DNA from: Chloroflexota bacterium
GTDB lineage: Bacteria; Chloroflexota; Limnocylindria; QHBO01
Reading direction: 5' to 3'
DNA length: 64,000 nucleotides
NCBI GenBank assembly: GCA_039933775.1
Contig: JBDTNK010000001.1
Span: forward strand, 5,938-69,937
Part shown: piece after piece, positions 1 through 64,000 of the stretch
Layout: every line of letters begins with the position of its first letter
Numbering within the stretch: position 1 is the first letter of the stretch
Notes under the pieces: generated by a model
Database searches by the model: none
Told to the model about the DNA's origin: nothing
Seen by the model: the letters and a program-made list of their open reading frames with translations, nothing else
Made by a program: the position numbers and the translations under genes

Positions 1-1
1 G

Positions 2-241
2 GTGAACACCATGCCGATCGACACGATCAACGCCTTCCTGGACCACGGACGCGTGGCACGGACGCTCGACAGCGGTGTCGACGAGGCGCGTCGTGCGATT
101 CGCGCCGTCGAGGCGCAGGGCATCCCGCTGAAGACGGTGACCGGTGAGCTGATCGCGGAGGGCGTCGCGTCCTTCGCGAAGTCGTTCGAGGAGCTGCTCA
201 CCGCGATCGAGGAGGAGCGCAAGGCGGTGGCCACCGCATGA
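2..241 (+). CDS. tal: Transaldolase, C-terminal fragment (5' end lies outside the window)
   Basis: The 79-aa C-terminal segment (HGRVARTL...KSFEELL) resembles the C-terminus of long actinobacterial-type transaldolases. It overlaps the downstream pgi start as ATGA, and it lies directly upstream of pgi/zwf/opcA/pgl. Confidence 0.5.
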   Translation: MNTMPIDTINAFLDHGRVARTLDSGVDEARRAIRAVEAQGIPLKTVTGELIAEGVASFAKSFEELLTAIEEERKAVATA

Positions 242-1935
242 CCGCCGCGTCAGGCGGGGACAGGCCGGGCGACGCCGTCAGCGATCGCCTCACGCGCTGG
301 CGCGCGGAACGGGTCGCCGAGCGCCTCTGGGAGCGCGATGCGTCGCTCTGGTCGGACTCCGGGGCGGCCGCCGCGGATCTTCGAGACCGGCTCGGATGGC
401 TGGACCTGCCGCACACGATGCGCGAGCGCGTCGACGAGCTGCTGCGGCTCGCAGACGATGCCTGGGCCGACGGCTACCGCCAGGCGGCGGTGCTGGGCAT
501 GGGCGGCTCGAGCCTGGCGCCCGAGCTGTTCGGTGACCTCGCGCGTGCGGGCCTGGCCGTGCGTCAGACCGATGCGCGCCTGGACCTCCGCGTCCTCGAC
601 TCGACGCACCCCGATGCGGTCCGCGCCTTCGCCGAGTGGTCGCGCCGCGAACGGACGCTCTTCGTCGTCTCCTCCAAGTCGGGCACCACGACCGAGCCGC
701 TCGCCTACCACGCCGCGATGGCCGAGCACGCAGCGGGCAGCGACTTCATCGCGATCACCGATCCGGGCACGCCGCTCGCCGAGCTGGCACGCGAGCAGGG
801 CTTCCGGGCCGTGATCGACGCCCCGGCGGATGTCGGCGGGCGGTACTCGGCCCTCACGGTCTTTGGCCTCGTCCCGGCGGCGTTGGCGGGGATCGATGTC
901 GCCGCGCTGCTCGATCGCGCCGCGGCCATGGCCGAGCAATGCCATAGGGCCGCACCCGAGAACCCCGGACTCATCCTCGGAGCCACGATCGGCGAAGGGG
1001 CGCTCGCCGGCCGAGACAAGCTCACCTTCCTGCTCGACACCCGGCTCGCCGGGTTCGGCGACTGGGTCGAGCAGCTCATCGCCGAGAGCACCGGCAAGCA
1101 GGGCACCGGCATCGTGCCGGTCGTGCGCGAGCCGTTCGGCGAGCCGGCGGCCTACGCCTCGGATCGCTCGTTCGTTGCCATGACCCTGGCAGGCGGCGGC
1201 GGGGCGCAGGTCACGCAGCTCGCCACGGGCCTCGAGGGTCTGGGCCATCCCGTGGGCCACATCGCGCTGGCCGACGCCCTCGATATCGGCGCCGAGTTCA
1301 TGCGCTGGGAGGTCGCGACCGCCGCGGCCGGAATGGTTTTGGGCATCGACCCGTTCGACCAGCCCAACGTCCAGGAGAGCAAGGACGCGACGAAGACACT
1401 GCTGGCCACGTTCGCGCGCGAAGGGTCGCTGCCGCAGCAGATGCCGCTGGTCGCGGACGAGGGAATCGCCGCCTATGGCGACGCGAGCGTCCTCGGCGAC
1501 ACGCCACCCACCGTCGCCGCCGCACTGCGCCGCCTCTTCGAGATCAGCGAGGCCGGCGACTATTTCGCGATTTTGGCCTATGTACCGATGCAGCCGTCGA
1601 GCCTTGAGCGCCTGGAGCGTCTGCGGGCGCGCGTGCGCGACGGCCTGGGCCTGGCCACGACGCTCGGCTTCGGTCCGCGCTTCCTGCATTCGACGGGGCA
1701 GCTGCACAAGGGCGGCCCCGCGACGGGGCTCTACCTGCAGATCACCGCGGACCCGCGCGCCGACCTGCCGATCCCCGGCTGGCAGGAGACCTTCGCGACG
1801 CTCATCGCGGCGCAGGCGCAGGGCGATCTCGCTTCGCTGGCCAAGCGGGAGCGGCGCGCCCTGCGCGTGCACCTGGCCGACGTCGCGGCAGGCCTCGAGA
1901 CGCTCGAGGGGCTCGTGACCGACGCGCTCGGCTGA
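238..1935 (+). CDS. pgi: Glucose-6-phosphate isomerase
   Basis: 565 aa with PGI motifs GMGGSSLAPE and DVGGRYSALTVFGL. Codon bias is strongly GC3. The start overlaps the tal stop. Confidence 0.8.
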   Translation: MTAASGGDRPGDAVSDRLTRWRAERVAERLWERDASLWSDSGAAAADLRDRLGWLDLPHTMRERVDELLRLADDAWADGYRQAAVLGMGGSSLAPELFGDLARAGLAVRQTDARLDLRVLDSTHPDAVRAFAEWSRRERTLFVVSSKSGTTTEPLAYHAAMAEHAAGSDFIAITDPGTPLAELAREQGFRAVIDAPADVGGRYSALTVFGLVPAALAGIDVAALLDRAAAMAEQCHRAAPENPGLILGATIGEGALAGRDKLTFLLDTRLAGFGDWVEQLIAESTGKQGTGIVPVVREPFGEPAAYASDRSFVAMTLAGGGGAQVTQLATGLEGLGHPVGHIALADALDIGAEFMRWEVATAAAGMVLGIDPFDQPNVQESKDATKTLLATFAREGSLPQQMPLVADEGIAAYGDASVLGDTPPTVAAALRRLFEISEAGDYFAILAYVPMQPSSLERLERLRARVRDGLGLATTLGFGPRFLHSTGQLHKGGPATGLYLQITADPRADLPIPGWQETFATLIAAQAQGDLASLAKRERRALRVHLADVAAGLETLEGLVTDALG

Positions 1936-1974
1936 ACGCCGCGCGACCATGACATGAAGGAGTAGCAGCACACG

Positions 1975-2925
1975 ATGCAGATCGCGGTTTGCGGCCTTGG
2001 CCGCATGGGAGCCGGAATGGCGCGCCGCCTGGCGCGGGGCGGCCACGACGTGGTGGCCTGGAACCGGACCGAGCAGGTCGCCATCGATCTCGCCGCCGAG
2101 CCGGAGAACGAGGGCCGCATCTCCGTCGCCGAGCCCATCGAGCAGGTGCTCGAGCGGACGGCGGCGCCGAGGCACGTCATCATCAGCGTCCCCTCTGGGC
2201 AGGCGACCGATGACATGATCGACCTGTTGGCCGGCATGCTCGAGCCGGGCGACGTGATCATCGACGCCGGCAACAGTAACTTCCACGACTCCCAGCGCCG
2301 CGCCGCCAGGCTCGCGGAGAAGGGCCTCGAGTGGCTCGACATGGGCGTCTCGGGTGGCGTCTGGGGCCTGGAGGTCGGCTTCTGCGCCATGCTCGGTGGA
2401 AAGCGCGACGTCTTCGATCGCTTCGAATCAGCGGTCGCGACGCTCGCGCCGACCGATGGCTACCTGTACTGCGGCCCGGCCGGAGCTGGGCACTACGTGA
2501 AGATGGTCCACAACGGCATCGAGTACGGAATGATGCAGGCCTACGGCGAAGGGTTCGACATCCTGCATGCCGGTGATTTCGAGCTCGACCTCGAGGCGGT
2601 GGCCAAGATGTGGAACCACGGCAGCGTGATCCGCTCGTGGCTTCTGGAGCTTGCAGCGGCAGCCTTTGAGCTTGACGGCAACGATCTCGGCGACATCGCC
2701 GGCTACGTGGAGGATTCCGGCGAGGGTCGCTGGACCGTCCAGGAGGCGATCGACCACGACGTGCCGGCGCCGGTCATCACGTTCAGCCTGTTGCAGCGCT
2801 TCCGCAGCCGCCGGTCGCCGGACAGCTACGCGGACCGGGTGATCGCCGCGTTGCGGAAGCAGTTCGGCGGCCACGCTGTTCAGCCGGCGAAGACCGCCAC
2901 CGAGACGAGCCAGGGACCCGGATGA
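1975..2925 (+). CDS. gnd: 6-phosphogluconate dehydrogenase (decarboxylating), short form
   Basis: The N-terminus carries the Rossmann motif MQIAVCGLGRMGAGMARRL. It matches the roughly 300-aa GntZ/YqeC-type 6PGDH, and its stop overlaps the zwf start. Confidence 0.8.
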   Translation: MQIAVCGLGRMGAGMARRLARGGHDVVAWNRTEQVAIDLAAEPENEGRISVAEPIEQVLERTAAPRHVIISVPSGQATDDMIDLLAGMLEPGDVIIDAGNSNFHDSQRRAARLAEKGLEWLDMGVSGGVWGLEVGFCAMLGGKRDVFDRFESAVATLAPTDGYLYCGPAGAGHYVKMVHNGIEYGMMQAYGEGFDILHAGDFELDLEAVAKMWNHGSVIRSWLLELAAAAFELDGNDLGDIAGYVEDSGEGRWTVQEAIDHDVPAPVITFSLLQRFRSRRSPDSYADRVIAALRKQFGGHAVQPAKTATETSQGPG

Positions 2926-4565
2926 GCACGACGGCGGATCCGCCGGTGCCGCTCGATCCGCCGGTGCCAGCTGACCCTGCGGCCTCCCAGCATGCGGCCG
3001 GCGCCACGCCGCGGTCGGGCGACAATCCGCTACGTGAGGGGCTGCGTCTGGCGCGCATGCCGGCGCCGTGCACCATGGTCATCTTCGGCGCGACCGGCGA
3101 TCTCGCCGAGCGCAAGCTGGGGCCGGCGCTCTACAACCTGCTCCTCGGGGGCTTTCTGCCGCCGGAGTTCACCGTCGTCGGCTTCGCGCGGCGCCCGCTC
3201 AGCGACGAGGCGTTCCGCGAGCACCTCCGCAAGGGGGTCGACCAGTACAGTCGCAACCGGCCGGCGCAGGAGTCGATCTGGGACTCGTTTTCACGCAGCA
3301 TTCACTACCACGCCGGGGAGTTTCACGATCCCGCGGCCTATGCCGAGCTCGAGAAGCTGCTCGACCGGATCGATCGCGATCGAGGTACCGAGGGCAACCG
3401 GCTCTTCTACCTCGCGGTCCCGCCGTCGCTGTACCCCGAGATCGTGCGGCACCTTGGCGCGGCGGGGCTGGCAGCCAGCGGCAGCCAGCGGCGCAGCGCC
3501 GGCAAGCGTGGTTGGTCGCGGGTCATCGTGGAGAAGCCGTTCGGTTCCGACCTGGCGAGTGCCCGCAAGCTGAACCGGGAGCTGCGCGAGGAGTTCGACG
3601 AGCCGCAGATCTACCGCATCGACCACTACCTGGGCAAGGAGACGGTCCAGAATCTGGCCGTCTTCCGCTTCGGCAACGGCCTCTTCGAGCCGATCTGGAA
3701 CCGCCGCTACATCGACAGCGTGCAGATCACCGTGGCCGAGACGGTGGGCGTCGAGGGTCGTGGCGAATTCTACGACGCCACCGGCGCGCTGCGCGACATC
3801 GTCCAGAACCACGGTCTGCAGCTCATGGCGACCTTCGCCATGGAGCCACCGGTCGAGTTCAGCGCCGAGGACCTTCGTGACGAGAAGCTCAAGGTGCTGC
3901 GCGGGGTCAAACCGATGCGCCCCGAGGATATTGCCCAGGCATCGGTACGTGGCCAGTACGTCTCCGGCTGGGTCGAGGGCCAGAAGGTGGGCAGCTACCG
4001 CGACGAGCCGGAGGTGGCGCCCGATTCGCAGACCGAGACCTTCGCAGCGGTGAAGCTGGGCATCGACTCGTGGCGCTGGGCCGGCGTGCCGTTCTACATC
4101 CGCACCGGCAAGGCGCTGCCGACGCGCGTGACGGAGATCAGCGTTCAGTTCCGACGCGCGCCGCTGGCACTCTTCGCGCGCGCCGGAGCGCCGCAGATCG
4201 ACGCCAACATCCTCGCCATCCGCGTCCAGCCCGACGAGGGCATCCTGCTGCGCTTCGGCGCCAAGGTGCCTGGCCAGGGGCTGCAGATCCGCAACGTGAA
4301 CATGGATTTCCGCTACGGCTCGAGCTTCGCCGTCGACTCGCCCGATGCGTACGAGACCCTGCTGCTCGACTGCATGATCGGTGACGCCAGCCTCTTCACC
4401 CGTGACGACGAGGTGGAGCGCGCGTGGGCCATCCTGGACCCGGTGCTCGCGGCGTGGGGCAGCGGCCAGGGAGGCGCGCTGCATTTCTACGCGGCGGGGG
4501 AGTGGGGTCCGCCGGCCGCCGACGAGCTGCTCGAGCGTGACGGACGCGCCTGGCGCCATCTCTAG
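2922..4565 (+). CDS. zwf: Glucose-6-phosphate 1-dehydrogenase
   Basis: 547 aa with the conserved G6PD active-site peptide RIDHYLGKE, the NADP-binding motif GATGDLA and the C-terminal motif EAWxI-D. Confidence 0.9.
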   Translation: MSTTADPPVPLDPPVPADPAASQHAAGATPRSGDNPLREGLRLARMPAPCTMVIFGATGDLAERKLGPALYNLLLGGFLPPEFTVVGFARRPLSDEAFREHLRKGVDQYSRNRPAQESIWDSFSRSIHYHAGEFHDPAAYAELEKLLDRIDRDRGTEGNRLFYLAVPPSLYPEIVRHLGAAGLAASGSQRRSAGKRGWSRVIVEKPFGSDLASARKLNRELREEFDEPQIYRIDHYLGKETVQNLAVFRFGNGLFEPIWNRRYIDSVQITVAETVGVEGRGEFYDATGALRDIVQNHGLQLMATFAMEPPVEFSAEDLRDEKLKVLRGVKPMRPEDIAQASVRGQYVSGWVEGQKVGSYRDEPEVAPDSQTETFAAVKLGIDSWRWAGVPFYIRTGKALPTRVTEISVQFRRAPLALFARAGAPQIDANILAIRVQPDEGILLRFGAKVPGQGLQIRNVNMDFRYGSSFAVDSPDAYETLLLDCMIGDASLFTRDDEVERAWAILDPVLAAWGSGQGGALHFYAAGEWGPPAADELLERDGRAWRHL

Positions 4566-4576
4566 ATGAGCGCCCG

Positions 4577-5923
4577 ATGAGCACCCGAACCAGCGGCGTC
4601 CCCGACTCGGCGGACACGGCGAGGGCCGCGCGCGAGATCGCGGTTCACCGGCATCTCATGCGGTTCGGGGAGGCGGAGAGCCTGTCGACGCCGATGTGGG
4701 AGGAGCGAGGCACCTCGGTGCGCGCGATCGCCGACCACCTCGCCGAGATGTGGGAGCCGCTCATCGAGCCGAGCGAGCCCGGCTCGCATGAGCCGAAGAT
4801 CGTCGAGAAGGGCCAGTCGCATGCGCGCGCATCGGTCCTCAATCTGATCGTCACGGTGCCCGACGCCTCGGCCGCCGAGCGGGTCGTGCACGCGATGCTG
4901 GGCCTGGGTGTCCGCCATCCGTCGAGAGCCATCGTGCTCGTGGCGGACCCGCGCGGCGAGGGCAAGCCGATCGATGCTCGCGTCAGCACCCACTGCCACA
5001 CCGGCCCCGGCGCGAATGAGCAGATCTGCTACGAAGAGGTCGTCCTGACCGTTCGCGGCGAGGCCGCAAACCATCTCGCCGGCGTCGTCGCGCCGCTCCT
5101 GATCCACGACCTTCCCACGCATGTATGGTGGCCCGGCGACCCGCCGTTCTCCGACGGCGTCTTCGACCAGCTGGTCGAGATGGGGGACCGGCTGATCGTC
5201 GACTCCGCCGATTTCACCGACCTGCTCGTCGGCATGCGCCGCCTCGCAAGCCTGCGGCGCCAGTCGGGAGTCGCGGACCTCTCCTGGGAGCGCCTGGGCT
5301 GGTGGCAGGAGCTCGTGGCCCAGTTCTTCGATGCGCCGCGCTTCCGGCGCTATCTACCGAACCTGAACGCGCTCTCGATCCGCTATGCGGCCGCGTCCGG
5401 CGCTGCGGCACCTTCCGCCCCTGCGACAGCCTCCGGCGGGGCCGATGCCGATGAGACCGAGGTCATCCCCGGCGCCAGCTCGCCGATGGCCCAGGCGGCG
5501 CTCATGGCGGGCTGGCTCGCATCGCGCCTGGGCTGGAAGCGCTGGAAGACGGCCGAGCCGCTCGTCGACGGGCGCATGCGCCTGCGGCTGGAAGGCAGGT
5601 ACGAGATGATCGACCTGCGCATCGAGCCGGTCGCCACCGACGACGTGCCGCCCGGCGACCTGGTCAGCGTGCATCTGCGCGCACTGGGCGAGGCCGGCGC
5701 GGCGGAATTCATCATCGATCGCAGCGGTCGCGAGGCGACCGTCGCCACCAACGCCGACGGCATGACGGCGCTCCTGCGTCGCGTGACGATGGATCCGGTG
5801 ACCGAGGCGGAGCTGCTCAGCAAGCAGCTCGTACTCGATCGACACGACCCGGTGTACGAGGGCGCGCTGCGTGCGGCCGGCGTCTTCCTGGCCTCTGCGC
5901 GCGAGATCGGAGATCGCCCATGA
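4577..5923 (+). CDS. opcA: G6PD assembly protein OpcA
   Basis: 448-aa protein lying between zwf and pgl, the conserved position of opcA in Actinobacteria and Cyanobacteria. It ends ATGA-coupled to pgl. Confidence 0.65.
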   Translation: MSTRTSGVPDSADTARAAREIAVHRHLMRFGEAESLSTPMWEERGTSVRAIADHLAEMWEPLIEPSEPGSHEPKIVEKGQSHARASVLNLIVTVPDASAAERVVHAMLGLGVRHPSRAIVLVADPRGEGKPIDARVSTHCHTGPGANEQICYEEVVLTVRGEAANHLAGVVAPLLIHDLPTHVWWPGDPPFSDGVFDQLVEMGDRLIVDSADFTDLLVGMRRLASLRRQSGVADLSWERLGWWQELVAQFFDAPRFRRYLPNLNALSIRYAAASGAAAPSAPATASGGADADETEVIPGASSPMAQAALMAGWLASRLGWKRWKTAEPLVDGRMRLRLEGRYEMIDLRIEPVATDDVPPGDLVSVHLRALGEAGAAEFIIDRSGREATVATNADGMTALLRRVTMDPVTEAELLSKQLVLDRHDPVYEGALRAAGVFLASAREIGDRP

Positions 5924-6642
5924 CCTTCACCGTCCTGCCCGATGCCGAAGCGGTGTCCACCGCTGGTGCCGACATCTTCGTTGAGCGTGCCCGCGACGCC
6001 ATCACGCAGCGAGGCATCTTCCGCGTCGCCCTGTCGGGCGGCAGCACCCCGAAGCAGATTTACCCGCTGCTCGCCAGTGAGCCGCGCATCTCGGACGTCG
6101 ACTGGTCGCGCGTGGAATTCTGGTGGGGCGACGAACGTGCGGTGGCGCCCGATCATCCCGATTCGAACTTCGGCGTCGCCAACGACCTGCTCCTGCGCCA
6201 CCTGCCGAAGGTCGACGAGGACGACGTACATCGCATGCCGGCCGATGCCGAAGATCTCGTCGCGGCCGCGGCCGAGCACGAGGCGGACCTGCGTGGCGCG
6301 TTCGACATCGGGCCCGACGACCCGCCGCCGGCGCTCGACCTCATCTGGCTCGGCATGGGCCCCGATGGCCACTGCGCCTCGCTCTTTCCCGGCAGTGACG
6401 CCCTGGCTGAACGCGAGCGCCTCGTCGTGGCCAACTGGGCCCCCGGTCCGAAGGCGTGGCGCATGACCTTCACCTACCCGCTCATCAATGCCGCCCGCGA
6501 GGTCCTCTTCCTGGTGACCGGCGCCGACAAGGCCGACGCGCTCGCCGCCATCCGGCGCGGCGCCGATCTCCCCGCGGCGCAGGTCAAGGCGCCGCAGACG
6601 GACTGGGTGATCGACAGCGCCGCGGCCGGCCACGCTCGATGA
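5920..6642 (+). CDS. pgl: 6-phosphogluconolactonase
   Basis: 240 aa with the GGSTP motif and a glucosamine-6-P isomerase/6PGL fold signature. It is the last gene of the PPP operon. Confidence 0.85.
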   Translation: MTFTVLPDAEAVSTAGADIFVERARDAITQRGIFRVALSGGSTPKQIYPLLASEPRISDVDWSRVEFWWGDERAVAPDHPDSNFGVANDLLLRHLPKVDEDDVHRMPADAEDLVAAAAEHEADLRGAFDIGPDDPPPALDLIWLGMGPDGHCASLFPGSDALAERERLVVANWAPGPKAWRMTFTYPLINAAREVLFLVTGADKADALAAIRRGADLPAAQVKAPQTDWVIDSAAAGHAR

Positions 6643-6905
6643 GCTCGCTGCTGTGGCTCGGCGGGGCGCTCGCCGCCGGCGTCGCGGCCTACGTCATCGG
6701 CAGCCCTGCGCTCACGGCGACGCGCACACGGGGCGCACGCGACCTCAACGAAGAGCGCTACCTCGCATGGCGCGGGCGCGCCACGAAGCCGTCGGCGAAC
6801 GCGCCGCGCGGCATGACCCCGCCGGAGCGTCGTCGCCTGTGGATCGCGACCGGCATGGCCGCGCTCGCGGGCGTGTGCCTCGCCGCCTTCTTCGTCGCCT
6901 CCTGA
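6639..6905 (+). CDS. Small two-TM membrane protein of unknown function
   Basis: The ATGA overlap with the pgl stop gives an 88-aa product with two hydrophobic helices, LLWLGGALAAGVAAYVIG and WIATGMAALAGVCLAAFFVAS. The 6456 start in the ORF track overlaps pgl and is unlikely. Confidence 0.35.
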   Translation: MSSLLWLGGALAAGVAAYVIGSPALTATRTRGARDLNEERYLAWRGRATKPSANAPRGMTPPERRRLWIATGMAALAGVCLAAFFVAS

Positions 6906-6917
6906 GCACGGCGACCG

Positions 6918-7847
6918 ATGATCGCCTCGCTGCTGCGCGCGCTCTTCCTGTGGCTCGGGGAGCGGCGCTGGATGGCCCGCGTGGCGCTGGGCACGCCGCT
7001 CCTGCGGCGCATGCCGCTGCGCTTCGTGGCGGGCACCACGCTCGACGACGCGCTGGCCGCCGTGCGCGTCCTGAATGCGACCGGCATGTCGGCGACGCTC
7101 GATGTCCTCGGTGAGAGCGTCAGTGATCGAGCCGCGGCGGATCGCGCGGCCGGCGGCTACGTGGACACGATCGAGCGGATCGCCGCCGACGGGCTCGACG
7201 CCAACGTCAGCCTGAAGCTGTCCCAGATGGGACTCGGGCTCGGAACCGAGGCGTGCCTCGAGGTGCTGCGCCCGGTGATGGAGGCGGGTGCGCGACACGC
7301 CATCTTCATCCGCATCGACATGGAGGGTTCGGCCACGACCGAGGCGACCCTCGAGGTCGTCGACCGGCTGCGCGCCATCGGTCACGACGTCGGGCCGGTG
7401 ATCCAGGCCTACTTGCATCGATCCGCAGCCGATGCCGCGCGACTGGCCGGCGCGCGCGTGCGCACCAGGATCTGCAAGGGTGCCTACGCGGAGCCGCCGT
7501 CGATCGCGTTCGACGAGCGCGCCGACATCGATCGGTCGTTCGTTGCGCTCTCGACGGCGATGCTCGACGCGGATGCCTATCCGGGGATCGCGACCCACGA
7601 CCAACGGATGATCGGGGCCGTGACCCTGTACGTGGAAGATCACGGCATCGCGCATGATCGGTTCGAGTTCCAGATGCTGTACGGCGTGCGACGCGACCTG
7701 CAGCGGCAGCTGGTGGAGCGCGGCTACCGGATGCGGGTCTATACGCCGTACGGCACCGAGTGGTACCCCTATTTCATGCGCCGCCTGGCGGAGCGACCGG
7801 CGAATGTCCTGTTCGTGCTGCGCAGCCTTTTCGGCGAGCGGCGCTGA
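6918..7847 (+). CDS. Proline dehydrogenase (monofunctional PutA-like)
   Basis: 309 aa. The C-terminal motif FQMLYGVRRDLQRQL...YTPYG...WYPYFMRRLAERPANVL is typical of the proline dehydrogenase TIM barrel. Confidence 0.75.
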   Translation: MIASLLRALFLWLGERRWMARVALGTPLLRRMPLRFVAGTTLDDALAAVRVLNATGMSATLDVLGESVSDRAAADRAAGGYVDTIERIAADGLDANVSLKLSQMGLGLGTEACLEVLRPVMEAGARHAIFIRIDMEGSATTEATLEVVDRLRAIGHDVGPVIQAYLHRSAADAARLAGARVRTRICKGAYAEPPSIAFDERADIDRSFVALSTAMLDADAYPGIATHDQRMIGAVTLYVEDHGIAHDRFEFQMLYGVRRDLQRQLVERGYRMRVYTPYGTEWYPYFMRRLAERPANVLFVLRSLFGERR

Positions 7848-7940
7848 GGGCGGGAAGCGCGCTGATCAGCACGGATCGCCGTCGGCGCGGGCCGGTGGTC
7901 CCGATGCTCCCCGACGGGCGCCTCCCGGCGGCGATGGAAG

Positions 7941-8609
7941 ATGCCGGGTATCCTTGCCGGCGTACCCATGGCAGCCAGCAAACGGCCGAGCACCTCGAGC
8001 CTCCGCCGATTCATCACATCGCGGCCGTACGTCACCGTCGCCGAGCTGAGGCGCCGGTTCGCTCTCGATGATCCCGACGCCATGTCGTGTCTCGCGCACG
8101 AAGGCGGTCGGGTCTACGTCGGTCTGCCGGAGCGTGAGGCGGTGAAGCTCGAGGATCTCTTGAGACGTGGCGATATCGGCGTCCAGCTGAGCGTCGAGGT
8201 CCGCGCACCGGTCGCGGTCGGCGTCTACCCGATGCGCATCGCGCATTATGTCGTCGACGGCGCCGCGAACGGCAACGACGTCCATCCGGTCGAATCCTTT
8301 ATAGAGACCGATCCAGATGTCGACGGCGCGCAACCGCTCGACGCCGAGATCCCCGCCTTCGAGATCACCGGCCTCGCGGCCGATGTGCCCGATGCCCGGA
8401 CGGTTGACCATGGCGCCGAGCCTGACCATCTTCGCCTCAAGGACGCCATCGCGCCGATGAACGGCATCGGCGATCATCCGTTTCTGCCGCGACCGCGCGG
8501 TGCCAGGGCAACGCGCCACAACGGACGCCCCGTGCCGCACCGCCATCGCCGCATCAGGCACGATCGACCGCAGGATGGGCCAGCGCATTCGCCTTCGGGA
8601 CCGCAATGA
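7941..8609 (+). CDS. Hypothetical protein, translationally coupled to the next gene
   Basis: GC3-rich frame throughout. The stop overlaps the downstream start as ATGA at 8606-8609. No recognisable domain. Confidence 0.35.
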   Translation: MPGILAGVPMAASKRPSTSSLRRFITSRPYVTVAELRRRFALDDPDAMSCLAHEGGRVYVGLPEREAVKLEDLLRRGDIGVQLSVEVRAPVAVGVYPMRIAHYVVDGAANGNDVHPVESFIETDPDVDGAQPLDAEIPAFEITGLAADVPDARTVDHGAEPDHLRLKDAIAPMNGIGDHPFLPRPRGARATRHNGRPVPHRHRRIRHDRPQDGPAHSPSGPQ

Positions 8610-8944
8610 GGGTGGTCGCCATCGCGACCGATCTCATGATGGTGAGCCGCATCGCAGCGGCGGCCGATGTCGCTGCGGTTACGCTGACCCGCCTGAGATC
8701 GCCTCGTGAGCTCGGCCCAGTGGCTGACACCGATCTCGTGATCGTTGATTGGGCGGAGCGGGAGCCGTGGTGGGCCGAATCGCTGGTCGCGTGGCGAGCT
8801 GACGCACAGGTGCCGATCGTCCTCTTCGGGCAGCACACCGACCGCGAGGCGCATAGAGCAGCGCGTGAGGCCGGTCTCGGACCGATGTGGGCCCGATCGC
8901 GCCTCATGCGCGAGCTGCCACGCCTCGTCGCTCCCGCCCGATGA
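8606..8944 (+). CDS. Hypothetical small protein, ATGA-coupled on both sides
   Basis: 112 aa. It is coupled to the upstream hypothetical and to the downstream sulfotransferase, whose ATG at 8941 overlaps the TGA at 8942-8944. Confidence 0.4.
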   Translation: MRVVAIATDLMMVSRIAAAADVAAVTLTRLRSPRELGPVADTDLVIVDWAEREPWWAESLVAWRADAQVPIVLFGQHTDREAHRAAREAGLGPMWARSRLMRELPRLVAPAR

Positions 8945-9861
8945 GCGGCGAACGGCGCCGCCCGGATTTCTTCATTGTCGGCGCGCCGAAATCGGGGACG
9001 ACCGCGATGTACGAGTACCTCAGGGCGCATCCACAGCTCTTCCTGCCTGAGCGCAAGGAGCTTCGGTTTTTCGGCTCCGACCTCGAGGTCCGCGACCGCC
9101 CCCAGCCCAGCCTGGACGCATATCTCGCCTTCTTCGCCGATGGCGGCGAGGCACGGCGGATCGGAACCGCATACGTCTGGTACCTGTATTCGCAGCGCGC
9201 GGCGGCGGAGATCCGCGACTTCGCGCCCAACGCGGACATCATCGCGATGCTGCGCAATCCGATCGAGATGGTGTGGTCCCTCCATTCGGAGCACCTGTTC
9301 AACGGCAACGAGGACATCCGCGACTTCACGGCGGCGCTCGATGCCGAGGCTGACCGTCAGAATGGCCTCCGGATTCCCGCACACGCGCATCTGCCGCAGG
9401 GGCTGCACTACTCGCAGGTCCCGCGCTACGCCGAGCAGCTCGAGCGCTACTTCACCACGTTCGGCCGCGACCGCGTCCACGTCATCCTGTACGACGACTT
9501 CGCGGCCGACGTCCGATCGAGCTATCGGGCCGTCCTGTCATTCCTGGGCGTGGAGCCTGGCTCCTCGCCCCCCGCTTTCGAGGTCATCAACGCCAACAAG
9601 CGCACGCGGAGCGAATGGTTCCGTCACTTCCTGGCTCGTCCGCCCGAGCTGCCGCGCCGGATCATCCGAACCGTTGTTCCGGCCTCGCTGCGGCGCGCCG
9701 CCTACGAGCGCGGCAAGCGGATGAACGTCGCAGCGACGCGTCGCGAGCCTATGCCGTCGGCGACCCGGGAACGGCTCCGGCGCGTCTTCCAGCCCGAGGT
9801 CGAGCGCCTCTCGCTGCTCATCGGTCGTGACCTCAGCGACTGGGTACGGCCGCCTCGGTAG
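8941..9861 (+). CDS. PAPS-dependent sulfotransferase
   Basis: The N-terminal 5'-phosphosulfate-binding loop FFIVGAPKSGTTAM is canonical. There is a 3'-PB-like region MLRNPIEMVWS. Length is about 306 aa. Confidence 0.8.
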   Translation: MSGERRRPDFFIVGAPKSGTTAMYEYLRAHPQLFLPERKELRFFGSDLEVRDRPQPSLDAYLAFFADGGEARRIGTAYVWYLYSQRAAAEIRDFAPNADIIAMLRNPIEMVWSLHSEHLFNGNEDIRDFTAALDAEADRQNGLRIPAHAHLPQGLHYSQVPRYAEQLERYFTTFGRDRVHVILYDDFAADVRSSYRAVLSFLGVEPGSSPPAFEVINANKRTRSEWFRHFLARPPELPRRIIRTVVPASLRRAAYERGKRMNVAATRREPMPSATRERLRRVFQPEVERLSLLIGRDLSDWVRPPR

Positions 9862-10855
9862 CGCCGAGCACCGATTCACATACGTCGAGCAACTGCGCAG
9901 CCGCATCGGCGCCACACAGGCGGATCGTGCAGCCAGCACGCTGCCTGTGGCCGCCGCCGCCAAAGGCGCCTGCGATCTGCGTGGCGTCGACTTCGTCGGT
10001 GACGCGCAGGCTCACACGCGTTTCATCGGGCTTCAGCTCTCGGAGCAGGATCGTGATCTGCGCGCCTTGGGTGCCAGCCAGAAACTCGGCGAACCCGTCA
10101 GCATCGTGCTGCTCGGTTCCGGTCTCCGCCAGCATCTCGGGCAGGAGCACCGAGTACACGATTCGACCATCGGCAGACGCCGCCACGGAGTTGAGCAGCC
10201 GGCCCCAGAGTTGCATCGTCCGGTATGGCAGCTCGCCAAGAATGCGGCGGTGAATGAACGGGAGATCTGCCCCGGCGGCCGCCAGGTCGGCGGCAAGACG
10301 CAGGGTACGCGGCGAGGTCGAGCGGTCGCTGAAGCCGTGGCTGTCACGCACTATCCCCGTCATCAGTGCGGTGGCCAATGCGGGATCGAGGGTGACGCCG
10401 AGGTGGGGGACCAGGTCGGCGATCACCTGGCACGTGGCTGCGGCTGTGGGATCGACGACGTTGATCGACCCGAACCTCGTATTCGTCACGTGGTGGTCGA
10501 TATTGACGATGCGCGCGTCCGCGAACCACGCCGCCCGCTCAAGCGCAATGCTGCCGACCCGCTCGAGCGTGGCCGCGTCGCACACCACTGCCAGGTCGGG
10601 CGGGCCGGACGGCGATGCGACGACGGACCGCATCTCGGACATGTAGTCGTACATCGGGCCTGGGGCGTCGGTGCTCACCACCTCCGCCTGCTTACCGAGG
10701 CTTCGCGCGATGAGCGCCATGGCGACCGCTCCCCCGATCGTGTCGGCGTCGGGGTTCTCGTGGCATAGCGCCGTGACATGGGACGATGCATTGATCGCGG
10801 CGCGCAGCTCCGCGCCGGCAGTGATCGGGTCGAATTGGTTCGTGGGCACGGACAT
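9833..10855 (-). CDS. nrnA: DHH/DHHA1 phosphoesterase, NrnA-like (bifunctional oligoribonuclease / pAp phosphatase)
   Basis: Contains the DHH motif IVNIDHHVTN and the DHHA1 motif GGGHRQRAG. The start was chosen at MSVPTNQF; the track start at 10966 would invade the divergent promoter. Confidence 0.7.
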   Translation of the reverse strand: MSVPTNQFDPITAGAELRAAINASSHVTALCHENPDADTIGGAVAMALIARSLGKQAEVVSTDAPGPMYDYMSEMRSVVASPSGPPDLAVVCDAATLERVGSIALERAAWFADARIVNIDHHVTNTRFGSINVVDPTAAATCQVIADLVPHLGVTLDPALATALMTGIVRDSHGFSDRSTSPRTLRLAADLAAAGADLPFIHRRILGELPYRTMQLWGRLLNSVAASADGRIVYSVLLPEMLAETGTEQHDADGFAEFLAGTQGAQITILLRELKPDETRVSLRVTDEVDATQIAGAFGGGGHRQRAGCTIRLCGADAAAQLLDVCESVLGATEAAVPSR

Positions 10856-11067
10856 CAGGACTCCAACGGAGGGCTCCGCGGCCAGACGGGCGCGGGCCGA
10901 GATTGTAAGCAGACCGCACGCGGAGCGCCCGGACTTCGAACCAAACGCGTCGACTGCGCGCACCACCCGCCGAGCGGAGACGGGGTACTATTGCCGCCGC
11001 CCAACCGGTGAGCGTCCCCACATGCGCGGACGTCGCCCGATGCCATCATTCCACTGGAGATCTCTGC

Positions 11068-12249
11068 ATGTCGATCCCTGTGACCACGTCCGTCCCCCAC
11101 GGCGGCACGCTCATCAACCGCACACTCACCGGTGCGGAGCGCGACTCGGCTCTCAAGCGCGCGGCCGGCCTGCCGCGCGTGACCATCGGCAGCGTCGCCC
11201 TCTCCGACCTGGAACTGATCGGGAACGGCGCCTTCAGCCCGCTGACCGGATTCATGGGCGAGGCCGACTATCTCGGCGTGCGCGACGGCATGCGCCTCGT
11301 GACCGGGCTGCCGTGGTCTATCCCCATCACGCTCGCGGTGGACGGTGCGACCGCGGATACCCTCGAGAATGGCGCGGAAGTCGCGCTGGCGGACGGCGAC
11401 GGTCGCATCGTCGGGATCCTGGAGCTGTCGGAGAAGTATCGCTACGACAAGAGTCAAGAAGCAGCGCAGATCTTCCGCACGACGGAGGAGGCGCACCCCG
11501 CCGTCGCGCGCATCATGGCCGCCGGCGACACCTACCTCGGCGGCAATGTCTGGGTGCTGAACGGTCCGCAGGACCCGCCGTTCGCTGAGTTCCGTCGCAC
11601 CCCAGCCGAGACGCGTGCGATCTTCGCTGAGAACGGCTGGCGCCGTGTCGTTGGCTTCCAGACCCGTAACCCGATCCATCGGGCGCACGAATACCTCACC
11701 AAGGTGGCGCTCGAGACCGTTGACGGACTCATGATCCATCCGCTGGTGGGCGACACGAAGAGCGACGATATTCCGGCCGACGTGCGCATGCGCGCCTACC
11801 AGACCCTGCTGGCGGACTACTACCCGCAGGATCGGACGCTTCTCTCCGTCTATCCTGCGGCGATGCGATATGGCGGGCCGCGAGAAGCGATCTTTCATGC
11901 CATCGCGCGCAAGAACTACGGCTGTACGCACTTCATCGTAGGACGCGACCATGCGGGTGTCGGCAGCTACTACGGAACGTACGACGCGCAACAGATCTTC
12001 GATGAGTTCGACCCAGGCGAGCTCGGGATCACGCCGCTCTTCTTCGAACACACCTTCTGGTGCCACGCCTGCGAGGGGATGGCCAGCTACAAGACCTGTC
12101 CGCATGGCGACGACCAGCACTTGATCCTATCGGGCACGAAGGTGCGCGCGATGCTCTCGAACGGCGAGATGCCCCCGCCCGAGTTCAGCCGGCCACCCGT
12201 CGCGCAGATTCTTATCGAGTCCTACCGCGAGTCCGTCGGCGCCCGCTGA
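11068..12249 (+). CDS. sat: Sulfate adenylyltransferase (ATP sulfurylase)
   Basis: Carries the [11 protein letters not shown] motif, a GRDHAGVG loop and a PUA-like N-terminus. The start was chosen at [15 protein letters not shown] (ATG at 11068). Confidence 0.85.
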
Positions 12250-12282
12250 CGATCCACCACCGCACTGGAGCACAATCCTCTG

Positions 12283-12948
12283 ATGACCGACACCGATACC
12301 GCGCCGCGATCCGGTGGTCCCACCGTCTCGACGACGACCGCGACCACCGCATCGGGCGAAACTATTCACCTTGGCGGTGGCGCGGGCACGCGCCACGACC
12401 GCGAGACGACCGGATTCACGGTCTGGTTCACCGGTCTCTCCGGCTCCGGCAAGAGCACGATCACCCACCTCATCGAAGCGGAACTTCGCCGCCGTGGCCA
12501 CAAGGTCGAGGTGCTCGACGGGGACGTCGTGCGCACCCACCTTTCGAAGGGCCTCGGCTTCAGCAAGGAAGATCGCGACACCAACATCCTTCGCATCGGA
12601 TGGGTCTGCGAAGTCCTGAGCCGGAACGACGTCGTCGCGATCGCGGCGGCGATCAGTCCGTACCGCGACATCCGGGACCAGCTCCGTCGCGACATCGGCC
12701 GCTTCGTCGAGGTCTATGTCGAGGCACCACTCGAGGTGCTCGCCGACCGTGACGTGAAGGGCCTGTACCGCAAGGCGATGGCCGGCGAGATCAAGGGCTT
12801 TACCGGCGTGGACGACCCGTACGAGGCGCCACTCAATCCGGAGGTCGTCTGCCACTCGGACGGCCGCGAAACGCCGGAGGAGAGTGCCGCGAAGGTGATT
12901 GCAAAGCTGGAGGAGCTCGGCTACTCGCAGCCGAACGAGACCCGCTGA
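12283..12948 (+). CDS. cysC: Adenylylsulfate (APS) kinase
   Basis: The P-loop is [12 protein letters not shown], and the rest is an APS-kinase-like body. Its stop overlaps the next gene as TGATG. Confidence 0.85.
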
Positions 12949-14270
12949 TGCGTCCGCGGCGGCGCGTCATCGTCGTCGCTCTCGACGGGCTTGGAATCGA
13001 CCTCTTTCGCGGAGCTCTGGCGCGCGGACACATTCCACATCTCGCAGCGCTGGCCGGACCTGGGGGGCCACGGGCGATTGCGACGCGGCCCCCGGCGAGC
13101 CCCCAGGCCGCGTGGACCACGTTCACGACGGCCTCGAATCCGGGGCGACACGGGATCTTCGGTCTCACGCATCCCGGTCGGCAGCTGCGTATTCGCATCG
13201 CCAGCGCCGACCACGTTCGGATGCCGACATTGTGGGACCGAGCAGCGACCGACGGACTCCGGTCGGTCGTCGTTGGCCTTCCCGGCACGTACCCGGCGCG
13301 CCGAATGTCGGGCTCAATGGTCGCCGGTTACGTCGTTCCCAACCCAGAGCGCCTGTGCTACCCGCGTGCGCTGTCCGCACGCGTCGCTGAGGCAGGGTAT
13401 AGGTCCGATATCGATGTGCGTACGGCGGCGAGCGATCCTGAGCGGTTTGCCGCGGAGCTGCTCACATCTGTCGAGCGCCGAATCGAGGTGATGCGACAAC
13501 TGCTGAAGCACGACCGCTGGTCGCTGGCAGTCCTTGCGTTTACCGAGCTTGATCGATGGGGTCACGCCTGGCGGCGGCGTGTCGCCGCCGGTGATCATGA
13601 CGCCCTGGTGGTCGGCGACTCGATCTTGTCATCGATCGATCGCTTCTTCGGCTTCTTGCGCGAGGCGTATGGAGCCGCCAAATTCCAGGTCCTGTCCGCC
13701 AATGGCATTGCCCCCGTGGACCATCTGCTCAACCTTGATGGATGGCTCAGAGATGCCGGCTACCTTCACCGGGAGGACGGCCAGCTCGGCGGCAGGACTG
13801 TTGCGTTCTCGATGGAAGCCGGCCGAATCTACATCCACGCGACGCGCATGTTCGCCGACGGGAGGCTCGGTGGCGGCTCGGTGTTGCCGTTGATGGACGA
13901 GATCGCTGAAGGACTGACGGCGCTGCGCTCGCCCGACGGCGCCCTCCCGTTACAGGCCGTCGTCCGCCGGCGTGATCTATACGACGGACCTCACGCACGC
14001 GTCGGCCCGCATCTCGTGGCCGTGCCTGCACCGGGGTGGGCGGTTGTCAGCTCTCGGAAGCTTCCCCTGGTCAGCAAAGCTGCGGATTTCGAGGGTGGTC
14101 ACCGACATGACCTGGCGTTCGCCGTCGGCGACGCCGCGGACGATGGCTCACCGGTGACCCTGGAAGACCTCGGCGCGACCGTCCTCGCGGATCTGGCGGT
14201 GTATGACGATGACGTGGATGGCACGGCTCTTCGTGCTGGTGGGGCCAAGGCGCAACGCAACTCACGATGA
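12948..14270 (+). CDS. Alkaline-phosphatase-superfamily protein (type I phosphodiesterase / nucleotide pyrophosphatase-like)
   Basis: The N-terminus VIVVALDGLGIDLF is typical of PF01663-like AlkP-core enzymes. The gene is 440 aa and translationally coupled to cysC. Confidence 0.55.
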   Translation: MRPRRRVIVVALDGLGIDLFRGALARGHIPHLAALAGPGGPRAIATRPPASPQAAWTTFTTASNPGRHGIFGLTHPGRQLRIRIASADHVRMPTLWDRAATDGLRSVVVGLPGTYPARRMSGSMVAGYVVPNPERLCYPRALSARVAEAGYRSDIDVRTAASDPERFAAELLTSVERRIEVMRQLLKHDRWSLAVLAFTELDRWGHAWRRRVAAGDHDALVVGDSILSSIDRFFGFLREAYGAAKFQVLSANGIAPVDHLLNLDGWLRDAGYLHREDGQLGGRTVAFSMEAGRIYIHATRMFADGRLGGGSVLPLMDEIAEGLTALRSPDGALPLQAVVRRRDLYDGPHARVGPHLVAVPAPGWAVVSSRKLPLVSKAADFEGGHRHDLAFAVGDAADDGSPVTLEDLGATVLADLAVYDDDVDGTALRAGGAKAQRNSR

Positions 14271-14422
14271 CCTGAGGTCGCTCGGTGCTTGAGCGCACCA
14301 TCGTGCCGCCGCGCGCTATTGCGCTGGCCGTACCCTTGCCTCAGGATCGCGACTAGTACTTATTACTCACTTATCACCCACTTATCGGCTAGATTCAGCC
14401 GGGTGGGGGACGCACGGGGCGA
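14270..14422 (+). promoter_or_regulatory. AT-rich intergenic region upstream of the priming transferase operon (putative promoter)
   Basis: The only markedly AT-rich stretch in the window is gactagtacttattactcacttatcacccacttatcggctag. It contains reiterated TTAT(C/T)AC-like words and precedes a long co-directional gene run. Confidence 0.3.
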
Positions 14423-14455
14423 GTGCCTTCGCCCCGAGGGGAGGCCCAGCGTTAC

Positions 14456-15178
14456 ATGGTCACCATCCGACGGCGTACCGTCGCATCGCTCGAAGTGCCA
14501 CGAGCGGTGCAGCCCCGAGCGCAGGCGCGGCCTCCGGCCGCGTTGACGTCTCGTCGAAAGCGAGCTTTCGATCTGATCGCGAGCGTCGCCATATTCGTCA
14601 TCATCTCGCCACTCTGGTTCTTGATCGCGCTCGCGATCAAGCTGAGCTCGCCTGGCCCTGTGCTGTTCCGCCAGGAGCGGATCGGTGTCGGTGGCCAGCC
14701 GTTTACGCTCTACAAGTTCCGCACGATGCACAACGGGGTCAGCGATGAGGTGCATCGGCGTTTCGTTACCGGGATGATTCTCGGCAGCGTCGAATCGACG
14801 GCAATCTCAGCGTATGACGGAGCCTTCAAGCTCGCCCGTGATGCTCGAGTGACGGTGGTTGGGCGCTGGCTGCGGCGGACCTCGCTCGACGAGCTGCCGC
14901 AGCTCCTCAACGTGATCGCGGGGGACATGTCGCTCGTCGGTCCTCGGCCGCCCCTCGCGTACGAGGTTGATCGGTATGAACCATGGCAGCACGAGCGACT
15001 GAGTGTGCTGCCCGGGATCACCGGGCTGTGGCAGGTCTCGGGACGCAACCGCCTCAGCTATCTGGACATGATCCGGCTGGACATTGCCTACGCGAGAGAC
15101 TGGACGTTCCGCCGCGATCTGCTCATTGCGATCAAGACGCCGTGGACGATGTTCGTCGATCGCGGGGGTGCTGCGTGA
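14456..15178 (+). CDS. Undecaprenyl-phosphate sugar-1-phosphate transferase (bacterial sugar transferase family, priming glycosyltransferase)
   Basis: The single N-terminal TM is AFDLIASVAIFVIISPLWFLIALAI. It also has RIGVGGQPFTLYKFRTM and the catalytic motif LDELPQLLNVIAGDMSLVGPRP, typical of WbaP C-terminal/PssY-type enzymes. Confidence 0.85.
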   Translation: MVTIRRRTVASLEVPRAVQPRAQARPPAALTSRRKRAFDLIASVAIFVIISPLWFLIALAIKLSSPGPVLFRQERIGVGGQPFTLYKFRTMHNGVSDEVHRRFVTGMILGSVESTAISAYDGAFKLARDARVTVVGRWLRRTSLDELPQLLNVIAGDMSLVGPRPPLAYEVDRYEPWQHERLSVLPGITGLWQVSGRNRLSYLDMIRLDIAYARDWTFRRDLLIAIKTPWTMFVDRGGAA

Positions 15179-16293
15179 TGGAGAAGCTTGGAATCGGCGT
15201 CATTGGATGCGGGTACTGGGGGCCAAACCTGATCCGCAACTTCGCCCGTCACGACGACGCGCATGTCGTCGCAATCTGCGACATGCAGATCGATCGGGCA
15301 TCGCGCGTCGCAGGCTGGTACGGCGTCTCGGCGGTAACCGACGATCCCGCGATGCTCATCAACAACCCTGAGGTGTCGCTCGTGGTGGTCGCGACGCCTG
15401 CCGGATCGCATTTCGGCCTTGCCAAGGCCGCCCTTGAGGCTGGCAAGCACGTTCTGATCATGAAGCCGATGACGACGCGCACGGACCATGCCGAGGAGCT
15501 GATCGAGCTCGCTCGAGCCCAGGGCGTGTTGCTCGCCGTCGACCACACCTTCGTCTACACGGCCGCTGTTCGGAAGATGCGAGAAATCGTGGTGGCCGGC
15601 GATCTGGGAGACGTCTTCTATCTTGACAGTGTCCGGATCAATCTCGGCGTCTTCCAGTCGGACGTAAACGTCATCTGGGATCTGGGCCCGCACGACATCA
15701 GCATCATCGACTACGTGCTCGGTGGTCGCCTGCCGAGCGAGGTGTCGGCGGTCACCGCGGCGCACGCGGGGAGCCGTCACGAGAACATCGCCTACCTGAC
15801 GATGCGCTACGGACCGAGCGTCCTGGCACACGTGCACGTGAATTGGCTCGCGCCGGCCAAGATCCGCCGAACGATCGTCGGTGGTTCGAAGCAGATGCTG
15901 GTCTACGACGACATGCAACCTTCAGAGAAGCTGCTCGTGTACGACCGAGGTGTGACGATCTCCCCTTGGGAGGATCCCGAGGAAATCTACAACCAGCTGG
16001 TGTCATATCGAACCGGCGATGTCACGGCTCCGCGCCTCGACGACCGTGAGGCGCTCGCGACCGAAGTCGACGAGGTGGTACGCGCGATCCGCGGAGGGCC
16101 GGCGCCTCTGAGCGACGCGGCGCTCGGGCTGCGGACGGTGCAGATCCTCGAAGCTGCTGAGCGGTCGGCACGCGATGGCTCCCGTCCCGTCACATTCGAC
16201 GGCGGTCGCACCCCACCGCTGGCGGCGACGACCGCGTTCGCTGTCGGAGGCGCACCGGTTCACTCACTGCGCGCCCCAGCGACCGGCGACTAG
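15178..16293 (+). CDS. Gfo/Idh/MocA-family NAD(P)-dependent sugar oxidoreductase
   Basis: The N-terminus has the Rossmann motif KLGIGVIGCGYWGPNLIRNF. The start overlaps the upstream stop as ATGA. The gene sits in a glycan locus, like WbpB/WlbA-type nucleotide-sugar dehydrogenases. Confidence 0.75.
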   Translation: MEKLGIGVIGCGYWGPNLIRNFARHDDAHVVAICDMQIDRASRVAGWYGVSAVTDDPAMLINNPEVSLVVVATPAGSHFGLAKAALEAGKHVLIMKPMTTRTDHAEELIELARAQGVLLAVDHTFVYTAAVRKMREIVVAGDLGDVFYLDSVRINLGVFQSDVNVIWDLGPHDISIIDYVLGGRLPSEVSAVTAAHAGSRHENIAYLTMRYGPSVLAHVHVNWLAPAKIRRTIVGGSKQMLVYDDMQPSEKLLVYDRGVTISPWEDPEEIYNQLVSYRTGDVTAPRLDDREALATEVDEVVRAIRGGPAPLSDAALGLRTVQILEAAERSARDGSRPVTFDGGRTPPLAATTAFAVGGAPVHSLRAPATGD

Positions 16294-16418
16294 CGGCCGT
16301 TGCGCCCGACGGCGCACGATGGGTCGGGCCTGAATGAGCAAGGCTCGGCCGATGGGTGCTGCGCCGGGCGGTTTCGACAGCGGTCGACTAGGATACGCCA
16401 ACAAACCTGAGGTATGCG

Positions 16419-17558
16419 ATGGAGCTGCGGTCTCTGCTGCGCCTGATCCTCCGCCATTGGTGGGTCATCATCCCGATTTTCATCATCACCGTCGGCTCGA
16501 CGGTCGTGCTGACGTTGAGCCAGCGCCCGATCTACCAGAGCACGACAACGCTGCTCGTCACACCGTCAACCGATTTGAGCGCCACGCAGCAGGAGATCAT
16601 CAACTCACTTCAGCTCCTGAGCCGCCAGAGTGAGATCGCAGCCACCTATGCGCTCGTGGCCTCGAGCGCCACTATTCGCCAAGCGGTCACCGACGAGCTC
16701 GGCATCACGCCGATTGACCGCCGCAACCAGCAGCTCGACCTGGACGCGCGGCTCCTTCCCGGGAGCACGGTCATCACGATCGATGTGCGGTCCACCGATG
16801 CGCAGCTCGCGACGGCCTACGCCTCTGCGGTCGGAGACGAGCTCAAAGACTTCGTCAGCAACCTAACCGAGACGTTCGATCTGTTGACCCTCGATCCGGC
16901 GAGTGTTCCCGGCGCTTCGATCGCGCCGAATGTGCCGCTCAATATCGCGCTCGGCGTCGCAGGCGGACTGGCGCTTGCCGTTGGGGCCGCGGTCGTACTA
17001 CACCTGCTCTCGCCCGCCCCGCGGCTTCGCCCTCGAATGGACATCATCGATCCGGAGACCTGGGCGTACAACTTCCCATTCTTTCTGTTCCGCCTTCGTC
17101 AGGAAATGAGCCGGACACGGCGTGTCGGAACGGCGACGTCGCTGGCGATCATCGACGTGAACCACCGGGAGTCGCTCGACTCCGCCTCGCCACATGGCCG
17201 GGCTGATGCCCTCGTGCGGGTCTCCATCCTGTTCGACACCCACCTGCGGCTCGAAGACACTGCAGCACGGCTCGATGACATGACATTCGCGCTGCTCCTG
17301 CCGGACACCACCGAACCAGATGCGGTCCGGATGGTCGAGGCGCTTCGAGCGCGGATCGCGAGCGCGGTGCTCAGCATCAGCGAGCACAAGGAGCCGATGC
17401 GTGCGAATCCTGCGGCGGGGGTTGTCTCGTATGCGGGCGACGCGATGAGCGAGCAGGAGCTGCTCGATCGTGCCCGCAAGGCGCTGCAGCGCGCCGAAAC
17501 GTCTCCCAGCGGCCGAACCGAGACGTTCACCACCGCGAATGCCGGACGCCCGGCCTGA
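16419..17558 (+). CDS. Wzz-like polysaccharide co-polymerase (chain-length determinant) with a C-terminal degenerate GGDEF-like domain
   Basis: The N-terminal TM WWVIIPIFIITVGSTVVLTL is followed by a Wzz-like periplasmic region and a second TM GVAGGLALAVGAAVVLHLL. The cytoplasmic tail carries GGDEF-fold landmarks: DDMTFALLLPDT in place of GGDEFAVLLP, a possible I-site RLED four residues upstream, and a terminal ELLDRARKALQRAE. Confidence 0.6.
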   Translation: MELRSLLRLILRHWWVIIPIFIITVGSTVVLTLSQRPIYQSTTTLLVTPSTDLSATQQEIINSLQLLSRQSEIAATYALVASSATIRQAVTDELGITPIDRRNQQLDLDARLLPGSTVITIDVRSTDAQLATAYASAVGDELKDFVSNLTETFDLLTLDPASVPGASIAPNVPLNIALGVAGGLALAVGAAVVLHLLSPAPRLRPRMDIIDPETWAYNFPFFLFRLRQEMSRTRRVGTATSLAIIDVNHRESLDSASPHGRADALVRVSILFDTHLRLEDTAARLDDMTFALLLPDTTEPDAVRMVEALRARIASAVLSISEHKEPMRANPAAGVVSYAGDAMSEQELLDRARKALQRAETSPSGRTETFTTANAGRPA

Positions 17559-19122
17559 CGCAGGGGCCGACGAGGGGATTCTCGACGCCGCGAAAGGCGG
17601 AGGGATCGCCTTCGCCGGACGCGTCTTCACCTGGACCGCACGGCTCGGCCTCGCCGTGCTGCTCGCCCGGCTGCTTGGAGCGGACGAGTATGGCCTCTAC
17701 AACCTGGCACTGACAGTGGCCACCGTCATGGCGAGCTTCCCGTCGCTCGGGCTCGACTCCGCGCTTGTGCGCTTCATGGCGGTGTACTCCTCTCGAGGGG
17801 ATTTAGGCCGGCTCCGCGGAAGCCTTCAGATCGGCATCGGGATCCCGCTCATACTGAGCGTGCTCGTGGGCATCGTCCTCTTCTTCGCAGCCGAGCTGAT
17901 TGCGACCGGGATCATGCATGACCCGCGGTTGACTCCACTGCTCCAGATCGCCAGCGTCCTGGTACCCGCCACCGTCCTCAACCGGCAGCTCGCGGCCGCA
18001 CTCCAGGGCCTCCGCAGGCTTGGGGACGCGGTGCGTGCCGAGCAGTTCGCCCAGCCGGCCTCGCGAGTGATCATGCTGCTTGCGATCGCGGCATTTGGCC
18101 TCACGGCGGCGTGGGCCGTCGCAGCGTCGGCGCTCGCGGCGCTCGTCGCAACCCTGCTGATGATCCTGTTGCTGAGCCGCGCCGCCGGAGCAATCCGCGG
18201 CGTGCTGGCCAGTAGGGAGACTCGCGCACTGACGAGCCATGCTGTGCCCGTCTTCTTCTCGAATGTCGTGAACACCTTTGGCGGGAACCTCCAGACGTTG
18301 TTCCTCGGCGCGATGAGCAGCGCCGCATCCGTCGGTGTCTTTGCCATCGCCAATCAGATCACGCTCGTCGGCTCGATGTTTCACCAGTCGGTGGCCGCAT
18401 CCTCGATGCCGGTCTTCGCCGAGTACGCCGATCGCGGCGATCGCTCAGGCAGCGAGCGGCTGTATCGGATCACCTCAAAGTGGACCTTCACGCTCAACCT
18501 GCCACTCTTCTGCCTGGTGCTTGTCTTTCCGGATGCGTTCCTCGCACTCTTTGGGCGCGAGTTCGAGGCCGGCTCAACCGCGCTGATCATCCTTGCCTGG
18601 GGCGCGCTCGCGAACGCGGCCACGGGGACGTCGGGCGCGATCCTCGATATGGCCGGTCATACGCGTGTCAAGTTCCTGAACTCCACACTGTCGCTCGGCC
18701 TGGCGATCGGCCTCAGCCTGATGCTCATTCCGCCGCTCGGCATCGTGGGAGCGGCGATCGCGGCGGTGGGCTCGGTGGCCCTGGTGAACCTGCTTCGGGT
18801 GCTCGAGGTCGCTCTACTGGTGCGGATCACGCCGTACGACGTGGGCTGGTTGAAGCCGATCCTGGCCGGCGCACTCGGCCTCGGCGCCGGGCTGCTGGCG
18901 GCGACGCTCGTCGGAGGGAGCGACACGGTTGCCGGCTTCGCCGCCGGCGCAATTGCACTGCTTGCCGTCTATGCCGCAGTGGTGTTCGCTCTCGGCATCA
19001 GCGACGACGACCGGATGGTCCTGGGCCGAGCCGGACGGAAGATCACACGCATCGGGCGCAAGCGCGGACGCCGGACAGGATCGGCCAAGCCGGTGCTCGA
19101 GTCGGACCGGCACGAGCGATGA
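17539..19122 (+). CDS. Polysaccharide flippase (Wzx / MOP-superfamily polysaccharide biosynthesis protein)
   Basis: Roughly 12 predicted TM helices. The N-terminal region has the typical LLGADEYGLYNLALTV motif. Confidence 0.75.
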   Translation: MPDARPDAGADEGILDAAKGGGIAFAGRVFTWTARLGLAVLLARLLGADEYGLYNLALTVATVMASFPSLGLDSALVRFMAVYSSRGDLGRLRGSLQIGIGIPLILSVLVGIVLFFAAELIATGIMHDPRLTPLLQIASVLVPATVLNRQLAAALQGLRRLGDAVRAEQFAQPASRVIMLLAIAAFGLTAAWAVAASALAALVATLLMILLLSRAAGAIRGVLASRETRALTSHAVPVFFSNVVNTFGGNLQTLFLGAMSSAASVGVFAIANQITLVGSMFHQSVAASSMPVFAEYADRGDRSGSERLYRITSKWTFTLNLPLFCLVLVFPDAFLALFGREFEAGSTALIILAWGALANAATGTSGAILDMAGHTRVKFLNSTLSLGLAIGLSLMLIPPLGIVGAAIAAVGSVALVNLLRVLEVALLVRITPYDVGWLKPILAGALGLGAGLLAATLVGGSDTVAGFAAGAIALLAVYAAVVFALGISDDDRMVLGRAGRKITRIGRKRGRRTGSAKPVLESDRHER

Positions 19123-20633
19123 GCTCCACGTCCGTCGGCGCCGAGGCGCCGCTCGCCACGACGCTGGCACTCTTTGCGCGCCTCGAGGAGCTGGGCGTTC
19201 GTTACTGCCATTGGAAGAGCACGCCGTCGCTGGGGACCGCCCTGGCCGGACGGACTGACCTCGACCTGCTCGTCGAGCGGGAAGATGCCGATCGCTTCGC
19301 GGAGGCGGCTCGCGGCCTCGGCTTCAAGCCGTTCATCTCACATGCGAGCCGACGCTTTCCGGCAGTCGAGGACCTTCTCGGCTACGACGAGGAGACCGGG
19401 CGCCTCATCCACCTGCACGTGTATTACCAGCTCATCCTGGGTGAGCACTACATCAAGAACCACCGCCTGCCATTCGAGCGGGCGCTCATCGGAAGCAGTG
19501 TGCTGCGCGATCGCGTTCGGGTGCCGCCACCCGAACTCGAAGTGGCAATCCTGGCGTATCGCACGCTGCTGAAGTATCGGGATACCGATGCACTGAAGGA
19601 TCAGCTGGGCCTCGGGCGCCGTGGCGGGATTCCCCGCGAGGCGCTCGCCGAGCTGCGAGCGCTGATCGCAAGCACCACGCCGGATGCTGTCGGTCGGGCC
19701 ATCGAGGCCGAGCTCCCCGGCCTTGCGCCTGGTCCGGTCGTCGGTCTGATCGAGCTCGTGGGAGACAACGCGCGCGACGCCGTGGCGCTCCTTCACCTGC
19801 GCCGCGAAGCACGCACCGCGCTGCGCGCGTATGAACGAGTGCCGGCAGGTACGGCCTGGTGGCGGTACGTGCGCGCTCGAGCATCGGGCGTGTGGCCCTT
19901 CCGCATCGTCACGCGCAGTGCCGGTCGGCGTGCCGTAAAGCGCAAGTCGCCGCGCGCAGGTGGCCTCGTCGTCGCGGTCATCGGGTCCGATGGGGCCGGT
20001 AAGTCGACCGCGATAGAGCACATCGTCGACTGGCTTGGCTGGCGCCTGAACGTATCGGTGCAGTACCTGGGCTCTTCGCAGCCATCGCGGACGACGGCCA
20101 GCGTGAAGCGGGTCGCCAAGCTCGGCCGCGCGCTTGCCCGGCGCCTCCCAGGCGGTGCCGATGAAGCGCCGTCGGGCGGCGTGGTCGGGGTGCTCCTAGC
20201 GCTGCGGCACCTCGCCGACGCCCGCGACCGAGAGCGCCGCGCCCGGGTTGCCCACAGGCTCGCATCGCAGGGCGTTCTCGTCCTGCTGGATCGGTACCCT
20301 CTGCCGGGCGTGCTCGTTGCTGGTCGGCCGCTGGACGGTCCGCGAATCCGGCTCACGCTCGCTGCCGGCTCCAGACTCCTGCGCATGCTGGCCGAACGGG
20401 AGGAGCGCATCTACCGACGGCTGCCGCGGCCGGATCATCTGCTCGTGCTGCGGGTCTCACCTGAAGTCGCGCGCGTACGACGGCCTGACCATGTGGCCAA
20501 AGACCTCGCGGCACGGACGGCAGCGCTCGATCGCCTCGAGGGAATCACGATCCCGATGACGATGATCGACGCCGATCAGCCGCTGGAGCGGGTCCAGGCC
20601 GACGTGCGGGCGGCGCTCTGGCGCCTCCTGTGA
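19119..20633 (+). CDS. Two-domain protein: N-terminal minimal nucleotidyltransferase-like region plus C-terminal thymidylate-kinase-like P-loop domain
   Basis: The N-terminus has GTALAGRTDLDLLVERED, an hG[GS]...D-h-D-hhV NTase-like motif. The C-terminus has the P-loop VIGSDGAGKST and a downstream LLDRYP (DRY/H) motif, as in dTMP kinases. The start is ATGA-coupled to the flippase. Confidence 0.45.
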   Translation: MSSTSVGAEAPLATTLALFARLEELGVRYCHWKSTPSLGTALAGRTDLDLLVEREDADRFAEAARGLGFKPFISHASRRFPAVEDLLGYDEETGRLIHLHVYYQLILGEHYIKNHRLPFERALIGSSVLRDRVRVPPPELEVAILAYRTLLKYRDTDALKDQLGLGRRGGIPREALAELRALIASTTPDAVGRAIEAELPGLAPGPVVGLIELVGDNARDAVALLHLRREARTALRAYERVPAGTAWWRYVRARASGVWPFRIVTRSAGRRAVKRKSPRAGGLVVAVIGSDGAGKSTAIEHIVDWLGWRLNVSVQYLGSSQPSRTTASVKRVAKLGRALARRLPGGADEAPSGGVVGVLLALRHLADARDRERRARVAHRLASQGVLVLLDRYPLPGVLVAGRPLDGPRIRLTLAAGSRLLRMLAEREERIYRRLPRPDHLLVLRVSPEVARVRRPDHVAKDLAARTAALDRLEGITIPMTMIDADQPLERVQADVRAALWRLL

Positions 20634-22405
20634 GGACGATCGAGTTCGCTGGCGCCGTCGGCAGCGGCAAGAGCACACTTGCGCCGGAGCTTGTCCGGCT
20701 GCTGCGGGAGGCGGGAATTGACGCGGTCGGGCAAACGGACGCGCTCGCCGGACTCGTGAGCCGCCGGGTCGGGCTCGCCGTCGATGCGCCCCACGGTGCT
20801 GCTTTCGCCGCAACCCATCCTCGTCTCATGCTCCTCGTCGCCCGGGTGTTGGCGCGCGCCGCGACCGATCGATCACATCGCCGCCGCATCGCGGGTCTCG
20901 TACTGCGGCTTGGTGCGCGGCGGCAGTTCCTGGAGTCCACGCTCGCGCCCGACAGGACCGTCGTGATCGACGAGGGTTTCGTGCAGCGCGCCGTCAACGT
21001 CTTCGCCTGGGCCCCTGGACCGCTGCCGGTGCGCGACCTAGCGCGCTACTTCAGACTGGCCCCCATCGGGGACGTGGTCGTGATGGTCCAGGTTGATGGC
21101 CGTGTCGCCCGAGGGCGCGCGCGAGCTCGAGGGCTGCCGCAACGGGTCGCAGCGAAGCCAGTTGAAGAGGCCGAGCGATTCTTGGCAAGAGCGGAGCAGG
21201 TGGTTGATGCGGCCGGCCGAGTGCTCCAGTCGCTCGGCGTGCCGACGATCGTGGTGAACAATGACGGTACGCGCGAGGGGGCGGTCGACGCGCTGCGCGG
21301 ACACCTGCCGCAGCTGGCGGGCGCAGCGCAGCCGCCGCGCATGAAGTTTGGCCCGCTCGCATTGTCCCGCCCGCGCCGGCGGGGCCGGGCGGCCGTCACT
21401 CCAACGGGACTCGAGGCCGCGATGGACGCGCTCGGGATTGGTACCTGGCGGCTGCTGCGTCCGCTTGGCCGGGCCACCGGCCGCAGCGGGTCTGCGCTCG
21501 TCGAGACGCCCGCCGGGCCGCTCGTGCTCAAGCGCTATAAGGCCAGCGTGCCGATCGATCAGGTACGCGTCGAGCACGAGATTCTCCGCGAGCTCGAGGC
21601 GCTTCAGTTTCCGGCACCCCGGCTCCGAGCGAGCTCGGACGGCACAACGATCATCGATGCCAGCGGGGCGATGTTCGCCGCGTTCGGCTACCTCGACGGC
21701 TATCGACGCTCAGACGACGTGCTCCGGCCGGGGTGGTTGCAGCCGGCCACGGCGCGACTCCACGGTTCGGCGCTTGGCGCGCTGCACGCTGCGCTCGCGG
21801 GCTTCGTCCCCGAAACAACGAGCCCGCACGGCTTGGACCGCAACGCGCCGGGCCGCCGAGCTCGCGATCTGCAGTGGCACGAGGACCTCCTCGATGAGGT
21901 CGAGCGCAGTCCACGCGCACCTCGCCTTCGGGAGGAGCTCGCCGAGCTGCGCCACGTCCTCCCCGAGAGCGACGCGCGGGTGTCGGCCGCGGAGCTGTCG
22001 GCAGGAGTGGTGCATGGCGACTTCGGGCCATACAACGTTCTTATCCGGGATGGCGCGCCGCTCTTCATCGTCGACTACGAGCTTGCGCGACTGGACTGGC
22101 GCGTCGTGGATCTGGCAGCGGCACTCCCGCGATACCTCGGACGCCGGCGCGGCCGCGACGCGGAGCGACGCCTGAGTCGATTCCTGGATGGGTATCGGTC
22201 CAAGGTGGGCCTTTTGCCGCAGGAGCTGCGAGCGCTGCCGGCGGTGTTGGCCTTCCTTAGCCTGCGCCGGGCTGCGGTTCTGCTGGGCCGCTGGATCGAT
22301 CAGCCTGGAGACGCAGCGCCCTGGGAGGTCATCGAAAAACTGATGCTCGCGCGCACCATCGCTGCAGGTGATCACGTAATCGCACGCGTGGCGCGCACAT
22401 TCTGA
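20630..22405 (+). CDS. Two-domain protein: N-terminal P-loop NTPase plus C-terminal aminoglycoside/choline-kinase-like (APH) phosphotransferase
   Basis: The N-terminus has the P-loop FAGAVGSGKSTLA. The C-terminus has the Brenner/APH catalytic motif VVHGDFGPYNVLI followed by FIVDYE. A GTG start at 20630 overlaps the upstream stop as GTGA. Confidence 0.5.
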   Translation: MRTIEFAGAVGSGKSTLAPELVRLLREAGIDAVGQTDALAGLVSRRVGLAVDAPHGAAFAATHPRLMLLVARVLARAATDRSHRRRIAGLVLRLGARRQFLESTLAPDRTVVIDEGFVQRAVNVFAWAPGPLPVRDLARYFRLAPIGDVVVMVQVDGRVARGRARARGLPQRVAAKPVEEAERFLARAEQVVDAAGRVLQSLGVPTIVVNNDGTREGAVDALRGHLPQLAGAAQPPRMKFGPLALSRPRRRGRAAVTPTGLEAAMDALGIGTWRLLRPLGRATGRSGSALVETPAGPLVLKRYKASVPIDQVRVEHEILRELEALQFPAPRLRASSDGTTIIDASGAMFAAFGYLDGYRRSDDVLRPGWLQPATARLHGSALGALHAALAGFVPETTSPHGLDRNAPGRRARDLQWHEDLLDEVERSPRAPRLREELAELRHVLPESDARVSAAELSAGVVHGDFGPYNVLIRDGAPLFIVDYELARLDWRVVDLAAALPRYLGRRRGRDAERRLSRFLDGYRSKVGLLPQELRALPAVLAFLSLRRAAVLLGRWIDQPGDAAPWEVIEKLMLARTIAAGDHVIARVARTF

Positions 22406-22483
22406 GGAATCCGACTCTGGACGGGTCACACAGGAGGGGGCACAATGGGCCATCCGCAATCATCCAACAGTACTTGAGGGGGC

Positions 22484-24739
22484 GTGCCCGCCGTGCCGAA
22501 AATCTTGAAGGTCGTCGCTGTTCTGGCGGTGACGTTCGCGCTCATTGCCCCGGGCCTCGTGGTGGCCAAGAACGACAAGGCGACCGCGCCGCAGCAGGCG
22601 TTTGTCCGATTGTTGCGTCACATCGAGGTGGCTGAGTTCGGGATCGCGCATCCTGCCGGGCTGGCGTATGTCCCGGCCACGCGCGCGCTGCTCGTCATCG
22701 ACGCGTCCGGCGCGGCGAGCCATCTGGTTGGCGTCAGCGAGGACGACCTTGGGCCCGTTGCGCTGCCTGCCGTGCCAGATTCGGCCGCGGCGGTGACGTT
22801 CGACGCGGCCACGAGCGCCCTCGTCGTCATCGACGGCAGCGCCGTCGTGAACGAGGTCGCGGCACCAAACGGCCGCCCATCTGGTCCTCCGACGCAGGGC
22901 CGCGCCGTCGCTCCCCAGACCGTGACCGGCACGGCAATAAGTGGAGGTGAGCTGCTCGTGGGCGACGGCAGCGGCTTCGTCGCGCTTGCGCCGGACGCTT
23001 CGCGCGGGTCGAGGCGTGTCGACATGAGCCGCCTGGGAGAGCCGCTTGTTGGCATCGCCGTCGATCCGGAGAGCGGACATCTCTACACCTTGGGCAGCAG
23101 GTCGCGGACGCTCTTCGAGCTCGACACGACCGGAACCGTGCTGTCCACGCGCGATCTCTCGACGCTCGGGCTGAGCGAGCCCCAGGCCATTGTGGCCGCG
23201 CCCAGCGCCGACACGACGGACGATGCGACGGCGATCAGCCTATTCGTCGCCGATGCCGGCCCAAGCGGCGGCACGGGGACGGTTGTCGAGCTGGGTCTAC
23301 AGGCACCGCAGATTTCCCCACAGCTGGCCCTCGCGGCGGCGAGCAACGCGACCCTCGTCCGCACGATCGACACATCCGGATGGCCAAGCCCGGATCCTTC
23401 GGGCATCGCCTACAACACGGCGAGTAATCGGCTCATGGTCGTCGACGGTGAGATCGACGAGATGCAGATCTATTCCGGGTTCAATGGCTACGAGTCGACG
23501 CTCACCGGTACGCTCCTGCGGACGTTCGACACGCTCGGCTGGCGGTCCACCGGACCGTGTGGTGGCCAATCAGGTCTCCAGACCTGCCTGAACAAGGAAC
23601 CGGTCGGCGTCGCGATCAACCCGACGAATGGCCACGTCTTCGTTTCGAACGACTCGAAGAAGACGGTCTGGGAGGTCACTCCCGGTGGTGACGGCGTCGT
23701 AGGCGGCAGCGATGACGTGCTGCGCTCGTTCCGGCTCGATACTCTCGGCGTCGGCGATCCCGAAGGCCTCGGGATCGGCGGCGGACGGCTCTGGGTCGCC
23801 GACGGCACGAACCGCGAGATCTGGTCGCTCGCCCCGGGTAACGACGGGCTCTTCGGGACGCCCGACGACCCCATCGCCCACTTCGACACTGATTCGCTCG
23901 GTGAGCCGGATCCGGAGGGCGTCGACTACGATTCCGCGACCGGACACCTGTGGGTCGTGAGTAACGACACCCAGCAGACACTGCTCGAGGTCACGACTTC
24001 GGGTTCGCCGGTGCAGGTCGTGGACATCTCGGCGTCTCAGGCACGCTCGCCAGGCGGCGTGGCGGTTGGACCAGCGAGCGGCGGTTCGGGTCGCAGCGTC
24101 TACGTCGCGGATCGCGGTGTCGACAACAATGACAATCCGAACGAAAATGACGGACGCATCTACGAGCTGGCGATCGGCTCCGCGCCAGATCCTACGCCGA
24201 CACCGGTGCCCACCCCAACGCCCGTCCCCACCGCCACGCCGATTCCGACGGCGACGCCGAGCGCGACACCATCGGCGACACCGGTTCCGCCGGGCACCAA
24301 CCTGGTGGTCAACGGCGACTTCGAGGCCGACGTCAATGGGGACGGCCCGGACAACTGGTCGACGCACGAGCATTTCACTCGGTCGACCACGGCCGCTCAC
24401 GCAGGGACGTACGGTGGCTTGCACAGCGCGACAGATGGGAGCCGATACAACATCCAGCAGGATGTGCCGGTCGTGGGTGGCAACGCATACGACTTCAGCG
24501 GCTGGGTCAACATCCCGAACGCCAATGGCACGACGCGGTTTATCCTGAAGGTCCAATGGCGTAGCAATCGGAATCTTGGCGTGACTGAGATCGCGAAGTT
24601 CACGACCGCGACCAGCGGGTGGGTCCAGGTCAATGATTCGGTAACGGCGCCTGCGGGTGCCACGGCAGCTCGACTGATCATGACGCTGCGGAACTTCAAC
24701 GGGACCGTCTGGGTCGACGATTTTCGCCTGCAGCGCTGA
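22484..24739 (+). CDS. Secreted protein with a beta-propeller-like repeat region, a Pro/Thr linker and a C-terminal CBM4/9-like carbohydrate-binding module
   Basis: A signal-peptide-like N-terminus (KILKVVAVLAVTFALIAPGLVVA) leads into repeated DPSG/DPEG...Y/W blades. A PT-rich linker PDPTPTPVPTPTPVPTATPIPTATPSATP follows. The C-terminal domain begins NGDFEADVNG...W, as in CBM_4_9 modules. Confidence 0.55.
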   Translation: MPAVPKILKVVAVLAVTFALIAPGLVVAKNDKATAPQQAFVRLLRHIEVAEFGIAHPAGLAYVPATRALLVIDASGAASHLVGVSEDDLGPVALPAVPDSAAAVTFDAATSALVVIDGSAVVNEVAAPNGRPSGPPTQGRAVAPQTVTGTAISGGELLVGDGSGFVALAPDASRGSRRVDMSRLGEPLVGIAVDPESGHLYTLGSRSRTLFELDTTGTVLSTRDLSTLGLSEPQAIVAAPSADTTDDATAISLFVADAGPSGGTGTVVELGLQAPQISPQLALAAASNATLVRTIDTSGWPSPDPSGIAYNTASNRLMVVDGEIDEMQIYSGFNGYESTLTGTLLRTFDTLGWRSTGPCGGQSGLQTCLNKEPVGVAINPTNGHVFVSNDSKKTVWEVTPGGDGVVGGSDDVLRSFRLDTLGVGDPEGLGIGGGRLWVADGTNREIWSLAPGNDGLFGTPDDPIAHFDTDSLGEPDPEGVDYDSATGHLWVVSNDTQQTLLEVTTSGSPVQVVDISASQARSPGGVAVGPASGGSGRSVYVADRGVDNNDNPNENDGRIYELAIGSAPDPTPTPVPTPTPVPTATPIPTATPSATPSATPVPPGTNLVVNGDFEADVNGDGPDNWSTHEHFTRSTTAAHAGTYGGLHSATDGSRYNIQQDVPVVGGNAYDFSGWVNIPNANGTTRFILKVQWRSNRNLGVTEIAKFTTATSGWVQVNDSVTAPAGATAARLIMTLRNFNGTVWVDDFRLQR

Positions 24740-24760
24740 ACCCGGAAATCGCACCCGTCC

Positions 24761-26221
24761 ATGACCTCGCGGGCTGAACCGGTCAACCGGCCGCCGATCG
24801 CTGCCCTTGCACTGGGCCGGCCGTTCGACGCGCGCTGGAGCGGTGTCGCGACCGTGGTCGTTGGCATCCTGGCTGGACTGGCGATCGCCTATTTGATCGC
24901 AACCGGCAATGGCCAGATGGCCATCGGAGCCGCCCTCGCGGTGCCCATCGCCGCGCTGGTGGTCGGCGATCCATTCATCGGGGTGATCCTCTGGGTCCTC
25001 ACCGTCCCGTATTTCAGCGGCCTTTCCGCCGAGACCGGGCCGGTGATCTGGGCCGTCCATCGGTTCGGCATCCCTGCGGTGATCGTGCTGACCGCGGTTC
25101 ACAGCCGCCTGGGATGGCGTCGCTGGGGCCTCCGCGTCGGGTGGGTCGATCTGTTTCTTGCGGCATTCATCGCGATCGGGCTAGTGAACATCGTGTTCCT
25201 GGCACCAAACACACAGCGCATGATCGCGTCGTTCTACGACAAGATGATTGTCCCGATCGCGCTCTTCTGGCTGATCCGAGCGATGGCACCTCGCCGCCGG
25301 GAGCTGCGCATGCTGGTCGGGGCGGGGCTGATTACGCTGGTGACCCAGTCGACCATCGGCTTGCTGTCCTGGGTGGCCCCGAGCGTGCTTCCCTCAGCTT
25401 GGCTCGGGCGCGCCGGAGAGCGCACGACCGGCACGCTCGGCGGCCCTGCTCCGTTCACGATCACGCTCGTCCTTTTCGGGATCATCGCGGTCCACGCAGC
25501 GGCCCAGTCGCCCTCGGTGCGGCATCGGGCGGTCATGATCGGTGCCACCCTGCTCGCGGCGGTTGCGATCTTCCTGTCGCTCTCTCGTGGGAGCTGGTTA
25601 GGCGCGGGCATCGCCTTCACCGGGGTCGCATTGATCCACCGCCGTCTCGTGGGGCTCATGGCAGTCATCGCAGTCTTGACGATCGTAGCGCTGAGCGCCG
25701 GACCGCTCGCCGAGCAGGTGGCCTTCGCCCAGGAGCGGATAGGTGACGACGACACGGTGGAGTCGCGAATTGTCACGAACGATGCATCGCTGCGCATGAT
25801 CGAGGCACAGCCGATCATCGGGTTTGGCTTCGGAAACTTCGAGCGATACGACGAGTCGTTCAAACGGCGCGTGGGCGACATCCCGCTGAAGTTGGGTGGG
25901 AGTTCCCACAATACCTACCTGGCAATGCTCGCGGAGCAGGGCATTCCCGCCACCACGCTCTACCTCGCCGTGCCGGTCGTCCTCCTCGCGACGACGTTCC
26001 TTCGCTGGCGGGACCTGCCGCCTTCTGGCCTGGGCAGCCGCGTGTTCGTGGCAGCCCTGTGGCTCGCGATCATCGACATGTTCGTGGTCCAGAATTTCCT
26101 CGAGATGATCCACTCATCGTACTGGGCGACTTCCCTCTGGTGGCTGACGCTCGGCCTCATCGCATCGGTTCTCGACCGCGCCGACGAGCGACGGCGGTTC
26201 GATACCGCGGTGGACCGATGA
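24761..26221 (+). CDS. O-antigen ligase/polymerase-family membrane protein (Wzy-like)
   Basis: About 10-12 TM helices. It carries the Wzy_C signature region FLSLSRGSWLGAGIAFTGV with a large loop. The stop overlaps the next gene as ATGA. Confidence 0.7.
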   Translation: MTSRAEPVNRPPIAALALGRPFDARWSGVATVVVGILAGLAIAYLIATGNGQMAIGAALAVPIAALVVGDPFIGVILWVLTVPYFSGLSAETGPVIWAVHRFGIPAVIVLTAVHSRLGWRRWGLRVGWVDLFLAAFIAIGLVNIVFLAPNTQRMIASFYDKMIVPIALFWLIRAMAPRRRELRMLVGAGLITLVTQSTIGLLSWVAPSVLPSAWLGRAGERTTGTLGGPAPFTITLVLFGIIAVHAAAQSPSVRHRAVMIGATLLAAVAIFLSLSRGSWLGAGIAFTGVALIHRRLVGLMAVIAVLTIVALSAGPLAEQVAFAQERIGDDDTVESRIVTNDASLRMIEAQPIIGFGFGNFERYDESFKRRVGDIPLKLGGSSHNTYLAMLAEQGIPATTLYLAVPVVLLATTFLRWRDLPPSGLGSRVFVAALWLAIIDMFVVQNFLEMIHSSYWATSLWWLTLGLIASVLDRADERRRFDTAVDR

Positions 26222-27183
26222 TCACCCCCACCGCTGAACCGCTGCCGGTGCCGCCACCAGAGCGGATCGACTCGATCTTCGTCGTCGGTCTCAGCCGGAG
26301 CGGCACGACGCTGCTGCGCAACATCCTGAACCGCCACGACGCCATCGCCATCGCGCCCGAGAACCACTTTCTTGGGCATCTCATCGCCAGTGAGGGCGTG
26401 CGGCACAAGCTCCGCCGCTTCGGCGACTTATCCGACGACGCACGGCTTCGCAGCATGGTCGACTTTTTTTACGACGGCGGTCTGAGCCGCGCCAGCCGGC
26501 TGCGTGACCCGAGCCGCTTCTGGGCGTGGCTCGCCAAGCGCGTCCCTCGCGAAGAGCTCTTCGCGCGGCTGGTAGCGACAGATCGCAGCGAGCGAGCGAT
26601 CTTCGGGGCCGTGCTGGATGCCTATGCGGTGCGGAAGGGTAAGCGGATTCGCGGCGAGAAGACGCCGGCCCATCTGCGCTACGTGCCGACGCTGCTTGAC
26701 TGGTATCCCGGAGCCCGCGTGATTCACATGATGCGCGACCCCCGTGCGATCTTCGTGTCGGAGCTGCGGCGGCGACGAGCGACCGGCGGCGGCAAACCCT
26801 ATCGGTTCCTGGCGGCTGTACCGCCGCTGCTTGCCGCCTTCGTGCTGATCGAGACGACCGTCATCTGGGTCGAGGGGGCGTGGCGCGCGGGGCGCTACGG
26901 GCGCACGTTCCGTGGTCGGTATCGGATGCTTCGGTTCGAGGATCTCGTCCGCCGTCCCGAGGTCGAGCTGCGCCAAGTCTGCGCATGGCTCGGCCTCGAC
27001 TTCCAGGAAGAGATGCTCGAACAGCACGTGGTCAGCGTCGGTGCGCGGCTTGGCGAGCAGGGCATCGACAGCGAGGCGGCGACGCGCTGGCAGAGCAACA
27101 TCCCCGCGTGGGCCGATTGGTGGTTCCGCACCGCCCTCCGTGGCCGCCTGCGAACTTTCGGATACGAGACGGCAGACCGATGA
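26218..27183 (+). CDS. Sulfotransferase (paralog 1 of tandem array)
   Basis: The 5'-PSB loop is IFVVGLSRSGTTLL and the 3'-PB region is IHMMRDPRAIFVS. ATGA-coupled on both sides. Confidence 0.75.
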   Translation: MITPTAEPLPVPPPERIDSIFVVGLSRSGTTLLRNILNRHDAIAIAPENHFLGHLIASEGVRHKLRRFGDLSDDARLRSMVDFFYDGGLSRASRLRDPSRFWAWLAKRVPREELFARLVATDRSERAIFGAVLDAYAVRKGKRIRGEKTPAHLRYVPTLLDWYPGARVIHMMRDPRAIFVSELRRRRATGGGKPYRFLAAVPPLLAAFVLIETTVIWVEGAWRAGRYGRTFRGRYRMLRFEDLVRRPEVELRQVCAWLGLDFQEEMLEQHVVSVGARLGEQGIDSEAATRWQSNIPAWADWWFRTALRGRLRTFGYETADR

Positions 27184-28169
27184 CGGCTGAGCCGGCCGGT
27201 CCCATCTTCATTGGCGGACCTGATCGCTGCGGCAAGACGCTCGTCGCGGCGCTGCTCGGCTCGCACTCGCGGATCGCGATCCCGGTGGTGGGCTCCAACG
27301 TATGGACGCTCTTCTACGGCCGCTTCGGCGATCTCGAGGTTGACGCCAACTTCGACCGTTGTCTCGCGGCGCTGATGGCATACAAACACATCCGGTTTCT
27401 GGATCCGGACGAGGCGCGGCTGCGTCAGGCCCTGCGCCGTGGGGGACGGACCTACGCCAGGCTCTTTGCTGCCATCCAGGCGCAGCACGCCGAGCGACTC
27501 GCCAAGCCGCGATGGGGGGACCAGACTGGCCTCGTGGAGGCCTACGCCGACGAGATCTTCGCCGCGTACCGGGGTGTGAGGATGATCCACATGGTTCGAG
27601 ACCCGCGCGACCGCTACGACGCATCACTCAGTCTCTGGCCCGAGGGGAAGCTCCGAGCCGGCGGTGCAACCGCGCGCTGGCTCTACTCCGTGCGTCTGGC
27701 CGAGCAGAACGCCGCGCGCTACGGTGACTCCTACCGGATTCAGCACTATGAAGCGCTCGTCCACGATCCCGAGGCGACGATTCGGGAGCTATGTGCCTTC
27801 GTGGGCGAGGCGTTTGAGCCCGCCATGATGGAAATGGGTGACATGCCGACCTACCGGGCGAAGCTGGAGGCAGGCAGATCCCGGTCGAGCGCCGGGCCGC
27901 TGATCAGCGACGCGTTCGTCGGAATCTTCCGCGGCCGTCTGGCCCCGGCTGAGCTCGCCTTCATGCAGTCGCGAGCCGGCTCGACGATGAGACGTCACGG
28001 ATACGCCCTCGAGCAGGTGCAGATGGGAAACGTTGCGCGGCTCCGCTACCTGGCGCTCGACTGGCCGCTCGACGCATTGCGTCTCGCTGCATGGCGAGCA
28101 CGGACCATCGTTTCGCGGATCGCCCCGCGGTTCGCCGGCCGGCAGCCGCCGCGACGTCATCTGGCATGA
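27180..28169 (+). CDS. Sulfotransferase (paralog 2 of tandem array)
   Basis: The N-terminus is MTAEPAGPIFIGGPDRCGKT. The shared block WTLFYGRFGDL and the 3'-PB region IHMVRDPRDRY are present. ATGA-coupled. Confidence 0.75.
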   Translation: MTAEPAGPIFIGGPDRCGKTLVAALLGSHSRIAIPVVGSNVWTLFYGRFGDLEVDANFDRCLAALMAYKHIRFLDPDEARLRQALRRGGRTYARLFAAIQAQHAERLAKPRWGDQTGLVEAYADEIFAAYRGVRMIHMVRDPRDRYDASLSLWPEGKLRAGGATARWLYSVRLAEQNAARYGDSYRIQHYEALVHDPEATIRELCAFVGEAFEPAMMEMGDMPTYRAKLEAGRSRSSAGPLISDAFVGIFRGRLAPAELAFMQSRAGSTMRRHGYALEQVQMGNVARLRYLALDWPLDALRLAAWRARTIVSRIAPRFAGRQPPRRHLA

Positions 28170-29092
28170 CCGTGCCGACCGCTGGGCCGGTTTTCATCAC
28201 CGGACTCGATCACGGTGGCAAGACGCCGCTGAGGGTCGTGCTCGACAGGATTCCCACCCTGGCGCTCTTGCGGCGAGCGTATCTGTGGACCTGGTTCGAC
28301 GGCCGCTTTGGGCCACTCGCCGAACCAGCGAATTTGCGGCGCTGTGTCGCGGCGCTGAAGGCTCACCGCGCGCTTGCGAGCCTGGACCTCGACGTGGGCA
28401 AGATCAGCCGTCAATTCGCGGAGGGACCTGCGAGCTACGATCATCTCTTTATGCTCATCGGCCAGGCTTACGCCGAGTCCCGCGGCGCCTCGCGCTGGGG
28501 CATGCAGGAGTCGAACCTCGAGCGTCATGCCGCGCGATTGCTGTCGAGCGATCCGTCGACGCGCATCGTCCATCTCGTGCGGGACCCCCGGTCGTGGTAC
28601 GCGGCGGTTTCCGCGGATGCGGCGCGCCGAGGTGGCATCGGGGTCGCCGCCGCAGTCTGGGGCCGTTCGAGCCGGCTCGCGCTGCGGCTCGCCGCCCACC
28701 ACCCCGGACGCTATGGGCTCGTGCGTTACGAGGACTTCGCCGCTGACCCGGCTGCAACCGTTGAAGGCGTGTGCCGGTTCATCGGCGAGCCAGCGGAACC
28801 GGCGGTGCTGGCCGCCGCGGCCGGACTACGGTTGTCCACCAGTGGCCACGAGCTGCCGGCCAGATGCAGCGTCTATTTCGAGACGGAGCTCGCCGACGTC
28901 ATGACCCGGCTCGGCTACCATGGCGCGTCCGAGCTGCGATGGAGAGACGCAGCGCGATTTCGGCTCCTGACCCGACCCGTGGCGCGCCTTATGGCGACGG
29001 GGTGGTCGGCGACCGAGCGCTGGCCGACCGCCGGAGAGTTGATTCGCGGTCGAGCAACAGCTCGCAAAGTGAGACTGGATGATGCACGCTGA
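28166..29092 (+). CDS. Sulfotransferase (paralog 3 of tandem array)
   Basis: The N-terminus is MTVPTAGPVFITGLDHGGKT. WTWFDGRFGPL and VHLVRDPRSWY are present. ATGA-coupled. Confidence 0.75.
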   Translation: MTVPTAGPVFITGLDHGGKTPLRVVLDRIPTLALLRRAYLWTWFDGRFGPLAEPANLRRCVAALKAHRALASLDLDVGKISRQFAEGPASYDHLFMLIGQAYAESRGASRWGMQESNLERHAARLLSSDPSTRIVHLVRDPRSWYAAVSADAARRGGIGVAAAVWGRSSRLALRLAAHHPGRYGLVRYEDFAADPAATVEGVCRFIGEPAEPAVLAAAAGLRLSTSGHELPARCSVYFETELADVMTRLGYHGASELRWRDAARFRLLTRPVARLMATGWSATERWPTAGELIRGRATARKVRLDDAR

Positions 29093-29096
29093 ACCG

Positions 29097-30113
29097 ATGA
29101 CCGATGCACCGGCGGGGCCTGTCTTCGTCGGCGGCCTGGACCGAACGGGCACGAGCCTCATCTACGCGCTGCTCGCTTCTCATCCGAGCCTGGCAATGTC
29201 GCGCCGCACGAACTGGTGGACATATTTCTACGGGCGCTTCGGCGACCTCGGTGACGATCGCAATGTGGATCGATGCCTCTCGGTCATGCAGCGGTATCGG
29301 CGGCACCGAAAGCTCGATCCAGACTGGGACCGCCTGCGGGCGGACTTCGTCGCTGGGGAGAGGTCGTACGGCCGGCTGTTCGCGCTGCTGGAGGCGCAGC
29401 ATGCTGCTCGCCTCCATCGTCCGCGCTGGGGCGACAAGTCACTTCACACCGAGCGCTACGCGTCGCTCGTTTTCGAGCATTTTCCGGACGCCCGCATCAT
29501 CCACATGATCCGCGACCCCCGCGACCGCTATGCATCGGTGCTCAAGCGGTGGAAGCGGGTTCGTGGCGGCGCCGGTGCGTCGACCGCCGCCTGGATCGCT
29601 TCGATTCGACTGGGCGAGCGGAATCGGGAGCACTATCCGGATCGCTACCGGCTGCTGCGCTACGAGGACCTGGCGGCGGAGCCCGAAGCGACGATGCGCT
29701 CCATCTGCAACTTCATTGGTGAGCCGTTCGAACCGCGCATGATGGGGATGGAGGGAGCTGCCGACTTCCGCGACGCTGGCGGCAACAGCTCGTACGAGCG
29801 ATTTGCGGAGGGAACGATCTCCACCGCCTCCATCGGTCGTTATCGGTCGGTCCTGGATCCAGCCGACCTGGGGTTCATCACGAGCAGCGCCGCAGCCGAG
29901 ATGCGACGGCACGGCTATGAGGTGGGGAGCGAGAAGGCGCCCGCCAGTGGTCGGCTCCGGTATCGGCTCGTCGCCTGGCCGATGAACGCGGTTCGGATGG
30001 CGGGATGGCGAGCACGCGAGTGGCTCTACGACCGGCTGGGACGCGCGCCGGGCTCGGAGACGATGAGCGAGCTCAGCCCGGCGTCGAATACCGCGGGCGA
30101 TCAGGGCACGTAG
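29097..30113 (+). CDS. Sulfotransferase (paralog 4 of tandem array)
   Basis: The N-terminus is MTDAPAGPVFVGGLDRTGTS. WTYFYGRFGDL and IHMIRDPRDRY are present. An alternative upstream ATG lies at 29079. Confidence 0.75.
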   Translation: MTDAPAGPVFVGGLDRTGTSLIYALLASHPSLAMSRRTNWWTYFYGRFGDLGDDRNVDRCLSVMQRYRRHRKLDPDWDRLRADFVAGERSYGRLFALLEAQHAARLHRPRWGDKSLHTERYASLVFEHFPDARIIHMIRDPRDRYASVLKRWKRVRGGAGASTAAWIASIRLGERNREHYPDRYRLLRYEDLAAEPEATMRSICNFIGEPFEPRMMGMEGAADFRDAGGNSSYERFAEGTISTASIGRYRSVLDPADLGFITSSAAAEMRRHGYEVGSEKAPASGRLRYRLVAWPMNAVRMAGWRAREWLYDRLGRAPGSETMSELSPASNTAGDQGT

Positions 30114-31057
30114 CCGTGACGCTCCATGTCAGCGCCGAGGGCCCCTGAGAGGAATCGTGACGCTAGCGGGTGGATGTGGTCGCGCCATCGCTCCGCCGCC
30201 TTCGAGTCGAACCCGTCGCCGGCGTGGCGGCCCGCCGTGTAGCTCGACCCCGTTCGGCGCGCCTCCAGCAGCGATGTCGAGAACGCGATCCCGAGGAATT
30301 CGCATACCCGGCGCAGGGATGCTTCCGGATCCCCAATAAGGTCTTCGAACCGGACGAGGAGATAGCGATCGCCAAGCTCCCGTCGATAGCGACTGTCGAG
30401 CCGCGCGGCTGCACGCCAGGTGATCGCGGTGTGGCCGAGCTCGATCGGCATGAGCGCCGGGTCGCCCACCGCATCCGGCAGCCATGGTAGCCGCCGCTTC
30501 AGCCCCCAACGCCCGTCCTGGCGGCGTCGCAGCTCCGATGTGAAGATCGCCCGCGGATCCCGAAAGGTGTGGATGAACCGTGCGTCCGGGAACCAAGCGT
30601 GCAGCTGCGGGACATCGGCCAGGTGCTCGGGTGTCTTCTCACCGAGCACGAGGGGAGCCTGCTCGCTGCAACGATCCTCGGCGTACAGGGTCATCCCGAG
30701 CACGAAGAGGCTCCGGAGCGTGCGATCGGTCGCTGCCAGTCGCTCGGTGAAGGCCTCGACCGGCACGTTCTTGCGGAGCCAGTTCCAGAGCCCCTTGCCA
30801 CTGAACGAGTCAGGCGTGTACATCTCCACGGCGAGCGCTCTCAATGCCGTGGGATCGCCCGTTCCCTTGAGGCGCTCGGCCAGGCGAAGATGCTTCGCTC
30901 GTCGGAAGAAATGCGTCTCGGGTGCCAGACACACCTGCGACGAACGATTCAAAACGTGCTGGAGCAGGGTCGAGCCGGTGCGGGGGCGGCCCACGATGAA
31001 CAGGTGCGTCGCCTGATGCACCTCAGGCGTCAAAGCTGTACCCGGCGAGCCCCGCAT
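30101..31057 (-). CDS. Sulfotransferase (minus-strand paralog)
   Basis: Contains LFIVGRPRTGSTLL and IHTFRDPRAIFTS. It is convergent with the plus-strand array, overlapping it by 13 nt. The start was chosen at MRGSPG; the track start at 31219 is unlikely. Confidence 0.65.
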   Translation of the reverse strand: MRGSPGTALTPEVHQATHLFIVGRPRTGSTLLQHVLNRSSQVCLAPETHFFRRAKHLRLAERLKGTGDPTALRALAVEMYTPDSFSGKGLWNWLRKNVPVEAFTERLAATDRTLRSLFVLGMTLYAEDRCSEQAPLVLGEKTPEHLADVPQLHAWFPDARFIHTFRDPRAIFTSELRRRQDGRWGLKRRLPWLPDAVGDPALMPIELGHTAITWRAAARLDSRYRRELGDRYLLVRFEDLIGDPEASLRRVCEFLGIAFSTSLLEARRTGSSYTAGRHAGDGFDSKAAERWRDHIHPLASRFLSGALGADMERHGYVP

Positions 31058-31916
31058 GCCTGGCGATACCCGCCTCGATCGCCGTCCGCTGCTCAGCGCT
31101 CCAGTCGACCTGATCACGGGTCCGGGAGGGGCCGCGGAAGAGGATGCCGGCGGCCGCTTGGAGGTAGTCCTCGGGTGCCGGCAGGCCAAGGAGCGTGCAT
31201 AGCACCGCGAGCTCCTCACGCGGGCGCGTCACCAGATCCTCGTGCCGGAGTGTGTGAATCGCATCGGGCTCCAGGCGCTCCCGAAGCCGCTCAATCTTCT
31301 CCCAGTTTCCGAAGTAGCGTTCCAGCCCGCTCTCGAACGTCCGGCCGCTGCGCAGCATCATCGTGCCGATGTTGTCGTACGGATTGCGCACGACGTGGAT
31401 GAAGCGCAGGTCGAGCCCAGCCATCGTTCGCCGCAGTCGATCGAGGAACGCTGGATCGGCGTCGAGGCGCTGCACCGACCGTCCGGCGTCACTGTCGCCC
31501 ACGACGCGCAGCTCCCGATGCCGGCCCTGCCACTGCCCGGGGACCGCATAGCTGTAGACGCTCCCGCCGCGGCCGCGCTTGCGGCGCTCACGCCGATGCT
31601 GGTCACGTGCCACCTTCAGGCAGAGCGCCAGGACCCGGTCGCGGTCGAAGCCGGCAGCGACGTACTTCAGGGCGTCGAGCTCGTCGGAGAGCACGATCTG
31701 CGGATGTGCGTCGAGGAGCGCTCCCACGATGCTGTGCCCCGAGCGCGCATGACCCAGGAACGTGACGAAGGTGCCAACACTGCGAAGCTCGTCGCGATGG
31801 CGGCGTGCGTCACGTGTCGAGATGGCATAGCGCCAGCCCGTGTGCAGCGGCGTGCCCCGGACGAGGTGACGGACGCGCCCGGCGAATGACTCCTCGCCGA
31901 GAGGCAGCTCACTCAT
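31023..31916 (-). CDS. Sulfotransferase-like protein
   Basis: Has the P-loop-like motif FLGHARSGHSIV and the 3'-PB-like motif RFIHVVRNPYDNIG. It overlaps the downstream paralog and the upstream family-2 sulfotransferase. Confidence 0.55.
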   Translation of the reverse strand: MSELPLGEESFAGRVRHLVRGTPLHTGWRYAISTRDARRHRDELRSVGTFVTFLGHARSGHSIVGALLDAHPQIVLSDELDALKYVAAGFDRDRVLALCLKVARDQHRRERRKRGRGGSVYSYAVPGQWQGRHRELRVVGDSDAGRSVQRLDADPAFLDRLRRTMAGLDLRFIHVVRNPYDNIGTMMLRSGRTFESGLERYFGNWEKIERLRERLEPDAIHTLRHEDLVTRPREELAVLCTLLGLPAPEDYLQAAAGILFRGPSRTRDQVDWSAEQRTAIEAGIARHAGLAGYSFDA

Positions 31917-32712
31917 CGTCGCTCGTCACGGCCGGCTCGGCGCTGCGGTGCCGAGCGCGATTCCTGCCGACGATACGAGGCCGCAGGTGGCGCCAGTAGA
32001 GCCCGCCGACGGCGCTCACTGTCGCGTACTGGGCCTCGTGCCAGCGGCTCGGTGGGGCCAGCTCCCAGGACGGCGGCAACTCGTATCCCCAGCGGCGCAT
32101 GTAAGGCCCGAACACGCGGCGAGCGTGGCGCTGCGCCCCCTCGTCGTAATACGTGCTGAAGTCCCGATCGCGCTGTCCGGTCTGGTTGGCGACCGGGAGC
32201 GGTCGGACCGGCTCGACCCCGATCAGGCGCAGCGCCTCAGCGAAGTCATCGGTCAATCGTTCGAAGCGCATCACAAGGTCGAAGCGATCGTGAGAGAGGC
32301 TGGCCCAGGTGTCGAAGGGGAGGGGATAGAAGCGACGGAGGAAGCCGCCGAAATCGCTGCGCCCACGGCGCACGAAGCGGAACGCACTCTCGTCGAGCAC
32401 ACGGTTCACGAAGGGCTTGTGCTTGGGCTGCCGGGCTGGGTCAGTGTACCGGCCCTTGTGATCAGTGCGGAACTTGAAGTAGCGGCTGACCGCGTCATCG
32501 AGCGGGTTGCGGATCGAGGAGAAAACGAAGTAGCGCCGCTCGTCCTCCGTCGCGATTGCGGCGAACTCCTCGTAGGTCGCGTGCTTGTGGAGGATGGGCT
32601 CGCCGTCGTACAGCTCGCGCAGCTCGCGTCGAACGGCGGTCGAGCCGGTACGGGGAAGCTCCACGAAGAGATATCGGTGTTTATGACTGATGATCATTGA
32701 CGCTCGTGGCAC
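31909..32712 (-). CDS. Sulfotransferase family-2-like protein
   Basis: Has the 5'-PSB motif FVELPRTGSTAV and the 3'-PB motif SSIRNPLDDAVSRY. It resembles carbohydrate and Nod-factor type sulfotransferases. Confidence 0.6.
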   Translation of the reverse strand: MPRASMIISHKHRYLFVELPRTGSTAVRRELRELYDGEPILHKHATYEEFAAIATEDERRYFVFSSIRNPLDDAVSRYFKFRTDHKGRYTDPARQPKHKPFVNRVLDESAFRFVRRGRSDFGGFLRRFYPLPFDTWASLSHDRFDLVMRFERLTDDFAEALRLIGVEPVRPLPVANQTGQRDRDFSTYYDEGAQRHARRVFGPYMRRWGYELPPSWELAPPSRWHEAQYATVSAVGGLYWRHLRPRIVGRNRARHRSAEPAVTSDDE

Positions 32713-32832
32713 AGCGAGTCGAAGGGGAAGCGGAAGATAGCACGCTCACCGCGGTCTCACCCGGGATGGTATCGTCCGGCTCCGCGCCCGGCCAGGGCGC
32801 GCTCGGCATGTTCAACGAGACGCGAGGGAGGG
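32713..32832. promoter_or_regulatory. Divergent intergenic region between the minus-strand sulfotransferase operon and the plus-strand glycosyltransferase operon
   Basis: A 120-bp gap lies between divergently oriented operon starts. No motif was identified. Confidence 0.25.
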
Positions 32833-34047
32833 ATGGGGACTGATCCGGAGACCACGGTGCTGCAGGTCGTGGCGAACCTCGACATCGGTGGTGCCCAAGA
32901 GGTGGTCCGCACGTTGTCGCGCTTTCTGCCCGAGTTCGGATGCCGCCCGGTCGTGGTGACGCTGCGCGATGGGCCCCTGCGCGGCGAGATCGAGCGTACG
33001 GGTGTCGCGGTCGAGGTTCTGCCCGGGCGCCGTCACTCGCTCGTTCGCTCCGTCTGCGCGATTCCGGAGCTCGTCCGCCTCAATGCTGATCTCGGCCGCC
33101 TGGCGCGTCGCTACCGCGCCTCCGTCGTGCAGACGCACCTGCTGCGAACCTTGGATTTCGTGGTCCTGCCGCTTCGCGCGCGCGGCGGCGTCCGCGATGT
33201 GTTCTGGACCGTCCACAACGCCCGGCTTGATCTCCGATCCGATCAGCTTCCCGGCGGCGGCCGCCTCTTGGCACCCAAGGTCCGAGCGCACCGCATCCTG
33301 TATCGGGTCGGCATCCGTGGGGCCAGCGGATTCATCGCCGTGTCAGAGGACGCTGCGCGCGCCGTCCGCGACCAGCTCCATCCACCGCCGGAGAAGCTCT
33401 TCACGATTCCGAACGGGATCGACACGGACCGATACGGGGCATCGGTTGACGTCACGGACGTGCGACGCCGAATCGGCGTGCCCGTCGAAGGACCGATGCT
33501 CACGGTGGTCGCCAAGCTGATGGAGCAGAAGGGCCACCGCATCCTGCTCGAGGCGCTGCCGAGTGTGCTGGAGCGCCACCCCGACCTGCAGATCGTCTTC
33601 GCCGGCGAGGGACCGCTCCGCGACGAGATCCTGGCGCTGGTCGAGGCCATCGGGATCGCGAGCCACGTGCATCTCGTCGGCAACCGGCCCGACGTCGCGG
33701 ACCTCCTCGCGGCGAGCGACCTGTTCGTCCTGCCGTCGCTGTGGGAGGGCCTGCCGATGGCGTTGCTGGAGGCCATGGCTGCGCGGCTTCCGGTCGTCGC
33801 CACGTCGGTGTCGGGCAGCCGCGACGTCATCGTCGACGGGGAGAGCGGCCGGCTGGTGCCACCAGGCGACCCCGCTCGGCTGGTGGCCGCGATCATCGAG
33901 ATCCTCGGGGATCCCGCCCGCGCTCAGCGGCTGGGAACGGCGGCCCGGAAGCGGGTCGAGGCCGAGTTCAGCGGCCGGACCCAGGCGCGCCGCCATGCGG
34001 CGCTCTTCCGACGCGACGCACGCGAACCGGTCGGGGAGGTCGCATGA
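32833..34047 (+). CDS. Glycosyltransferase family 4
   Basis: The C-terminus has the Glycos_transf_1 signature LFVLPSLWEGLPMALLEAMAARLPVVAT...GRLVPPGDP (EX7E). Confidence 0.8.
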   Translation: MGTDPETTVLQVVANLDIGGAQEVVRTLSRFLPEFGCRPVVVTLRDGPLRGEIERTGVAVEVLPGRRHSLVRSVCAIPELVRLNADLGRLARRYRASVVQTHLLRTLDFVVLPLRARGGVRDVFWTVHNARLDLRSDQLPGGGRLLAPKVRAHRILYRVGIRGASGFIAVSEDAARAVRDQLHPPPEKLFTIPNGIDTDRYGASVDVTDVRRRIGVPVEGPMLTVVAKLMEQKGHRILLEALPSVLERHPDLQIVFAGEGPLRDEILALVEAIGIASHVHLVGNRPDVADLLAASDLFVLPSLWEGLPMALLEAMAARLPVVATSVSGSRDVIVDGESGRLVPPGDPARLVAAIIEILGDPARAQRLGTAARKRVEAEFSGRTQARRHAALFRRDAREPVGEVA

Positions 34048-35330
34048 ACAGCGATGGAAGTGGCTCGAGCGACGCGGACCGGAGTACGCTGACGGACGGG
34101 CCGTTGCGGCTGACGTACCTGATGGGCCGCTACCCCGTCCTCACCGAGACCTTCATTGACCGCGAGATCCTGCGGCTCATCGATCGAGGCGTGGATCTTC
34201 GGATCATCTCGATCCGGCAGCCTGACCACAATCTCTCGCCGCGCCAGCATGACCTCCGCAAGCGTGTTTCGTACCTCCTCCCCGTGTCTTTCGGGTCGCT
34301 GGTGGCGGCGCATGCCACGGCGATGGTCACGCGGCCACGGACCTACTTCGGGACGCTCGGCTGGCTGCTGACACGGCGTCATCCGCGCCGCACGCGGCTT
34401 CGGACGTTGCTGCATTTCGGGACCGGCGTCTATGCCGCGTGGAAGCTGCGCGATCGCAAGGGCGTCCACGTTCATGCCCATTTCGCTGACCGTGCGGCGA
34501 CCGTGGCACTCGTGGCGAGCCGGCTCATCGACGCCCGCTACAGCGTCACGGCCCACGCGCGCGAGATTTACGTCGCTCCGGTGCTGCTTCCCGAGCGGAT
34601 TAGCCAGGCGGCCTTCACCGCGACCTGCACCGAGTACAACCGGCGGCACCTCGCGACGCTCGTCGACGCCAGCACTGCGCAGCGCATCCTGCGCCTCTAC
34701 CACGGCCTCGACCTGAGTACGTTCGATGGGGCGCCGGGTCGCTCCGAGGATCGAGAGCGCCCGCTGCTGCTCTCGGTCGCGCAGCTCTGGGAACGCAAGG
34801 GCCTCGAGGACCTCGTGCGCGCCTGCGGCCTGCTGCGTGATCGCGGAGCCATCTTCGCGTGCGACATCGTCGGCGAGGGTCCGCTCCATGGGCGGCTCGA
34901 GGGGCTCATCCGGCAGCTTCAGCTCGACGGGATCGTCACGCTCACCGGTCCGCTGCGCCATCCCGCAGTGATTTCGCGGCTCGCCGCGGCTCGCGCCTTC
35001 GTGCTGCCCTGCGTCGTGGCGCCCGATGGTGACCGCGACGGCATCCCGAACGTGATCCTGGAGGCGATGGCATCGGGCCTGCCGGTCGTCTCGACCCCAG
35101 TCTCCGGTATCCCTGAGGTCGTTCGGGATGGCGAGACCGGCTTCCTCGTTCCCGAGCACGATCCGCCCGCGGTGGCCGATGCCTTGGAGCGCCTGCTGGC
35201 CGATCCGGAGCTCGCTGGCCAGCTCGGCGAGGCAGGCCGCGCCTTCGTCCGTCGGGAGTTCGATCTCCATCGCAACGTCGATCGTCTGATCGACCAGTTC
35301 GTCGCGTCGAGCATGTCGGCAGCACCTTGA
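34044..35330 (+). CDS. Glycosyltransferase family 4
   Basis: Has the signature FVLPCVVAPDGDRDGIPNVILEAMASGLPVVSTPVSG...GFLVPEHDP. The start is ATGA-coupled. Confidence 0.8.
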   Translation: MNSDGSGSSDADRSTLTDGPLRLTYLMGRYPVLTETFIDREILRLIDRGVDLRIISIRQPDHNLSPRQHDLRKRVSYLLPVSFGSLVAAHATAMVTRPRTYFGTLGWLLTRRHPRRTRLRTLLHFGTGVYAAWKLRDRKGVHVHAHFADRAATVALVASRLIDARYSVTAHAREIYVAPVLLPERISQAAFTATCTEYNRRHLATLVDASTAQRILRLYHGLDLSTFDGAPGRSEDRERPLLLSVAQLWERKGLEDLVRACGLLRDRGAIFACDIVGEGPLHGRLEGLIRQLQLDGIVTLTGPLRHPAVISRLAAARAFVLPCVVAPDGDRDGIPNVILEAMASGLPVVSTPVSGIPEVVRDGETGFLVPEHDPPAVADALERLLADPELAGQLGEAGRAFVRREFDLHRNVDRLIDQFVASSMSAAP

Positions 35331-36376
35331 CCGACACCACGAAGCTGCCGCGCGATACGACGTTCGTCGTATGGGCGGCTCGTCATCGCGGCACCCGGAG
35401 CGCGTGGCTCGCCGCCGAGCTCGGCATCGAGGACCTGCACTACCTCGCGCCGAGCTCCGGGCGTGGGCTTCGGGCGGCGCCGATGAAGTATCCGAGCCAG
35501 CTCGTTCGGACGCTGCGCCTGCTCACGGCGCGCCGTCCGCGCGCCGTCTTCGTCCAGAGCCCGCCGAGCTTCGCGGGCTGGACGGCAGCCGCGTACGCGG
35601 CTGCCTCGGGCGCTGCGGTGGTGGTCGACGCGCACAGCGACGCCTTCGAGCGGGCAATCTGGACGCGCCCCGCGTGGGTCAACCGCCAGATGGCGCAGCG
35701 GATCGCTGCCGTCCTCGTGACTGACGAGCACTGGGCCAGGATCGTTCGTTCGTGGGGTGGGACGCCGATCCTGGTCCCGAACGTTCCGGCACCGCTCGTC
35801 CCCGGCTCCGCTCCGCCACTCGATCCAGAACGCCCCAACGTCGCCGTGGTCAACACCTGGGCGCCTGACGAGCCGCTCGACGCGGTGCTGGCCGCGGCCG
35901 AGCTCATGCCCGGTGTCGCCTTCCACGTCACTGGCCGCAGCGATCGGGTCGGCACGCTCGGTCGACCCATTCCAGCTCACGTCACCTTCACCGGATTCCT
36001 GGACGAAGCGACGTACCTCGGCCTCTTGGCCACCGCCGACGCGGTGGTGTGTCTCACCTCTCGCGACCACACGATGCAGAACGGTGCCGCCGAGGCGCTC
36101 ACCCTCGGCACGCCGGTGGTGACGTCGGACTGGGCCATCCTGCGCAGCTATTTTTCGCGCGGCACCGTCCACACCGACAACAGCGCATCGTCGATCGAAG
36201 CCGGACTGCGGCGGCTCCTTGCGGAGCGCGACGCCTACCGGGCCGAGATCGTTGCGCTGCGCGACGAGCGCCGTCGCAGCTGGGAGGAGACGCGCGCAGA
36301 AGTCATCGAGGCGGTCTGGCGCCGGTTGGCGCCCTCGCCCACGAAACACGACACGAAAGGACTCATTCCGCGATGA
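35327..36376 (+). CDS. Glycosyltransferase (GT4-like C-terminal domain)
   Basis: The C-terminal block is MQNGAAEALTLGTPVVTSD. Coupled on both sides. Confidence 0.5.
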   Translation: MTDTTKLPRDTTFVVWAARHRGTRSAWLAAELGIEDLHYLAPSSGRGLRAAPMKYPSQLVRTLRLLTARRPRAVFVQSPPSFAGWTAAAYAAASGAAVVVDAHSDAFERAIWTRPAWVNRQMAQRIAAVLVTDEHWARIVRSWGGTPILVPNVPAPLVPGSAPPLDPERPNVAVVNTWAPDEPLDAVLAAAELMPGVAFHVTGRSDRVGTLGRPIPAHVTFTGFLDEATYLGLLATADAVVCLTSRDHTMQNGAAEALTLGTPVVTSDWAILRSYFSRGTVHTDNSASSIEAGLRRLLAERDAYRAEIVALRDERRRSWEETRAEVIEAVWRRLAPSPTKHDTKGLIPR

Positions 36377-37689
36377 CGCGAATCAGCATCTTCGGCCTCG
36401 GCTACGTGGGCGCCGTCTCGGCAGCCTGCCTGGCGGATCGCGGCGTCACCGTGGTTGGCGTTGACGTCAGCGGCCTAAAGGTCGAGATGATCAATGAAGG
36501 ACGCAGCCCGATCGTGGAGGAGGGATTGCCGGAGCTGATCGCGGAAGCGGTCACGGCTGGACGGCTGAGCGCCACCTCCGATGTCGCTGCGGCGATCGAG
36601 GCAACCGACCTGTCGCTCATCTGTGTCGGCACGCCGAGCCGCGGCAACGGCGGGCTCGACCTGACTGCCGTCCAGCGCGTGGCCGAGAGCATCGGTCTTG
36701 CGCTTCGCGACAAGACCGCGCCTTACGTCGTGATTGTGCGCAGCACCATGCTGCCCGGGAGCACCGAGACGGTCGTCATCGAGGCGTTGGAGCGCACGTC
36801 GGGCCGATCCATCGGTCCAGACCTCGCTGTCTGCTACCACCCCGAGTTCCTGCGCGAGGGGAGCTCGATCCGCGACTTCCAACATCCGCCCTTCACGATC
36901 ATCGGCGGCGACGACGAGGCGGCCATGGCGAAGGTGGCACAGCTGTACGACGGGATCGAGGCTCCCGTGATCACAACAGGCTACCGAGTCGCCGAGATGT
37001 TGAAGTACGCCTGCAACGGCTTCCACGCCCTGAAGATCACCTTCGCGAACGAGATCGGCCGGGTCTGCAAGGAGCAGGGGATCGACAGCCACGAGGTGAT
37101 GGAGATCTTCAGCCGCGACACGAAGCTCAACATCTCCACGGCCTACCTGCGCCCCGGCTACGCCTTCGGAGGGTCGTGCCTGCCGAAGGATCTGCGCGCA
37201 CTCCTGCAGCACGCCCGTCGCAGCGATGTGGAGGTACCGCTCCTGGCATCGCTGCTGGTGAGCAACGATCGACAGGTCGAGGCGGCGTACGACCTCGTGA
37301 CGTCGGGCGGGGAGCGTCGGGTCGGCGTCGTCGGACTCAGCTTCAAGCCGGGAACCGATGACCTACGCGAGAGCCCGCTGGTGACGCTTGTCGAGCGACT
37401 CATCGGGCGCGGGCGGCAGGTGAAGGTGCACGATCCGAACGTGGCCATGGGACAGGTGCATGGAGCGAACCGCGCCTACATCGCCCAAGAGCTGCCGCAC
37501 GTGGTCTCGATCCTCACCGATTCGCTGGACGAGCTCCTCGACACGAGCGAGGTGATCGTCCTCGGCAACGCGTCGCCAGAGGCGGTCGAAGCCGCGCGGC
37601 GTGCCCGCCCCGAGCAACGAATCGTCGATCTGGCGCGCGCCGTCGAAGCGGTACCCGACGGCGTGGCGTACGAGGGCATTGCCTGGTAG
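36373..37689 (+). CDS. Nucleotide-sugar 6-dehydrogenase (UDP-glucose/GDP-mannose dehydrogenase family)
   Basis: The N-terminus is MTRISIFGLGYVGAVSAACL, the catalytic region is GGSCLPKD, and the C-terminal domain has VGLSFKPGTDDLRESP. Confidence 0.8.
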   Translation: MTRISIFGLGYVGAVSAACLADRGVTVVGVDVSGLKVEMINEGRSPIVEEGLPELIAEAVTAGRLSATSDVAAAIEATDLSLICVGTPSRGNGGLDLTAVQRVAESIGLALRDKTAPYVVIVRSTMLPGSTETVVIEALERTSGRSIGPDLAVCYHPEFLREGSSIRDFQHPPFTIIGGDDEAAMAKVAQLYDGIEAPVITTGYRVAEMLKYACNGFHALKITFANEIGRVCKEQGIDSHEVMEIFSRDTKLNISTAYLRPGYAFGGSCLPKDLRALLQHARRSDVEVPLLASLLVSNDRQVEAAYDLVTSGGERRVGVVGLSFKPGTDDLRESPLVTLVERLIGRGRQVKVHDPNVAMGQVHGANRAYIAQELPHVVSILTDSLDELLDTSEVIVLGNASPEAVEAARRARPEQRIVDLARAVEAVPDGVAYEGIAW

Positions 37690-37818
37690 GGATTACCCGC
37701 GTGGTACTAGCGGCGCGCCGAGACCATTGCTCGGCGCCGGTAGCCCCATTGACCGATACCCGTCGCGCTGGCGCGGACGTAGGCTCCCTGGAGTACCTCA
37801 CCGAGCGGGGAGTCCCTA

Positions 37819-40074
37819 TTGCTGCACGATCGCCGACGTTCGGCTCGCCTCACATCACTGGTCGCCGCCCTGGCGATTGTCATCGTCGTTGGCAGCCTGC
37901 CGTGGGGCAGCGGCCACGTCTCGGGTGTCGAGCCTGACATCCATCGGCTCGGTGGCGCCGATCGATACGCGACCGCGGCCTCGATCTCGAACTACCTCTT
38001 CCCATCCGGCGCTCGCGTCGCCTACGTTGCATCGGGCGAGGCCTTCCCCGATGCGCTCTCGGCCGCCTCAGCCGCCGGCCGCACGGCCCCGGTGCTCCTG
38101 ACCCGCAGTGGTGGGCTGCCCGCGCCGACTGTCACCGAGCTCCAGCGACTCCAGCCGCAGCTGATCGTGGTCGTCGGCGGTGGGGACGCCATCAGCGACG
38201 GGGTCGCGAAACAGCTGCGCACCCTGGCTCCGACAGGACGTGTCCTGCGGTACGCCGGCAAGGATCGGTTCGCGACCGCGGCTGCGGTCAGTGCGATTCT
38301 CTTTCCGGACGGCGCTCGGACCGTTTTCCTGGCGAATGGCAGTGCGTACCCGGATGCCGTCTCTGGCGCACCTGCCGCCGCGACGGACGCCGGAGCGCTC
38401 CTGCTCGTCACGCGTGACGGCATCCCGAGCGTGACGGCGACCGAGCTCGCCCGTCTGCATCCCAGCCGAATCGTGCTGCTCGGGGGTACCGGCGTCATCG
38501 GCGAAGGCGTGGCGAGGGCAGCCTCGGAGTACGCCGAGACCGTCCGCCAGTGGGGCGGGGCCGACCGCTTCGGAACCTCTGCCCTCATCGCCGCGCGGAG
38601 TGCGGAACGGGGGGGCATCGCGGTTGTCGCCAACGGCAGAAGCTTTTCCGACGGCGTGACAGGTGCCGCCGCCGCGGCTTACCTCGAGGCGCCGCTCCTC
38701 CTCACCGACTCGTTCGCTCTGCCCGCCGCGGTGGGAGACGAGCTCGAGCGCCTGCGCCCGGACCGCGTGATCATTATTGGCGGGACGGGGAGCGTCTCAG
38801 ACCAGGTACGCGACCAGATCGCCCAGAAGCTGCGTGATGCGGCGGCGAGCGCGCCGGCAAGCCCGAGCGAGGCGGCGTCGAGCGCGCCACCGACGGCGAT
38901 CGAGAGCCCGACTCCGACTTCCACGCCGGGCACGACATCAACGCCCGCGGCGACGGCAGTGGCCACCCCGGCACCGACCAAGCCTGCTACCCCGGCGCCG
39001 ACCGTCGCGCCGACGCCGCCACTGGCGCCCCCGCCACCGGCAGGCCCGATCCTGGGCTACGGCGCCGGCACGGTGGGCGGGGCCGGTGGGCGCGTGATCG
39101 AGGTTCGCTCGATCGGCGAGCTCCAGAATGCCCTTGCCGCCGACGGGCCGCGCCAGGTGCGCCTCGTGGGCTCGGGCACCTGGGACGCGAACGGCGCGGA
39201 GCTTTCCGTGACAAGGCCCTATGTCACCGTCGATGGGGCGGGCTCGAGCGTGGTGATCGTCGACGGCTGGATCGCGGTGCGCAGCAGCGAGGTGATCCTG
39301 CGGAACCTTCGTGTGCGCACCGGAGATGACAGCGTCAATGCATCGGACGCCGATGCGATCAGCATCAACGGCGGGACCGGAGGCATCTCGAACATCGTCG
39401 TCGACCACGTCGAGGCCATCCAGGCGCCCGATGTCGGGGGGATCACGATCCTCAACAGCGTAAGCAACGTGACCGTCCAGAACTCGATCGTAGGCGAGGG
39501 GCTCTACCGCAGCGCCCACCCGGAGTCCGGCGACGAGGACGGCCACAGCTACGCGATGAATATCTCCGGGCAGCTCGGTGGCGCCTGGCCACGCGCGGTC
39601 ACCATCGTGAACAACCTCATCACGACATCGGAATCTCGCAACCCCCGCGTGTGCGGCGCCGAGCAGGTCGACGTCGTCAACAACGTCATCTACAACTACC
39701 GAATCGGGCCCGCCTGCAATCCGCGGAGCCTGAACCTCGTCAACAACCTGCTCCGTAGCGGACCCGCCGCCGGTGCCGCAGGCCTGACGCCGAAGACCGA
39801 TATCTTCACGCCGCAGACCAGCAGTGACTATCCGACCCTCTTCTCAGGGACGGTCTACGTGTCGGGCAACGTCACCGACGGCCTGGTCGGGACCCTCTCG
39901 TCTTCGCCGCTCTTCGCCGGCTCGCTGCGCGGCGCGTTGTCGGTTGGGCCCGCGCCCGCGAGCACCCTGCTCGACGCCGTGCTGGCGAACGTCGGACCAC
40001 GCCCGATTGATGCGACGACACAACGAATCCTCGATAACGTCCGTAATCGGACCGGCACCTACGTCAACGGGTGA
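37819..40074 (+). CDS. Cell-wall-anchored polysaccharide lyase-fold protein (3x CWB2 repeats + PT linker + pectate-lyase-like right-handed beta-helix)
   Basis: The N-terminal signal/TM is followed by three GxDRYxTAAxxS...LxxGxxFPDALS repeats, which fit putative cell wall binding repeat 2. A P/T/A-rich linker follows. The C-terminal domain has VDHVE (WIDH-like) and NLITTSESRNPRV...VVNNV (RxPxxR + NN), as in PL1 pectate lyases. Confidence 0.6.
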   Translation: MLHDRRRSARLTSLVAALAIVIVVGSLPWGSGHVSGVEPDIHRLGGADRYATAASISNYLFPSGARVAYVASGEAFPDALSAASAAGRTAPVLLTRSGGLPAPTVTELQRLQPQLIVVVGGGDAISDGVAKQLRTLAPTGRVLRYAGKDRFATAAAVSAILFPDGARTVFLANGSAYPDAVSGAPAAATDAGALLLVTRDGIPSVTATELARLHPSRIVLLGGTGVIGEGVARAASEYAETVRQWGGADRFGTSALIAARSAERGGIAVVANGRSFSDGVTGAAAAAYLEAPLLLTDSFALPAAVGDELERLRPDRVIIIGGTGSVSDQVRDQIAQKLRDAAASAPASPSEAASSAPPTAIESPTPTSTPGTTSTPAATAVATPAPTKPATPAPTVAPTPPLAPPPPAGPILGYGAGTVGGAGGRVIEVRSIGELQNALAADGPRQVRLVGSGTWDANGAELSVTRPYVTVDGAGSSVVIVDGWIAVRSSEVILRNLRVRTGDDSVNASDADAISINGGTGGISNIVVDHVEAIQAPDVGGITILNSVSNVTVQNSIVGEGLYRSAHPESGDEDGHSYAMNISGQLGGAWPRAVTIVNNLITTSESRNPRVCGAEQVDVVNNVIYNYRIGPACNPRSLNLVNNLLRSGPAAGAAGLTPKTDIFTPQTSSDYPTLFSGTVYVSGNVTDGLVGTLSSSPLFAGSLRGALSVGPAPASTLLDAVLANVGPRPIDATTQRILDNVRNRTGTYVNG

Positions 40075-41005
40075 GCGCGCGCTCCTGCGGATATAGCTCC
40101 CGCTGGACCGATGAGCCAAGGCCGAGGATCCGTGCCTGCTGCCCGGGTGACAGCTCGGATCGCCAGCGCTCGTCGAGAGTGATCTCACTCCATGCACTCA
40201 GGCGACGCCTGTTGCCGATGAGGTGCTGCTCCGCGTCTGCCAAGAGCGGATCGGCGGCACGCGATCGATCGACGCCACAGAACGCGTACAGGTTGGACAT
40301 CGTGGCCTCGGTCTCGCTGCATAGCTGCTCGTACCACACCGTCATGTGATCCTCGGGCGGCAGGTCGTCTAGGTGACGCAGGATCGTGCGATTCGTCGCG
40401 GCCCAGTTCCTGGCGGCCGCGTCCGCGCCGCCCGCAGCCGAGCTGCCGTGGTGGAGCGCCGACGTCGCCACGCCGCGCACGTCGCGGACGAGATGAATGA
40501 CCTTCAGTGGCATCGGCAGAAAGCGGCGCAGGTGCCTGATGCGCATCCGCTCTTTCGACGCGTCCACGTACACCGATCCGCCGCTGACCGCCATCACCAC
40601 CGCGGCAAAGTCGGCGTTGCGGCGGCCCACCGCAGCCATCGTCGCACCGCGCTCGGTAAGCCGGTCGAGAATCAGGTCCCGCGCCGTCTCGAGCCGGTTC
40701 CAGCGCAGCGAGCCGGTGCGCATTCGCTCCCGGCGAGAGCCGGGCGCTTGGTCGAATCCAAGGCGGAAATGACCGAGCTCAAAGTCGGCGTGGCCACGTG
40801 CGACCATGCGCTCCCGCACCTCCATCCAGAACGGGCACTCGTTCAGGAGGCGGCCGCAGGAGCATCTGTACTCGTCGATCCGCGACTGGCGCCGCCCGCC
40901 AGACGCGGCGCTCACCGTCGCGATGTCGGGATGCGCGCCGAGCAGGTAGGAGAGGAGTGTCGAGCCGGAATAGGCGCTCGAGGCGAGGAAGATGTATGTC
41001 GACAT
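40064..41005 (-). CDS. Sulfotransferase-like protein
   Basis: Has the 5'-PSB-like motif IFLASSAYSGSTLLSYLLGAHP and the 3'-PB-like motif VIHLVRDVRGVATS. It lies between the two lyase-fold paralogs. Confidence 0.55.
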   Translation of the reverse strand: MSTYIFLASSAYSGSTLLSYLLGAHPDIATVSAASGGRRQSRIDEYRCSCGRLLNECPFWMEVRERMVARGHADFELGHFRLGFDQAPGSRRERMRTGSLRWNRLETARDLILDRLTERGATMAAVGRRNADFAAVVMAVSGGSVYVDASKERMRIRHLRRFLPMPLKVIHLVRDVRGVATSALHHGSSAAGGADAAARNWAATNRTILRHLDDLPPEDHMTVWYEQLCSETEATMSNLYAFCGVDRSRAADPLLADAEQHLIGNRRRLSAWSEITLDERWRSELSPGQQARILGLGSSVQRELYPQERALTR

Positions 41006-41142
41006 GGGATGGTGCATTCGGGGCCGCGACTATACCCGACCCCCGATTGGCGCTTCCCGCCGCCCGGGGTATCATGCGCCGGTGGCCCAGCCCGAGCGGG
41101 CAACTGAGGCCGCCGGAGTGTGTCCCCTCCAAAGCAAGGTCC

Positions 41143-42588
41143 TCGATCTCAATGCGTCTTCGCCCCGTCTCCAGCCCCCGTCGTTTCTCGCGCGTTACCT
41201 CGAGCCTCGCCGGGCCCCCACGCCTCGTCGTGCTCTCCGTCGCGCTGCTTGTCATCATCGGGGCAGTCGCTATCGGCTGGCCCAGGACGCCCGAGCCTCC
41301 CCGGCTTGCCGGTGCCGCAGCGGCGTCGCTCACATCGAGTCCGACGCCCCGGCCCTCGATACCTGGGACGCCCAGCCCGTCGGAGCGCGTCGTCGCACTG
41401 GCATCCAAGGATGTCGACCAGATCGAGCCCGGCATCGATGCCACGCAGACGCCAGCTCCGACCGCGGTGCCAGTGGCTCGCGCGACCGTGCCGTCGACTG
41501 CGGCACCCGCGGCCGTCGCGGTCCTCGGCTCAGGAGCGATCGTCGGGTACGGCGGAGCAACCGTCGGCGGCGATGGGGGTCGAGTCGTTGACGTCGGCTC
41601 CATCGACGAGCTCCGCGCGGCGATGTCGGACTCCGGACCGCGCATCGTCCGACTCGTGGGCTCCGGGGTCTGGGATGCAGGCGGCGCCGAACTCACCATT
41701 TCGAAGCCGAATATCACGATCGACGGAGCGGCCTGCTCCTGCCAGATCCGCAACGGCTGGATCAAGGTGGCGGCATCCCAGGTGATCCTCCGCAACCTTC
41801 GCGTCCGTACCGGCGATGAATCCGTTCAGGCGGCGGATGCCGATGCCATCAGCATCAACGGCGGAACCGAAGGCATTTCAAACATCGTGCTCGACCACGT
41901 CGAGGCAATCTGGGCACCGGACATCGGTGGGGTGGCGATTCTGAACCGGGTGACCGACGTCACGGTCCAGAACTCGATCATTGGCGAGGGCCTGTATCTG
42001 TCGCGCCACCCGGAGGGAATCGCCGCCGAGGATGGGCATTCCTACGGCTTCAACATCACGACGCTCGACGGCCGCAGCTTTGCCGAGCGGTTGACAGTTC
42101 ACCACAACCTGATCACGACCTCGAGTCAGCGCAATCCACAGATCATCGCGGCCGCGGCAGTCGACTTCGTGAACAACGTCATCTACGACGCAGGGCTCGA
42201 CTGGGCCTATGGAAATCCGCGCTCTGCGAACATCGTGAACAACATTTATCGCGCCGGGCCGCAGACGCAGACCAGCGACGAATGGCGCAGTCGCACGAAC
42301 GGGGACGTGACTGGCTTCTTCGCAGGCTCCGTGTACCTCTCCGGGAATGTCGCGGACGGCTTCACATTCACGCGCGACGTTGCGGATGGTGTGCTCACCG
42401 ACAGTGCGCCGGTGCCGCTCAGCATCGGACCGGAGTCCACGAAGGGGCTCCTCGAGCGTGTCCTCTCCGGAGTCGGGCCACGTCCCGCAGATGCGACCAC
42501 GCAACGCATCCTGAGCGACGTCTGGAACCTCGCGGGCGCGTTCAGGAACGGCGTTGGACAGCCCGGCCCGAATCCTGTGTGGCCGTGA
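41143..42588 (+). CDS. Membrane-anchored pectate-lyase-fold protein (paralog of 37819-40074 C-terminal domain)
   Basis: The N-terminal TM is LVVLSVALLVIIGAVAIGW, followed by a P/S/T-rich linker. The catalytic region is co-linear with the upstream paralog: ISINGGTEGISNIVLDHVEA, LITTSSQRNPQ and FVNNVIYD. Confidence 0.55.
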   Translation, partial: SISMRLRPVSSPRRFSRVTSSLAGPPRLVVLSVALLVIIGAVAIGWPRTPEPPRLAGAAAASLTSSPTPRPSIPGTPSPSERVVALASKDVDQIEPGIDATQTPAPTAVPVARATVPSTAAPAAVAVLGSGAIVGYGGATVGGDGGRVVDVGSIDELRAAMSDSGPRIVRLVGSGVWDAGGAELTISKPNITIDGAACSCQIRNGWIKVAASQVILRNLRVRTGDESVQAADADAISINGGTEGISNIVLDHVEAIWAPDIGGVAILNRVTDVTVQNSIIGEGLYLSRHPEGIAAEDGHSYGFNITTLDGRSFAERLTVHHNLITTSSQRNPQIIAAAAVDFVNNVIYDAGLDWAYGNPRSANIVNNIYRAGPQTQTSDEWRSRTNGDVTGFFAGSVYLSGNVADGFTFTRDVADGVLTDSAPVPLSIGPESTKGLLERVLSGVGPRPADATTQRILSDVWNLAGAFRNGVGQPGPNPVWP

Positions 42589-43582
42589 CGGCCATCCGGT
42601 GACATCCCAAGCCAGGCGCGCGCTCGTCACGGGTGGCGCGGGGTTCATCGGCAGCACACTCGTTGACCGGCTTCTCACAGACGCGTGGCAGGTCACCGCG
42701 GTCGACTCGTTCGACCCGTATTACGAACGCAGGCGCAAAGAGCTGAATCTCGGCGACGCCGTCACTTCGCCACGGTTTCGGCTCATCGAGGCAGATACCC
42801 GCGACGCCGACGCGTTGGCCGCCGCCTTCGACGAGGCGCGTCCCGAGGTCGTCTTCGACCTCGCGGCCAGAGCCGGCGTTCGCCCCTCGATCGCGGACCC
42901 GGGTGCGTACGTGGCGACGAACGTCGTTGGGCTGCAGCGCACCCTCGACAACGTCGCTCGCCATGCGGCGCGGCTCGTCTTCGCGTCGTCGAGCTCGATC
43001 TACGGCGTGGACGAGCGACGGCCGTTCCGCGAGGACCAGGCACGTGGACGGCCGATCTCGCCGTACGGCGCGACGAAGGTGGCAGGGGAGGCGCTATGCC
43101 ATGCCCACCACGCCATCACCGGGCTTCCCGTCGGTGTTGCCCGCCTCTTCACCGTCTACGGGCCCAGGCAGCGGCCCGATCTTGCCATTCACTCCTTCGC
43201 TTGGCGAATGCTGAAGGGAGAGCCGATCGAGCTCTTCGACGAGGGGCGTCCGTTGCGCGACTACACCTACGTCGACGACCTCGTGGACGCGCTCGTGCGA
43301 CTCGCTGGGATCGACGACCCCTGGCTCGTCGTGAACCTCGGCAGCGACCGTCCCATCGCCGTGACGGAGATGGTCGGCGAAATCGAGCGCGCGCTCGGCG
43401 CGATCGCCGAACGGCGCCTGGTGCCACCCCAACCCGGCGATGTGCCGGGGACGCACGCCGACATCACACGCGCAGCGGAGCGCCTCGGCTGGCGGCCCAC
43501 GACGCCGTTTCCGGTTGGGATCGACCGATTCTGTGCCTGGTTGCGGCTCGAGATGGACGAGCTCGCCCTCAGTCGGACCTGA
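42554..43582 (+). CDS. NAD-dependent epimerase/dehydratase (extended SDR; UDP-glucuronate 4-epimerase/decarboxylase-like)
   Basis: The Rossmann motif is ALVTGGAGFIGSTLV and the catalytic motif is YGATK. A GTG at 42599 is a likely alternative start, just after the upstream stop. Confidence 0.75.
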   Translation: MDSPARILCGRDGHPVTSQARRALVTGGAGFIGSTLVDRLLTDAWQVTAVDSFDPYYERRRKELNLGDAVTSPRFRLIEADTRDADALAAAFDEARPEVVFDLAARAGVRPSIADPGAYVATNVVGLQRTLDNVARHAARLVFASSSSIYGVDERRPFREDQARGRPISPYGATKVAGEALCHAHHAITGLPVGVARLFTVYGPRQRPDLAIHSFAWRMLKGEPIELFDEGRPLRDYTYVDDLVDALVRLAGIDDPWLVVNLGSDRPIAVTEMVGEIERALGAIAERRLVPPQPGDVPGTHADITRAAERLGWRPTTPFPVGIDRFCAWLRLEMDELALSRT

Positions 43583-44918
43583 TCGCCTCCACGCGTCGCT
43601 GCCCATCGCGGCGCCCGATCGACAGCATCGTCAGCCCAGCCGCCTCCACGCGATCCGCGTCGAGCGCATCCCGCGCATCCAGCAGAACGCGGCCGCGCAT
43701 CACGTCCGCGATCGGTCCCAGGTCCGCGGTGACATACTCGGCCCAGTCGGTGGCCAATACCACGGCATCCGCGCCGGTCGCGGTGCGGATCGGGTTGTCC
43801 GCGATTTCGATCCAGGGCTCGCGGCTCGCGACGATCGATGCCGCCTGCGGATCGCACGCCACGACCGTCGCCCCGCGCTCGCGCAACACCTCGGCCAGGA
43901 GCAGCGCGGGAGAATCACGGATATCGTCGGTTCCCGCCTTGAACGCCAGGCCAAGCAGCCCGACCCGCGCGCCCTGGAGGCCGTCGGGGATGGCTCGATC
44001 GAGGCGGTGCGCGACGCGGATCGGCTGCGTCGCGTTCACTGCGTCAACCGCGCGCGCGAGCGTCATCTCGACGCCGCGTGCTTTACCCATCGCGATCATC
44101 GAACGAACGTCCTTGGGCAGGCAGGATCCGCCGTAGCCGATCCCGGGCTTGAAGTAGTCCGAACCGATGCGAGGATCGGCGGCGACCGCATCGAGGACCG
44201 AGTCGATCGCCGCACCGGTCGCTTCGCAGAGCGCGGCGAGCTCGTTGACGAAGCTGATCCGCGCCGCGAGGTAGGTGTTCGAGGCGTTCTTGACCAGCTC
44301 GGCACTCTCGGCGTCGAGCACGAAGATGGGTGCGCCGAGGGGCCGATACAGCGTCTCCAGCGTATCGACGTCGGCATCGGTGGCCGTCTCCGTGCGCCCG
44401 AGCACCACGCGGCTCGGGTGCAGGAAGTCGTCGAGCGCGCGACCGGTGCGCAGGAACTCGGGGTTGGCAACGACCGCGACACCCTGGGGACCGCCGCGCT
44501 CACGAAGGAGGCCGTTCAGCATGGCCTCCACGCGCCGCGTCGTGCCCACCGGCACCGTGCTGCGCAGCGCGACCACTGTCCGCGAGCCGAGATGGCGAGC
44601 GAGCGACTCGATGACGCTCTCGACCGCGGTCAGGTCAGCCTCGCCGGTGGCGCTCGATGGCGTCCCCACGCAGACGAGCACGACGTCGGGCTCGCGCAGC
44701 GCGTCCGCCGGATCCGACGTGAAGCGCAGCCCGCCGTTGCCCTGCAGCGCGGTGAGCTCCCCCTGGAGATGGGGTTCGTAGTACGGCGCCTCCCCGCGTT
44801 CGAGCGAGGCGACCTTGTCCACGTCGGACTCGAGGCCGGAGACGCGCTGCCCAAGCCGGGCCAGGCAAGTGGCGGTTACGAGCCCGACGTAGCCCAGGCC
44901 GACCACGGTGATGTGCAC
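43569..44918 (-). CDS. ugd: UDP-glucose 6-dehydrogenase
   Basis: The N-terminus is (V)HITVVGLGYVGLVTATCL, the catalytic region is GYGGSCLPKD, and the C-terminal region has GLAFKAGTDDIRDSP. The start is a GTG. Confidence 0.85.
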   Translation of the reverse strand: MHITVVGLGYVGLVTATCLARLGQRVSGLESDVDKVASLERGEAPYYEPHLQGELTALQGNGGLRFTSDPADALREPDVVLVCVGTPSSATGEADLTAVESVIESLARHLGSRTVVALRSTVPVGTTRRVEAMLNGLLRERGGPQGVAVVANPEFLRTGRALDDFLHPSRVVLGRTETATDADVDTLETLYRPLGAPIFVLDAESAELVKNASNTYLAARISFVNELAALCEATGAAIDSVLDAVAADPRIGSDYFKPGIGYGGSCLPKDVRSMIAMGKARGVEMTLARAVDAVNATQPIRVAHRLDRAIPDGLQGARVGLLGLAFKAGTDDIRDSPALLLAEVLRERGATVVACDPQAASIVASREPWIEIADNPIRTATGADAVVLATDWAEYVTADLGPIADVMRGRVLLDARDALDADRVEAAGLTMLSIGRRDGQRRVEAIRSD

Positions 44919-44923
44919 GAAAA

Positions 44924-46300
44924 TTGATCCTCTCTGAGGCGGCCGATGTTCTCTCTACCCCCGGGAGCGACGGGCACCCGCTTCGGCCGGCAATCTGGCT
45001 TGGGATCATAACCGGCGGAGTATCATCACCGCTCGCGACTGGCCGATCCGCGTCGCACGATTGGCTCGCATCTGCCACGAGGTCCGAGATCAGCCGCCTC
45101 CCCGAACCCGACGACCTTCGAACCAGCGACGCCGACGACCTTGAAGAGATCGGGATCCGTGGAGATCTCGATCCTGAGCCGTTCGCGCGGATTGCCGCGC
45201 GCCGCCGCCAGGCGGTTGCCGGTGCGGAGCCACGCGGCACGACGCGGTGGCAGATCGTCCGACGCGTCGTCATCGGCCTGCTGGCCCTCTGGGTCTTCCT
45301 GGTGGCGCTCGCGCTCATGCGTGACGGCGCTCGTGGATTGGCGCCGGCGCTCGGCGCGGCCGTGTCGTCGATCCCCAACGCCGTTGGCTTCGGCTGGCTC
45401 GGCGCCCTCCTCGTCCTCTCTGGGTCACCAGTCGCGGCGACCTCGCTCGCGCTGCTTGACGCGGGGGCGGTGTCCGTCGACGAGAGCTACGGGATGATCG
45501 TGGGCTCGCGGCTTGGCGCGGCGTTCGTCGTGCTCGTCATCGGCGCCCTCTACGCACTTCGGGGTCGGTCCGTCGGGCGCCGCGCGCCTATCTCCATAGG
45601 CGTCCTCGCATTGACGATGACCGCGGTGGTCTACATCCCGGGCGGGTTCATCGGGCTTGCCCTGCTGCGATCGGGGTGGCTCTCAGGGCTGACGCTGACG
45701 CCACCCCCGATCTTCTACGACGGCACGCGCGCCCTCACCGAGCCGCCCGTCGCCCTACTCGAGCGGGTGCTCGATCCAACGCAGATGCTCCCCGCCGCGT
45801 TCCTCTTCGTCATCGGCGTCGGACTCCTGCTGCTCGCCTTCCGCCTCGTCGACGAGCTCCTCCCGTCGCTCGAGCGGGCCGGGGTGAGCGAACGAGCGCG
45901 CTGGTACGTCGGGCCGTGGACGATGTTCGCCATCGGGCTGGTGGCGGCGTTGGCGACGCTATCGGTGGCCGTCGCCCTGAGCATTCTTGTGCCGGCGGTG
46001 GCGAAAGGCTACCTGCGCCGCGAGCAGACGCTGCCGTACATCATCGGCGCGAACATCACGACATTGGTGGACACGCTCCTCGTCGGCGTGCTGACTGGGA
46101 ACGACGATGCGCCGCGCGTGGTGCTTGCGGTCGGCATCGGAGTGACGCTGGTGAGCGTGGTGCTGCTGGCGGTGGCGTATCGCCCGCTGCGTCGCGCGAC
46201 GTTCGCCCTCCAATCGGCGGTGCTCACGAGCCCGGCACGCCTGGGGGCCTTCGTCGCGTTGCTCTTCCTGTTGCCGATCGCGCTGCTCGTTGTCCGCTGA
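44924..46300 (+). CDS. Polytopic membrane protein, Na+/phosphate-cotransporter-family-like (start uncertain)
   Basis: There are multiple TM helices and a IIGANITTLVDTLLVG motif like the GANIGTT motif of Na/Pi cotransporter-family proteins. The first 60 or so codons of the track ORF have poor GC3 and abut the ugd start, so the true start is probably near 45150-45310. Confidence 0.4.
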   Translation: MILSEAADVLSTPGSDGHPLRPAIWLGIITGGVSSPLATGRSASHDWLASATRSEISRLPEPDDLRTSDADDLEEIGIRGDLDPEPFARIAARRRQAVAGAEPRGTTRWQIVRRVVIGLLALWVFLVALALMRDGARGLAPALGAAVSSIPNAVGFGWLGALLVLSGSPVAATSLALLDAGAVSVDESYGMIVGSRLGAAFVVLVIGALYALRGRSVGRRAPISIGVLALTMTAVVYIPGGFIGLALLRSGWLSGLTLTPPPIFYDGTRALTEPPVALLERVLDPTQMLPAAFLFVIGVGLLLLAFRLVDELLPSLERAGVSERARWYVGPWTMFAIGLVAALATLSVAVALSILVPAVAKGYLRREQTLPYIIGANITTLVDTLLVGVLTGNDDAPRVVLAVGIGVTLVSVVLLAVAYRPLRRATFALQSAVLTSPARLGAFVALLFLLPIALLVVR

Positions 46301-46322
46301 GCCGGTGCTGGCGGCCGGCCCT

Positions 46323-47246
46323 CTAGCTCAGTCGGGCGCCGGGCTGCAGCCTCGGGTCATCGGTCAGCGGACTCCCTGCCAATCGCAGCTCGCGCAGCAC
46401 GATCCGGCCGCCGGGTGCGGCGACAACCGGGCTGCCGGCCTCGATCCCGATGATCTCGCCGGGCCGGCCACGGTGCGGGAGTCGGTCCCAGGCCACGGCG
46501 GCCACCTCGATGCGACGGCCCTCGGACGCGATCTCAGGGTACTGGAAGGGCGGGAAGATGAAGGCGCGCATGCGATCCGCGATGCGCCTGCAATCGTCGT
46601 CCCAGCGGACGAGACGCTCTGAGAAGTCCAGCGCCCAGCGGTTGTAGTACAGCGCCGCCGTGTCGTCCTGGGGCGTTCCCGGCACGGTCTCCAGGAGCCG
46701 AATCTCGGGCCAGGCGGCAGCAAAGAGCGTGATCCCGGTTTCAACGCAGCGGTCGTAGACGACCCGTCCGGTGTCGTCCGGGCCGATCGTCACCGACGAG
46801 GAACGCACCAGCGGTCCGCTGTCGACTCCCGGATCGATATGGTGGAGTGTGACGCCGGTTGCCGTCTCGCCGTTCATGATCGCCCAGGCGATGGGCGCCA
46901 CGCCACGGTAGCGGGGCAGCGGTCCGTAGTGCAGGTTGAGGGCTGCGACGCTCGCCGTGGCAATGAGCGGTGCACGAAGAATTGGACCCGCCTGGAAGGA
47001 AAGCAGGAATTCGGGCCGCAGCGCCGCGACGTCGGCCACGGCGGACGGATCATTGACATTCACCGGATCGAGCACCCGGTGCCCGCCGCGCCGGGCTGCG
47101 GCGCGAAGCGACGGCTGCCAACCATCTGCTCCGTCGTCGTGCGCGTCGACGATGACGCCGACGATCTCATCGCCGGCCTTCATCACGATCTCGAGTGCGG
47201 CGACGGCGAGGCCGGTGCGTCCGATGATCACGACCCGGCGCTTCAT
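46323..47246 (-). CDS. N10-formyl-THF-dependent formyltransferase (Fmt/ArnA-N/sugar N-formyltransferase family)
   Basis: The catalytic-core motif is ALNLHYGPLPRYRGVAPIAWAIMNGETATGVTLHHID (HxSLLPxxRG...G.T.H). The N-terminus has a Rossmann-like motif RVVIIGRTG. Confidence 0.75.
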   Translation of the reverse strand: MKRRVVIIGRTGLAVAALEIVMKAGDEIVGVIVDAHDDGADGWQPSLRAAARRGGHRVLDPVNVNDPSAVADVAALRPEFLLSFQAGPILRAPLIATASVAALNLHYGPLPRYRGVAPIAWAIMNGETATGVTLHHIDPGVDSGPLVRSSSVTIGPDDTGRVVYDRCVETGITLFAAAWPEIRLLETVPGTPQDDTAALYYNRWALDFSERLVRWDDDCRRIADRMRAFIFPPFQYPEIASEGRRIEVAAVAWDRLPHRGRPGEIIGIEAGSPVVAAPGGRIVLRELRLAGSPLTDDPRLQPGARLS

Positions 47247-47803
47247 CGCCGCACCTCGTCGGGCAGGCGTCGATCGGTCCCCTCCGCGCGCCGCCGCCGC
47301 GGCGGCACGAACCCCTCGCTGAGGATCACTTCACCGGCTTCCGGGCGCTGATCACCGAGCGTGTGGCTCGCTGCCAGCTTCATTCGTTCGAGTCGGACGT
47401 TGCGGATCCGCCGCGCGAACCACGACCGCCCGAGCCGCGACCACGCGATCGCGCCCGCCAGACCGCTCACCGAATCGATGACGACGTCCATCAGCATCGG
47501 AGTCCTCCCTGGAACGAATGACTGGTGCAGCTCGTCGACGATCGCATAGAGCGCGACGAAGACGACCGCCCACCAGGTCCGCCGACTCAGCCGGGAGCGG
47601 TCCATGGCGTGCGCCGTGAGCACGCCCAGGATCGAGAACACGACGACGTGTCCCACCTTCGCCAACCCGAAGCGCCAGCGTCCCAGGCCCTCACCAAGGT
47701 CCGGCTGGCTCGACAGGATGAAGATGACGGTCATCCAGGCAACGACCGCCGTCCACGCAACGATGGGAGAGACGCCGGGGCGACGGCGTGCAAGCTGGGG
47801 CAT
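47243..47803 (-). CDS. VanZ-like family membrane protein
   Basis: TM helices plus the VanZ motif IVDELHQSFVPGRTP. It overlaps the formyltransferase start by 4 nt. The start was chosen at MPQLARR. Confidence 0.5.
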   Translation of the reverse strand: MPQLARRRPGVSPIVAWTAVVAWMTVIFILSSQPDLGEGLGRWRFGLAKVGHVVVFSILGVLTAHAMDRSRLSRRTWWAVVFVALYAIVDELHQSFVPGRTPMLMDVVIDSVSGLAGAIAWSRLGRSWFARRIRNVRLERMKLAASHTLGDQRPEAGEVILSEGFVPPRRRRAEGTDRRLPDEVRR

Positions 47804-47894
47804 CTGCGAAGAGAATAGCGGTACGACGCGCGCTCGGCCGAAGGCAGCCGAGCGTAGCGACTGTCGCAAGCAGCGTCGCCGCTCGGGAGGAACG

Positions 47895-49088
47895 ATGAAT
47901 CGGACGACGCCACCCCGTCACTGCATGGTGGTCGACAATTACTACCCGGACATCCGGGTCGAGCGGGAGGCACGCGCGCTCGCGCACCGAGGTCACGAGG
48001 TCGACATCATCTGCCTTCGAAACGAGGGCGAGCCGGCGCTCGAGCGGGCGGACGGCATCACCGTGCATCGGCTACCCGTTCGGCGCAAGCGAGGCGAGAG
48101 CCTTGGAGTGCAGCTCCTCGAATACGTGTCGTTCTGCGTCCGCGCCGGCGTTCTCCTGACCCGCCGCCACCTCCAGCGGCGCTATGACGTGGTCCAGGTC
48201 CACAACGTCCCGAACTTCCTCGTCTTCAGTGCGATCGCGGCGAAGCTTTCCGGGACGCCAATCATCCTCGACATGCACGACCTGATGCCCGAGTTCTTTG
48301 CCAGCCGTTTCGGTGGGCGCCCAGACTCGCTGCGCATGCGCCTGGTGCGCCTCGAGGAGCGGTTGAGCGCGGCATTTGCCGACCAGCTCCTGACGGTGAC
48401 CGATCTCTGGGCCGGGGCGCTCATCGAGCGAGGGCAACGTCCCGAGCGAGTGGGCGTGGTGATGAACCTGCCGGACGAGGAACTGTTCGCGCCGGTCCCT
48501 CCTCAGATCCGTGAGGCGCCCGACCCGCTCACCCTCGTCTACCACGGGACCATCACGTTCCGATATGGGATCGATATCCTGCTGCGCGCCCTGGCCACTG
48601 TCCGCGCCCGTCGCTCGGTGAAGCTCGTCCTCCACGGCCGCGGCGAGTACCTGCCCGAGGTCGAGCGCCTGATCGACGAGCTCGGCCTGCACGACGCAGT
48701 CGAGGTCAGTACCGCGCTCCTGCCGACCGGCGAGCTGCAAGCCATCATCGGCAAGGCGGACATCGGCATCGTGCCGAACCGGCGCGACGTGTTCACCGAC
48801 GGAATTCTTCCGACCAAGCTCATGGAATACGCGGCGCTTGGGATCCCGGCCATCGTCTCTCGGACAAGCGCCACCGAGGCCTATTTCAGCGACGAGATGG
48901 TTCGCTTTGTCCCGGCTGGCGATCCGGTGGCGCTAGCCGACGCGATCCTGGAGCTTGGCGCCGAACCGCGGACACGCGAGGCGCTCGCGCGCCAGGCGCA
49001 GACGTTCACCGAGCAGCACCGGTGGTCCGATGAGGCTTGGCGCTATGTCGAGCTCGTCGAGCGCCTCGGCGGCCACGGGCTGGGGTGA
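47895..49088 (+). CDS. Glycosyltransferase family 4
   Basis: The start was chosen at MNRTTPPRHCMVVDNYYP. The C-terminal motif is GIVPNRRDVFTDGILPTKLMEYAALGIPAIVSRTS. Confidence 0.8.
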   Translation: MNRTTPPRHCMVVDNYYPDIRVEREARALAHRGHEVDIICLRNEGEPALERADGITVHRLPVRRKRGESLGVQLLEYVSFCVRAGVLLTRRHLQRRYDVVQVHNVPNFLVFSAIAAKLSGTPIILDMHDLMPEFFASRFGGRPDSLRMRLVRLEERLSAAFADQLLTVTDLWAGALIERGQRPERVGVVMNLPDEELFAPVPPQIREAPDPLTLVYHGTITFRYGIDILLRALATVRARRSVKLVLHGRGEYLPEVERLIDELGLHDAVEVSTALLPTGELQAIIGKADIGIVPNRRDVFTDGILPTKLMEYAALGIPAIVSRTSATEAYFSDEMVRFVPAGDPVALADAILELGAEPRTREALARQAQTFTEQHRWSDEAWRYVELVERLGGHGLG

Positions 49089-49230
49089 GGCCCGTTGCGT
49101 TCACGCCACGCTGTCTGCTGCCAGCACCTCCCCCGCAGGTGACCTGCTTCAGCGGAGTCGCTACCCTGTGGCGCGCGACGTCGTCAAGCGCGCTGCCCTA
49201 TTCGAACGACGAAGTGGAGACAGACCAAGG

Positions 49231-50328
49231 ATGATCCCGATTGCCCGCCCGCAGATGGGCACCGAAGAACGTGACTCGGTCTGGAGCGCCCTCAGCTCCG
49301 GCCAGCTGGCCCAGGGAGCGAAGGTCAAGGAATTCGAGGAGCGCTTTGCGACGTTCGTCGGCGCGCCGTATGCGGTGGCTACCAGCTCGGGCACCACGGC
49401 GCTGCATCTCGCACTGCTCGGCCTGGGCGTCGGTCCCGGTGACGAGGTGATCACCGTATCGTTCACGTTCACCGCCACCGTCAGTCCGATCCTGCACGTC
49501 GGGGCGCGACCAGTCTTCGTGGACGTCGACGCCGCGACATTTACCATGGATCCGGCTGGAGTTGAAGCCGCGATCACGCCGAGGACCCGGGCCATCATTC
49601 CGGTCAGCCTGTATGGGCACCCCGCGCCGATGCCGGAAATCACCGCGATCGCCGAGAGGCACGGGATCCCGGTCATCGAAGACGCCTGCCAGGCCCACGG
49701 CGCAACGCTGGACGGTCGGTCCAGCGGCGGATGGGGGATCGGCGTCTTCAGCTTCTACCCCACCAAGAACATGACCACCGGCGAGGGTGGAATCATCACG
49801 ACCAACGACGAGGGCTTAGCCGAGCGAACGCGGCTGCTTCGCGAGCACGGCATGCGGGAGCGCTACCGACCGGACATCCTCGGCTACAACTTTCGGATGA
49901 CCGATGTCCACGCCAGCATCGGGCTGCCGCAGCTTGACAAGCTGCCGGCCGCCAACGCGCGGCGCCAGGCGATCGCGCAGCGGTACACGAGCGAGCTGCA
50001 CGGTGTCATCACGCCGACCGTCCGTCGTGGCGCGACGCACGTGTATCACCAGTACACGCTGCGCGTCGGTCAGCGTGATGCGTTCGCCGAGTCTCTCGCG
50101 GGACAGGGCGTCGGCTCGAACGTCTATTACCCTGTTCCTGTCGATCGTCAGCGGCCACTCATCGAGCTTGGGTTCAGCGGCGGTGTGCTGCCCGTGACCG
50201 AGCGACTCACCGACGAGATCCTCTCGATTCCGGTGCACCCCGCCCTGAGCGACGAGGAGGTCGCGACCGTCGTCCGCGCCGTGAACGCCACCGCCGCGGA
50301 GCTCGGGCCGCCGTCGACGGGGGACTGA
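49231..50328 (+). CDS. DegT/DnrJ/EryC1/StrS-family PLP-dependent nucleotide-sugar aminotransferase
   Basis: The start was chosen at MIPIARPQMGTEE. It has a PLP-lysine region FSFYPTKNMTTGEGG. Length is about 365 aa. Confidence 0.85.
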   Translation: MIPIARPQMGTEERDSVWSALSSGQLAQGAKVKEFEERFATFVGAPYAVATSSGTTALHLALLGLGVGPGDEVITVSFTFTATVSPILHVGARPVFVDVDAATFTMDPAGVEAAITPRTRAIIPVSLYGHPAPMPEITAIAERHGIPVIEDACQAHGATLDGRSSGGWGIGVFSFYPTKNMTTGEGGIITTNDEGLAERTRLLREHGMRERYRPDILGYNFRMTDVHASIGLPQLDKLPAANARRQAIAQRYTSELHGVITPTVRRGATHVYHQYTLRVGQRDAFAESLAGQGVGSNVYYPVPVDRQRPLIELGFSGGVLPVTERLTDEILSIPVHPALSDEEVATVVRAVNATAAELGPPSTGD

Positions 50329-50426
50329 CGGCAGCGTCGCTTCCCCGTGCTCGGGGGGATGTGGTGCGTACTGGCGACAGTGACCGCAGCACGGCGGGCG
50401 GATCGCTTGTGACGGCAGTACGCTAG

Positions 50427-51134
50427 GTGGAGATCAGCGAGGTGTGGCTGCCGGCCTCTCGAGGTTGGCGCGCAGGGATCGGGACCTCCGCTGACCTGCG
50501 AGTGAAGCTCGGTCATGAGGAGCGCATCGTGGGCCGGAGAGCTGTCGTCCTTTGCGAGGGCTGTTGGCGTGAGACGGATCGCGTCAGTTATTGCGTGGGC
50601 TGCAAGCTGACACTGTGTACCGCGTGCCGCGGCGACCACATCATCACGTGTGAAGGCTGCACCGGGTCGATGCTTCGGGGCGGTCGTCACGTTGTTGCCC
50701 TGGCGCGATGTGCAACGGAGGTCCTGGCCGACGCTGGCCGAGAGGCCGAGACGCTGGCACAGCGCGCGAACGAGCAGGCGCAATGGTCGCGGCCGGCGTC
50801 GTCGCAGGAGTACGCTGCCGTGCTGATCGAGACCTTGCAACGCGACCTCGTGATCGTGCTCGCGAAAGGTGAGGCAGCAGAGGTCGCCGGTGCCTTCGCC
50901 GCCTCGTCGTTGCCGTCACGCAGCCGTCGCCGCGCCGATGAGCTTCGTGACGCGGAGGTCCGGTATCGGGATGCGTCTGCCGCGGCTCGGCGGGCCATCG
51001 ATTCGGTCGCAGCTGCGACCGCACAAACGACCGCCGCGGCACGACGACGAGTCGTATGGCGCCGCGCGATGGCGCTCGCCGTCCTGGTCATCGCCGCAAT
51101 CGGGGCGGTGCCGGTTCTCGAGCGGCTCTTCTAG
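50427..51134 (+). CDS. Hypothetical Cys-rich protein with a C-terminal TM anchor
   Basis: Four CxxC pairs (CEGC, CVGC, CTAC, CEGC) suggest zinc ribbons. A coiled-coil-like Ala/Arg-rich middle is followed by a C-terminal hydrophobic tail AMALAVLVIAAIGAVPVL. Confidence 0.35.
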   Translation: MEISEVWLPASRGWRAGIGTSADLRVKLGHEERIVGRRAVVLCEGCWRETDRVSYCVGCKLTLCTACRGDHIITCEGCTGSMLRGGRHVVALARCATEVLADAGREAETLAQRANEQAQWSRPASSQEYAAVLIETLQRDLVIVLAKGEAAEVAGAFAASSLPSRSRRRADELRDAEVRYRDASAAARRAIDSVAAATAQTTAAARRRVVWRRAMALAVLVIAAIGAVPVLERLF

Positions 51135-51150
51135 CGCGTGGCTGAACGGG

Positions 51151-52563
51151 TCAGCCGCGATGCGTCGCAGTCTGGCCGTCGGGCGTGTCGCGGACCTCGA
51201 CACCGAGCGCTGCGAGCTCCTCGCGCAGCGAGTCCGAGGCCTCGTAGTCACGAGCGGCGCGCGCGGCTGCTCGACGCTCGAGCAGCTCAGCGGCGCCGGC
51301 CGGCAACTCGCCATCCTCATCGGGCGCGCGCGCGATGTCGACGCCGAGGATGCGGTCGAAGTCCACCAGCAGCGCGCGCTTCTGCGCGGGATCGAGTTCC
51401 GCGGAAGACGCCACCTCGTGCGCGACTGCCACCGCGCGCGGTGTCGACAGGTCGTCGGAGATGGCATCGGTGAAGCGTGTGCGGTAGATGGCGGCGGGAG
51501 CCGCCAAGAGGTCCACCGCGGCGGCATCGGTCTGTGAGGCAGCCGTGGCGGCGCGACGCAGGCGAGCCAGTCCGGTAGCGGCGGCCTGCATGGCGGCCTC
51601 GGTGAAATCGAGCTTGGACCGATAGTGCGCCTGGAGGGCGAGGTAGCGGAAGACGAGCGGATCGAAGCCCTTCGACGGCAGGTCGGTGGTACGGATGATG
51701 TTGCCGGCCGACTTCGCCATCTTTGCGTCGTTGAGCGTCAGGAATTCGCCATGCATCCAGGTTCGCACCACCTCGTGACCCAGCGCGCCCTCGCTCTGGG
51801 CGATCTCGTCCTCGTGATGTGGGAACTTGTTGTCGATTCCGCCGGTGTGGATGTCGACGTGCTCGCCGAGATGAGCGAGGCTCATGGCCGAGCACTCGAT
51901 GTGCCATCCCGGAAAGCCTTCGCCCCACGGTGACGGCCAGCGCATGAGGCGGTTGCGCCCGGCCGCCTTCCAGAGCGCAAAGTCCTCCTGGGCGTGCTTG
52001 TCGGCCTCGATCTCGACTCGGTGGCCGGCCTGCATGGCATCGATCCGCTGGCCCGAGAGCTTGCCGTAGCCGGGAAACGCGCTGACATCGAAGTAGACGT
52101 TGCCATTCGTCTCGTAGGCGAGCCCACGATCGAGCAGCGTCTGCGTCATCTCGATCATCTGGCCGATGTGCTCGGTCGCGCGCGGGTAGACGTGCACCGG
52201 CAGGATGTTGATGGCGGCCTCGTCCGCCAGCCACGCTTCGGTGTAGTACGCGGCGATCTCGAATGGCGACTTGCCCTCGGTCTCGGCGGCGAGCTCCATG
52301 CGGTCCTCGTCGGTGTCGTCGCGCATGTGACCGACATCGGTGACGTTCTTGACGTGGCGCACCTCGTAGCCCAGGTATTCGAGCGAGCGACGCAGGATGT
52401 CCGCGAAGAGGAAGCTGCGCAGGTTGCCGATGTGCGCGTAGTGGTACACCGTCGGGCCGCAGGTGTAGATCCGGACCCTGCCCGGTTCGATGGGCTCGAG
52501 CGGCTCGACCCTGCGGGTCAGCGAGTTGTACAGCTGAACGGGATGTGGCGTGTCGTGGGGCAT
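51151..52563 (-). CDS. cysS: Cysteinyl-tRNA synthetase
   Basis: Class I aaRS motifs CGPTVYHYAHIGN (HIGH) and KMAKSAGN (KMSKS). Length is 470 aa. Confidence 0.9.
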   Translation of the reverse strand: MPHDTPHPVQLYNSLTRRVEPLEPIEPGRVRIYTCGPTVYHYAHIGNLRSFLFADILRRSLEYLGYEVRHVKNVTDVGHMRDDTDEDRMELAAETEGKSPFEIAAYYTEAWLADEAAINILPVHVYPRATEHIGQMIEMTQTLLDRGLAYETNGNVYFDVSAFPGYGKLSGQRIDAMQAGHRVEIEADKHAQEDFALWKAAGRNRLMRWPSPWGEGFPGWHIECSAMSLAHLGEHVDIHTGGIDNKFPHHEDEIAQSEGALGHEVVRTWMHGEFLTLNDAKMAKSAGNIIRTTDLPSKGFDPLVFRYLALQAHYRSKLDFTEAAMQAAATGLARLRRAATAASQTDAAAVDLLAAPAAIYRTRFTDAISDDLSTPRAVAVAHEVASSAELDPAQKRALLVDFDRILGVDIARAPDEDGELPAGAAELLERRAAARAARDYEASDSLREELAALGVEVRDTPDGQTATHRG

Positions 52564-52606
52564 CGCGCAAGATTGTACCGACGTGCCGCGCCTATGCTTG
52601 GCCTCG

Positions 52607-53197
52607 ATGCCCCGCCCCGATGCGTCTCACCAGCTGCCGATGACCCTTGGCGAGGAGCCCGCCTTCTGCCCCGCATGCGGCAAGCCGCTGACCGAACGCG
52701 TACTCGGGGCCGATCATCGAGCGCGTCTCGTGTGTCCCGAAGGACATGTCACGTGGCAGAACCCGCGCGTGGTCGTCGGCACGCTGCCCACTGCCGGCGG
52801 CAGGGTGCACCTCGCGCGGCGCACGATCGAACCGGGCGCCGGCCGCTGGACGTATCCGGGCGGCTTCCTGGAGCTTGGCGAGTCGGCCGCGGAGGGTGCG
52901 CGTCGCGAGACCGAAGAGGAGACGCAGCTGCTGGTCGAGATCGGGCGCCTCGTGGGCGTCTACTCGCGCCCGCAGGTCGGGATCGTGACGATCGTGTATG
53001 AGGCCACGGTGATCGGTGGTGAGGCGCTCGCGGGCGACGAGACGAGCGAGGTGCGCGCCTTCGATCCCGACCACCTCCCGTGGGAGGAGCTGGCATTCAC
53101 GACGGTCGAATCCGCCTTGCGTGACTGGATCGCCTCGCTGCCCGGCCGCGGCCAACGGCGCGAGCCGGAGCTCTACGTGACCGGCGATCCGCCGTGA
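52607..53197 (+). CDS. NUDIX hydrolase with N-terminal zinc ribbon (NudC-like)
   Basis: The zinc ribbon is CPACGKPL...CPEGH and the Nudix box is GGFLELGESAAEGARRETEEETQL. An alternative start lies at 52640. Confidence 0.6.
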   Translation: MPRPDASHQLPMTLGEEPAFCPACGKPLTERVLGADHRARLVCPEGHVTWQNPRVVVGTLPTAGGRVHLARRTIEPGAGRWTYPGGFLELGESAAEGARRETEEETQLLVEIGRLVGVYSRPQVGIVTIVYEATVIGGEALAGDETSEVRAFDPDHLPWEELAFTTVESALRDWIASLPGRGQRREPELYVTGDPP

Positions 53198-53661
53198 GTC
53201 GCGCCCTCGGCACGCAGGACGTCACCGCGCAAAGGTAGCCCGATCCCGAGTACCAGTCCGTAGAAGATCGTCGCGACGAGCGGTGCCATCTCGAGCCCGG
53301 CGTCGGTGCGGGTCAGCGTCGCGAGGCCCGTGGCGAGGAGCGCCCATGCCAGGAGCGCAAACAGGGGCGCGGCCGCGGCGAGCGTCATGCGCACCGTGAA
53401 GAAGCGTCCGAAGAAGTACGCGAAGCACATGCCCACCAGCGCGCCACCGAGCTGGACGAGCGCGAAGCCAATCACGAAGGCCAGCTCGGGGATCGTTCCC
53501 GCGCCATCCACCAGCGCGGTGGCCAGCGGCCGCAGCGGGCCCAGCGCGTCGCCGGCCACCAACGCGGCGACGATCATCGCCAACGCCAGCCACACGTATG
53601 CCGCCGCGAGCCCGGTCACGAAGCCGCGGTACGCGAGTCGAAGCCCAAGCACCTCGGTCAT
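53173..53661 (-). CDS. Small membrane protein, unknown function
   Basis: Four hydrophobic helices follow the MTEVLGL start. The upstream 70 codons of the track ORF are Arg/Ser-rich and non-protein-like. Confidence 0.3.
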   Translation of the reverse strand: MTEVLGLRLAYRGFVTGLAAAYVWLALAMIVAALVAGDALGPLRPLATALVDGAGTIPELAFVIGFALVQLGGALVGMCFAYFFGRFFTVRMTLAAAAPLFALLAWALLATGLATLTRTDAGLEMAPLVATIFYGLVLGIGLPLRGDVLRAEGATHGGSPVT

Positions 53662-53758
53662 TGCAGCTGAGTGTGGCCCGATGCGCGGCCCGAGGACACC
53701 GGACCGAAGGTCCCGTGCCTGCCCGTACCCACGATAGGGTTTGGCTGGGGATCGACGC

Positions 53759-55024
53759 TCAGGAGAGGCGGCGGAAGACCGCGACGGCGTTCTGGCCGCC
53801 GAACCCGAAGCCATTGATGATCGCCGTCTCCACGGCGAGCGCGCGCGCCACGTTGGGCGTGTAGTCGAGGTCACATGCGGGGTCTGGCGTCTCGTAATTG
53901 ATCGTGGGGCTCACCACACCGTCGCGGATGGCCAGGATCGCGTTCAGCGCGCTCATGACCCCCGCTGCGCCCAGGGTGTGGCCGAGCATGCTCTTGTTGC
54001 TCGTGACTGCCAGGCGTGCCGCATGCTCCCCGAACGCGGATTTGATCGCCTTCGTCTCCGTCGCGTCGTTGAGCGACGTGCTCGTGCCGTGGGCCACGAT
54101 CAGGTCGACCTCGTCCGGCGCCACCCCAGCGTCGCGGAGCGCGCGCACCATGGCCCGCGCAGCTCCATCGCCGGACGGGTCGGGGGCCGAGATGTGGAAC
54201 GCGTCGCCGGTGAGGGCGCCGCCTGCAAGCTCGGCGATCGGCGTCGCCCCACGTGCCTCGGCGTGCGCGGCCGATTCGACGACCGCGATGCCGGCAGCTT
54301 CGCCGAAGACGAACCCGTCGCGATCCGCGTCGAACGGTCGAGACGCGCCCCGTGGATCGTCGTTGCGGCGCGAGAGGGCACCCATGTTGTTGAGCGCGGC
54401 GAAGGCGACCGGGAGCACGGCACTCTCGGTGCCGCCGGTGATGACGACCTCCGCGTCTCCATGCTCGATCAGGCGCTGTGCCTCCACGAAGGCCTGCACC
54501 GATGAGGCGCACGCGGCGACGCTCGTGATGATCGGGCCGCGGATGCCGTTCTGGATGCTGATCTGGCATGCCGCCATGGAGGGCGAGAGCATCGGCACCA
54601 TGAAGGGGCTGACGCGCTTCGGCCCGCTCTCGTGGTAGGTCATCTGGCCGGCCGCGACGTCGCCCACGCCGCCGGCGCCGGTGTTGACGGCAACCGCCAC
54701 CTCGTCACGGTTGGCATCGTCGATCGTGAGGCCCGCGGCCTCGATGGCCTGCGCGGCGGCAGCGACTGCCAGCTGCGCGAAGCGGCTCATGCGTCGCGCG
54801 GCCTTGAATTCGATCCAGGTCCGCGGGTCAAAATCCTTGACCTCCGCCGCGATCTGGACTTCCTCGTTGGCGGGATCGTAGGCGGTGATCCGCGCGGCGC
54901 CGCTCACCCCGTCGCGCAGGTTGCGCCAGAAGGTCTCGACGTCGTTGCCGAGCGGGGTGATGGCGCCGAGCCCGGTGACGACGGCGCGACGCGATGGATC
55001 CCTGCTCGGCGGTGCCTGCCTCAT
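53759..55024 (-). CDS. fabF: 3-oxoacyl-ACP synthase II (KAS II)
   Basis: The N-terminus is RRAVVTGLGAITPLGN. It has a thiolase-fold Cys region and a C-terminal NGFGFGGQNAVAVF. Confidence 0.8.
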   Translation of the reverse strand: MRQAPPSRDPSRRAVVTGLGAITPLGNDVETFWRNLRDGVSGAARITAYDPANEEVQIAAEVKDFDPRTWIEFKAARRMSRFAQLAVAAAAQAIEAAGLTIDDANRDEVAVAVNTGAGGVGDVAAGQMTYHESGPKRVSPFMVPMLSPSMAACQISIQNGIRGPIITSVAACASSVQAFVEAQRLIEHGDAEVVITGGTESAVLPVAFAALNNMGALSRRNDDPRGASRPFDADRDGFVFGEAAGIAVVESAAHAEARGATPIAELAGGALTGDAFHISAPDPSGDGAARAMVRALRDAGVAPDEVDLIVAHGTSTSLNDATETKAIKSAFGEHAARLAVTSNKSMLGHTLGAAGVMSALNAILAIRDGVVSPTINYETPDPACDLDYTPNVARALAVETAIINGFGFGGQNAVAVFRRLS

Positions 55025-56295
55025 TCGCCCTCCCAACGGCGGAGGATGATCGTGCTGTTGTGCCCGCCGAGGCCCATCGAGTTGCTCAGCGCAACGCGGA
55101 CATCGGCCTGTCGAGCCTCGTTCGGGACGTAGTCGAGCGTCAGCTCGGGGTCCGGCTCGCGGTAGTTGATCGTGGGCGGGATGCAGCCGGTCTCCAGCAC
55201 GCGGGCGCAGACCCAGCCCTCGAAGGCGCCCGCCGCGCCCATCATGTGTCCGGTCATCGACTTCGTCGAGCTGATCGCGACGCGCCTCGCATGCTCTCCG
55301 AAGACCGATTCAATCGCGGCTGACTCGTATCGGTCGTTGAGCGGCGTGCTGGTGCCGTGCGCGTTGATGTAGTCGACCTGTTCAGGACCGATGCGGGCGC
55401 GCGCCAGGGCGGCGCGCATGGAGCGCTGGCTGCCCTCGCCTTGCTCGGCCGGCGCCGCCATGTGGAAGGCGTCGGCCGACGAGCCGTAGCCGATCACCTC
55501 GGCGCGGATGTGCGCGCCTCGCTTGCGGGCGTGCTCGAGCTCCTCGAGGACCAGCACCGCCGATCCCTCCGCGATCACGAAGCCGTTGCGCGTCGCGTCG
55601 AAGGGCCGGCTGGCCGTGGTCGGATCGTCGTCGATGGGCGTGCCGAGCGCGCGCATCTGGCTGAACCCGGCGTAGGCGAGGGGGACGAGCGGCGCCTCGG
55701 TCCCGGCGCCAAGCATGACATCGGCCTGGCCGCGCACGATCGCCTCCATCGCCTCGCCGATGGCGTGGCCGCCGGTGGCGCACGCGCTCACGATCGCCAT
55801 GTTCGGTCCGCGGATGCCGAACTGGATCGCGACCATGCCAGATGCGGCGTCGGGGATCATGTGCTGGATCATGAACGGCGAGACGCGCGCCGGGCCGCGC
55901 TCGAGGAGGGTCTGCACGCCCTCCGAGATCATCCCGATGCCGCCGATGGCGGTGCCGAAGACGATCCCGAAGCGGTCGCGATCGGCGCGCGCCGGATCGA
56001 CCTTGCGATCCTCGCCCAGCAGCCCGGCGTCGATCAGCGCCTCGCCCGTCGCGCCGACCGCGAAGTGCGTGTTGCGGTCGTGGCGCCGTACTTCGCGCGC
56101 GTCCATGAACCGCGAAGGGTCGAAGTCGGTCACCTCGCCGCCGATCCCCGCCTTGCCGTAGCCCGATGCGTCGAAGCGCGTGACCGGCTTGATGCCGGAC
56201 CGCCCCGAGGTGAGCGCCTGCCACGCGACATCGTTGCCGGTCCCGACCGGCGCGACGACGCCCAGGCCGGTGACGACGGCCCGGCGCTGGGTCAC
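55021..56295 (-). CDS. 3-oxoacyl-ACP synthase (second FabF/KasA-like paralog)
   Basis: A GTG start gives (V)TQRRAVVTGLGVVAPVG. The C-terminus is SNSMGLGGHNSTIIL. The start overlaps the fabD stop as GTGA. Confidence 0.8.
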   Translation of the reverse strand: MTQRRAVVTGLGVVAPVGTGNDVAWQALTSGRSGIKPVTRFDASGYGKAGIGGEVTDFDPSRFMDAREVRRHDRNTHFAVGATGEALIDAGLLGEDRKVDPARADRDRFGIVFGTAIGGIGMISEGVQTLLERGPARVSPFMIQHMIPDAASGMVAIQFGIRGPNMAIVSACATGGHAIGEAMEAIVRGQADVMLGAGTEAPLVPLAYAGFSQMRALGTPIDDDPTTASRPFDATRNGFVIAEGSAVLVLEELEHARKRGAHIRAEVIGYGSSADAFHMAAPAEQGEGSQRSMRAALARARIGPEQVDYINAHGTSTPLNDRYESAAIESVFGEHARRVAISSTKSMTGHMMGAAGAFEGWVCARVLETGCIPPTINYREPDPELTLDYVPNEARQADVRVALSNSMGLGGHNSTIILRRWEGE

Positions 56296-57299
56296 GCGTC
56301 CGGGCTGGCGTCCGGCGTCGAGCCGGGAAGCCAGATGCCGCCTGAGCCCGGCACGTCGACCGCGAAGGCCTCCGCCTGCGGGTTGATGCGACGGATGAGC
56401 CCGGTCAGCACGCGACCCGGCCCGATCTCCACGAACTCGGTCACGCCCTCGGCGGCCATGCGGCGGATCGTTCCGGTCCACTGCACGCCATGCACGAGAT
56501 GCTCGGTGAGCTCGTCGCGCAGGCCATCCGCGGTCCGAATGACCGAGGCGTGCACGTTGCCCAACATCGGAATGTTCGGCTCGCGGAACGGCACGCGGGA
56601 GAGAACGCTGCGGAACTCGTCGCGTGCACGACGCATGAGCGGCGAGTGCGACGCAACGCTCACGGTGAGCCGCACCGCCTTGCGCGCGCCGACGGTCTTG
56701 CTCATCTCGAGCGCGAAGACAAGCGCCGGGATGACGCCCGAAAGCACGACCTGTCCGGGAGCATTCTGGTTCGCGACGGAGATCTCGCCGTGCTCGCGCG
56801 CCTCTTCGATGATGTCGTGGACCTGCTCGTCGGAGAGGCCGACGACCGCTCCCATGCCACCGGCGATGCCGCTCTCCTGCATGATCCGGCCGCGCTCGCG
56901 CACGAGGCGCAGGGCATCACCGAAGTCGATCGCGTCCGCCGCGACCGCCGCCGCGTACTGCCCGGCGGAGTGGCCGGCGACGAGACGCGGGCGAATCGTG
57001 ATGCCAGCCGCGGCGGCGTCGGCGCGCAGCGCTTCGAGATAGGCGACGCTCGTGGCAAGAATGGCCGGCTGTGCGTTCACCGTCTCATTGAGTTCCGCGG
57101 CAGGTCCATCGGCGATGAGGCGCGAGATGGGGAAGCCGAGCGCCTCGTCGGCGCGATCCATCACCGCGCGCGCCGCATCGGAGCGCGCGAGCACCTCGGC
57201 GCCCATGCCGACGTACTGGGATCCCTGGCCAGGGAAGACGAACGCGTGCGTTGCGATCGGACCATCCGACAACGCGATTGGGGTGCTGTGCTTGCTCAT
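56292..57299 (-). CDS. fabD: Malonyl-CoA:ACP transacylase
   Basis: The motif is HAFVFPGQGSQYVGMG and the active-site serine context is GHSAGQYAA. Confidence 0.85.
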   Translation of the reverse strand: MSKHSTPIALSDGPIATHAFVFPGQGSQYVGMGAEVLARSDAARAVMDRADEALGFPISRLIADGPAAELNETVNAQPAILATSVAYLEALRADAAAAGITIRPRLVAGHSAGQYAAAVAADAIDFGDALRLVRERGRIMQESGIAGGMGAVVGLSDEQVHDIIEEAREHGEISVANQNAPGQVVLSGVIPALVFALEMSKTVGARKAVRLTVSVASHSPLMRRARDEFRSVLSRVPFREPNIPMLGNVHASVIRTADGLRDELTEHLVHGVQWTGTIRRMAAEGVTEFVEIGPGRVLTGLIRRINPQAEAFAVDVPGSGGIWLPGSTPDASPDA

Positions 57300-57362
57300 G
57301 GGCTGCCCGCGAGTATAGCCGAGCGCATGCCCCGCACCCAACGGCACAATCGTGTTCGCGCC

Positions 57363-58751
57363 TCAGTCGCGCAGCACGAAGCGAGTCACGACCTCGTGCA
57401 GCACCGGCAGCCCGAAGCGCAGCGCGCTCACCGCGACGCGCTCGTCGTGGCCGTGGAAGAGCGACAGGAAGGGTACGTCGGCCTCGAGGCGCAGCGGAGC
57501 GAAGCCATACGTCGGGATGCCGAGCTCGGCGAGCGCCTTCGCGTCGGTGCCCGGTGTGATCATCATCGGCAACGGCGTTGCCTCGGGATCGGCGCGCCGC
57601 AGCGCGTCGCCCATGAGCACGAGCAGCTCGTGCTCGGCGGGGGAGACAACCGGCGGCAGCGCGGCCAGCGTTTCGACCTCGACATGCGAGCCGGCGATGG
57701 CGCGCAGGTGCTCGAGCAATGCGTCCTGGTCCGTGCCGGGGAGGGTGCGGACATCGACCTCGGCCGTGGCGCGACCCGGGATGACGTTCACCTTGTTCCC
57801 GGCGCGCAGGATGGTGGGCGTGACCGTGTCGCGCAGCATCGCGTCGAACGAACGCCGCAGCACCGGGTCGTCGACAGCGTCCATGAGTGCCGCATGTGCA
57901 CCCGACGGATCCACCTCCGCCAGTCGGGCCACCTCGCCCAGGCCAAGTGCGCCGAAGAAAGCCGCCACGACCGGATGCACACGTGCCGGGCGAGGGTCGG
58001 CGGCGAGGCGGGCTACCGCTTCGGCCAGGTGGACCGCGGCGTTGTCGTCGTGCGGCATGGAGCCGTGGCCCGGCGTGCCGGTGGCGCGCAGGCGGGACCA
58101 CATGATCCCCTTCTCGGCGACCTGGATGGTGTAATAGCGCCGGCCGCGGAGCGTCATCGAGTAGCCTCCGACCTCGTTGATCGCGGCCGCAGCAACCCCG
58201 GCATCAGACCCGAAGAGCCGGGGATGCGTTCGAACCAGCGCCTGCGCTCCCGCGGCGCCGCCCGCCTCTTCGTCAGCGACCGCCGCGAAGATGACATCGC
58301 GTCGCAGCGGCGCAGCGGACCGATGCAGCGCCAGCATCACGCCGAGCTCCATCGCCACCATGTCCTTCATGTCGACCGCGCCACGCCCCCAGACGACGCC
58401 GTCGACCAGCTCGCCGCCGAATGGGTCGCGGCTCCAGGCGTCCTCCTGCACCGGCACGACGTCGATGTGGCTGAGCAGCACGAGCGGGGGCTCGGGATTC
58501 GGCCCGCTGGCGCGGAGGCGGGCGACGCATGAGCCGCGTCCAGGCTCGACCTCCACGATCTCGGCGGGGATCCCGGCGCCCTCGAGCACCTCGGCGCAGT
58601 AGCGCGCCGCAGCCGTCTCGGCACCGAGCGTGTCGCGCCCTGCCGAGCCGTCCTCGACCCCCGGTGGGTTGACGCTCGGGATGCGGATCAGCGCCTGGAG
58701 GTGCTCGACCACCTCGTCGGTGGCGGCCTCCCAGTCGATCGACGTGCTCAC
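57363..58751 (-). CDS. M20-family metallopeptidase / deacylase
   Basis: Metal-binding motifs are LLSHIDVV, ...GAVDMKD and ...AVADEEAGG. The start was chosen at a GTG (VSTSIDWE) that overlaps the stop of the upstream membrane-protein gene. Confidence 0.65.
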   Translation of the reverse strand: MSTSIDWEAATDEVVEHLQALIRIPSVNPPGVEDGSAGRDTLGAETAAARYCAEVLEGAGIPAEIVEVEPGRGSCVARLRASGPNPEPPLVLLSHIDVVPVQEDAWSRDPFGGELVDGVVWGRGAVDMKDMVAMELGVMLALHRSAAPLRRDVIFAAVADEEAGGAAGAQALVRTHPRLFGSDAGVAAAAINEVGGYSMTLRGRRYYTIQVAEKGIMWSRLRATGTPGHGSMPHDDNAAVHLAEAVARLAADPRPARVHPVVAAFFGALGLGEVARLAEVDPSGAHAALMDAVDDPVLRRSFDAMLRDTVTPTILRAGNKVNVIPGRATAEVDVRTLPGTDQDALLEHLRAIAGSHVEVETLAALPPVVSPAEHELLVLMGDALRRADPEATPLPMMITPGTDAKALAELGIPTYGFAPLRLEADVPFLSLFHGHDERVAVSALRFGLPVLHEVVTRFVLRD

Positions 58752-59670
58752 GCGCCCACGGTAGCGGCAGCCGCCTGCCGGTGCGCGCGCGCGCGACGAG
58801 CGTTCACCAGCCAGCCGAGCGGGAGCTCGAGCGCGAGCATGGCGAGCGCGACGACGAGGAGCATCGGTGCCGTGGTCGCCAGGCCCAGCCAGAGGAGGGC
58901 GACCAGAAAGACGAGGTGGATCGTGATCCTCGTGGCGAAGGCGAGCCGCAGGTCGAGCATGCCGGTGCGCTGTCCATCGGGCTCGATGCGGTCGGGGCCG
59001 ACGACCGCATAGCCGGCGACGCCCACGAAGATCGCCAGCGTGATCCCGAAGAGCCACAGGCCGCCGCCCGGCGAGCTGTCGACGAGCGGCTTGAGCACGC
59101 TGAAGGGCACGAGCCCGGCGAGCAAGATCGCGAAGGCGGGGATCGGGACGAGGAGCTGCAGCCATTCGAGGCGTGGGGAGCTCCGCGACGCGTCGCGGAG
59201 CCATCGGGCCAGAAAGCTGAAGGCAAGCGTCACGAAGAGCCAGGCATAGAAGTTGCCGGCCGGCACCCCGAACCAGCCGTCGGTCGGCGAGATGTCGCGC
59301 CAGGTCCAGAGGCCCAGCCGGATCGCGACCGCGTCGAAGGCCAGGTCGAGGCTGATGGCCAGCACGCTGTCGACGACCGGCGCGTAGCGACGTCGGACTC
59401 CCAGCGCGTCGGTGATGCGCATCGCGCCGGCGATGATGAGCGCCCAGGTCAGGCCGATGAGCAGCGGAGCGCGGTCGATGGCCAGCACGAAGTCGGGCGA
59501 GTACTGGTAGGTCTCGAAGATGAGCTGGTCGCCCTCCTCGAGCAGGAGCCCGAATGACGCGGCGCTGATGAGCTCCAGGAACGGCAGGCGCCCCCGACGC
59601 AGCGCGGACCAGGCTGCGGCGACGAAGAAGGCGGCCACGCCGAGTTCGAGGGCGAGGTAGAGCGGATTCA
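58748..59670 (-). CDS. Polytopic integral membrane protein, unknown function
   Basis: About eight hydrophobic helices in a frame distinct from the 796-aa track ORF. The start was chosen at a GTG (VNPLYLALELGVAAFF). Confidence 0.4.
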
Positions 59671-59706
59671 CGCGGCAATGGTACGGAAGATCGAACGGAT
59701 CGAGGC

Positions 59707-60978
59707 TCAGGCAGCTTCTCGCCGCCACCGCAACACCAGCAACCGACCGACAAGGCCGACCGCGAAGACCGCCACGCCGGCGAGGATCGAGCCCAGGGGC
59801 AGGGTCACGACCAGGATCGCGCATCCGACCAGACCGATGACGTTGAAGATCCTCGGCCAGCGGCGCTCCTCACCGGTCTGCGTGAAGGCCGATGCGTTCG
59901 CGATCGCGTAGTAGGTCAGCACCCCGAACGAGCTGAAGCCGATGGCGCCGCGCAGGTCGGTCGTGAGCACGAGCAGCGCGACCACGCCCGCGACCGCGAT
60001 CTCGGCGTGATGCGGAACGAGGTGGCGCGGATCGACGGCCGCCAGCCAGCGCGGCAGGTCACCGTTGCGCGCCATGGCGAGCGCGGTGCGACCGATGCCG
60101 GCGATGAGCGCCAACAGGGATCCGAGGCTGGCGACCGCGGCACCGATGCGCACGATCGGCGACGCCCAAGCCGCGCCCACCGCCTCGACCGCCGTGGCGA
60201 GCGGCGTCGCGCTGGCCGCGAGCCCCTCCGCGCCTGCCGCAAGCAGGGTCGCGACGCCGACGACGAGGTAGATGGCCACGGTGATCGCCAGCGCGAGCGG
60301 GATCGCCCGGGGGATGGTGCGCGCCGGGTCGCGCACCTCTTCGCCCAGCGTTGCGATGCGCGCGTAGCCCGCGAAGGCGAAGAAGAGCAGCCCCGCGGCC
60401 TGCAGCACGCCGTACGCGCCGGCCGGCCAGTTCCCGCCGGCCAGGTGCATCGGGTCGGCGTTGCCGCTCGCGAGGATGGCGACCACCACGCTCGCGAGCG
60501 CCGCGATCGAGCCGGCAACGAGCAGCCGCGCCAGCCCCACGGTCTTAGTGATGCCGCGCAGGTTGACCGTGGTGAGGACGAGCAGCGCCAACAGGGCGAC
60601 GGCGCGCTGCGCCCAGGCTGGCTCCGGGATGGCGTACGCGGCAAACGTCAGCGCCATCGCGGCGCAGGAGGCGGTCTTGCCGATGACGAAGCCCCAGCCG
60701 GCGACGAAGCCCCACCACGCGCCGAGCCGCTCGCGGCCGTAGACGTAGGTGCCGCCGGAGGTCGGGTACTGTGCCGCGAGCTGCGCCGAGGCCACCGCGT
60801 TGCAGTACGCGACCGCGGCCGCGATGAGCAGGCCGACGAGCAGGCCGCTGCCGGCTGCCGCGGCCGCCGGCGCGAAGGCCGCGAAGATGCCGGCGCCGAT
60901 CATCGAGCCGAGCCCGATGATCACCGCGTCGCCGGTCCCGAGCCGCCGCGCCAGGCGCGGCGCTGATGCCACGCTCAC
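59707..60978 (-). CDS. Amino-acid/polyamine/organocation (APC)-family permease
   Basis: 12-TM architecture. The N-terminal motif is LGTGDAVIIGLGSMIGAGIF. Confidence 0.75.
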   Translation of the reverse strand: MSVASAPRLARRLGTGDAVIIGLGSMIGAGIFAAFAPAAAAAGSGLLVGLLIAAAVAYCNAVASAQLAAQYPTSGGTYVYGRERLGAWWGFVAGWGFVIGKTASCAAMALTFAAYAIPEPAWAQRAVALLALLVLTTVNLRGITKTVGLARLLVAGSIAALASVVVAILASGNADPMHLAGGNWPAGAYGVLQAAGLLFFAFAGYARIATLGEEVRDPARTIPRAIPLALAITVAIYLVVGVATLLAAGAEGLAASATPLATAVEAVGAAWASPIVRIGAAVASLGSLLALIAGIGRTALAMARNGDLPRWLAAVDPRHLVPHHAEIAVAGVVALLVLTTDLRGAIGFSSFGVLTYYAIANASAFTQTGEERRWPRIFNVIGLVGCAILVVTLPLGSILAGVAVFAVGLVGRLLVLRWRREAA

Positions 60979-61466
60979 ATCGCCGCGGCGACGCGCTCGG
61001 CCGCTGCCCGCAGCTCGTCATCGGTCACGTTGGGCAGGACGTCCTCCCAGAGCGGCAGCATGAAGTTCTTTGCCTCGAGCATGCCGAGCGGGCGGGGCAT
61101 GAACCAGACGTGGAAATGCGCGCCGCCGTCGCCCCAGCGATAGACGTGCACGCGTCCGACGTCGCCGAGTGCCAGGATCGCTCGCTCGATCCGGGCCGCG
61201 ACGCGGCCGAAGTCTGCCGCGGCGTCATCGGGCAGATCCGAGAAGGAATCGACGTGCTCGCGGCTGGCGAGCCAGACCGTGCCGGGCAGGCCGCCGCCGA
61301 CCGGCGGATGGAGGCTCCAGGTGTCATCGGACCAGACCGCCTCGGTCGCGCCGCCGGCACAGAGGCCGCACGGCTCGCCGCCGGGCTCGCCGCGACGCGG
61401 CGGCTCGGGGATGACACGCTCGCCAGGCTGGCGAATGGAGAGTGGGTCGGCATAGGGGAGGACCAT
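60975..61466 (-). CDS. HIT-like domain protein
   Basis: The C-terminal motif GAHFHVWFMPRP resembles a histidine-triad H-x-H-x-[HW]. An upstream CGLC pair is present. The stop overlaps the APC permease start. Confidence 0.4.
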   Translation of the reverse strand: MVLPYADPLSIRQPGERVIPEPPRRGEPGGEPCGLCAGGATEAVWSDDTWSLHPPVGGGLPGTVWLASREHVDSFSDLPDDAAADFGRVAARIERAILALGDVGRVHVYRWGDGGAHFHVWFMPRPLGMLEAKNFMLPLWEDVLPNVTDDELRAAAERVAAAM

Positions 61467-61494
61467 GGTTCTAAGCTCCTTGCTTCTTTGCTGG

Positions 61495-62331
61495 TTACAG
61501 CTGCGGGGGTCCCTGGCGAATGCGTTGGAGGAGCGACGCCGGGGTGTTGTCGCTCTCCCAACGGCTCTCGATCCACCAGGTCGCGCCCGCCGCGGCGAGC
61601 GGCTCGAGGCGAACGCGGTCCGCGGCGGGATCGGTCCCCGAGGTCACGCCCTCGACGACGATGTCGAAGGGATCGGACGAGCCGCGGTGGTCGTTCATCC
61701 ACGAGCCGATGCCGGCGACGACCGACGGCGAGATCTCCTCATCAGCGCCCTCGTTCGACGCGTCGGAGGTGATCACGCCGTCCCAGCGCGCGGCACGCCG
61801 CAACGAGCGCGGGTGCGGCCACGCGCCCACTGGCCAGATCGGGATCCGTGGCCGCTGGACCGGACGCGGGTCGAACCGCAGGTCGTGCATCTGGTAGTGC
61901 CTCCCCTCGTAGCTCACCGTCTCGCCGGTCCACGCCAGCTCCAGGATGTCGAGGCACTCGTCGAGCTTTTCCGCTCGTACCCGAATCGCCGGATCCTCGG
62001 TGTTGACGCTCGAATAGCCGCCGTCCCACGTCCCACCCAGCCCCACCGGGAGCACCAGGCGGCCGTTCGACAGGTTGTCGAGGGTGATCGTCTCGCGCGC
62101 CACCTTCCAGGGACGCCGCCGGGCGAGCGAGAAGACCATGGCACCCAGCGTGATGCGCTCGGTGACGGCGGCCATGGCGCCCAGCGCCACCCACGGGTCG
62201 AAGACGTCGCCGCGCTCGACCGAGATGTCGTCCCAGGCAAAGACGCCGTCCCACCCGTGCGACTCGGCCTCGCGGGCCATCTGGACGTAGTCGTGGATCG
62301 TCCCGAAGGACGTGATGAATCCGAATTTCAT
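61495..62331 (-). CDS. Luciferase-like monooxygenase-family (LLM) oxidoreductase, possibly F420-dependent
   Basis: The start was chosen at MKFGFITSFG. The TIM-barrel LLM signature region is GRLVLPVGLGG. ATGA-coupled to the downstream regulator. Confidence 0.55.
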   Translation of the reverse strand: MKFGFITSFGTIHDYVQMAREAESHGWDGVFAWDDISVERGDVFDPWVALGAMAAVTERITLGAMVFSLARRRPWKVARETITLDNLSNGRLVLPVGLGGTWDGGYSSVNTEDPAIRVRAEKLDECLDILELAWTGETVSYEGRHYQMHDLRFDPRPVQRPRIPIWPVGAWPHPRSLRRAARWDGVITSDASNEGADEEISPSVVAGIGSWMNDHRGSSDPFDIVVEGVTSGTDPAADRVRLEPLAAAGATWWIESRWESDNTPASLLQRIRQGPPQL

Positions 62332-63179
62332 GCGGGTCTCCTTTCGATTCTGCGGGGATTCGGCTCGGTCAGTGCAGGCATGCGCCCAGCCGCGCGGCGG
62401 GCGATCTCGATGAAGGGCCGGAGGCGAACCGCCAGCTCGGCGCGGGTGGCGCGGAAGGCGTCGAGCCGTCGCTCCTCGTCGCCCTCCACGGCGGCGGGAT
62501 CGTCGAGGTGCCAGTGCAGCGAACTGTGTGGGCCGGGGAGGCTCGGGCACTCCTCGCGCGCGCTGTCCGAGAGCGTGATGACGTAGTCGAACGGGATGTC
62601 GAGAAGCTCCGACACGGCCTTGGCCTGCGCCGCGCCCCAGTCGATCCCGATCTCGGCGAGGATCCGCACCGTGAGCGGATGGACCGATTTCGGGCGCGTG
62701 CCGCCCGAAATCGCCTCGAAGTCCGCGCCGCCGAAGCGGCCGAGGAGCGCCTCGCCGATCTGGCTGCGCGCCGAGTTGCCATTGCAGACGAAGAGGACGC
62801 GGATCGGGTCCCTGCCCCTCGCGGCGCGGGCAGGGGCAGCGGCGTCGAGCGTCCGTTCGAGGTCGACGAGCTCCAGCTCCAGGCGCTCGAGCTCCTCGCG
62901 CCGCGCGGAGATGCGCTCGCGCTGGCGCTCGAGGGTCGCGAGCAGGGTCGGATCAGCGGCGCCGGCGACGCAGCGCTCGGCCAGCCGTCCGGCGTCGATC
63001 GGTGGCATCCCGAGCCGTCGCAGCGTCAGGATCAGCGTCAGGCGCGCCAGGTCGGCCTCGTCGTATTCGCGGTACCCGTTCCGGCGTCGCGCCGGGGCAG
63101 GGACGATGCCGGCGGCCTCGTACCAGCGCACGCCCGAGGGAGAGAGCCCGGCTCGCCGGGCGAAGGTCGAGATGTTCAC
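62328..63179 (-). CDS. MerR-family HTH regulator fused to an ArsC/LMW-PTP-like (low-molecular-weight phosphatase fold) domain
   Basis: The N-terminus is MNISTFARRAGLSPSGVRWYEAAGIV (MerR HTH) followed by a coiled-coil. The C-terminus has VLFVCNGNSARSQ (CX5R P-loop of LMW-PTP/ArsC) and DYVITLSD. Confidence 0.6.
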   Translation of the reverse strand: MNISTFARRAGLSPSGVRWYEAAGIVPAPARRRNGYREYDEADLARLTLILTLRRLGMPPIDAGRLAERCVAGAADPTLLATLERQRERISARREELERLELELVDLERTLDAAAPARAARGRDPIRVLFVCNGNSARSQIGEALLGRFGGADFEAISGGTRPKSVHPLTVRILAEIGIDWGAAQAKAVSELLDIPFDYVITLSDSAREECPSLPGPHSSLHWHLDDPAAVEGDEERRLDAFRATRAELAVRLRPFIEIARRAAGRMPALTEPNPRRIERRPA

Positions 63180-63237
63180 GCTGGCAGGCTAAACCCTGCA
63201 GTCACTACAAGGTCAAGCCCTTTTCGCGCCGAGCGCG

Positions 63238-64000
63238 TCAGCCGGCGGTTGGCTCCGCCGCCGATTGTCGGCCGATGACGAGCGCGATCGCCGGCAGGAC
63301 CAGACAAGCGGTCGCGATGAAGCCGAGCGTCGAGTAGCCGACGAGCTCGAGGAGCGCACCCGAGCCGATGCTCGCGAGTGCGGCGGAGGTCCAGATGATC
63401 GCGTCGGTCGTCCCCTGCAGCGTCATCCGCTCCGGACCTTCCGCGCCCCGGGCGAGCAGGGAGCTGCCGGCCACGAAGCCAAAACTCCAGCCCAGACCGA
63501 GCAGGAAGAGGCCGAGCGCGAGCACCGGCACCGCGTCGTTCGGGGCGAGGGCAGCCACGATCCCCGCCAGTCCGAGCACCGCGAAGCTCACGAGCATGAC
63601 CCGCAAGGCGCCGAGCCGCGTGACGAGAGCAGCCGAGAGGGGAGAGAGCGCGAACATCCCCAGCGTATGCGCGCTGATGACGATCCCGACCGCGCCGATG
63701 CCGTGGCCCATCTCCTGGACGTGGAGCGGGGTCATGGTCATGACGAGGACCATGACGACCTGGCTCGCCAGCATTCCCACGAGCGCGAGGCGCACGTGCG
63801 GCTGGGCGAGCAGGTCGCGGCGCGACGCCTTCTGAGCTCCCACGGCCTCGGCCGGCGCGTCTCCACGGGGCAGCGTCGAGGCGATGGCGAGCGCAACGAG
63901 CATCCCCGCAACGACGAATGCGAATGCTCCCGTGAGCGGACCGAGGCCGACCGTGGCGCCAAGGCCGGCGGCGGGGGCGAGCAGGTTCGGTCCGAAGACG
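63238..64000 (-). CDS. MFS transporter (C-terminal half; N-terminus beyond window end)
   Basis: Six hydrophobic helices with MFS-like loop motifs. The ORF continues open to the window edge. Confidence 0.5.
   Translation of the reverse strand, partial: VFGPNLLAPAAGLGATVGLGPLTGAFAFVVAGMLVALAIASTLPRGDAPAEAVGAQKASRRDLLAQPHVRLALVGMLASQVVMVLVMTMTPLHVQEMGHGIGAVGIVISAHTLGMFALSPLSAALVTRLGALRVMLVSFAVLGLAGIVAALAPNDAVPVLALGLFLLGLGWSFGFVAGSSLLARGAEGPERMTLQGTTDAIIWTSAALASIGSGALLELVGYSTLGFIATACLVLPAIALVIGRQSAAEPTAG

Follow-up and report, generated by a model that had tools for sequence, protein, structure and literature searches.

Two translationally coupled genes that follow the Wzx flippase gene of a Chloroflexota bacterium, here called A and B, belong to a protein family whose probable role is to attach a phosphate- or nucleotide-linked group while a sugar polymer is being assembled. 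Gene A encodes a minimal nucleotidyltransferase (NTase) domain (A_N) fused to a thymidylate kinase (TMK)-like P-loop domain (A_C), while gene B encodes a P-loop domain paralogous to A_C (B_N) fused to a kinase of the APH fold (B_C), all with intact catalytic motifs. The pair of A and B_N recurs across phyla, tightly coupled genetically, and occasionally also physically, to Wzx and a glycosyltransferase (GT). All four folds are familiar. Their combination, conservation and attachment to the Wzx step are undescribed in the literature that we searched, and literature searches on the A/B architecture in connection with polysaccharides or sulfation yielded nothing specific.

Organization of the locus

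The window, a stretch of 64,000 nucleotides, contains a sulfation locus, whose genes include those for ATP sulfurylase, APS kinase, a DHH phosphatase and eight sulfotransferases (Table 1). Its genes run in the order sulfotransferase, DHH/DHHA1 (-), ATP sulfurylase, APS kinase, Phosphodiest, Bac_transf, GFO/IDH/MocA and Wzz-GGDEF, followed by Wzx, A, B, NHL/CBM, Wzy_C, seven further sulfotransferases and two GT4. At the Wzx/gene A junction (GCGATGAGC), the A ATG at 19119 overlaps the end of the Wzx reading frame at 19122 in an ATGA, and at the gene A/gene B junction (CTGTGAGG) the B GTG at 20630 overlaps the end of A at 20633 in a GTGA. The original prediction had described both couplings directly after the flippase, with exact coordinates, and its placement of the pair between Wzx and Wzy functions also stands, with Wzx upstream and Wzy_C downstream beyond one secreted NHL/CBM gene. 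The sulfation locus, the paralogy of A_C and B_N, and the identity of the conserved pair as A + B_N rather than A + APH were not part of that prediction.

Homologues starting at the same alignment column back the start codons of both genes, and GC content by codon position is of the coding type (0.78/0.51/0.79 for A and 0.79/0.53/0.79 for B). The products are 100% identical to the NCBI entries ‘MAG: hypothetical protein ABI534_00130 [Chloroflexota bacterium]’ (A) and ‘MAG: phosphotransferase [Chloroflexota bacterium]’ (B). Their AlphaFold models are confident (pLDDT 87.9 for A and 82.7 for B), with no signal peptide or transmembrane segment evident in either model.

Table 1. Positions of genes, domains and motifs in the window
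Feature	Position	Strand	Description
Sulfated-polysaccharide locus around A/B	8887-36376	.	
Canonical APS kinase	12283-12948		201.6 bits
Wzx flippase (Polysacc_synt / Polysacc_synt_3)	17470-19122	+	Context; translationally coupled to gene A
Gene A, 504 aa	19119-20633	+	Minimal nucleotidyltransferase + helical domain fused to thymidylate-kinase-like P-loop kinase
A_N, aa 1-268	19119-19922	+	Pol-beta-type NTase core (about aa 13-135) + helical bundle (aa 138-265)
NTase signature KS-x12-DLD (K33 S34 ... D47 x D49)	19215-19265	+	KSTPSLGTALAGRTDLD, alignment
A_C, aa 276-504	19944-20630	+	Thymidylate-kinase-like P-loop domain, roughly 60-aa helical insertion (aa 324-383)
A_C Walker A GSDGAGKST	19983-20009	+	D291, acidic, four positions before Lys, invariant
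A_C DRY motif, R392 invariant	20289-20297	+	TMK-type motif binding acceptor phosphate
Gene B, 591 aa	20630-22405	+	TMK/dNK-like P-loop domain fused to APH-fold kinase
B_N, aa 1-235	20630-21334	+	P-loop domain paralogous to A_C
B_N Walker A GAVGSGKST	20651-20677	+	
B_N DEG replacing DRY	20969-20977	+	
B_N lid R163-x3-R167	21116-21139	+	
B_C, aa 258-591	21401-22402	+	APH / choline-kinase-fold small-molecule kinase
B_C HGDFGPYN loop, intact	22013-22036	+	
B_C DYE	22073-22081	+	
Secreted NHL / SdiA-regulated beta-propeller + CBM_4_9 protein	22484-24739	+	Context; recurrent neighbour of A-family genes
Wzy_C protein	24761-26221		Downstream of A/B; one secreted NHL/CBM gene intervening

Domains of genes A and B

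The signature of A_N reads K33-S34...G44-x-T46-D47-x-D49, and residues K33, D47, D49, D90, H98, E120 and E141 are invariant across phyla. The domain combines the [GS]-x9-13-Dx[DE] pattern of Pol-beta-type minimal NTases with a further carboxylate and the NTase fold. Its nearest structural neighbour in the fold comparison is ANT(2'') (4xje), and ANT(2'') and LnuA are the nearest characterised NTases; a PDB sequence search with A_N matched no solved structure. Judged by sequence profiles, A_N appears to be a remote relative of PF14907 (NTP_transf_5), which Pfam matched in 8 of 40 A-family members (best E-value 1.8e-6) and for which three listed homologues of A carry a precomputed match; gene A itself has no PF14907 match at E<=1 in the Pfam search. 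An identity as a LicD/fukutin phosphotransferase is not supported, the LicD-type NTase fold not being the closest neighbour.

A_C contains both the P-loop GxDGxGK[ST]T and the DR[YHF] motif of TMKs, with D291, K295 and R392 invariant in 40 sequences, together with an invariant DGPRI motif specific to the family. An acidic residue four positions before the P-loop Lys is a feature of TMK signatures. Thymidylate_kin was matched by 31 of the 40 members in Pfam. Gene A itself reaches no Pfam threshold for an NTase or TMK-like domain and scores 14.3 bits against PF02223 (cut-off 27), 13.1 against TIGR00041 (83.25) and 17.3 against PRK07933 (193).

The motifs of B_N, GAVGSGKST and DEG with the P-loop Asp absent, are not those of TMKs, and the domain has no TMK match in Pfam or NCBIfam. 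By fold and profile together, thymidylate kinase is closest to both P-loop domains, which share the TMK fold, and A_C and B_N are paralogues. The alternative in the original prediction, that the P-loops might be APS-kinase- or zeta-toxin-like, is not supported, and the canonical APS kinase is encoded elsewhere in the locus. Neither Pfam score nor fold neighbour assigns them to APS kinase (PF01583), and Zeta_toxin gave no match, with AAA_33 reaching 19.1 bits against a cut-off of 27 for B. The BY-kinases (Wzc/CapB) were also rejected, as A and B lack any AAA_31, CbiA or ParA match in Pfam.

B_C is a member of the APH/choline kinase family (PF01636, 76.8 bits against a cut-off of 23.2) with the HGDxxxxN and DxE motifs. 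Residues K301, E315, H462, G463, D464, N469, D482 and E484 are invariant across homologues, and by analogy K301 and E315 would have the roles of the ATP-binding Lys and the Glu of APH kinases. NahK is closest in fold, and the best PDB sequence match of B is the homoserine kinase 2ppq (1.9e-9). Against homoserine kinase models, gene B scores 25.2 bits for TIGR00938 (thrB_alt; cut-off 255.9) and 40.6 for PRK05231 (271).

The original prediction had read A as an NTase-like region plus a TMK-like P-loop and B as a P-loop plus an APH domain with an intact HGDxxxxN loop. These architecture calls are borne out: all quoted motifs are present and invariant across homologues in the alignments, the NTase and P-loop motifs hold in the fold comparison as well, and for A the profile matches among 40 relatives agree.

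Distribution and genomic context of the family

The A family is large and uncharacterised, with 1,634 clusters of 50% identity at E<=1e-30 in at least seven phylum-level groups, and many phyla carry it in their Wzx/Wzy glycan loci. A B_N-like gene lies directly beside A in about 20 of 25 non-redundant loci; these belong to Chloroflexota, Actinomycetota, Acidobacteriota, Gemmatimonadota, a deltaproteobacterial MAG, Methylococcales and Eisenbacteria. In most other loci B_N is a stand-alone gene of 230-280 aa adjoining A, and most of the loci with A + B_N have no APH domain. The evolutionarily conserved core is A + B_N, rather than A + APH, and it is the Chloroflexota-type sulfation loci that add the APH domain to this core. 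One locus (L020) has B_N and the APH domain as separate neighbouring genes directly 3' of A, which identifies B as a fusion of two functionally linked partners. A word-index search with B found only 11 relatives, so the B family is under-reported, and the B-like proteins of L001/L002 and L004 were found solely through their context. Apparent N-terminal ‘extensions’ of A in four high-GC loci (L006, L013, L014 and L016) were dismissed as start-codon artefacts of the mechanical ORF rule.

The order Wzx-A-B is kept in relatives at 47-72% identity, and Wzx-A is conserved in L001/L002, L004 and L025. In one homologue (P0274) Wzx and A are fused, with Polysacc_synt_3 matched at 2.7e-76 and the A profile over residues 557-1036, and another (P0233) is a GT2::A fusion; each comes from one metagenomic contig and could be a frameshift artefact, because the two genes normally overlap. 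Glycan-assembly genes are present in every neighbour-annotated A locus with two exceptions: L007, where A lies with only an NHL/CBM gene between ftsY and ffh and no glycan-assembly genes were called nearby, and a 4.6-kb contig on which the homologue P0185 was sampled without informative neighbours.

Proposed role and alternative explanations

A phosphate-linked decoration added around the flipping step, the role put forward in the original prediction, is still the most plausible reading, with indirect support from the conserved Wzx-A coupling, the Wzx::A and GT2::A fusions and the PsmK/PsmN precedent described below. A and B would be soluble cytoplasmic tailoring enzymes acting at the flippase step of a Wzx/Wzy pathway that makes a sulfated polysaccharide. 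We tentatively propose, with somewhat less than even confidence, that they form a flippase-associated kinase-to-nucleotidyltransferase relay that installs the phosphate-linked group. A sugar hydroxyl, most likely on the undecaprenyl-PP-linked repeat unit, would first be phosphorylated by the APH-fold domain of B and/or the TMK-derived B_N, which has DEG where TMK has DRY. A_C, which in D291 (P-loop) and R392 (DRY) retains the features typical of TMKs for an acceptor in which a phosphate neighbours a sugar hydroxyl, may then handle that phosphate or a nucleotide. A_N, with its invariant Lys and carboxylates, could finally cap or extend the phosphate using an NTP-type donor, so that the unit would carry a phosphodiester- or pyrophosphate-linked substituent by the time Wzx exports it. 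A_C and B_N, paralogues from a dimeric enzyme family, probably pair together.

Both P-loops derive from nucleotide kinases, and nucleotide handling fits them at least as well as glycan phosphorylation does. We also count against the relay the locus without nearby glycan-assembly genes (L007), the single-contig nature of the fusions and the scores of gene A below Pfam thresholds.

In a bolder form, which we regard as doubtful, A + B_N would be a previously unrecognised flippase-coupled glycan-tailoring machine. Its two TMK-derived kinases and its Pol-beta nucleotidyltransferase, joined in sulfation loci by the APH add-on, would furnish the lipid-linked repeat unit with a group attached through a pyrophosphate or a nucleotide. 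Such chemistry is not known from bacterial polysaccharides, and the machine would be widespread in soil phyla, hidden behind the annotations ‘thymidylate kinase’ and ‘hypothetical protein’.

The main rival, which we consider somewhat unlikely, is that the module supplies the transferases of the locus with a nucleotide-activated donor, which it makes or regenerates. The APH domain would make a sugar-1-phosphate (or alcohol-phosphate), both TMK-like domains would rephosphorylate the NMP and NDP that the phosphoglycosyl transferase and GTs release, and the NTase would convert NTP and X-phosphate to NDP-X, following the kinase + nucleotidyltransferase logic of HldE, LicA/LicC, NadR and PAPS synthase. 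The TMK ancestry of both P-loops favours this, as does the retention in A_C of the P-loop Asp and DRY Arg that bind the nucleotide 3'-OH and phosphate in TMKs, and a GT2::A fusion would suit donor channelling. However, enzymes that make NDP-sugars differ in fold from Pol-beta-type minimal NTases, none of which makes NDP-sugars to our knowledge. Moreover, most A + B_N loci do without the APH domain, no dedicated extra transferase family co-varies with A + B_N (generic GT4s alone recur), and a precursor-supply enzyme fused to a flippase would be odd. In a phosphonate survey, ‘thymidylate kinase’ and PF14907 are reported to flank PEP mutase, an arrangement that suggests phosph(on)ate activation and would favour donor supply; its supplement contains nothing on the TMK + PF14907 neighbourhood.

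It is unlikely that A + B_N instead senses ATP or a nucleotide and controls Wzx flipping or chain assembly while leaving the glycan unmodified, for example by nucleotidylation or phosphorylation of a machinery protein. Protein modification is a known activity of minimal NTases such as MNT and GlnE, the coupling to Wzx is tight with an occasional fusion, and the adjacent Wzz of Chloroflexota-type loci bears a cytoplasmic GGDEF-type domain instead of a BY-kinase. Yet complete Wzc BY-kinases stand beside A + B_N in L012 and L006, so that A + B_N does not replace them, all four enzyme domains keep full catalytic residue sets, and the TMK-type acceptor motifs point to small phosphate-bearing substrates.

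More improbable still is that the nucleotide kinases and NTase serve the eight sulfotransferases by recycling or reshaping PAP, APS or PAPS, possibly from PAP through 3'-phospho-ADP and 3'-phospho-ATP to PAPS. Sulfotransferases occur within 10 kb in 13 of the 25 loci, PAPS genes in several, and the APH add-on is confined to sulfation loci; PAPS synthase likewise combines an NTase with a P-loop kinase. We marked PAP-to-PAPS recycling down because the locus already has its own ATP sulfurylase, APS kinase and a DHH/DHHA1 (NrnA-type) candidate PAP phosphatase, and because about half of the A + B_N loci (for example L012, L017, L010 and L027) have no sulfotransferase within reach. In addition, the invariant P-loop Asp of A_C would sit against the 3'-phosphate.

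That A and B are here by chance, as the dTMP kinase and a type-II homoserine kinase of the cell, is highly improbable: the JGI auto-annotation of A-family proteins as ‘thymidylate kinase’ (others are called ‘hypothetical protein’) and the 2ppq match of B favour it, but scores fall far below the equivalog cut-offs (13-17 against 83-193 bits and 25-41 against 256-271), both proteins are two-domain fusions, and the synteny inside glycan loci holds from phylum to phylum. It is just as improbable that a MenT/AbiEii-type toxin or anti-phage module merely lies inside the locus, given a PADLOC match limited to a 15-bit P-loop similarity to mad3, no antitoxin-like partner gene, translational coupling within a biosynthetic operon, and fusions to Wzx and GT2.

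If A and B do install a phosphate- or nucleotide-linked group, this would be a new tailoring step in Wzx/Wzy polysaccharide biosynthesis. It would account for part of the still little-known chemistry of sulfated polysaccharides in bacteria other than cyanobacteria, and give a functional handle on PF14907 nucleotidyltransferases, which are also found in lasso-peptide and phosphonate clusters. The cultured carriers Blastococcus sp. TBT05-19 and Modestobacter sp. I12A-02662 make the question experimentally testable.

Comparison with known systems

In contrast to thymidylate kinases, A_C and B_N reach none of the cut-offs of the family, are each joined to another catalytic domain and lie in glycan loci; A_C has an insertion of roughly 60 aa and DGPRI, and B_N has DEG and lacks the P-loop Asp. 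B_C is 12-21% identical to NahK, type-II homoserine kinase and choline kinase LicA, all without the N-terminal TMK-like domain of B. A_N resembles ANT(2'')-Ia, LnuA and MenT, and apparently also PF14907, in having a Pol-beta NTase core with S-x12-DxD and additional invariant carboxylates ahead of a helical domain, and the ANT and Lnu enzymes nucleotidylate sugar-type hydroxyls; A_N is only 12-14% identical to ANT(2'')-Ia, LnuA and MenT, and is fused to a kinase.

WbdD (the O9a chain terminator) and the eukaryotic glycan kinases FAM20B and POMK have the protein-kinase fold and place phosphate on a sugar of a glycan that is still growing or lipid-linked, which serves as a checkpoint or a cap; fukutin and FKRP, transferases of the NTase fold, then extend what POMK has made. 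Any homology with A/B would be at the level of fold class; these enzymes work in ABC-transporter-dependent O-antigen or Golgi/ER pathways and have no P-loop kinase partner. A setting resembling ours by description is the wps-1 Wzx/Wzy cluster of Actinoplanes missouriensis, which has two sulfotransferases and a protein-kinase-like gene, wpsI, and is associated with a putative sulfated EPS; deletion of wpsI has the same phenotype as deletion of the whole cluster, and neither an A-like nor a B_N-like gene is reported there (PMC13390465).

In the pseudomycoidin cluster, the kinase PsmK places a phosphate on the lasso peptide, and PsmN, an NTase of an uncharacterised family modelled on ANT(2''), needs its DxD motif to add a hexose onto that phosphate (PMC6993621). 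The substrate there is a peptide Ser, the kinase is HPr-kinase-like rather than TMK- or APH-like, and the cluster has neither the fusion nor glycan machinery. PsmN and A_N share ANT(2'') as nearest structural neighbour, and the order of events proposed for A/B would be the same, with a kinase phosphorylating a hydroxyl and a minimal NTase then adding a group onto the phosphate.

The A/B pair and its sulfated-polysaccharide locus

The existence and placement of the A/B pair, including its coordinates, agree fully with the original prediction. The ATG of gene A overlaps the end of the Wzx reading frame (junction GCGATGAGC) and gene B begins with a GTG inside the end of gene A (junction CTGTGAGG), with both starts falling in the same alignment columns as those of their homologues. 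GC content by codon position is coding-like for gene A (0.78/0.51/0.79) and gene B (0.79/0.53/0.79). Each protein is 100% identical to a Chloroflexota MAG entry on a 118-kb contig, where A is named 'hypothetical protein' and B 'phosphotransferase'.

A and B lie in a Wzx/Wzy polysaccharide locus with sulfation equipment. Of its eight sulfotransferase genes, seven are of the Sulfotransfer_1/3 type and one is Sulfotransfer_2. Bacterial sulfated EPS has been described in the literature as essentially cyanobacterial; this heavily sulfated-polysaccharide locus belongs to a Chloroflexota MAG. The DHH/DHHA1 protein could be a PAP phosphatase. The phosphodiesterase gene lies directly 3' of the APS kinase gene with overlapping stop and start codons, an order also found in two other homologous loci (L004 and L025), and a phosphodiesterase homologue occurs in L005; candidate roles are hydrolysis of PAP, PAPS or NDP-sugars, or phospho-transfer. 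In the Wzz protein, the Wzz domain (aa 2-94) is followed by a cytoplasmic GGDEF-type domain (PF00990, 2.5e-14) without a BY-kinase. This domain appears degenerate, since the GG[DE]EF position reads RLDDMTF by eye, and could act as a receptor instead of a cyclase. The Wzz-GGDEF gene is also located 5' of Wzx in L001/L002, L004 and L025. Shortly downstream of the polysaccharide locus is a CWB2 protein with a weak pectate-lyase-like region.

Coordinates of features in the window and in homologous loci
Source	Feature	Position	Strand	Details
Window	Sulfotransferase	8887-9861		
Window	DHH/DHHA1	9836-10966	-	
Window	ATP sulfurylase	11008-12249		
Window	APS kinase	12283-12948		
Window	Type-I phosphodiesterase / nucleotide pyrophosphatase family protein	12948-14270	+	PF01663, 1.1e-25
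Window	Bac_transf	14423-15178		
Window	GFO/IDH/MocA	15178-16293		
Window	Wzz fused to GGDEF-type domain	16419-17558	+	
Window	Wzx	17470-19122		
Window	Gene A	19119-20633		504 aa
Window	Gene B	20630-22405		591 aa
Window	Secreted NHL/SdiA-regulated/CBM_4_9 protein	22484-24739	+	recurring NHL protein
Window	Wzy_C	24761-26221		
Window	Seven further sulfotransferases	26224-32712		
Window	Two GT4 glycosyltransferases	32833-34047 and 35327-36376		
Window	CWB2 protein	37819-40074	+	751 aa; three cell-wall-binding repeats, 6.9e-49
L003	Recurring NHL protein	13374-15740		
L007	Recurring NHL protein	7808-9883		
L010	Recurring NHL protein	12203-18048		
L003	Protein 5' of A	8988-10004		338 aa; weak Pkinase match, 0.0034
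L003	Asparagine-synthase-like protein 3' of A	11521-13359		612 aa; GATase_7, 1.4e-6
L026	Wzx::A (P0274)	157-3321		1054 aa
L028	GT2::A (P0233)	993-3173		726 aa
L019	Domain-shuffling site, B_N::A_C fusion	9977-11194	-	405 aa
L022	Domain-shuffling site	9680-11476		
L023	Domain-shuffling site	354-2006		
L017	Domain-shuffling site	8153-9517	-	
L012	Domain-shuffling site	17706-19133		

Domains and conserved residues

Together the two proteins contain four catalytic-looking domains: a Pol-beta-type nucleotidyltransferase (NTase) with a helical domain (A_N) and a thymidylate kinase (TMK)-like P-loop domain (A_C) in A, and a second P-loop domain (B_N) and an APH-fold kinase (B_C) in B. Searched against Pfam and NCBIfam, the gene A product of the window matched nothing above threshold, with P-loop/TMK matches sub-threshold only. 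Among 40 aligned homologues of A (39-77% identity), 31 matched the Pfam model Thymidylate_kin (best 1.4e-7) and eight matched NTP_transf_5 (PF14907; best 1.8e-6), while the family profile retrieved thymidylate kinases from the PDB at about 1.6e-5. The alignments show K33-S34-x12-D47-x-D49, D90, H98, E120 and E141 of A_N to be invariant across phyla. In A_C, G289-x-D291-G-x-G-K295-S-T, D391-R392-Y and the A family-specific motif D406-G-P-R-I are likewise invariant among the aligned sequences, and the pattern in both domains is consistent with active enzymes. Thymidylate kinases characteristically use a P-loop Asp and a DRY Arg for the sugar hydroxyl and phosphate of the acceptor, and A_C keeps both residues. 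The closest characterised structural neighbours of A_N are ANT(2'') and LnuA, which nucleotidylate sugar-type hydroxyls.

The C-terminal half of B scores 76.8 bits against PF01636 (cut-off 23.2; 2.8e-21), and its HGDFGPYN, DYE, K301 and E315 are invariant among aligned homologues; judged by sequence, B_C is a bona fide APH-family domain. A_C and B_N are paralogues: hhalign pairs them with a probability of 96.8% (E 2.9e-10) and places DEGFV of B_N opposite DRYPL of A_C.

Distribution, partners and fusions of the A family

Gene A belongs to a large family that is uncharacterised and mis-annotated. Our profile search of 1.84 billion representatives returned 5680 matches at E<=1e-3 and 1634 at E<=1e-30, nearly all full-length (480-530 aa). 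In close relatives (47-72% identity) the gene order Bac_transf-(GFO)-Wzz/GGDEF-Wzx-A-B-sulfotransferases is conserved. Among the matches listed in the GTDB genome scan, distant members (27-37% identity) are carried by Actinomycetota, Acidobacteriota, Gemmatimonadota, a deltaproteobacterial MAG, Methylococcales and Eisenbacteria; cultured carriers among the matches listed are the actinomycetotal Blastococcus sp. TBT05-19, with locus L010, and Modestobacter sp. I12A-02662, with locus L015.

Profile searches of 25 non-redundant loci, a small neighbourhood sample with several short contigs, found a stand-alone B_N-like gene (230-280 aa, with Walker A, hhhDEG and RxxxR) in about 20, mostly a few bases from A, sulfotransferases within 10 kb in 13, and an APH domain in only six, all of them Chloroflexota-type sulfation loci. 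The conserved core is A plus B_N, and APH is an add-on of sulfation loci. In L020, two separate adjoining genes come directly after A, one for B_N (270 aa) and one for the APH domain (376 aa); in L005, A is followed by an APH-only protein. The Chloroflexi MAG locus L003 has A without an APH gene.

Where annotated, the neighbours of A are glycan-assembly genes: Wza, Wzc, Wzy and a further PF14907 protein in L012; Wzy and Wzx in L017; GT4, Wzx and NHL/PKD proteins in L010; Wzc, GT4 and GNAT in L006; and GTs with an ABC exporter in L027. The exception is L007, outside a glycan locus, with the order ftsY - NHL/CBM - A - ffh. A secreted NHL/SdiA-regulated beta-propeller with CBM_4_9 or PKD repeatedly adjoins A-family genes, and its recurrence even in L007 suggests a functional tie between A and this extracellular protein.

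Three composite proteins, each seen on a single metagenomic contig, were found among the top 150 A representatives: Wzx::A, GT2::A and a tandem A::A (P0132). The first two both have a B_N-like gene next to or 3' of them. A is coupled genetically to Wzx and a GT, and physically too in at least one contig; the fusions could be frameshift artefacts of normally overlapping genes. Rearranged domains also occur as two tandem A_C-only genes in Sphingomonas and a 454-aa A_N-only paralogue adjoining full A in Methylococcales, while the L012 locus encodes a 475-aa PF14907 protein separately from its A.

Proposed function

The A/B module would be cytoplasmic and work at the membrane, on the lipid-linked repeat unit or a donor for that unit, with kinase steps first and a nucleotidyl-type transfer after them. 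Tentatively, our preferred reading is a tailoring relay from kinase to NTase, with a phosphate-linked substituent as its outcome, based on PsmK/PsmN, the chemistry of ANT(2'') and LnuA, wpsI, and the pairing seen in a phosphonate survey. The main rival, in our view rather unlikely, is that the module makes or regenerates a nucleotide-activated donor; this agrees well with the descent of both P-loops from TMK and with the resemblance of the APH-domain fold to NahK. Regulation of Wzx is improbable and PAP/PAPS handling slightly more so, while housekeeping enzymes and a toxin or defence role both deserve very little credence. The pair itself is confirmed, and the role given to it in the original prediction, a phosphate-linked decoration suggested by its place between the Wzx and Wzy functions, is supported in part. 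The alternative of APS-kinase P-loops finds no support in the fold ranking and is unnecessary because the locus is already equipped for sulfation, with a separate APS kinase.

This domain combination is undescribed in the literature searched, and it occurs in a defined biosynthetic setting. For the tailoring relay, parallels come from other systems. The wpsI gene, whose product resembles protein kinases, is indispensable to a putative Actinoplanes cluster for sulfated EPS (PMC13390465). In the phosphonate survey, a 'thymidylate kinase' and PF14907 flank PEP mutase, which suggests that this pairing handles phosph(on)ate groups in other settings. PsmN of pseudomycoidin biosynthesis, which resembles ANT(2'') and belongs to an uncharacterised NTase family, depends on its DxD motif to add hexose onto a kinase-installed phosphate (PMC6993621), and PsmK/PsmN is the nearest experimental precedent for the proposed kinase-then-NTase order in A/B.

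Follow-up and report, generated by a model that had tools for sequence, protein, structure and literature searches.

The window analyzed, a stretch of 64,000 nucleotides, comes from an uncultured Chloroflexota MAG near Ca. Limnocylindria. Positions 26218 to 32712 hold seven intact sulfotransferase (ST) open reading frames, A to G, four on the plus strand and three on the minus strand (Table 1), in agreement with the original prediction. Every one scored above its Pfam gathering cutoff: A to F matched PF13469 at 55-112 bits (cutoff 27), with PF00685 in addition, and G exceeded the PF03567 cutoff of 22. The figure of nine paralogs given in that prediction is explained by two further sulfotransferases (nos. 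8 and 9), located on either side of the array.

The array genes are tightly packed and probably co-translated. ATGA overlaps join the Wzy-type gene to A, A to B and B to C, but the chain of such overlaps proposed for all plus-strand genes breaks at the C/D junction: a D start at 29097 leaves a gap of 4 nt, and the ATG at 29082 chosen by the gene caller gives an overlap of 11 nt. The two gene groups meet tail to tail with the predicted 13-nt overlap (D/E), and the minus-strand genes overlap by 8 nt (G/F) and 35 nt (F/E). GC3 of the array ORFs was 0.77-0.82, similar to that of neighboring genes. No signal peptide was found in the array sulfotransferases, and a hydrophobic segment was present in A only. 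A protein identical to F is present on one Logan contig.

Table 1. Genes of the sulfotransferase array and of the surrounding locus, with positions in the window.
Feature	Position	Strand	Evidence and remarks
Sulfotransferase no. 8	8941-9861	+	PF13469 58.9 bits, PF00685 42.7 bits
DHH/DHHA1 phosphoesterase, NrnA-like, candidate PAP phosphatase	9833-10855	-	PF01368, PF02272; start inferred; best NCBIfam match NrnA, 85 bits, below cutoff 350
ATP sulfurylase (Sat)	11068-12249	+	PF01747 331 bits; NF003166 555 bits, cutoff 387
APS kinase (CysC)	12283-12948	+	PF01583 201 bits
Priming polyprenyl-phosphate sugar-phosphate transferase	14456-15178	+	PF02397 208 bits; TIGR03025 267 bits, below cutoff
GFO/IDH/MocA sugar-nucleotide oxidoreductase	15178-16293	+	PF01408, PF22725; best NCBIfam match UDP-GlcNAc 3-dehydrogenase, below cutoff
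Wzz chain-length determinant-GGDEF fusion	16419-17558	+	PF02706, PF00990; conserved in related loci
Wzx flippase	17539-19122	+	PF01943, PF13440, PF01554
Conserved protein, ~504 aa, weak P-loop	19119-20633	+	Pfam matches sub-threshold only; ATGA overlap with Wzx; 72% identity to L002 3121-4620 (tblastn)
Weak P-loop kinase-like N-terminal domain, APH-type phosphotransferase fusion	20630-22405	+	PF01636 76.8 bits; N-terminal domain AAA_33 21.8 bits, below cutoff
Secreted NHL-repeat/CBM_4_9 protein	22484-24739	+	PF01436, PF02018
Wzy-type polymerase/O-antigen ligase family	24761-26221	+	PF04932 68.9 bits
ST A	26218-27183	+	PF13469 106 bits; 36% identity with E
ST B	27180-28169	+	GK type; PF13469 67.7 bits
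ST C	28166-29092	+	GK type; PF13469 family; evolves fast
ST D	29082 or 29097-30113	+	PF13469 107.6 bits; PDB alignment to OLS and CurM STs
ST E	30101-31057	-	PF13469 111.7 bits; evolves fast
ST F	31023-31916	-	PF13469 54.8 bits
ST G	31909-32697 or 32712	-	Sulfotransferase family 2, PF03567 24.6 bits
Three GT4 glycosyltransferases	32833-34047, 34044-35330, 35327-36376	+	PF00534, PF13692, PF13439, PF13579; overlapping junctions
Nucleotide-sugar 6-dehydrogenase	36373-37689	+	TIGR03026 404 bits, cutoff 190
Three CWB2 cell-wall-binding repeats and pectate-lyase-like beta-helix	37783-40074	+	PF04122 164.7 bits, 3 stretches; PF00544 sub-threshold
Sulfotransferase no. 9	40064-41017	-	PF13469 56.1 bits
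NDP-sugar epimerase/dehydratase	42515-43582	+	PF01370, PF16363
Second nucleotide-sugar dehydrogenase	43569-44954	-	TIGR03026 396 bits
Formyltransferase	46323-47330	-	PF00551, PF02911
Fourth GT4	47550-49088	+	PF13579, PF13692
DegT-type sugar aminotransferase	48937-50328	+	PF01041 414 bits

The loop variants RSGTT (A), RCGKT (B), HGGKT (C) and RTGTS (D) reported earlier were confirmed in the alignment. The MTxxPAGP N-terminus and WT.F.GRFG block described as common to these four proteins are present in B, C and D, but A has only RFGDL and IHMMRDPR of the claimed blocks. Canonical motifs were found in A (PENH Glu, GEKTP Lys, RDPR....S) and E (RTGST, PETH, GEKTP), and D combines its canonical loop with RWGDKS and RDPRDRYAS. 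The donor-binding residues are not lost throughout the array, since A, D and E retain the loop Arg, the strand Lys and the 3'-PB Arg/Ser, and the structural best matches were all sulfotransferases. Teg14, StaL, 3-OSTs and NDST1 were among the structural matches. In these residues A, D and E resemble TPST1/2 and the CurM and OLS sulfotransferase domains (PDB 5wri, 3ap3, 4gbm, 4gox), which gave the best sequence and fold matches and are the nearest solved structures to D and E. A and E also share the Glu base of TPST/CurM, which is absent from B, C and D at the aligned position. F has an RSGHS loop with SDELD and RNPYDNIGT; no. 8 has PKSGTT and the 3'-PB motif RNP....S, and no. 9 has AYSGST, DASK and RDVRGVATS. 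G carries a PRTGST loop and invariant R63 and S71 columns, and it has 814 homologues, most of them with PF03567; the top 15 PDB matches of its model were all sulfotransferases, with weak E-values.

B (GPDRCGKT, RWGDQ) and C (GLDHGGKT, RWGMQE, RDPRSWYAA) differ from the TPST/CurM/OLS enzymes by loop Thr to Lys, strand Lys to Gln and 3'-PB Ser to Ala changes, so that the earlier description of their donor-binding loops as unusual was borne out. Both are of the GK type, a large and conserved but unstudied subfamily in which the active site is rewired. Motifs were scored, using C numbering, in 153 aligned domains (41 canonical, 112 GK-type). All GK-type domains had a perfect Walker A motif, GxxxxGK[ST] (K and T/S each in 112/112), whereas the same two positions vary freely in canonical relatives (TT, IG, TS, LA). 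Lys at position 114 was present in 38 of the 41 canonical domains and in none of the GK type; S/T at position 147 and R/K at position 16 occurred in 39 and 40 canonical domains compared with 4 and 52 GK-type ones, while R/K at position 23 was found in 92/112 GK-type and 10/41 canonical domains. The 3'-PB Arg139 (RDPR) was retained in both groups (108/112 and 41/41), which also have RWG, H136, W165, Y183 and the YEDL Glu in common. GK[ST], Q114 and E119 are conserved in more than 100 cluster representatives, and the model of C has a confident TPST-like sulfotransferase fold, making the inactivity that had been suggested as possible unlikely in the sense of decay.

Lys 19 and Lys 114 never occurred together in one domain, the pattern predicted by relocation of one functional group. 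In the GK type, a Walker-A-type Lys in the PSB loop takes the place of the strand Lys of canonical enzymes, where Gln is now found; the Arg of the loop is dispensable, and its partner, the 3'-PB Ser, has been lost. The same positive charge would come from another backbone position, and we lean towards B and C still being PAPS-dependent sulfotransferases. That K19 would adjoin residue 114 follows from general P-loop geometry, not from model coordinates. The motif association follows phylogeny and could represent one or two evolutionary events only; the key tree node had a bootstrap support of 50.

Alternatively, B and C may no longer be sulfotransferases, but use another nucleotide or act as non-catalytic nucleotide-binding partners of D or Wzx; they could be, for example, ATP-dependent glycan kinases or use APS as donor, and the array would then hold five working sulfotransferases. 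R78, E99 and K158 have a catalytic role in TPST2, and with R78A or K158A the enzyme is severely impaired (PMC10951654). Two or three residues essential in TPST2 are missing from B and C, which are therefore possibly inactive or use another donor; the correspondence to TPST R78, K158 and S191 and to CurM R39 and K133 was taken from HMMER alignments. The invariant Thr/Ser of GK[ST] has the look of a true NTP-binding Walker A, and of the canonical PAPS or catalytic residues three are missing or less conserved. In addition, B, C and D are invariably neighbors, in some cases as fusions (P0020, P0022), and C evolves faster than its neighbors (52% orthologue identity against about 76%). On the other hand, the retained 3'-phosphate-binding Arg, the remaining family motifs shared with the canonical group, the mutual exclusion of the two Lys residues and the separate kinase-like proteins already encoded in the locus argue against a change of function. 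P-loop kinases (guanylate, gluconate, shikimate, dephospho-CoA, APS) were far weaker structural matches than sulfotransferases, and unlike them B and C keep the 3'-PB Arg and the YEDL block and belong to PF13469. We regard this loss of sulfotransferase function as doubtful.

The array lies inside a Wzx/Wzy polysaccharide locus of approximately 42 kb (window about 8.9-50.3 kb), and a locus of this kind with its own PAPS supply, a context absent from the original prediction, explains the presence of the sulfotransferases. Sat and CysC would supply PAPS, and the NrnA-like DHH enzyme would clear the by-product PAP. Five sugar transferases are encoded: the priming phosphoglycosyltransferase and four GT4s may assemble, on an undecaprenyl-phosphate carrier, a repeat unit of roughly five sugars from precursors predicted to include uronic-acid and amino or N-formyl sugars. 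The soluble sulfotransferases of different lineages, presumably acting on one position each, would sulfate the lipid-linked unit at the cytoplasmic face, after which Wzx would flip it and Wzy polymerize it, with chain length set by the Wzz-GGDEF protein. The array enzymes are plausibly specialized for different acceptor positions, regiospecificity being an assumption. The product would be a polyanion with up to 1.4-1.8 sulfates per sugar, counting only the sugar transferases of the locus.

A sulfotransferase array in a polysaccharide-export cluster with its own sulfate donor synthesis suggests that the product is probably a heavily sulfated surface sugar polymer, the best reading of the sequence. 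With substrate, donor, activity and product predicted from the observed family membership, motif states, synteny and fold, we give a probability of about 0.65 to the seven genes being the sulfation module of this locus. If true, this would be a sulfated surface polysaccharide in a phylum from which no sulfated polymer has been reported in the literature.

The nearest solved relatives, TPST1/2 and the CurM and OLS domains, act on peptide tyrosine or ACP-bound beta-hydroxyacyl groups, and the array could likewise serve another acceptor: a tyrosine in a peptide or protein, as with TPST and RaxST, a lipid or glycolipid, or an intermediate of secondary metabolism, as with CurM and OLS. This is improbable, because no genes for PKS, NRPS, RiPP or lipid synthesis are mixed in with those of the array, and the ketoacyl synthase gene (53.8-55.3 kb) comes only after cysS and NUDIX. 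Instead, overlapping genes for Wzy and GT4 enzymes border the array, its order with Wzx, Wzy, glycosyltransferases and the priming transferase is kept across phyla, and Wzx-sulfotransferase fusions are known, a context pointing to a lipid-linked glycan.

The gene order recurs in Limnocylindria MAGs, where orthologues of A, B, D, F and G are 75-79% and those of C and E 48-52% identical. A core of Wzz-GGDEF, Wzx, B, a C-like gene, D, Wzy, F and GT4s was found in Anaerolineales and Actinomycetota as well. Database proteins in which Wzx is joined to a GK-type domain (P0023, P0047) place the subfamily at the flippase. The E orthologue is on the plus strand in the closest relatives; judged from these gene orders, the convergent layout is lineage-specific and E is inverted. 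Since the B-C-D triad recurs in Limnocylindria, Anaerolineales and Actinomycetota MAGs, it is old, predating the Chloroflexota class split, and not of recent origin in this genome. Instead of the proposed single tandem duplication giving seven paralogs, four separate lineages were found: {B,C,D}, {A,E}, F and G, the last from another Pfam family. BLASTP identities were 47% (B-D), 37% (B-C), 36% (C-D) and 36% (A-E), within a range of 22-47% among array members; F was weakly related to the others, and G gave no significant BLASTP match to the other six. Adjacency, similar lengths and the degenerate-looking canonical motifs of B and C would fit a recent tandem amplification whose members are redundant or decaying, with B and C close to becoming pseudogenes, but this is already contradicted by the low identities, the separate family of G, one-to-one orthologues of every member in other species, the triad in other phyla, intact ORFs with neighbor-like GC3 and conservation of the B and C variant residues themselves, and is very improbable.

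The proposed sulfation module resembles the xss (synechan) cluster of the cyanobacterium Synechocystis sp. PCC 6803, a Wzx/Wzy cluster with cytoplasmic sulfotransferases of distinct subfamilies among glycosyltransferases, Wzx, Wzy and PCP, in which sulfate number tracks ST gene number (Maeda et al. 2021, PMC8205485). However, xss has 2 sulfotransferases per 8 glycosyltransferases compared with 9 per about 5 transferases in the Chloroflexota locus, whose product is predicted from genes and which, unlike xss, has its own Sat, CysC and PAP-phosphatase-like genes; XssQ/R/S-type regulators were not seen there, a Wzz-GGDEF fusion being present instead. The wps-1 cluster of Actinoplanes missouriensis, a non-cyanobacterial monoderm, likewise combines Wzx/Wzy, sulfotransferases and a kinase-like protein (WpsI), and its sulfated polysaccharide is also a prediction only (PMC13390465, 2026). 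It differs from the Chloroflexota array in having two sulfotransferases, of other families, in lacking the B-C-D triad and in having no reported PAPS genes within the cluster; its function is linked to the sporangium matrix. Several related PAPS enzymes, each sulfating a different position of a single scaffold, are also found in the Teg12/13/14 (glycopeptide) and heparan-sulfate (NDST/2-OST/6-OST/3-OST) sets, although their scaffolds and cellular settings are unlike those of the array. To our knowledge, all of these enzymes retain the canonical PSB and 3'-PB residues.

The genes A-G are seven adjacent sulfotransferase genes (A-D on the plus strand, E-G on the minus strand) and lie in the same polysaccharide locus as two further ones, no. 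8 and no. 9. Seven intact open reading frames were found between 26218 and 32712, and all seven products scored above the Pfam gathering cutoff (27 bits for PF13469, 22 bits for PF03567): A-F matched PF13469 (Sulfotransfer_3), mostly together with PF00685, and G matched PF03567 (Sulfotransfer_2). The GC3 of these genes (0.77-0.82) was similar to that of the flanking genes, in a window with a G+C content of 64-73%. An identical 12.6-kb public Logan contig, processed with an independent gene caller, revealed the same boundaries, with F present and the start of D at 29082. The array of the original prediction is thus real and non-random, with minor errors of description. ATGA overlaps join Wzy to A, A to B and B to C, but the ATGA overlaps described for all four plus-strand genes did not extend to C/D, where, depending on the start of D, the two genes are 4 nt apart or overlap by 11 nt. 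The two opposed arrays do meet tail to tail at D/E with the 13-nt overlap described before, and on the minus strand G overlaps F by 8 nt and F overlaps E by 35 nt.

Features of the polysaccharide locus and its flanks, in window coordinates (ST, sulfotransferase)
Feature	Position	Strand	Match or remark
PGI-like gene, 6PGD, G6PD, OpcA, proline dehydrogenase	148-7847		flank
ST no. 8	8941-9861		first gene of the locus
NrnA-like DHH/DHHA1 phosphoesterase, ATP sulfurylase, APS kinase	9833-12948		ATP sulfurylase above NCBIfam cutoff
Stretch between PAPS genes and polysaccharide operon	12949-14392		1.4 kb, no confident ORF, Rfam or tRNA match
Priming phosphoglycosyltransferase (PGT), GFO-type oxidoreductase, Wzz-GGDEF fusion, Wzx	14456 onward	+	PF02397 (PGT), PF02706 (Wzz), PF01943 (Wzx)
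Wzz chain-length determinant fused to GGDEF diguanylate cyclase	16419-17558	+	
Conserved protein of about 504 aa	19119-20633	+	weak P-loop; GTGA overlap with next gene
P-loop/APH protein	20630-22405	+	weak P-loop kinase-like N-terminal domain fused to APH phosphotransferase
NHL/CBM protein, then Wzy			PF04932 (Wzy); followed by A-G
ST A	26218-27183	+	PF13469, 106 bits
Hydrophobic insert of A (residues 198-216)	26809-26865	+	Kyte-Doolittle mean 2.04
ST B	27180-28169	+	PF13469, 68 bits
ST C	28166-29092	+	PF13469, 56 bits
ST D	29082 or 29097-30113	+	PF13469, 108 bits
ST E	30101-31057	-	PF13469, 112 bits
ST F	31023-31916	-	PF13469, 55 bits
ST G	31909-32697 or 32712	-	PF03567, 24.6 bits
Three GT4s, nucleotide-sugar dehydrogenase			after A-G
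CWB2/pectate-lyase-like protein	37783-40074	+	three CWB2 cell-wall-binding repeats and beta-helix
ST no. 9	40064-41017	-	AYSGST, Tyr replacing PSB-loop Arg; Cys-rich insert CSCGRLLNEC
Second pectate-lyase-like ORF	40660-42588	+	boundaries uncertain
Membrane protein	44912-46300	+	weak Na/Pi-cotransporter family match, 34.7 bits
Epimerase/dehydratase, second nucleotide-sugar dehydrogenase, formyltransferase, fourth GT4, DegT aminotransferase			end of the locus
CysS, NUDIX, ketoacyl synthase	51151-57362		flank

In GenBank, under 'MAG: Chloroflexota bacterium', C is named 'sulfotransferase' (MEO8509634.1) and G 'sulfotransferase family 2 domain-containing protein' (MEO8509638.1); in NCBIfam no family-level name was obtained for B, C, D, F and G, and A and E gave only sub-threshold NoeE matches. 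A promoter and terminator scan of 24-34 kb revealed nothing above shuffled-sequence expectation, and Rfam and tRNA scans of the window gave no matches. None of the nine sulfotransferases of the locus carries a signal peptide, and a hydrophobic 19-mer was found in A only, as an insert absent from E that may be a membrane-dipping segment.

Active-site residues were assigned by aligning the proteins, with HMMER, to TPST and to the sulfotransferases OLS and CurM; Arg78, Glu99 and Lys158 have a catalytic role in TPST2 (PMC10951654). The sulfotransferase fold was found in this analysis. The 5'-PSB loop is canonical (Arg/Lys, then (S/T)G(S/T)(S/T)) in A (RSGTT), D (RTGTS), E (RTGST) and G (RTGST), and F has RSGHS. 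In B (RCGKT) and C (HGGKT) a Lys stands at the Walker position, and in C the loop Arg is also replaced, by His. Four or five of the genes thus have the standard loop, and two have a variant of it. The 3'-PB Arg is present in all of A-G, followed at +8 by Ser or Thr in A, D, E, F (Thr) and G (R63/S71) and by Ala in B and C. A, E and F carry the Glu base (PE.H or DELD), which B, C and D lack at the corresponding position of the alignment; the strand Lys of A, D and E is replaced by Gln in B and C. The catalytic base, Lys and 3'-PB residues, by which the original prediction was to be judged, are therefore complete in A and E; D lacks only the Glu, and B and C lack the Glu, the strand Lys and the Ser. 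E119 is conserved across the B/C/D family and is a candidate for its alternative catalytic base. F retains RSG, a Glu and R...T. In G the PRTGST loop and the R63/S71 pair are invariant; most of its 814 homologues have PF03567, and many, at about 60% identity, come from soil metagenomes. Searching the PDB by sequence gave no meaningful match to G; the top 15 structural matches of its model (pLDDT 84.7) were all sulfotransferases, with weak E-values.

GPDRCGKT in B and GLDHGGKT in C are both perfect Walker A motifs (GxxxxGKT). When 1.84 billion cluster representatives were searched with a profile, 958 family members were obtained at E<=1e-30, and alignment of the best 150 of them with earlier matches gave 153 scorable domains, which an hmmalign-based count divided into 112 of GK[ST] type (B/C-like, with the Walker-A-like Lys in the PSB loop) and 41 canonical ones. 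The GK[ST] subfamily comprised at least 100 clusters (50% identity) among the top matches. The K and T/S of the Walker A motif were invariant (112/112). Numbered as in C, the strand Lys at 114 was found in 38 of the 41 canonical domains and in none of the 112 GK[ST] domains (Gln in 106, His in 6), the 3'-PB Ser/Thr at 147 in 39/41 and 4/112, and the loop Arg/Lys at 16 in 40/41 and 52/112, respectively; Arg/Lys at 23 occurred in 92 GK[ST] and 10 canonical domains, and the 3'-PB Arg139 in 108 and in all 41. Fisher tests on these counts treat related domains as independent, although phylogenetic independence is lacking, and the GK/Gln/Ala pattern could reflect perhaps one or two evolutionary events. 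Across 17 loci, all B-like and C-like genes had GKT with Gln and all D-like genes GT[ST] with Lys. Since the C orthologues keep GLD[HQR]xGKTPLR and RWGxQE, the variant loops are not a private degeneration, and the unusual donor loops, the most valuable lead of the original prediction, proved to be a conserved subfamily trait. The B gene lies directly after Wzx in Anaerolineales and Actinomycetota. Among four database proteins (P0020, P0021, P0023 and P0047), two have a Wzx flippase fused to a GK-type domain, and the other natural fusions join two GK-type domains in tandem or four canonical domains in one 1298-aa protein.

In P-loop folds the Walker Lys is directed to the C-terminal end of the neighbouring strand. 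DSSP placed a strand of the model at 110-114, with residue 114 at its end, and Lys19 and Lys114 never occurred together in one domain, a mutual exclusion that fits lysine relocation: one ε-amino group would be supplied from either of two backbone positions, 19 or 114. The loop Lys of cytosolic sulfotransferases works as a pair with their 3'-PB Ser (K48/S138 in SULT1E1), and the relaxation of Arg16 and the loss of Ser147 would be coherent with such a pairing. That the RDPR Arg and all other family motifs are kept speaks for PAP(S) as the ligand of B and C even now. Judged from these sequence patterns, B and C are probably rewired but active PAPS sulfotransferases, at a probability of about 55-60%. 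The perfect Walker A motif with its invariant K and T/S could instead point to a different donor, a kinase or a non-catalytic partner, a possible but clearly less probable reading, against which stand the retention of Arg139 in 108 of 112 domains with the other family motifs and the finding that the closest relatives of B and C, by sequence or structure, are not kinases. No paper on Walker-A-type sulfotransferases was found in the literature searched. The B/C subfamily offers a concrete case, open to testing, in which catalytic residues of the sulfotransferase fold would have been relocated or the donor has possibly changed.

A wider combination of ideas appears unlikely: that the GK[ST]/Gln/Ala subfamily is an intermediate or reversion between P-loop kinases and sulfotransferases with another donor or chemistry (ATP-dependent glycan phosphorylation, or APS), so that a mixed code of sulfate and phosphate would be written by the locus, and that the cross-phylum locus makes a cell-wall polymer sulfated to heparin level, a phosphate-free counterpart of teichoic acids in monoderm Chloroflexota and Actinomycetota and a ligand of the CWB2 protein of the locus. 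Pseudogenes are rejected by the intact ORFs and by conservation of the variant B/C motifs in orthologues. Also rejected is the idea that the array as a whole belongs to a P-loop family other than the sulfotransferases.

BLASTP identity was 47% between B and D, 37% between B and C, 36% between C and D and 36% between A and E; it fell to 22-28% between A or E and B, C or D, F gave only short or weak matches to other array members, and G gave no significant match to them. The N-terminal MTxxPAGP and WT.F.GRFG blocks described as common to the four plus-strand genes are shared by B, C and D but not beyond them. In an NJ tree the B/C/D family had 100% bootstrap support, with deep branching poorly resolved and deep nodes weak. 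One-to-one orthologues of every array gene are present in related MAGs; identity to those of the Limnocylindria MAG GCA_038209995.1 was 77% for A, 75% for B, 77% for D, 79% for F and 76-77% for G, and only 52% for C and 48% for E, indicating that C and E are fast-evolving members. A core gene set (DegT, GFO, PGT, Wzz-GGDEF, Wzx, B, a C-like gene, D, Wzy, F, the unknown 500-aa protein, the P-loop/APH protein and GT4) recurs in MAGs of Anaerolineales and Actinomycetota, and the B-C-D triad is therefore ancient. Tandem duplication of seven paralogs was thus wrong in scope and timing, and a recent tandem amplification is rejected. In GCA_038209995.1 and two other genomes E lies on the plus strand and one extra A/E-like sulfotransferase is present, indicating that the convergent layout of the window is a local inversion; E is inverted relative to the closest related loci (L002, L007 and L016). 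The inversion, the extra gene and the divergence of C and E suggest that the sulfation pattern may vary from species to species. In another related locus (L006, ENA ERZ25039573 contig_6202, 1161-8586) the orthologous sulfotransferase genes are broken into several short ORFs, owing either to indel errors in the assembly or to genuine pseudogenes in that population.

The array lies inside a polysaccharide locus of about 42 kb, whose approximate ends are marked by flanking housekeeping genes. PGT, Wzx, Wzy, Wzz and four GT4s are co-located, in an order kept in related loci, as in a Wzx/Wzy locus, and the twelve plus-strand genes from PGT to D either overlap or lie no more than 125 nt apart. The DHH/DHHA1 phosphoesterase, whose NrnA match is below the curated cutoff, would form with ATP sulfurylase and APS kinase a module for PAPS supply and PAP removal within the locus. 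The simplest reading of the locus is that an undecaprenyl-linked repeat unit would be sulfated in the cytoplasm with locally made PAPS, then flipped and polymerised.

In the literature searched, sulfated polysaccharides of bacteria are described as essentially a cyanobacterial trait (PMC8205485, PMC13390465). Among described systems the synechan xss cluster comes closest; it is the one characterised cluster, and according to its authors neither such clusters nor sulfated polysaccharides had been reported from other bacteria (PMC8205485). It appears to be an analogue of the window locus, not the family to which the locus belongs. The xss cluster has two sulfotransferases for eight glycosyltransferases (PMC8205485), whereas the window locus has nine for about five sugar transferases, which implies unusually dense sulfation, provided that all nine are active. 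Among the window genes scanned, none matched a response regulator, a histidine kinase or a STAND protein of the XssQ/XssR/XssS type. For Actinoplanes a 2026 paper predicted a sulfated polymer made by a Wzx/Wzy cluster that has two sulfotransferases and a kinase-like gene (PMC13390465). In the window locus, the 504-aa protein and the P-loop/APH protein form a pair that accompanies the sulfotransferases across phyla and recalls the kinase-like WpsI of that cluster, wps-1. The literature searched held nothing on sulfotransferase loci of Limnocylindria or Chloroflexota, and a mat metagenome study reported its two Chloroflexi MAGs to be without sulfotransferase genes. Polysaccharide sulfation by PAPS enzymes is known; new here are the far larger number of sulfotransferases, the locus's own donor supply, the cross-phylum core and the non-canonical active-site subfamily. 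From the locus and its relatives in Limnocylindria, Anaerolineales and Actinomycetota, densely sulfated surface polymers are predicted for monoderm bacteria that are abundant in soil and freshwater, with a bearing on sulfur and carbon cycling, cell-envelope biology and microbial routes to heparin-like materials, and the importance would be higher if B and C use different chemistry or the polymer is a sulfated wall polyanion.

The Wzz-GGDEF fusion is kept in related loci, among them the Anaerolineales and Actinomycetota ones, and suggests a coupling of c-di-GMP with the length or the export of the polymer. The CWB2 and pectate-lyase-like proteins could be anchored to the polymer or trim it, and the membrane protein with the cotransporter match might import anions such as sulfate or phosphate.

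Follow-up and report, generated by a model that had tools for sequence, protein, structure and literature searches.

Two PL1-type lyases, one wall-anchored and one membrane-anchored by prediction, encoded within a putative sulfated polysaccharide gene cluster of a soil Chloroflexota bacterium

In a soil Chloroflexota MAG, we have identified two paralogous proteins, P1 and P2, whose catalytic domains are assigned to PL1 by fold and profile and whose genes are placed within a ~41-kb Wzx/Wzy gene cluster. With a probability of roughly 0.6, we consider both to be extracytoplasmic, surface-tethered and biosynthesis-associated lyases with a predicted activity toward the cell's own sulfated polyuronide. 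The type of enzyme is already known, and it is the setting and the anchoring that are new. The genes concerned are located as follows in the window, i.e., the whole stretch of 64,000 nucleotides that was analyzed:

36373 to 37689, plus strand: nucleotide-sugar 6-dehydrogenase directly upstream of P1 (gene call; UDPG_MGDP_dh domains; TIGR03026, E 6.5e-121; AglM/TuaD-like)
37819 to 40074, plus strand: P1, PL1-type lyase of 751 aa (open reading frame; identical gene call on L001; Pfam, NCBIfam; AF2 model)
40064 to 41017, minus strand: sulfotransferase of 317 aa, convergent with P1 and divergent from P2 (Sulfotransfer_3, E 7.6e-15; Sulfotransfer_1, E 2e-6)
41047 to 41075, plus strand: promoter-like site TTGGCG-17-TATCAT upstream of P2 (consensus scan)
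41152 to 42588, plus strand: P2, PL1-type lyase of 478 aa (gene call on L001; identical to P0006, NCBI ABI534_00215)
42554 to 43582, plus strand: SDR epimerase, UDP-glucuronate 4-epimerase-like, overlapping the 3' end of P2 by 35 nt (Pfam Epimerase, E 3.9e-54)
43569 to 44918, minus strand: second nucleotide-sugar 6-dehydrogenase, a TuaD-like UDP-glucose dehydrogenase (domain and profile matches)

The map of open reading frames bears out the preliminary description of this DNA, in which an opposite-strand sulfotransferase gene lay between the two lyases; its 3' end converges on that of P1 with an overlap of 11 nt (40064-40074). The third open reading frame extends from 40798 to 42588 on the plus strand, and the start of P2 is the ATG at 41152 in the gene call on the identical public contig L001, so that a 134-nt divergent intergenic region separates P2 from the sulfotransferase gene instead of a 220-nt antisense overlap. 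The promoter-like site is in this region; the consensus scan returned two sites against 0.3 expected, which is weak evidence. The sulfotransferase matches PF13469 with 56.2 bits (cutoff, 27), contains the segments SAYSGSTLL and VRDVRG, which we take to be the 5'-PSB-like and 3'-PB-like motifs, respectively, and has an ortholog adjoining the lyase in another locus, L005.

The gene content of the window also agrees with the earlier proposal of a pathway for a sulfated, uronic-acid-containing polymer. Namely, genes for sulfation (nine sulfotransferases, ATP sulfurylase, APS kinase and an NrnA-like PAP phosphatase), for assembly (a WbaP-type initiating transferase, Wzx, Wzy, Wzz and several GT4s) and for uronate supply (two UDP-Glc-dehydrogenase-like and one UDP-GlcA 4-epimerase-like) were found. 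The epimerase matches BcUGAepi (6zl6, E 1.3e-46) and MoeE5 (6kv9, E 5.1e-42) in the PDB, and such a gene is directly 3' of the lyase in L005, L020 and L025 as well. Judging from these gene assignments, the cluster appears to build a sulfated, uronic-acid-containing polymer; this heteropolysaccharide is most likely the substrate of P1 and P2, and its uronic acid is probably of the galacturonic-acid type.

That P1 and P2 are pectate-lyase-fold paralogs, as had been claimed, is supported by their beta-helix domains, which are 54% identical over 382 aa (E 5e-113), and by modeling, structural and profile searches. Indeed, the structure prediction that had been suggested gave a PL1 beta-helix for the catalytic domain of P1 (AF2; pLDDT 96.8, pTM 0.94), and when this model was compared with the PDB by Foldseek, the best 27 matches were all PL1 (E 3.7e-13 to 7.5e-5), with a TM of 0.80 to PfPL1 (9buj). 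A family profile searched against PDB sequences hit PfPL1 (2.8e-75), VexL (4.2e-29) and 7xks (1.9e-13), and a single-sequence search also hit 9buj (2.9e-7). NCBIfam PelZ was matched by both P1 (4.8e-24) and P2 (7.4e-17). Among the Pfam families checked, CW_binding_2 was clearly recovered in P1, but PF00544 stayed under its gathering score of 24 bits in both proteins (19.8 and 20.7 bits), and we therefore base the PL1 assignment on the profile matches and the fold instead of on Pfam. The identity to characterized PL1 enzymes is only about 20%; in terms of E-value, the nearest subfamily would be subfamily 2, to which PfPL1, PelZ and BT_4115/4116/4119 belong. The catalytic domains are acidic overall (pI ~4.6-5.0), although enzymes for a polyanionic sulfated substrate might be expected to present a basic surface.

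The preliminary description had recognized an RxPxxR landmark in both proteins. Its catalytic Arg stands, while the literal motif does not: the sequence is R607-N-P-R610-V-C in P1 and R327-N-P-Q330-I-I in P2, and this region has the RxPR form of VexL and PfPL1. R607 and R327 align with R232 of VexL, R220 of PfPL1 and the RxP Arg of 3zsc and 7xks, and this position is invariant in all 77 homologs. By alignment, R607 is predicted to be the Bronsted base equivalent to VexL R232, and R610 would be the carboxylate-binding Arg equivalent to VexL R235. The latter is Arg in 48 of the 77 homologs; in P2 it is Gln, as it is in the L005 ortholog, which is 73% identical. D512, D538, H567 and H576 (P1 numbering) are also nearly invariant. 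In classical pectate lyases, Ca2+ is bound by an acidic triad (D131/E166/D170 of PelC), of which two positions are kept here (D512 and D538 in P1) and the third is occupied by Thr (P1) or Ala (P2). Given that VexL and PfPL1, both accepted as PL1, also lack the third ligand, the triad marks a Ca-dependent subgroup and not the whole family. The Arg at the P1 R610 position is of consequence in VexL, in which mutants of R232-N-P-R235 are inactive (R235A is dead, and R235K retains 5% activity; PMC6003464). As P2 lacks this Arg together with the third Ca ligand, some of the paralogs might be weak or altered enzymes.

The missing second Arg in P2 and several relatives would also suit a reading in which the proteins are not lyases: they could be polymer-level uronate C5-epimerases, given that proton-abstraction chemistry and the beta-helix fold are common to both kinds of enzyme, or inert beta-helix proteins for binding or scaffolding in the export machinery. 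Sulfated polymers of animals, furthermore, contain epimerized uronates. We nonetheless regard this reading as very improbable. The mannuronan C5-epimerase AlgE4 (2pyg) resembles the domain only remotely in structure (E 1.6e-3, TM 0.33), the PL1 lyases being far closer at E 1e-8 to 1e-13, and an AlgG-type identity was rejected; no sequence match to a C5-epimerase was obtained in Pfam, NCBIfam or PDB-sequence profile searches, which leaves the epimerase-like alternative of the preliminary description unsupported. Also, we know of no PL1 member that is an epimerase, and an inert protein is hardly compatible with a strictly conserved base Arg. The contrary outcome that had been envisaged, an adhesin or autotransporter family without the catalytic Arg, was likewise rejected: PfbA (4mr0) was the sole such match (E 2.8e-3, TM 0.40), and the Arg is present and invariant.

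The two proteins differ in how they would be anchored. In P1, the following parts were recognized:

37819 to 37926, plus strand: signal peptide region, aa 1-36 (RRRSAR n-region, then a hydrophobic core; putative cleavage site)
37945 to 38832, plus strand: three CWB2 repeats, about aa 43-136, 144-238 and 244-338 (each opened by G-x-D-R-[YF]; borders set by eye)
38833 to 39042, plus strand: Pro/Ala/Thr-rich stalk, aa 339-408 (P 29%, A 27%, T 19%, S 11%)
39043 to 40071, plus strand: PL1 catalytic domain, aa 409-751 (right-handed beta-helix plus C-terminal helical adornment)
39637 to 39648, plus strand: R607-N-P-R610 (HMM alignment to VexL and PfPL1)

The N-terminus of P1 has a Kyte-Doolittle 19-residue maximum of 2.17 at aa 11, and aa 6-25 are modeled as a helix by AF2. 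The three CWB2 modules noticed earlier are well supported by PF04122 (E 6.9e-49; three stretches, 164.7 bits with the cutoff at 24.9) and by matches to PDB sequences of Cwp6 (5j72, 6.7e-31), Cwp8 (2.2e-18) and SlpA, while in the model this part has a pLDDT of 30-70, leaving the trimer without a confident 3D model. The stalk is of the P/T/A-rich composition first described and is modeled at low pLDDT with no secondary structure. A monoderm envelope, proposed from the CWB2 repeats and here taken to bear a wall polymer, fits with these genuine modules, with the Chloroflexota origin of the MAG and with relatives that have SLH in the same role. In P2, the parts are:

41221 to 41280, plus strand: transmembrane segment, aa 24-43, LVVLSVALLVIIGAVAIGW (preceded by an Arg-rich tail taken as cytoplasmic)
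41281 to 41529, plus strand: Ala/Pro/Ser/Thr-rich stalk, aa 44-126 (A 21%, P 19%, S 10%, T 10%, V 10%)
41530 to 42585, plus strand: PL1 catalytic domain, aa 127-478 (alignment to P1; R327-N-P-Q330 at 42130-42141)

The single N-terminal transmembrane segment of P2 agrees with a hydropathy peak (Kyte-Doolittle, 19 residues) of 2.77 at aa 25, and from the positive-inside rule we infer an N-in topology. The stalk reported for P2 is there, but its composition is Ala/Pro-rich rather than Ser/Pro/Thr-rich.

We propose that the invariant Arg (R607 in P1 and R327 in P2) would take the C5 proton off a uronate residue in the beta-helix groove, and that beta-elimination would then break the 4-O-glycosidic bond to leave a 4,5-unsaturated end, probably with no catalytic Ca2+ by analogy with VexL. 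P2 would be tethered to the membrane via its N-terminal helix and the ~80-aa stalk, and P1 would be secreted and tethered to the wall via the CWB2 triplet and the ~70-aa stalk. With one enzyme held at the membrane and the other at the wall, the polymer would be exposed to lyases at two levels of the envelope, where its length might be trimmed or the polymer might be released or cleared. Also, the subsite preference probably differs between the two, since P1 has the carboxylate-binding R610 and P2 has Gln.

Close homologs of P1 and P2 are confined to Chloroflexota, where they make up a tier of their own, with an identity of 39-58% within the clade and of 26-34% to homologs in Bacteroidota and Ignavibacteriota. 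The residue at the position of P1 R636 is basic in 83% of the close homologs versus 0% of the distant ones. A sulfotransferase gene is encoded within 10 kb in 11 of the 22 close-homolog loci versus only one of 58 loci of distant PL1 homologs (Fisher p 7e-7); half of the close-homolog loci are accordingly without one at this distance. The gene order DH-(ST)-lyase-epimerase-DH-FMT-VanZ-GT4-DegT is conserved in L004, L005, L020 and L025. Alternatively, P1 and P2 might be ordinary catabolic pectate or pectin lyases that are displayed on the surface for feeding on plant or algal polygalacturonan and are beside a biosynthetic cluster by chance. Their nearest characterized relatives (PfPL1, PelZ and the Bacteroides PL1_2 enzymes) indeed degrade pectin, and the distant homologs in Bacteroidota and Ignavibacteriota have no sulfotransferase context. 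We consider this quite unlikely, however, because the synteny with biosynthetic genes is kept across Chloroflexota, the association with sulfotransferases is far from random, and 35 nt are shared between the P2 and epimerase genes; furthermore, neither uronate catabolism genes nor sugar transporters were seen in the window.

A hydrophobic N-terminus followed by a PTSA-rich linker is found in 52 of the 60 close homologs, and the relatives do not all have one kind of anchor, which may be TM plus stalk, CWB2 or SLH. The second CWB2 fusion (L009) is among unrelated genes, and an SLH-fused copy (L008) is also outside any sulfotransferase cluster. These two copies, together with the wall-polymer-binding modules on P1 and several relatives and the TuaD-like dehydrogenases of the cluster, would be consistent with lyases that remodel another endogenous wall glycopolymer (for instance, a teichuronic-acid-like secondary cell-wall polymer that also serves as the CWB2 or SLH ligand) for wall turnover or cell separation, and not an exported sulfated polymer. 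We consider this unlikely, given that at least five genomes have the default TM-plus-stalk copy at a fixed place within the sulfotransferase cluster; the product of the cluster may itself be wall-associated, and the wall-glycopolymer reading thus partly merges with a role of P1 and P2 on the cell's own sulfated polyuronide.

In terms of sequence and structure, the best match to P1 and P2 is PfPL1 of Pseudoalteromonas fuliginea, which belongs with PelZ to CAZy PL1 subfamily 2. The profile match runs through the entire domain, with the C-terminal helical adornment, and the RxPR motif, the S-x-H-P ... H motifs and the absence of the third Ca-ligand Asp are shared; for PfPL1, a catalytic step that is independent of metal has been proposed (PMC11229556). 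PfPL1 is, however, a soluble catabolic pectinase of a pectin-utilization locus, whereas P1 and P2 are surface-anchored by prediction and encoded in a biosynthetic cluster, and the pairwise identity is only ~20%, with the Chloroflexota clade having its own conserved Arg (R636). VexL of Achromobacter denitrificans (6fi2; PL1 subfamily 13), a lyase of the Vi-antigen biosynthesis locus, degrades the polymer of its own cell (PMC6003464). Its Q/S-R-N-P-R motif, with R232 as the base and R235 for binding the carboxylate, is identical, its catalysis is metal-independent, and its gene is part of the locus that makes the polyuronide substrate. In contrast, VexL is less similar in sequence (4.2e-29) than PL1_2, and is a soluble periplasmic enzyme that cleaves O-acetylated poly-GalNAcA in a diderm whose capsule system is of the ABC-transporter type; P1 and P2 are two paralogs, tethered by prediction, in a Wzx/Wzy cluster of a Chloroflexota MAG, with a presumably sulfated polymer. 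AlgL (alginate), PslG, PelA and ExoK are also degrading enzymes encoded with biosynthetic genes, and glycanases of such clusters control chain length, release or clearance (PMC6003464), but these are of other folds and families, periplasmic in diderms, and none is linked to a sulfated polymer.

With regard to the anchoring, P1 resembles Cwp6, Cwp8, Cwp19 and SlpA of Clostridioides difficile in having a signal peptide, three tandem CWB2 modules and a functional domain, which in P1 is a predicted enzyme. Those Cwp proteins that are known enzymes are, however, amidases, proteases or glycoside hydrolases of Firmicutes, whereas P1 is from Chloroflexota, where its close relatives carry SLH instead of CWB2; we found no report of a CWB2-polysaccharide lyase fusion. 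As for the polymer, the synechan (xss) cluster of Synechocystis 6803 is a Wzx/Wzy system for a sulfated EPS with embedded sulfotransferases, two of which are named in the cluster, and the word "lyase" is absent from the text of that paper (PMC8205485). Synechan contains only ~3% uronic acid; compared with xss, the present cluster is from Chloroflexota, includes genes for its own PAPS supply and encodes nine sulfotransferases along with the two predicted lyases.

We tentatively suggest, as a possibility short of probable, that the Chloroflexota clade is a new PL1 subfamily for an endogenous, heavily sulfated galacturonan-type polymer outside cyanobacteria, which would be processed at the surface in two tiers, by membrane- and wall-tethered enzymes with differing subsite requirements (RNPR versus RNPQ or RMPV). 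If so, these would be the first known lyases for a bacterial sulfated exopolysaccharide and would provide a marker for finding sulfated polymers in uncultured soil bacteria.

The preliminary description had called three open reading frames at the lyase locus and had taken the middle one for a sulfotransferase; all three were recovered, and the middle product is of the PAPS type (Sulfotransfer_3, 7.6e-15).

37819-40074 (+), P1, a 751-aa protein
40064-41017 (-), sulfotransferase, 317 aa
40798-42588 (+), open reading frame containing P2

The 11-nt overlap between P1 and the sulfotransferase gene, also described beforehand, involves the stop-proximal ends of both genes. Gene calls on the public contig L001, which is 100% identical to window 36017-51818, place the start of P2 at ATG 41152 and give a protein of 478 aa, identical in sequence to P0006 ([quoted passage not shown] at NCBI). 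Given this start, a divergent intergenic gap of 134 nt separates the sulfotransferase from P2, and a sigma-70-like site, which is weak evidence, lies in it at 41047-41075. Identity with this Chloroflexota protein assigns the window (~68-70% GC) to an uncultured Chloroflexota genome rather than to an actinobacterium.

The two proteins differ at their N-termini and share their C-terminal domain. In P1, a basic and then hydrophobic segment (aa 1-36; Kyte-Doolittle 19-residue maximum, 2.17) is followed by three CWB2 repeats (PF04122, three stretches, E 6.9e-49), a 70-aa stalk that is 86% Pro/Ala/Thr/Ser, and a C-terminal domain of 343 aa; the top solved relatives of the repeats are C. difficile Cwp6 (6.7e-31), Cwp8, and SlpA. 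P2 starts with an Arg-rich tail, continues with a single strongly hydrophobic segment (aa 24-43; Kyte-Doolittle, 2.77) and an Ala/Pro/Ser/Thr-rich stalk of ~80 aa, and ends in the same domain as P1 (54% identity over 382 aa, E 5e-113). The anchors proposed earlier, namely three CWB2 repeats with a P/T/A-rich stalk on the first protein and one N-terminal transmembrane segment with a stalk on the second, hence hold, and by the positive-inside rule the catalytic domain of P2 would face outward. At the other end, a G-x-P-G-P-N-P-x-W-P motif closes at least 90% of the lyase family including P2 and is absent from P1, which ends in ...TYVNG; this truncation (window 40040-40074) falls where P1 and the sulfotransferase gene overlap convergently by 11 nt.

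The pectate-lyase fold that had been claimed for both proteins was borne out by a structure model, Foldseek, and a profile search. Pfam Pectate_lyase_4 stays below its threshold in both (19.8 and 20.7 vs 24 bits), and NCBIfam PelZ matches at 4.8e-24 and 7.4e-17. A search of 5.8 billion proteins returned ~100 relatives, nearly all metagenomic and most with no Pfam domain on record; the broader superfamily comprises 2,926 cluster representatives at E <= 1e-30, and the close clade has few members, almost all of them metagenomic sequences. The AlphaFold2 model of the C-terminal domain, built on 77 relatives, is a right-handed beta-helix with C-terminal helices (pLDDT 96.8, pTM 0.94). In the model of full-length P1, the catalytic domain is confident, and the CWB2 region (pLDDT 30-70) is uninformative on a CWB2 trimer. 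The first 27 Foldseek matches in the PDB were all PL1 lyases, the best being PfPL1 (9buj), the PL1 subfamily 2 pectinase of Pseudoalteromonas fuliginea (E 3.7e-13, TM 0.80), and the family profile matched PfPL1 over the whole domain at 2.8e-75 and VexL, the Vi-antigen lyase (6fi2), at 4.2e-29. Given this ranking and these profile matches, the domain does not fall in a non-lyase beta-helix family with its catalytic residues absent, a case raised in the preliminary description. Other beta-helix proteins did appear in the Foldseek search, namely PL6 lyases, the C5-epimerase AlgE4 (E 1.6e-3, TM 0.33), and the adhesin PfbA (E 2.8e-3), all far behind PL1; the C5-epimerase and adhesin readings were ranked low, and it is very improbable that P1 and P2 are an epimerase or an inert binder.

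The residues around the catalytic center, whose equivalences rest on HMM alignments, point to a lyase as well. P1 R607 and P2 R327 align with VexL R232, PfPL1 R220, and the RxP arginines of 3zsc and 7xks, and this arginine is invariant in 77 of 77 sequences. In VexL, R232 is the proposed base, R232A and R232K being inactive, and R235 makes a bidentate contact with a carboxylate, with R235A dead and R235K retaining 5% activity (PMC6003464). Arg220 and Arg235 are named for PfPL1 (PMC11229556); Arg220 matches the alignment, but no Arg lies 15 residues past it in the aligned chain, and Arg235 was left out of our comparison as a probable carry-over of the VexL numbering. The literal RxPxxR motif of the preliminary description is, however, absent: P1 has R-N-P-R in common with VexL, and the second-Arg position is Gln in P2 and in its 73%-identical ortholog at L005, the locus from the closest genome, and Val or Ala in other relatives (R 48, Q 13, and K 3 across the family, with others making up the rest). 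R610 in P1 versus Q330 in P2 suggests that the two enzymes would differ in their requirements for the neighboring sugar. Of the three classical Ca ligands, two are retained (D512 and D538 in P1), and the third is replaced by Thr in P1 and Ala in P2. The same two-of-three pattern is seen in VexL, which is metal-independent (PMC6003464), and in PfPL1, for which metal-independent catalysis has been proposed (PMC11229556). Furthermore, H567 of P1, the counterpart of VexL K195 in the alignment, shows 98% conservation within the close clade, and at R636, one helix turn past the base, a basic residue is found in 83% of close relatives and 0% of distant ones. A sulfated substrate might have been reflected in a positively charged catalytic domain, but no such charge was found (pI ~4.6-5.0).

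The lyase pair lies inside a complete Wzx/Wzy polysaccharide cluster of ~41 kb (roughly 8887-50328) with nine sulfotransferase genes, which is flanked by housekeeping genes (upstream, those of the oxidative pentose phosphate pathway; downstream, cysS).

8887-9861, sulfotransferase (sulfation supply)
9833-10966 (-), NrnA-like DHH/DHHA1 PAP phosphatase (sulfation supply)
11008-12249, ATP sulfurylase (sulfation supply)
12283-12948, APS kinase (sulfation supply)
14423-15178, WbaP-type initiating transferase (assembly/export)
14983-16293, GFO/IDH/MocA oxidoreductase (assembly/export)
16419-17558, fusion of an N-terminal Wzz chain-length determinant and a C-terminal GGDEF diguanylate cyclase domain (assembly/export)
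17470-19122, Wzx (assembly/export)
22484-24739, protein of 751 aa with NHL repeats and, at its C-terminus, a CBM_4_9 carbohydrate-binding module, just upstream of Wzy (assembly/export)
24761-26221, Wzy (assembly/export)
26059-32712, seven consecutive sulfotransferases
32833-36376, three GT4 glycosyltransferases
lyase neighborhood, in order: nucleotide-sugar dehydrogenase, P1, sulfotransferase (40064-41017), P2, SDR, TuaD-like UDP-glucose dehydrogenase
downstream: Na/Pi-cotransporter-like protein, ArnA-N-like formyltransferase, VanZ, GT4, ArnB/PseC-like aminotransferase

The SDR start overlaps P2 by 35 nt, and the UDP-glucuronate 4-epimerases BcUGAepi (1.3e-46) and MoeE5 (5.1e-42) are among the best relatives of the SDR with a solved structure. 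Because of this gene content, the cluster can be predicted to produce PAPS and UDP-GlcA, to recycle PAP, and to build a repeat-unit polymer via Wzx/Wzy; it probably makes UDP-GalA as well. GalA-type residues are the canonical PL1 substrate. The closest structural relative, PfPL1, is itself a pectinase, and the pair is embedded in these biosynthetic genes; that P1 and P2 are catabolic pectinases was likewise ranked low and is considered improbable. The Wzz-GGDEF fusion suggests that the length of the polymer or its production is under c-di-GMP-linked control. Several other genes are of note in their own right. Three coding-looking ORFs (227, 179, and 249 aa; 19338-22459, -) without a Pfam match lie mid-cluster, and homologs of the NHL/CBM_4_9 protein occupy the equivalent relative position in L005 and L020. 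The 458-aa membrane protein at 44924-46300, a weak Na/Pi-cotransporter match missing from the same position in L005, may import an anion, either sulfate or phosphate. The formyltransferase/VanZ/GT4/aminotransferase block (46323-50328) is conserved in L004, L005, L020, and L025 and may point to a formylated amino sugar as a component of the polymer. Outside the cluster and unrelated to the lyases, two ketoacyl synthases and an acyltransferase lie in a row (53759-57347, -), followed by a carotenoid-synthesis-family protein (58748-59824).

When one genome per GTDB species was scanned with a tighter alignment (A2), 80 homologous loci were recovered, which fall into two tiers. The 22 close loci (39-58% identity) are labeled Chloroflexota or its lineages (Ca. 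Limnocylindria, Chloroflexia, Roseiflexaceae) in 19 cases and "uncultured bacterium" in three; the 58 distant loci (26-34% identity, barring three truncated contig-end matches at 40-45%) come from Bacteroidota, Ignavibacteriota, Cyanobacteria, and others. When six-frame ORFs of all loci were searched with the window's proteins, sulfotransferases were found within 10 kb in 11 of the 22 close but only one of the 58 distant loci, and an HMM of the window sulfotransferases gave the same outcome (Fisher p 7e-7). The lone exception, L056, is labeled Ca. Zixiibacteriota and may be a mis-binned Chloroflexota contig, since the match is truncated at the contig end and 45% identical. The order dehydrogenase-(sulfotransferase)-lyase-epimerase-dehydrogenase-formyltransferase-VanZ-GT4-aminotransferase...cysS recurs in L004, L005, L020, and L025, and clusters of this same kind are present in L002 and L003. 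L005 has the P2 ortholog, and since no P1 lies there between dehydrogenase and sulfotransferase, P1 is, judged by gene order, a lineage-specific addition; in a neighbor-joining tree, P1 groups with P2 and L005.

The catalytic domain is combined with different anchors among its homologs. The default layout, a hydrophobic N-terminus and then a PTSA-rich linker of 55-190 aa, is found in 52 of 60 close homologs. CWB2 fusions were seen in P1, in the protein at L009, in P0105 (749 aa, 80% identical), and in three of the 59 best cluster representatives. L009, from a Chloroflexia MAG, encodes a CWB2 x3-PL1 fusion of 794 aa (8696-11080) that shows 44% identity over 732 aa. Instead of a polysaccharide cluster, its surroundings hold genes for a Zn ABC transporter, a DUF11 surface protein of 1516 aa, a CAP-domain protein, and a MacB-like ABC system; a sulfotransferase cluster with a TM-type lyase (L020) lies ~220 kb off in the same genome. 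That P1 and P2 act on another wall polymer is an unlikely reading, albeit the foremost of the alternatives. SLH fusions occur in L004/L015 (one genome), L008, and L025. In L004, TM/stalk-type and SLH-type lyases stand in tandem (10407-11506 and 12428-13527), with different N-termini and catalytic regions of 100% identical DNA over 1100 bp, which could reflect a very recent duplication, gene conversion, or an assembly artefact. BLASTP with composition-based statistics found no match between P1 and the SLH-bearing neighbor in L004, an artefact of those statistics; mode 0 gave 41% identity (E 2e-83), and hhalign a probability of 100. One catalytic domain carried on a TM-plus-stalk, CWB2, or SLH anchor neatly illustrates modular surface display for Chloroflexota, a phylum whose envelope is poorly understood.

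The earlier interpretation is, overall, supported by the PL1 fold, the catalytic Arg, and the sulfotransferase-rich uronic-acid cluster. With a probability of about 60%, we consider P1 and P2 likely to be PL1 beta-eliminases that are tethered to the cell surface and process the cluster's own uronic-acid-containing, sulfated polymer. The polymer would be flipped and polymerized outside the membrane and then met by the two enzymes, P2 acting beside the membrane and P1 at the wall. We infer lyase activity on this substrate, metal independence, and a physiological purpose in length control, release, or clearance. This setting mirrors that of VexL, a lyase within Vi-antigen loci, and AlgL, PslG, and PelA offer functional parallels.

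The PL1 family and the concept of a biosynthetic cluster that also encodes a lyase are already known. New are a PL1 clade confined to Chloroflexota, the conserved association of this clade with clusters rich in sulfotransferases, the display of a PL1 domain on a CWB2, SLH, or TM-plus-stalk anchor, and the two-anchor paralog pair. In the literature, we found no report of such lyase display, the CWB2-lyase fusion included, and nothing relevant on pectate lyases together with sulfotransferase clusters or on Limnocylindria polysaccharides. The surrounding sulfotransferase cluster is the more striking feature, because bacterial sulfated polysaccharides have been stated to be known only from cyanobacteria (PMC8205485, PMC13390465). 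Our results suggest that uncultured Chloroflexota that are abundant in soil and freshwater (Ca. Limnocylindria and relatives) encode a pathway much richer in sulfotransferases, and that a dedicated PL1 lyase belongs to its conserved components. If the lyases cut the polymer of the cluster, PL1 specificity would extend to a sulfated polyuronide, the enzymes would become tools for cutting a glycosaminoglycan-like bacterial polymer into defined oligosaccharides, and the PL1 clade adjoining sulfotransferases would serve as a simple genomic marker for such clusters.
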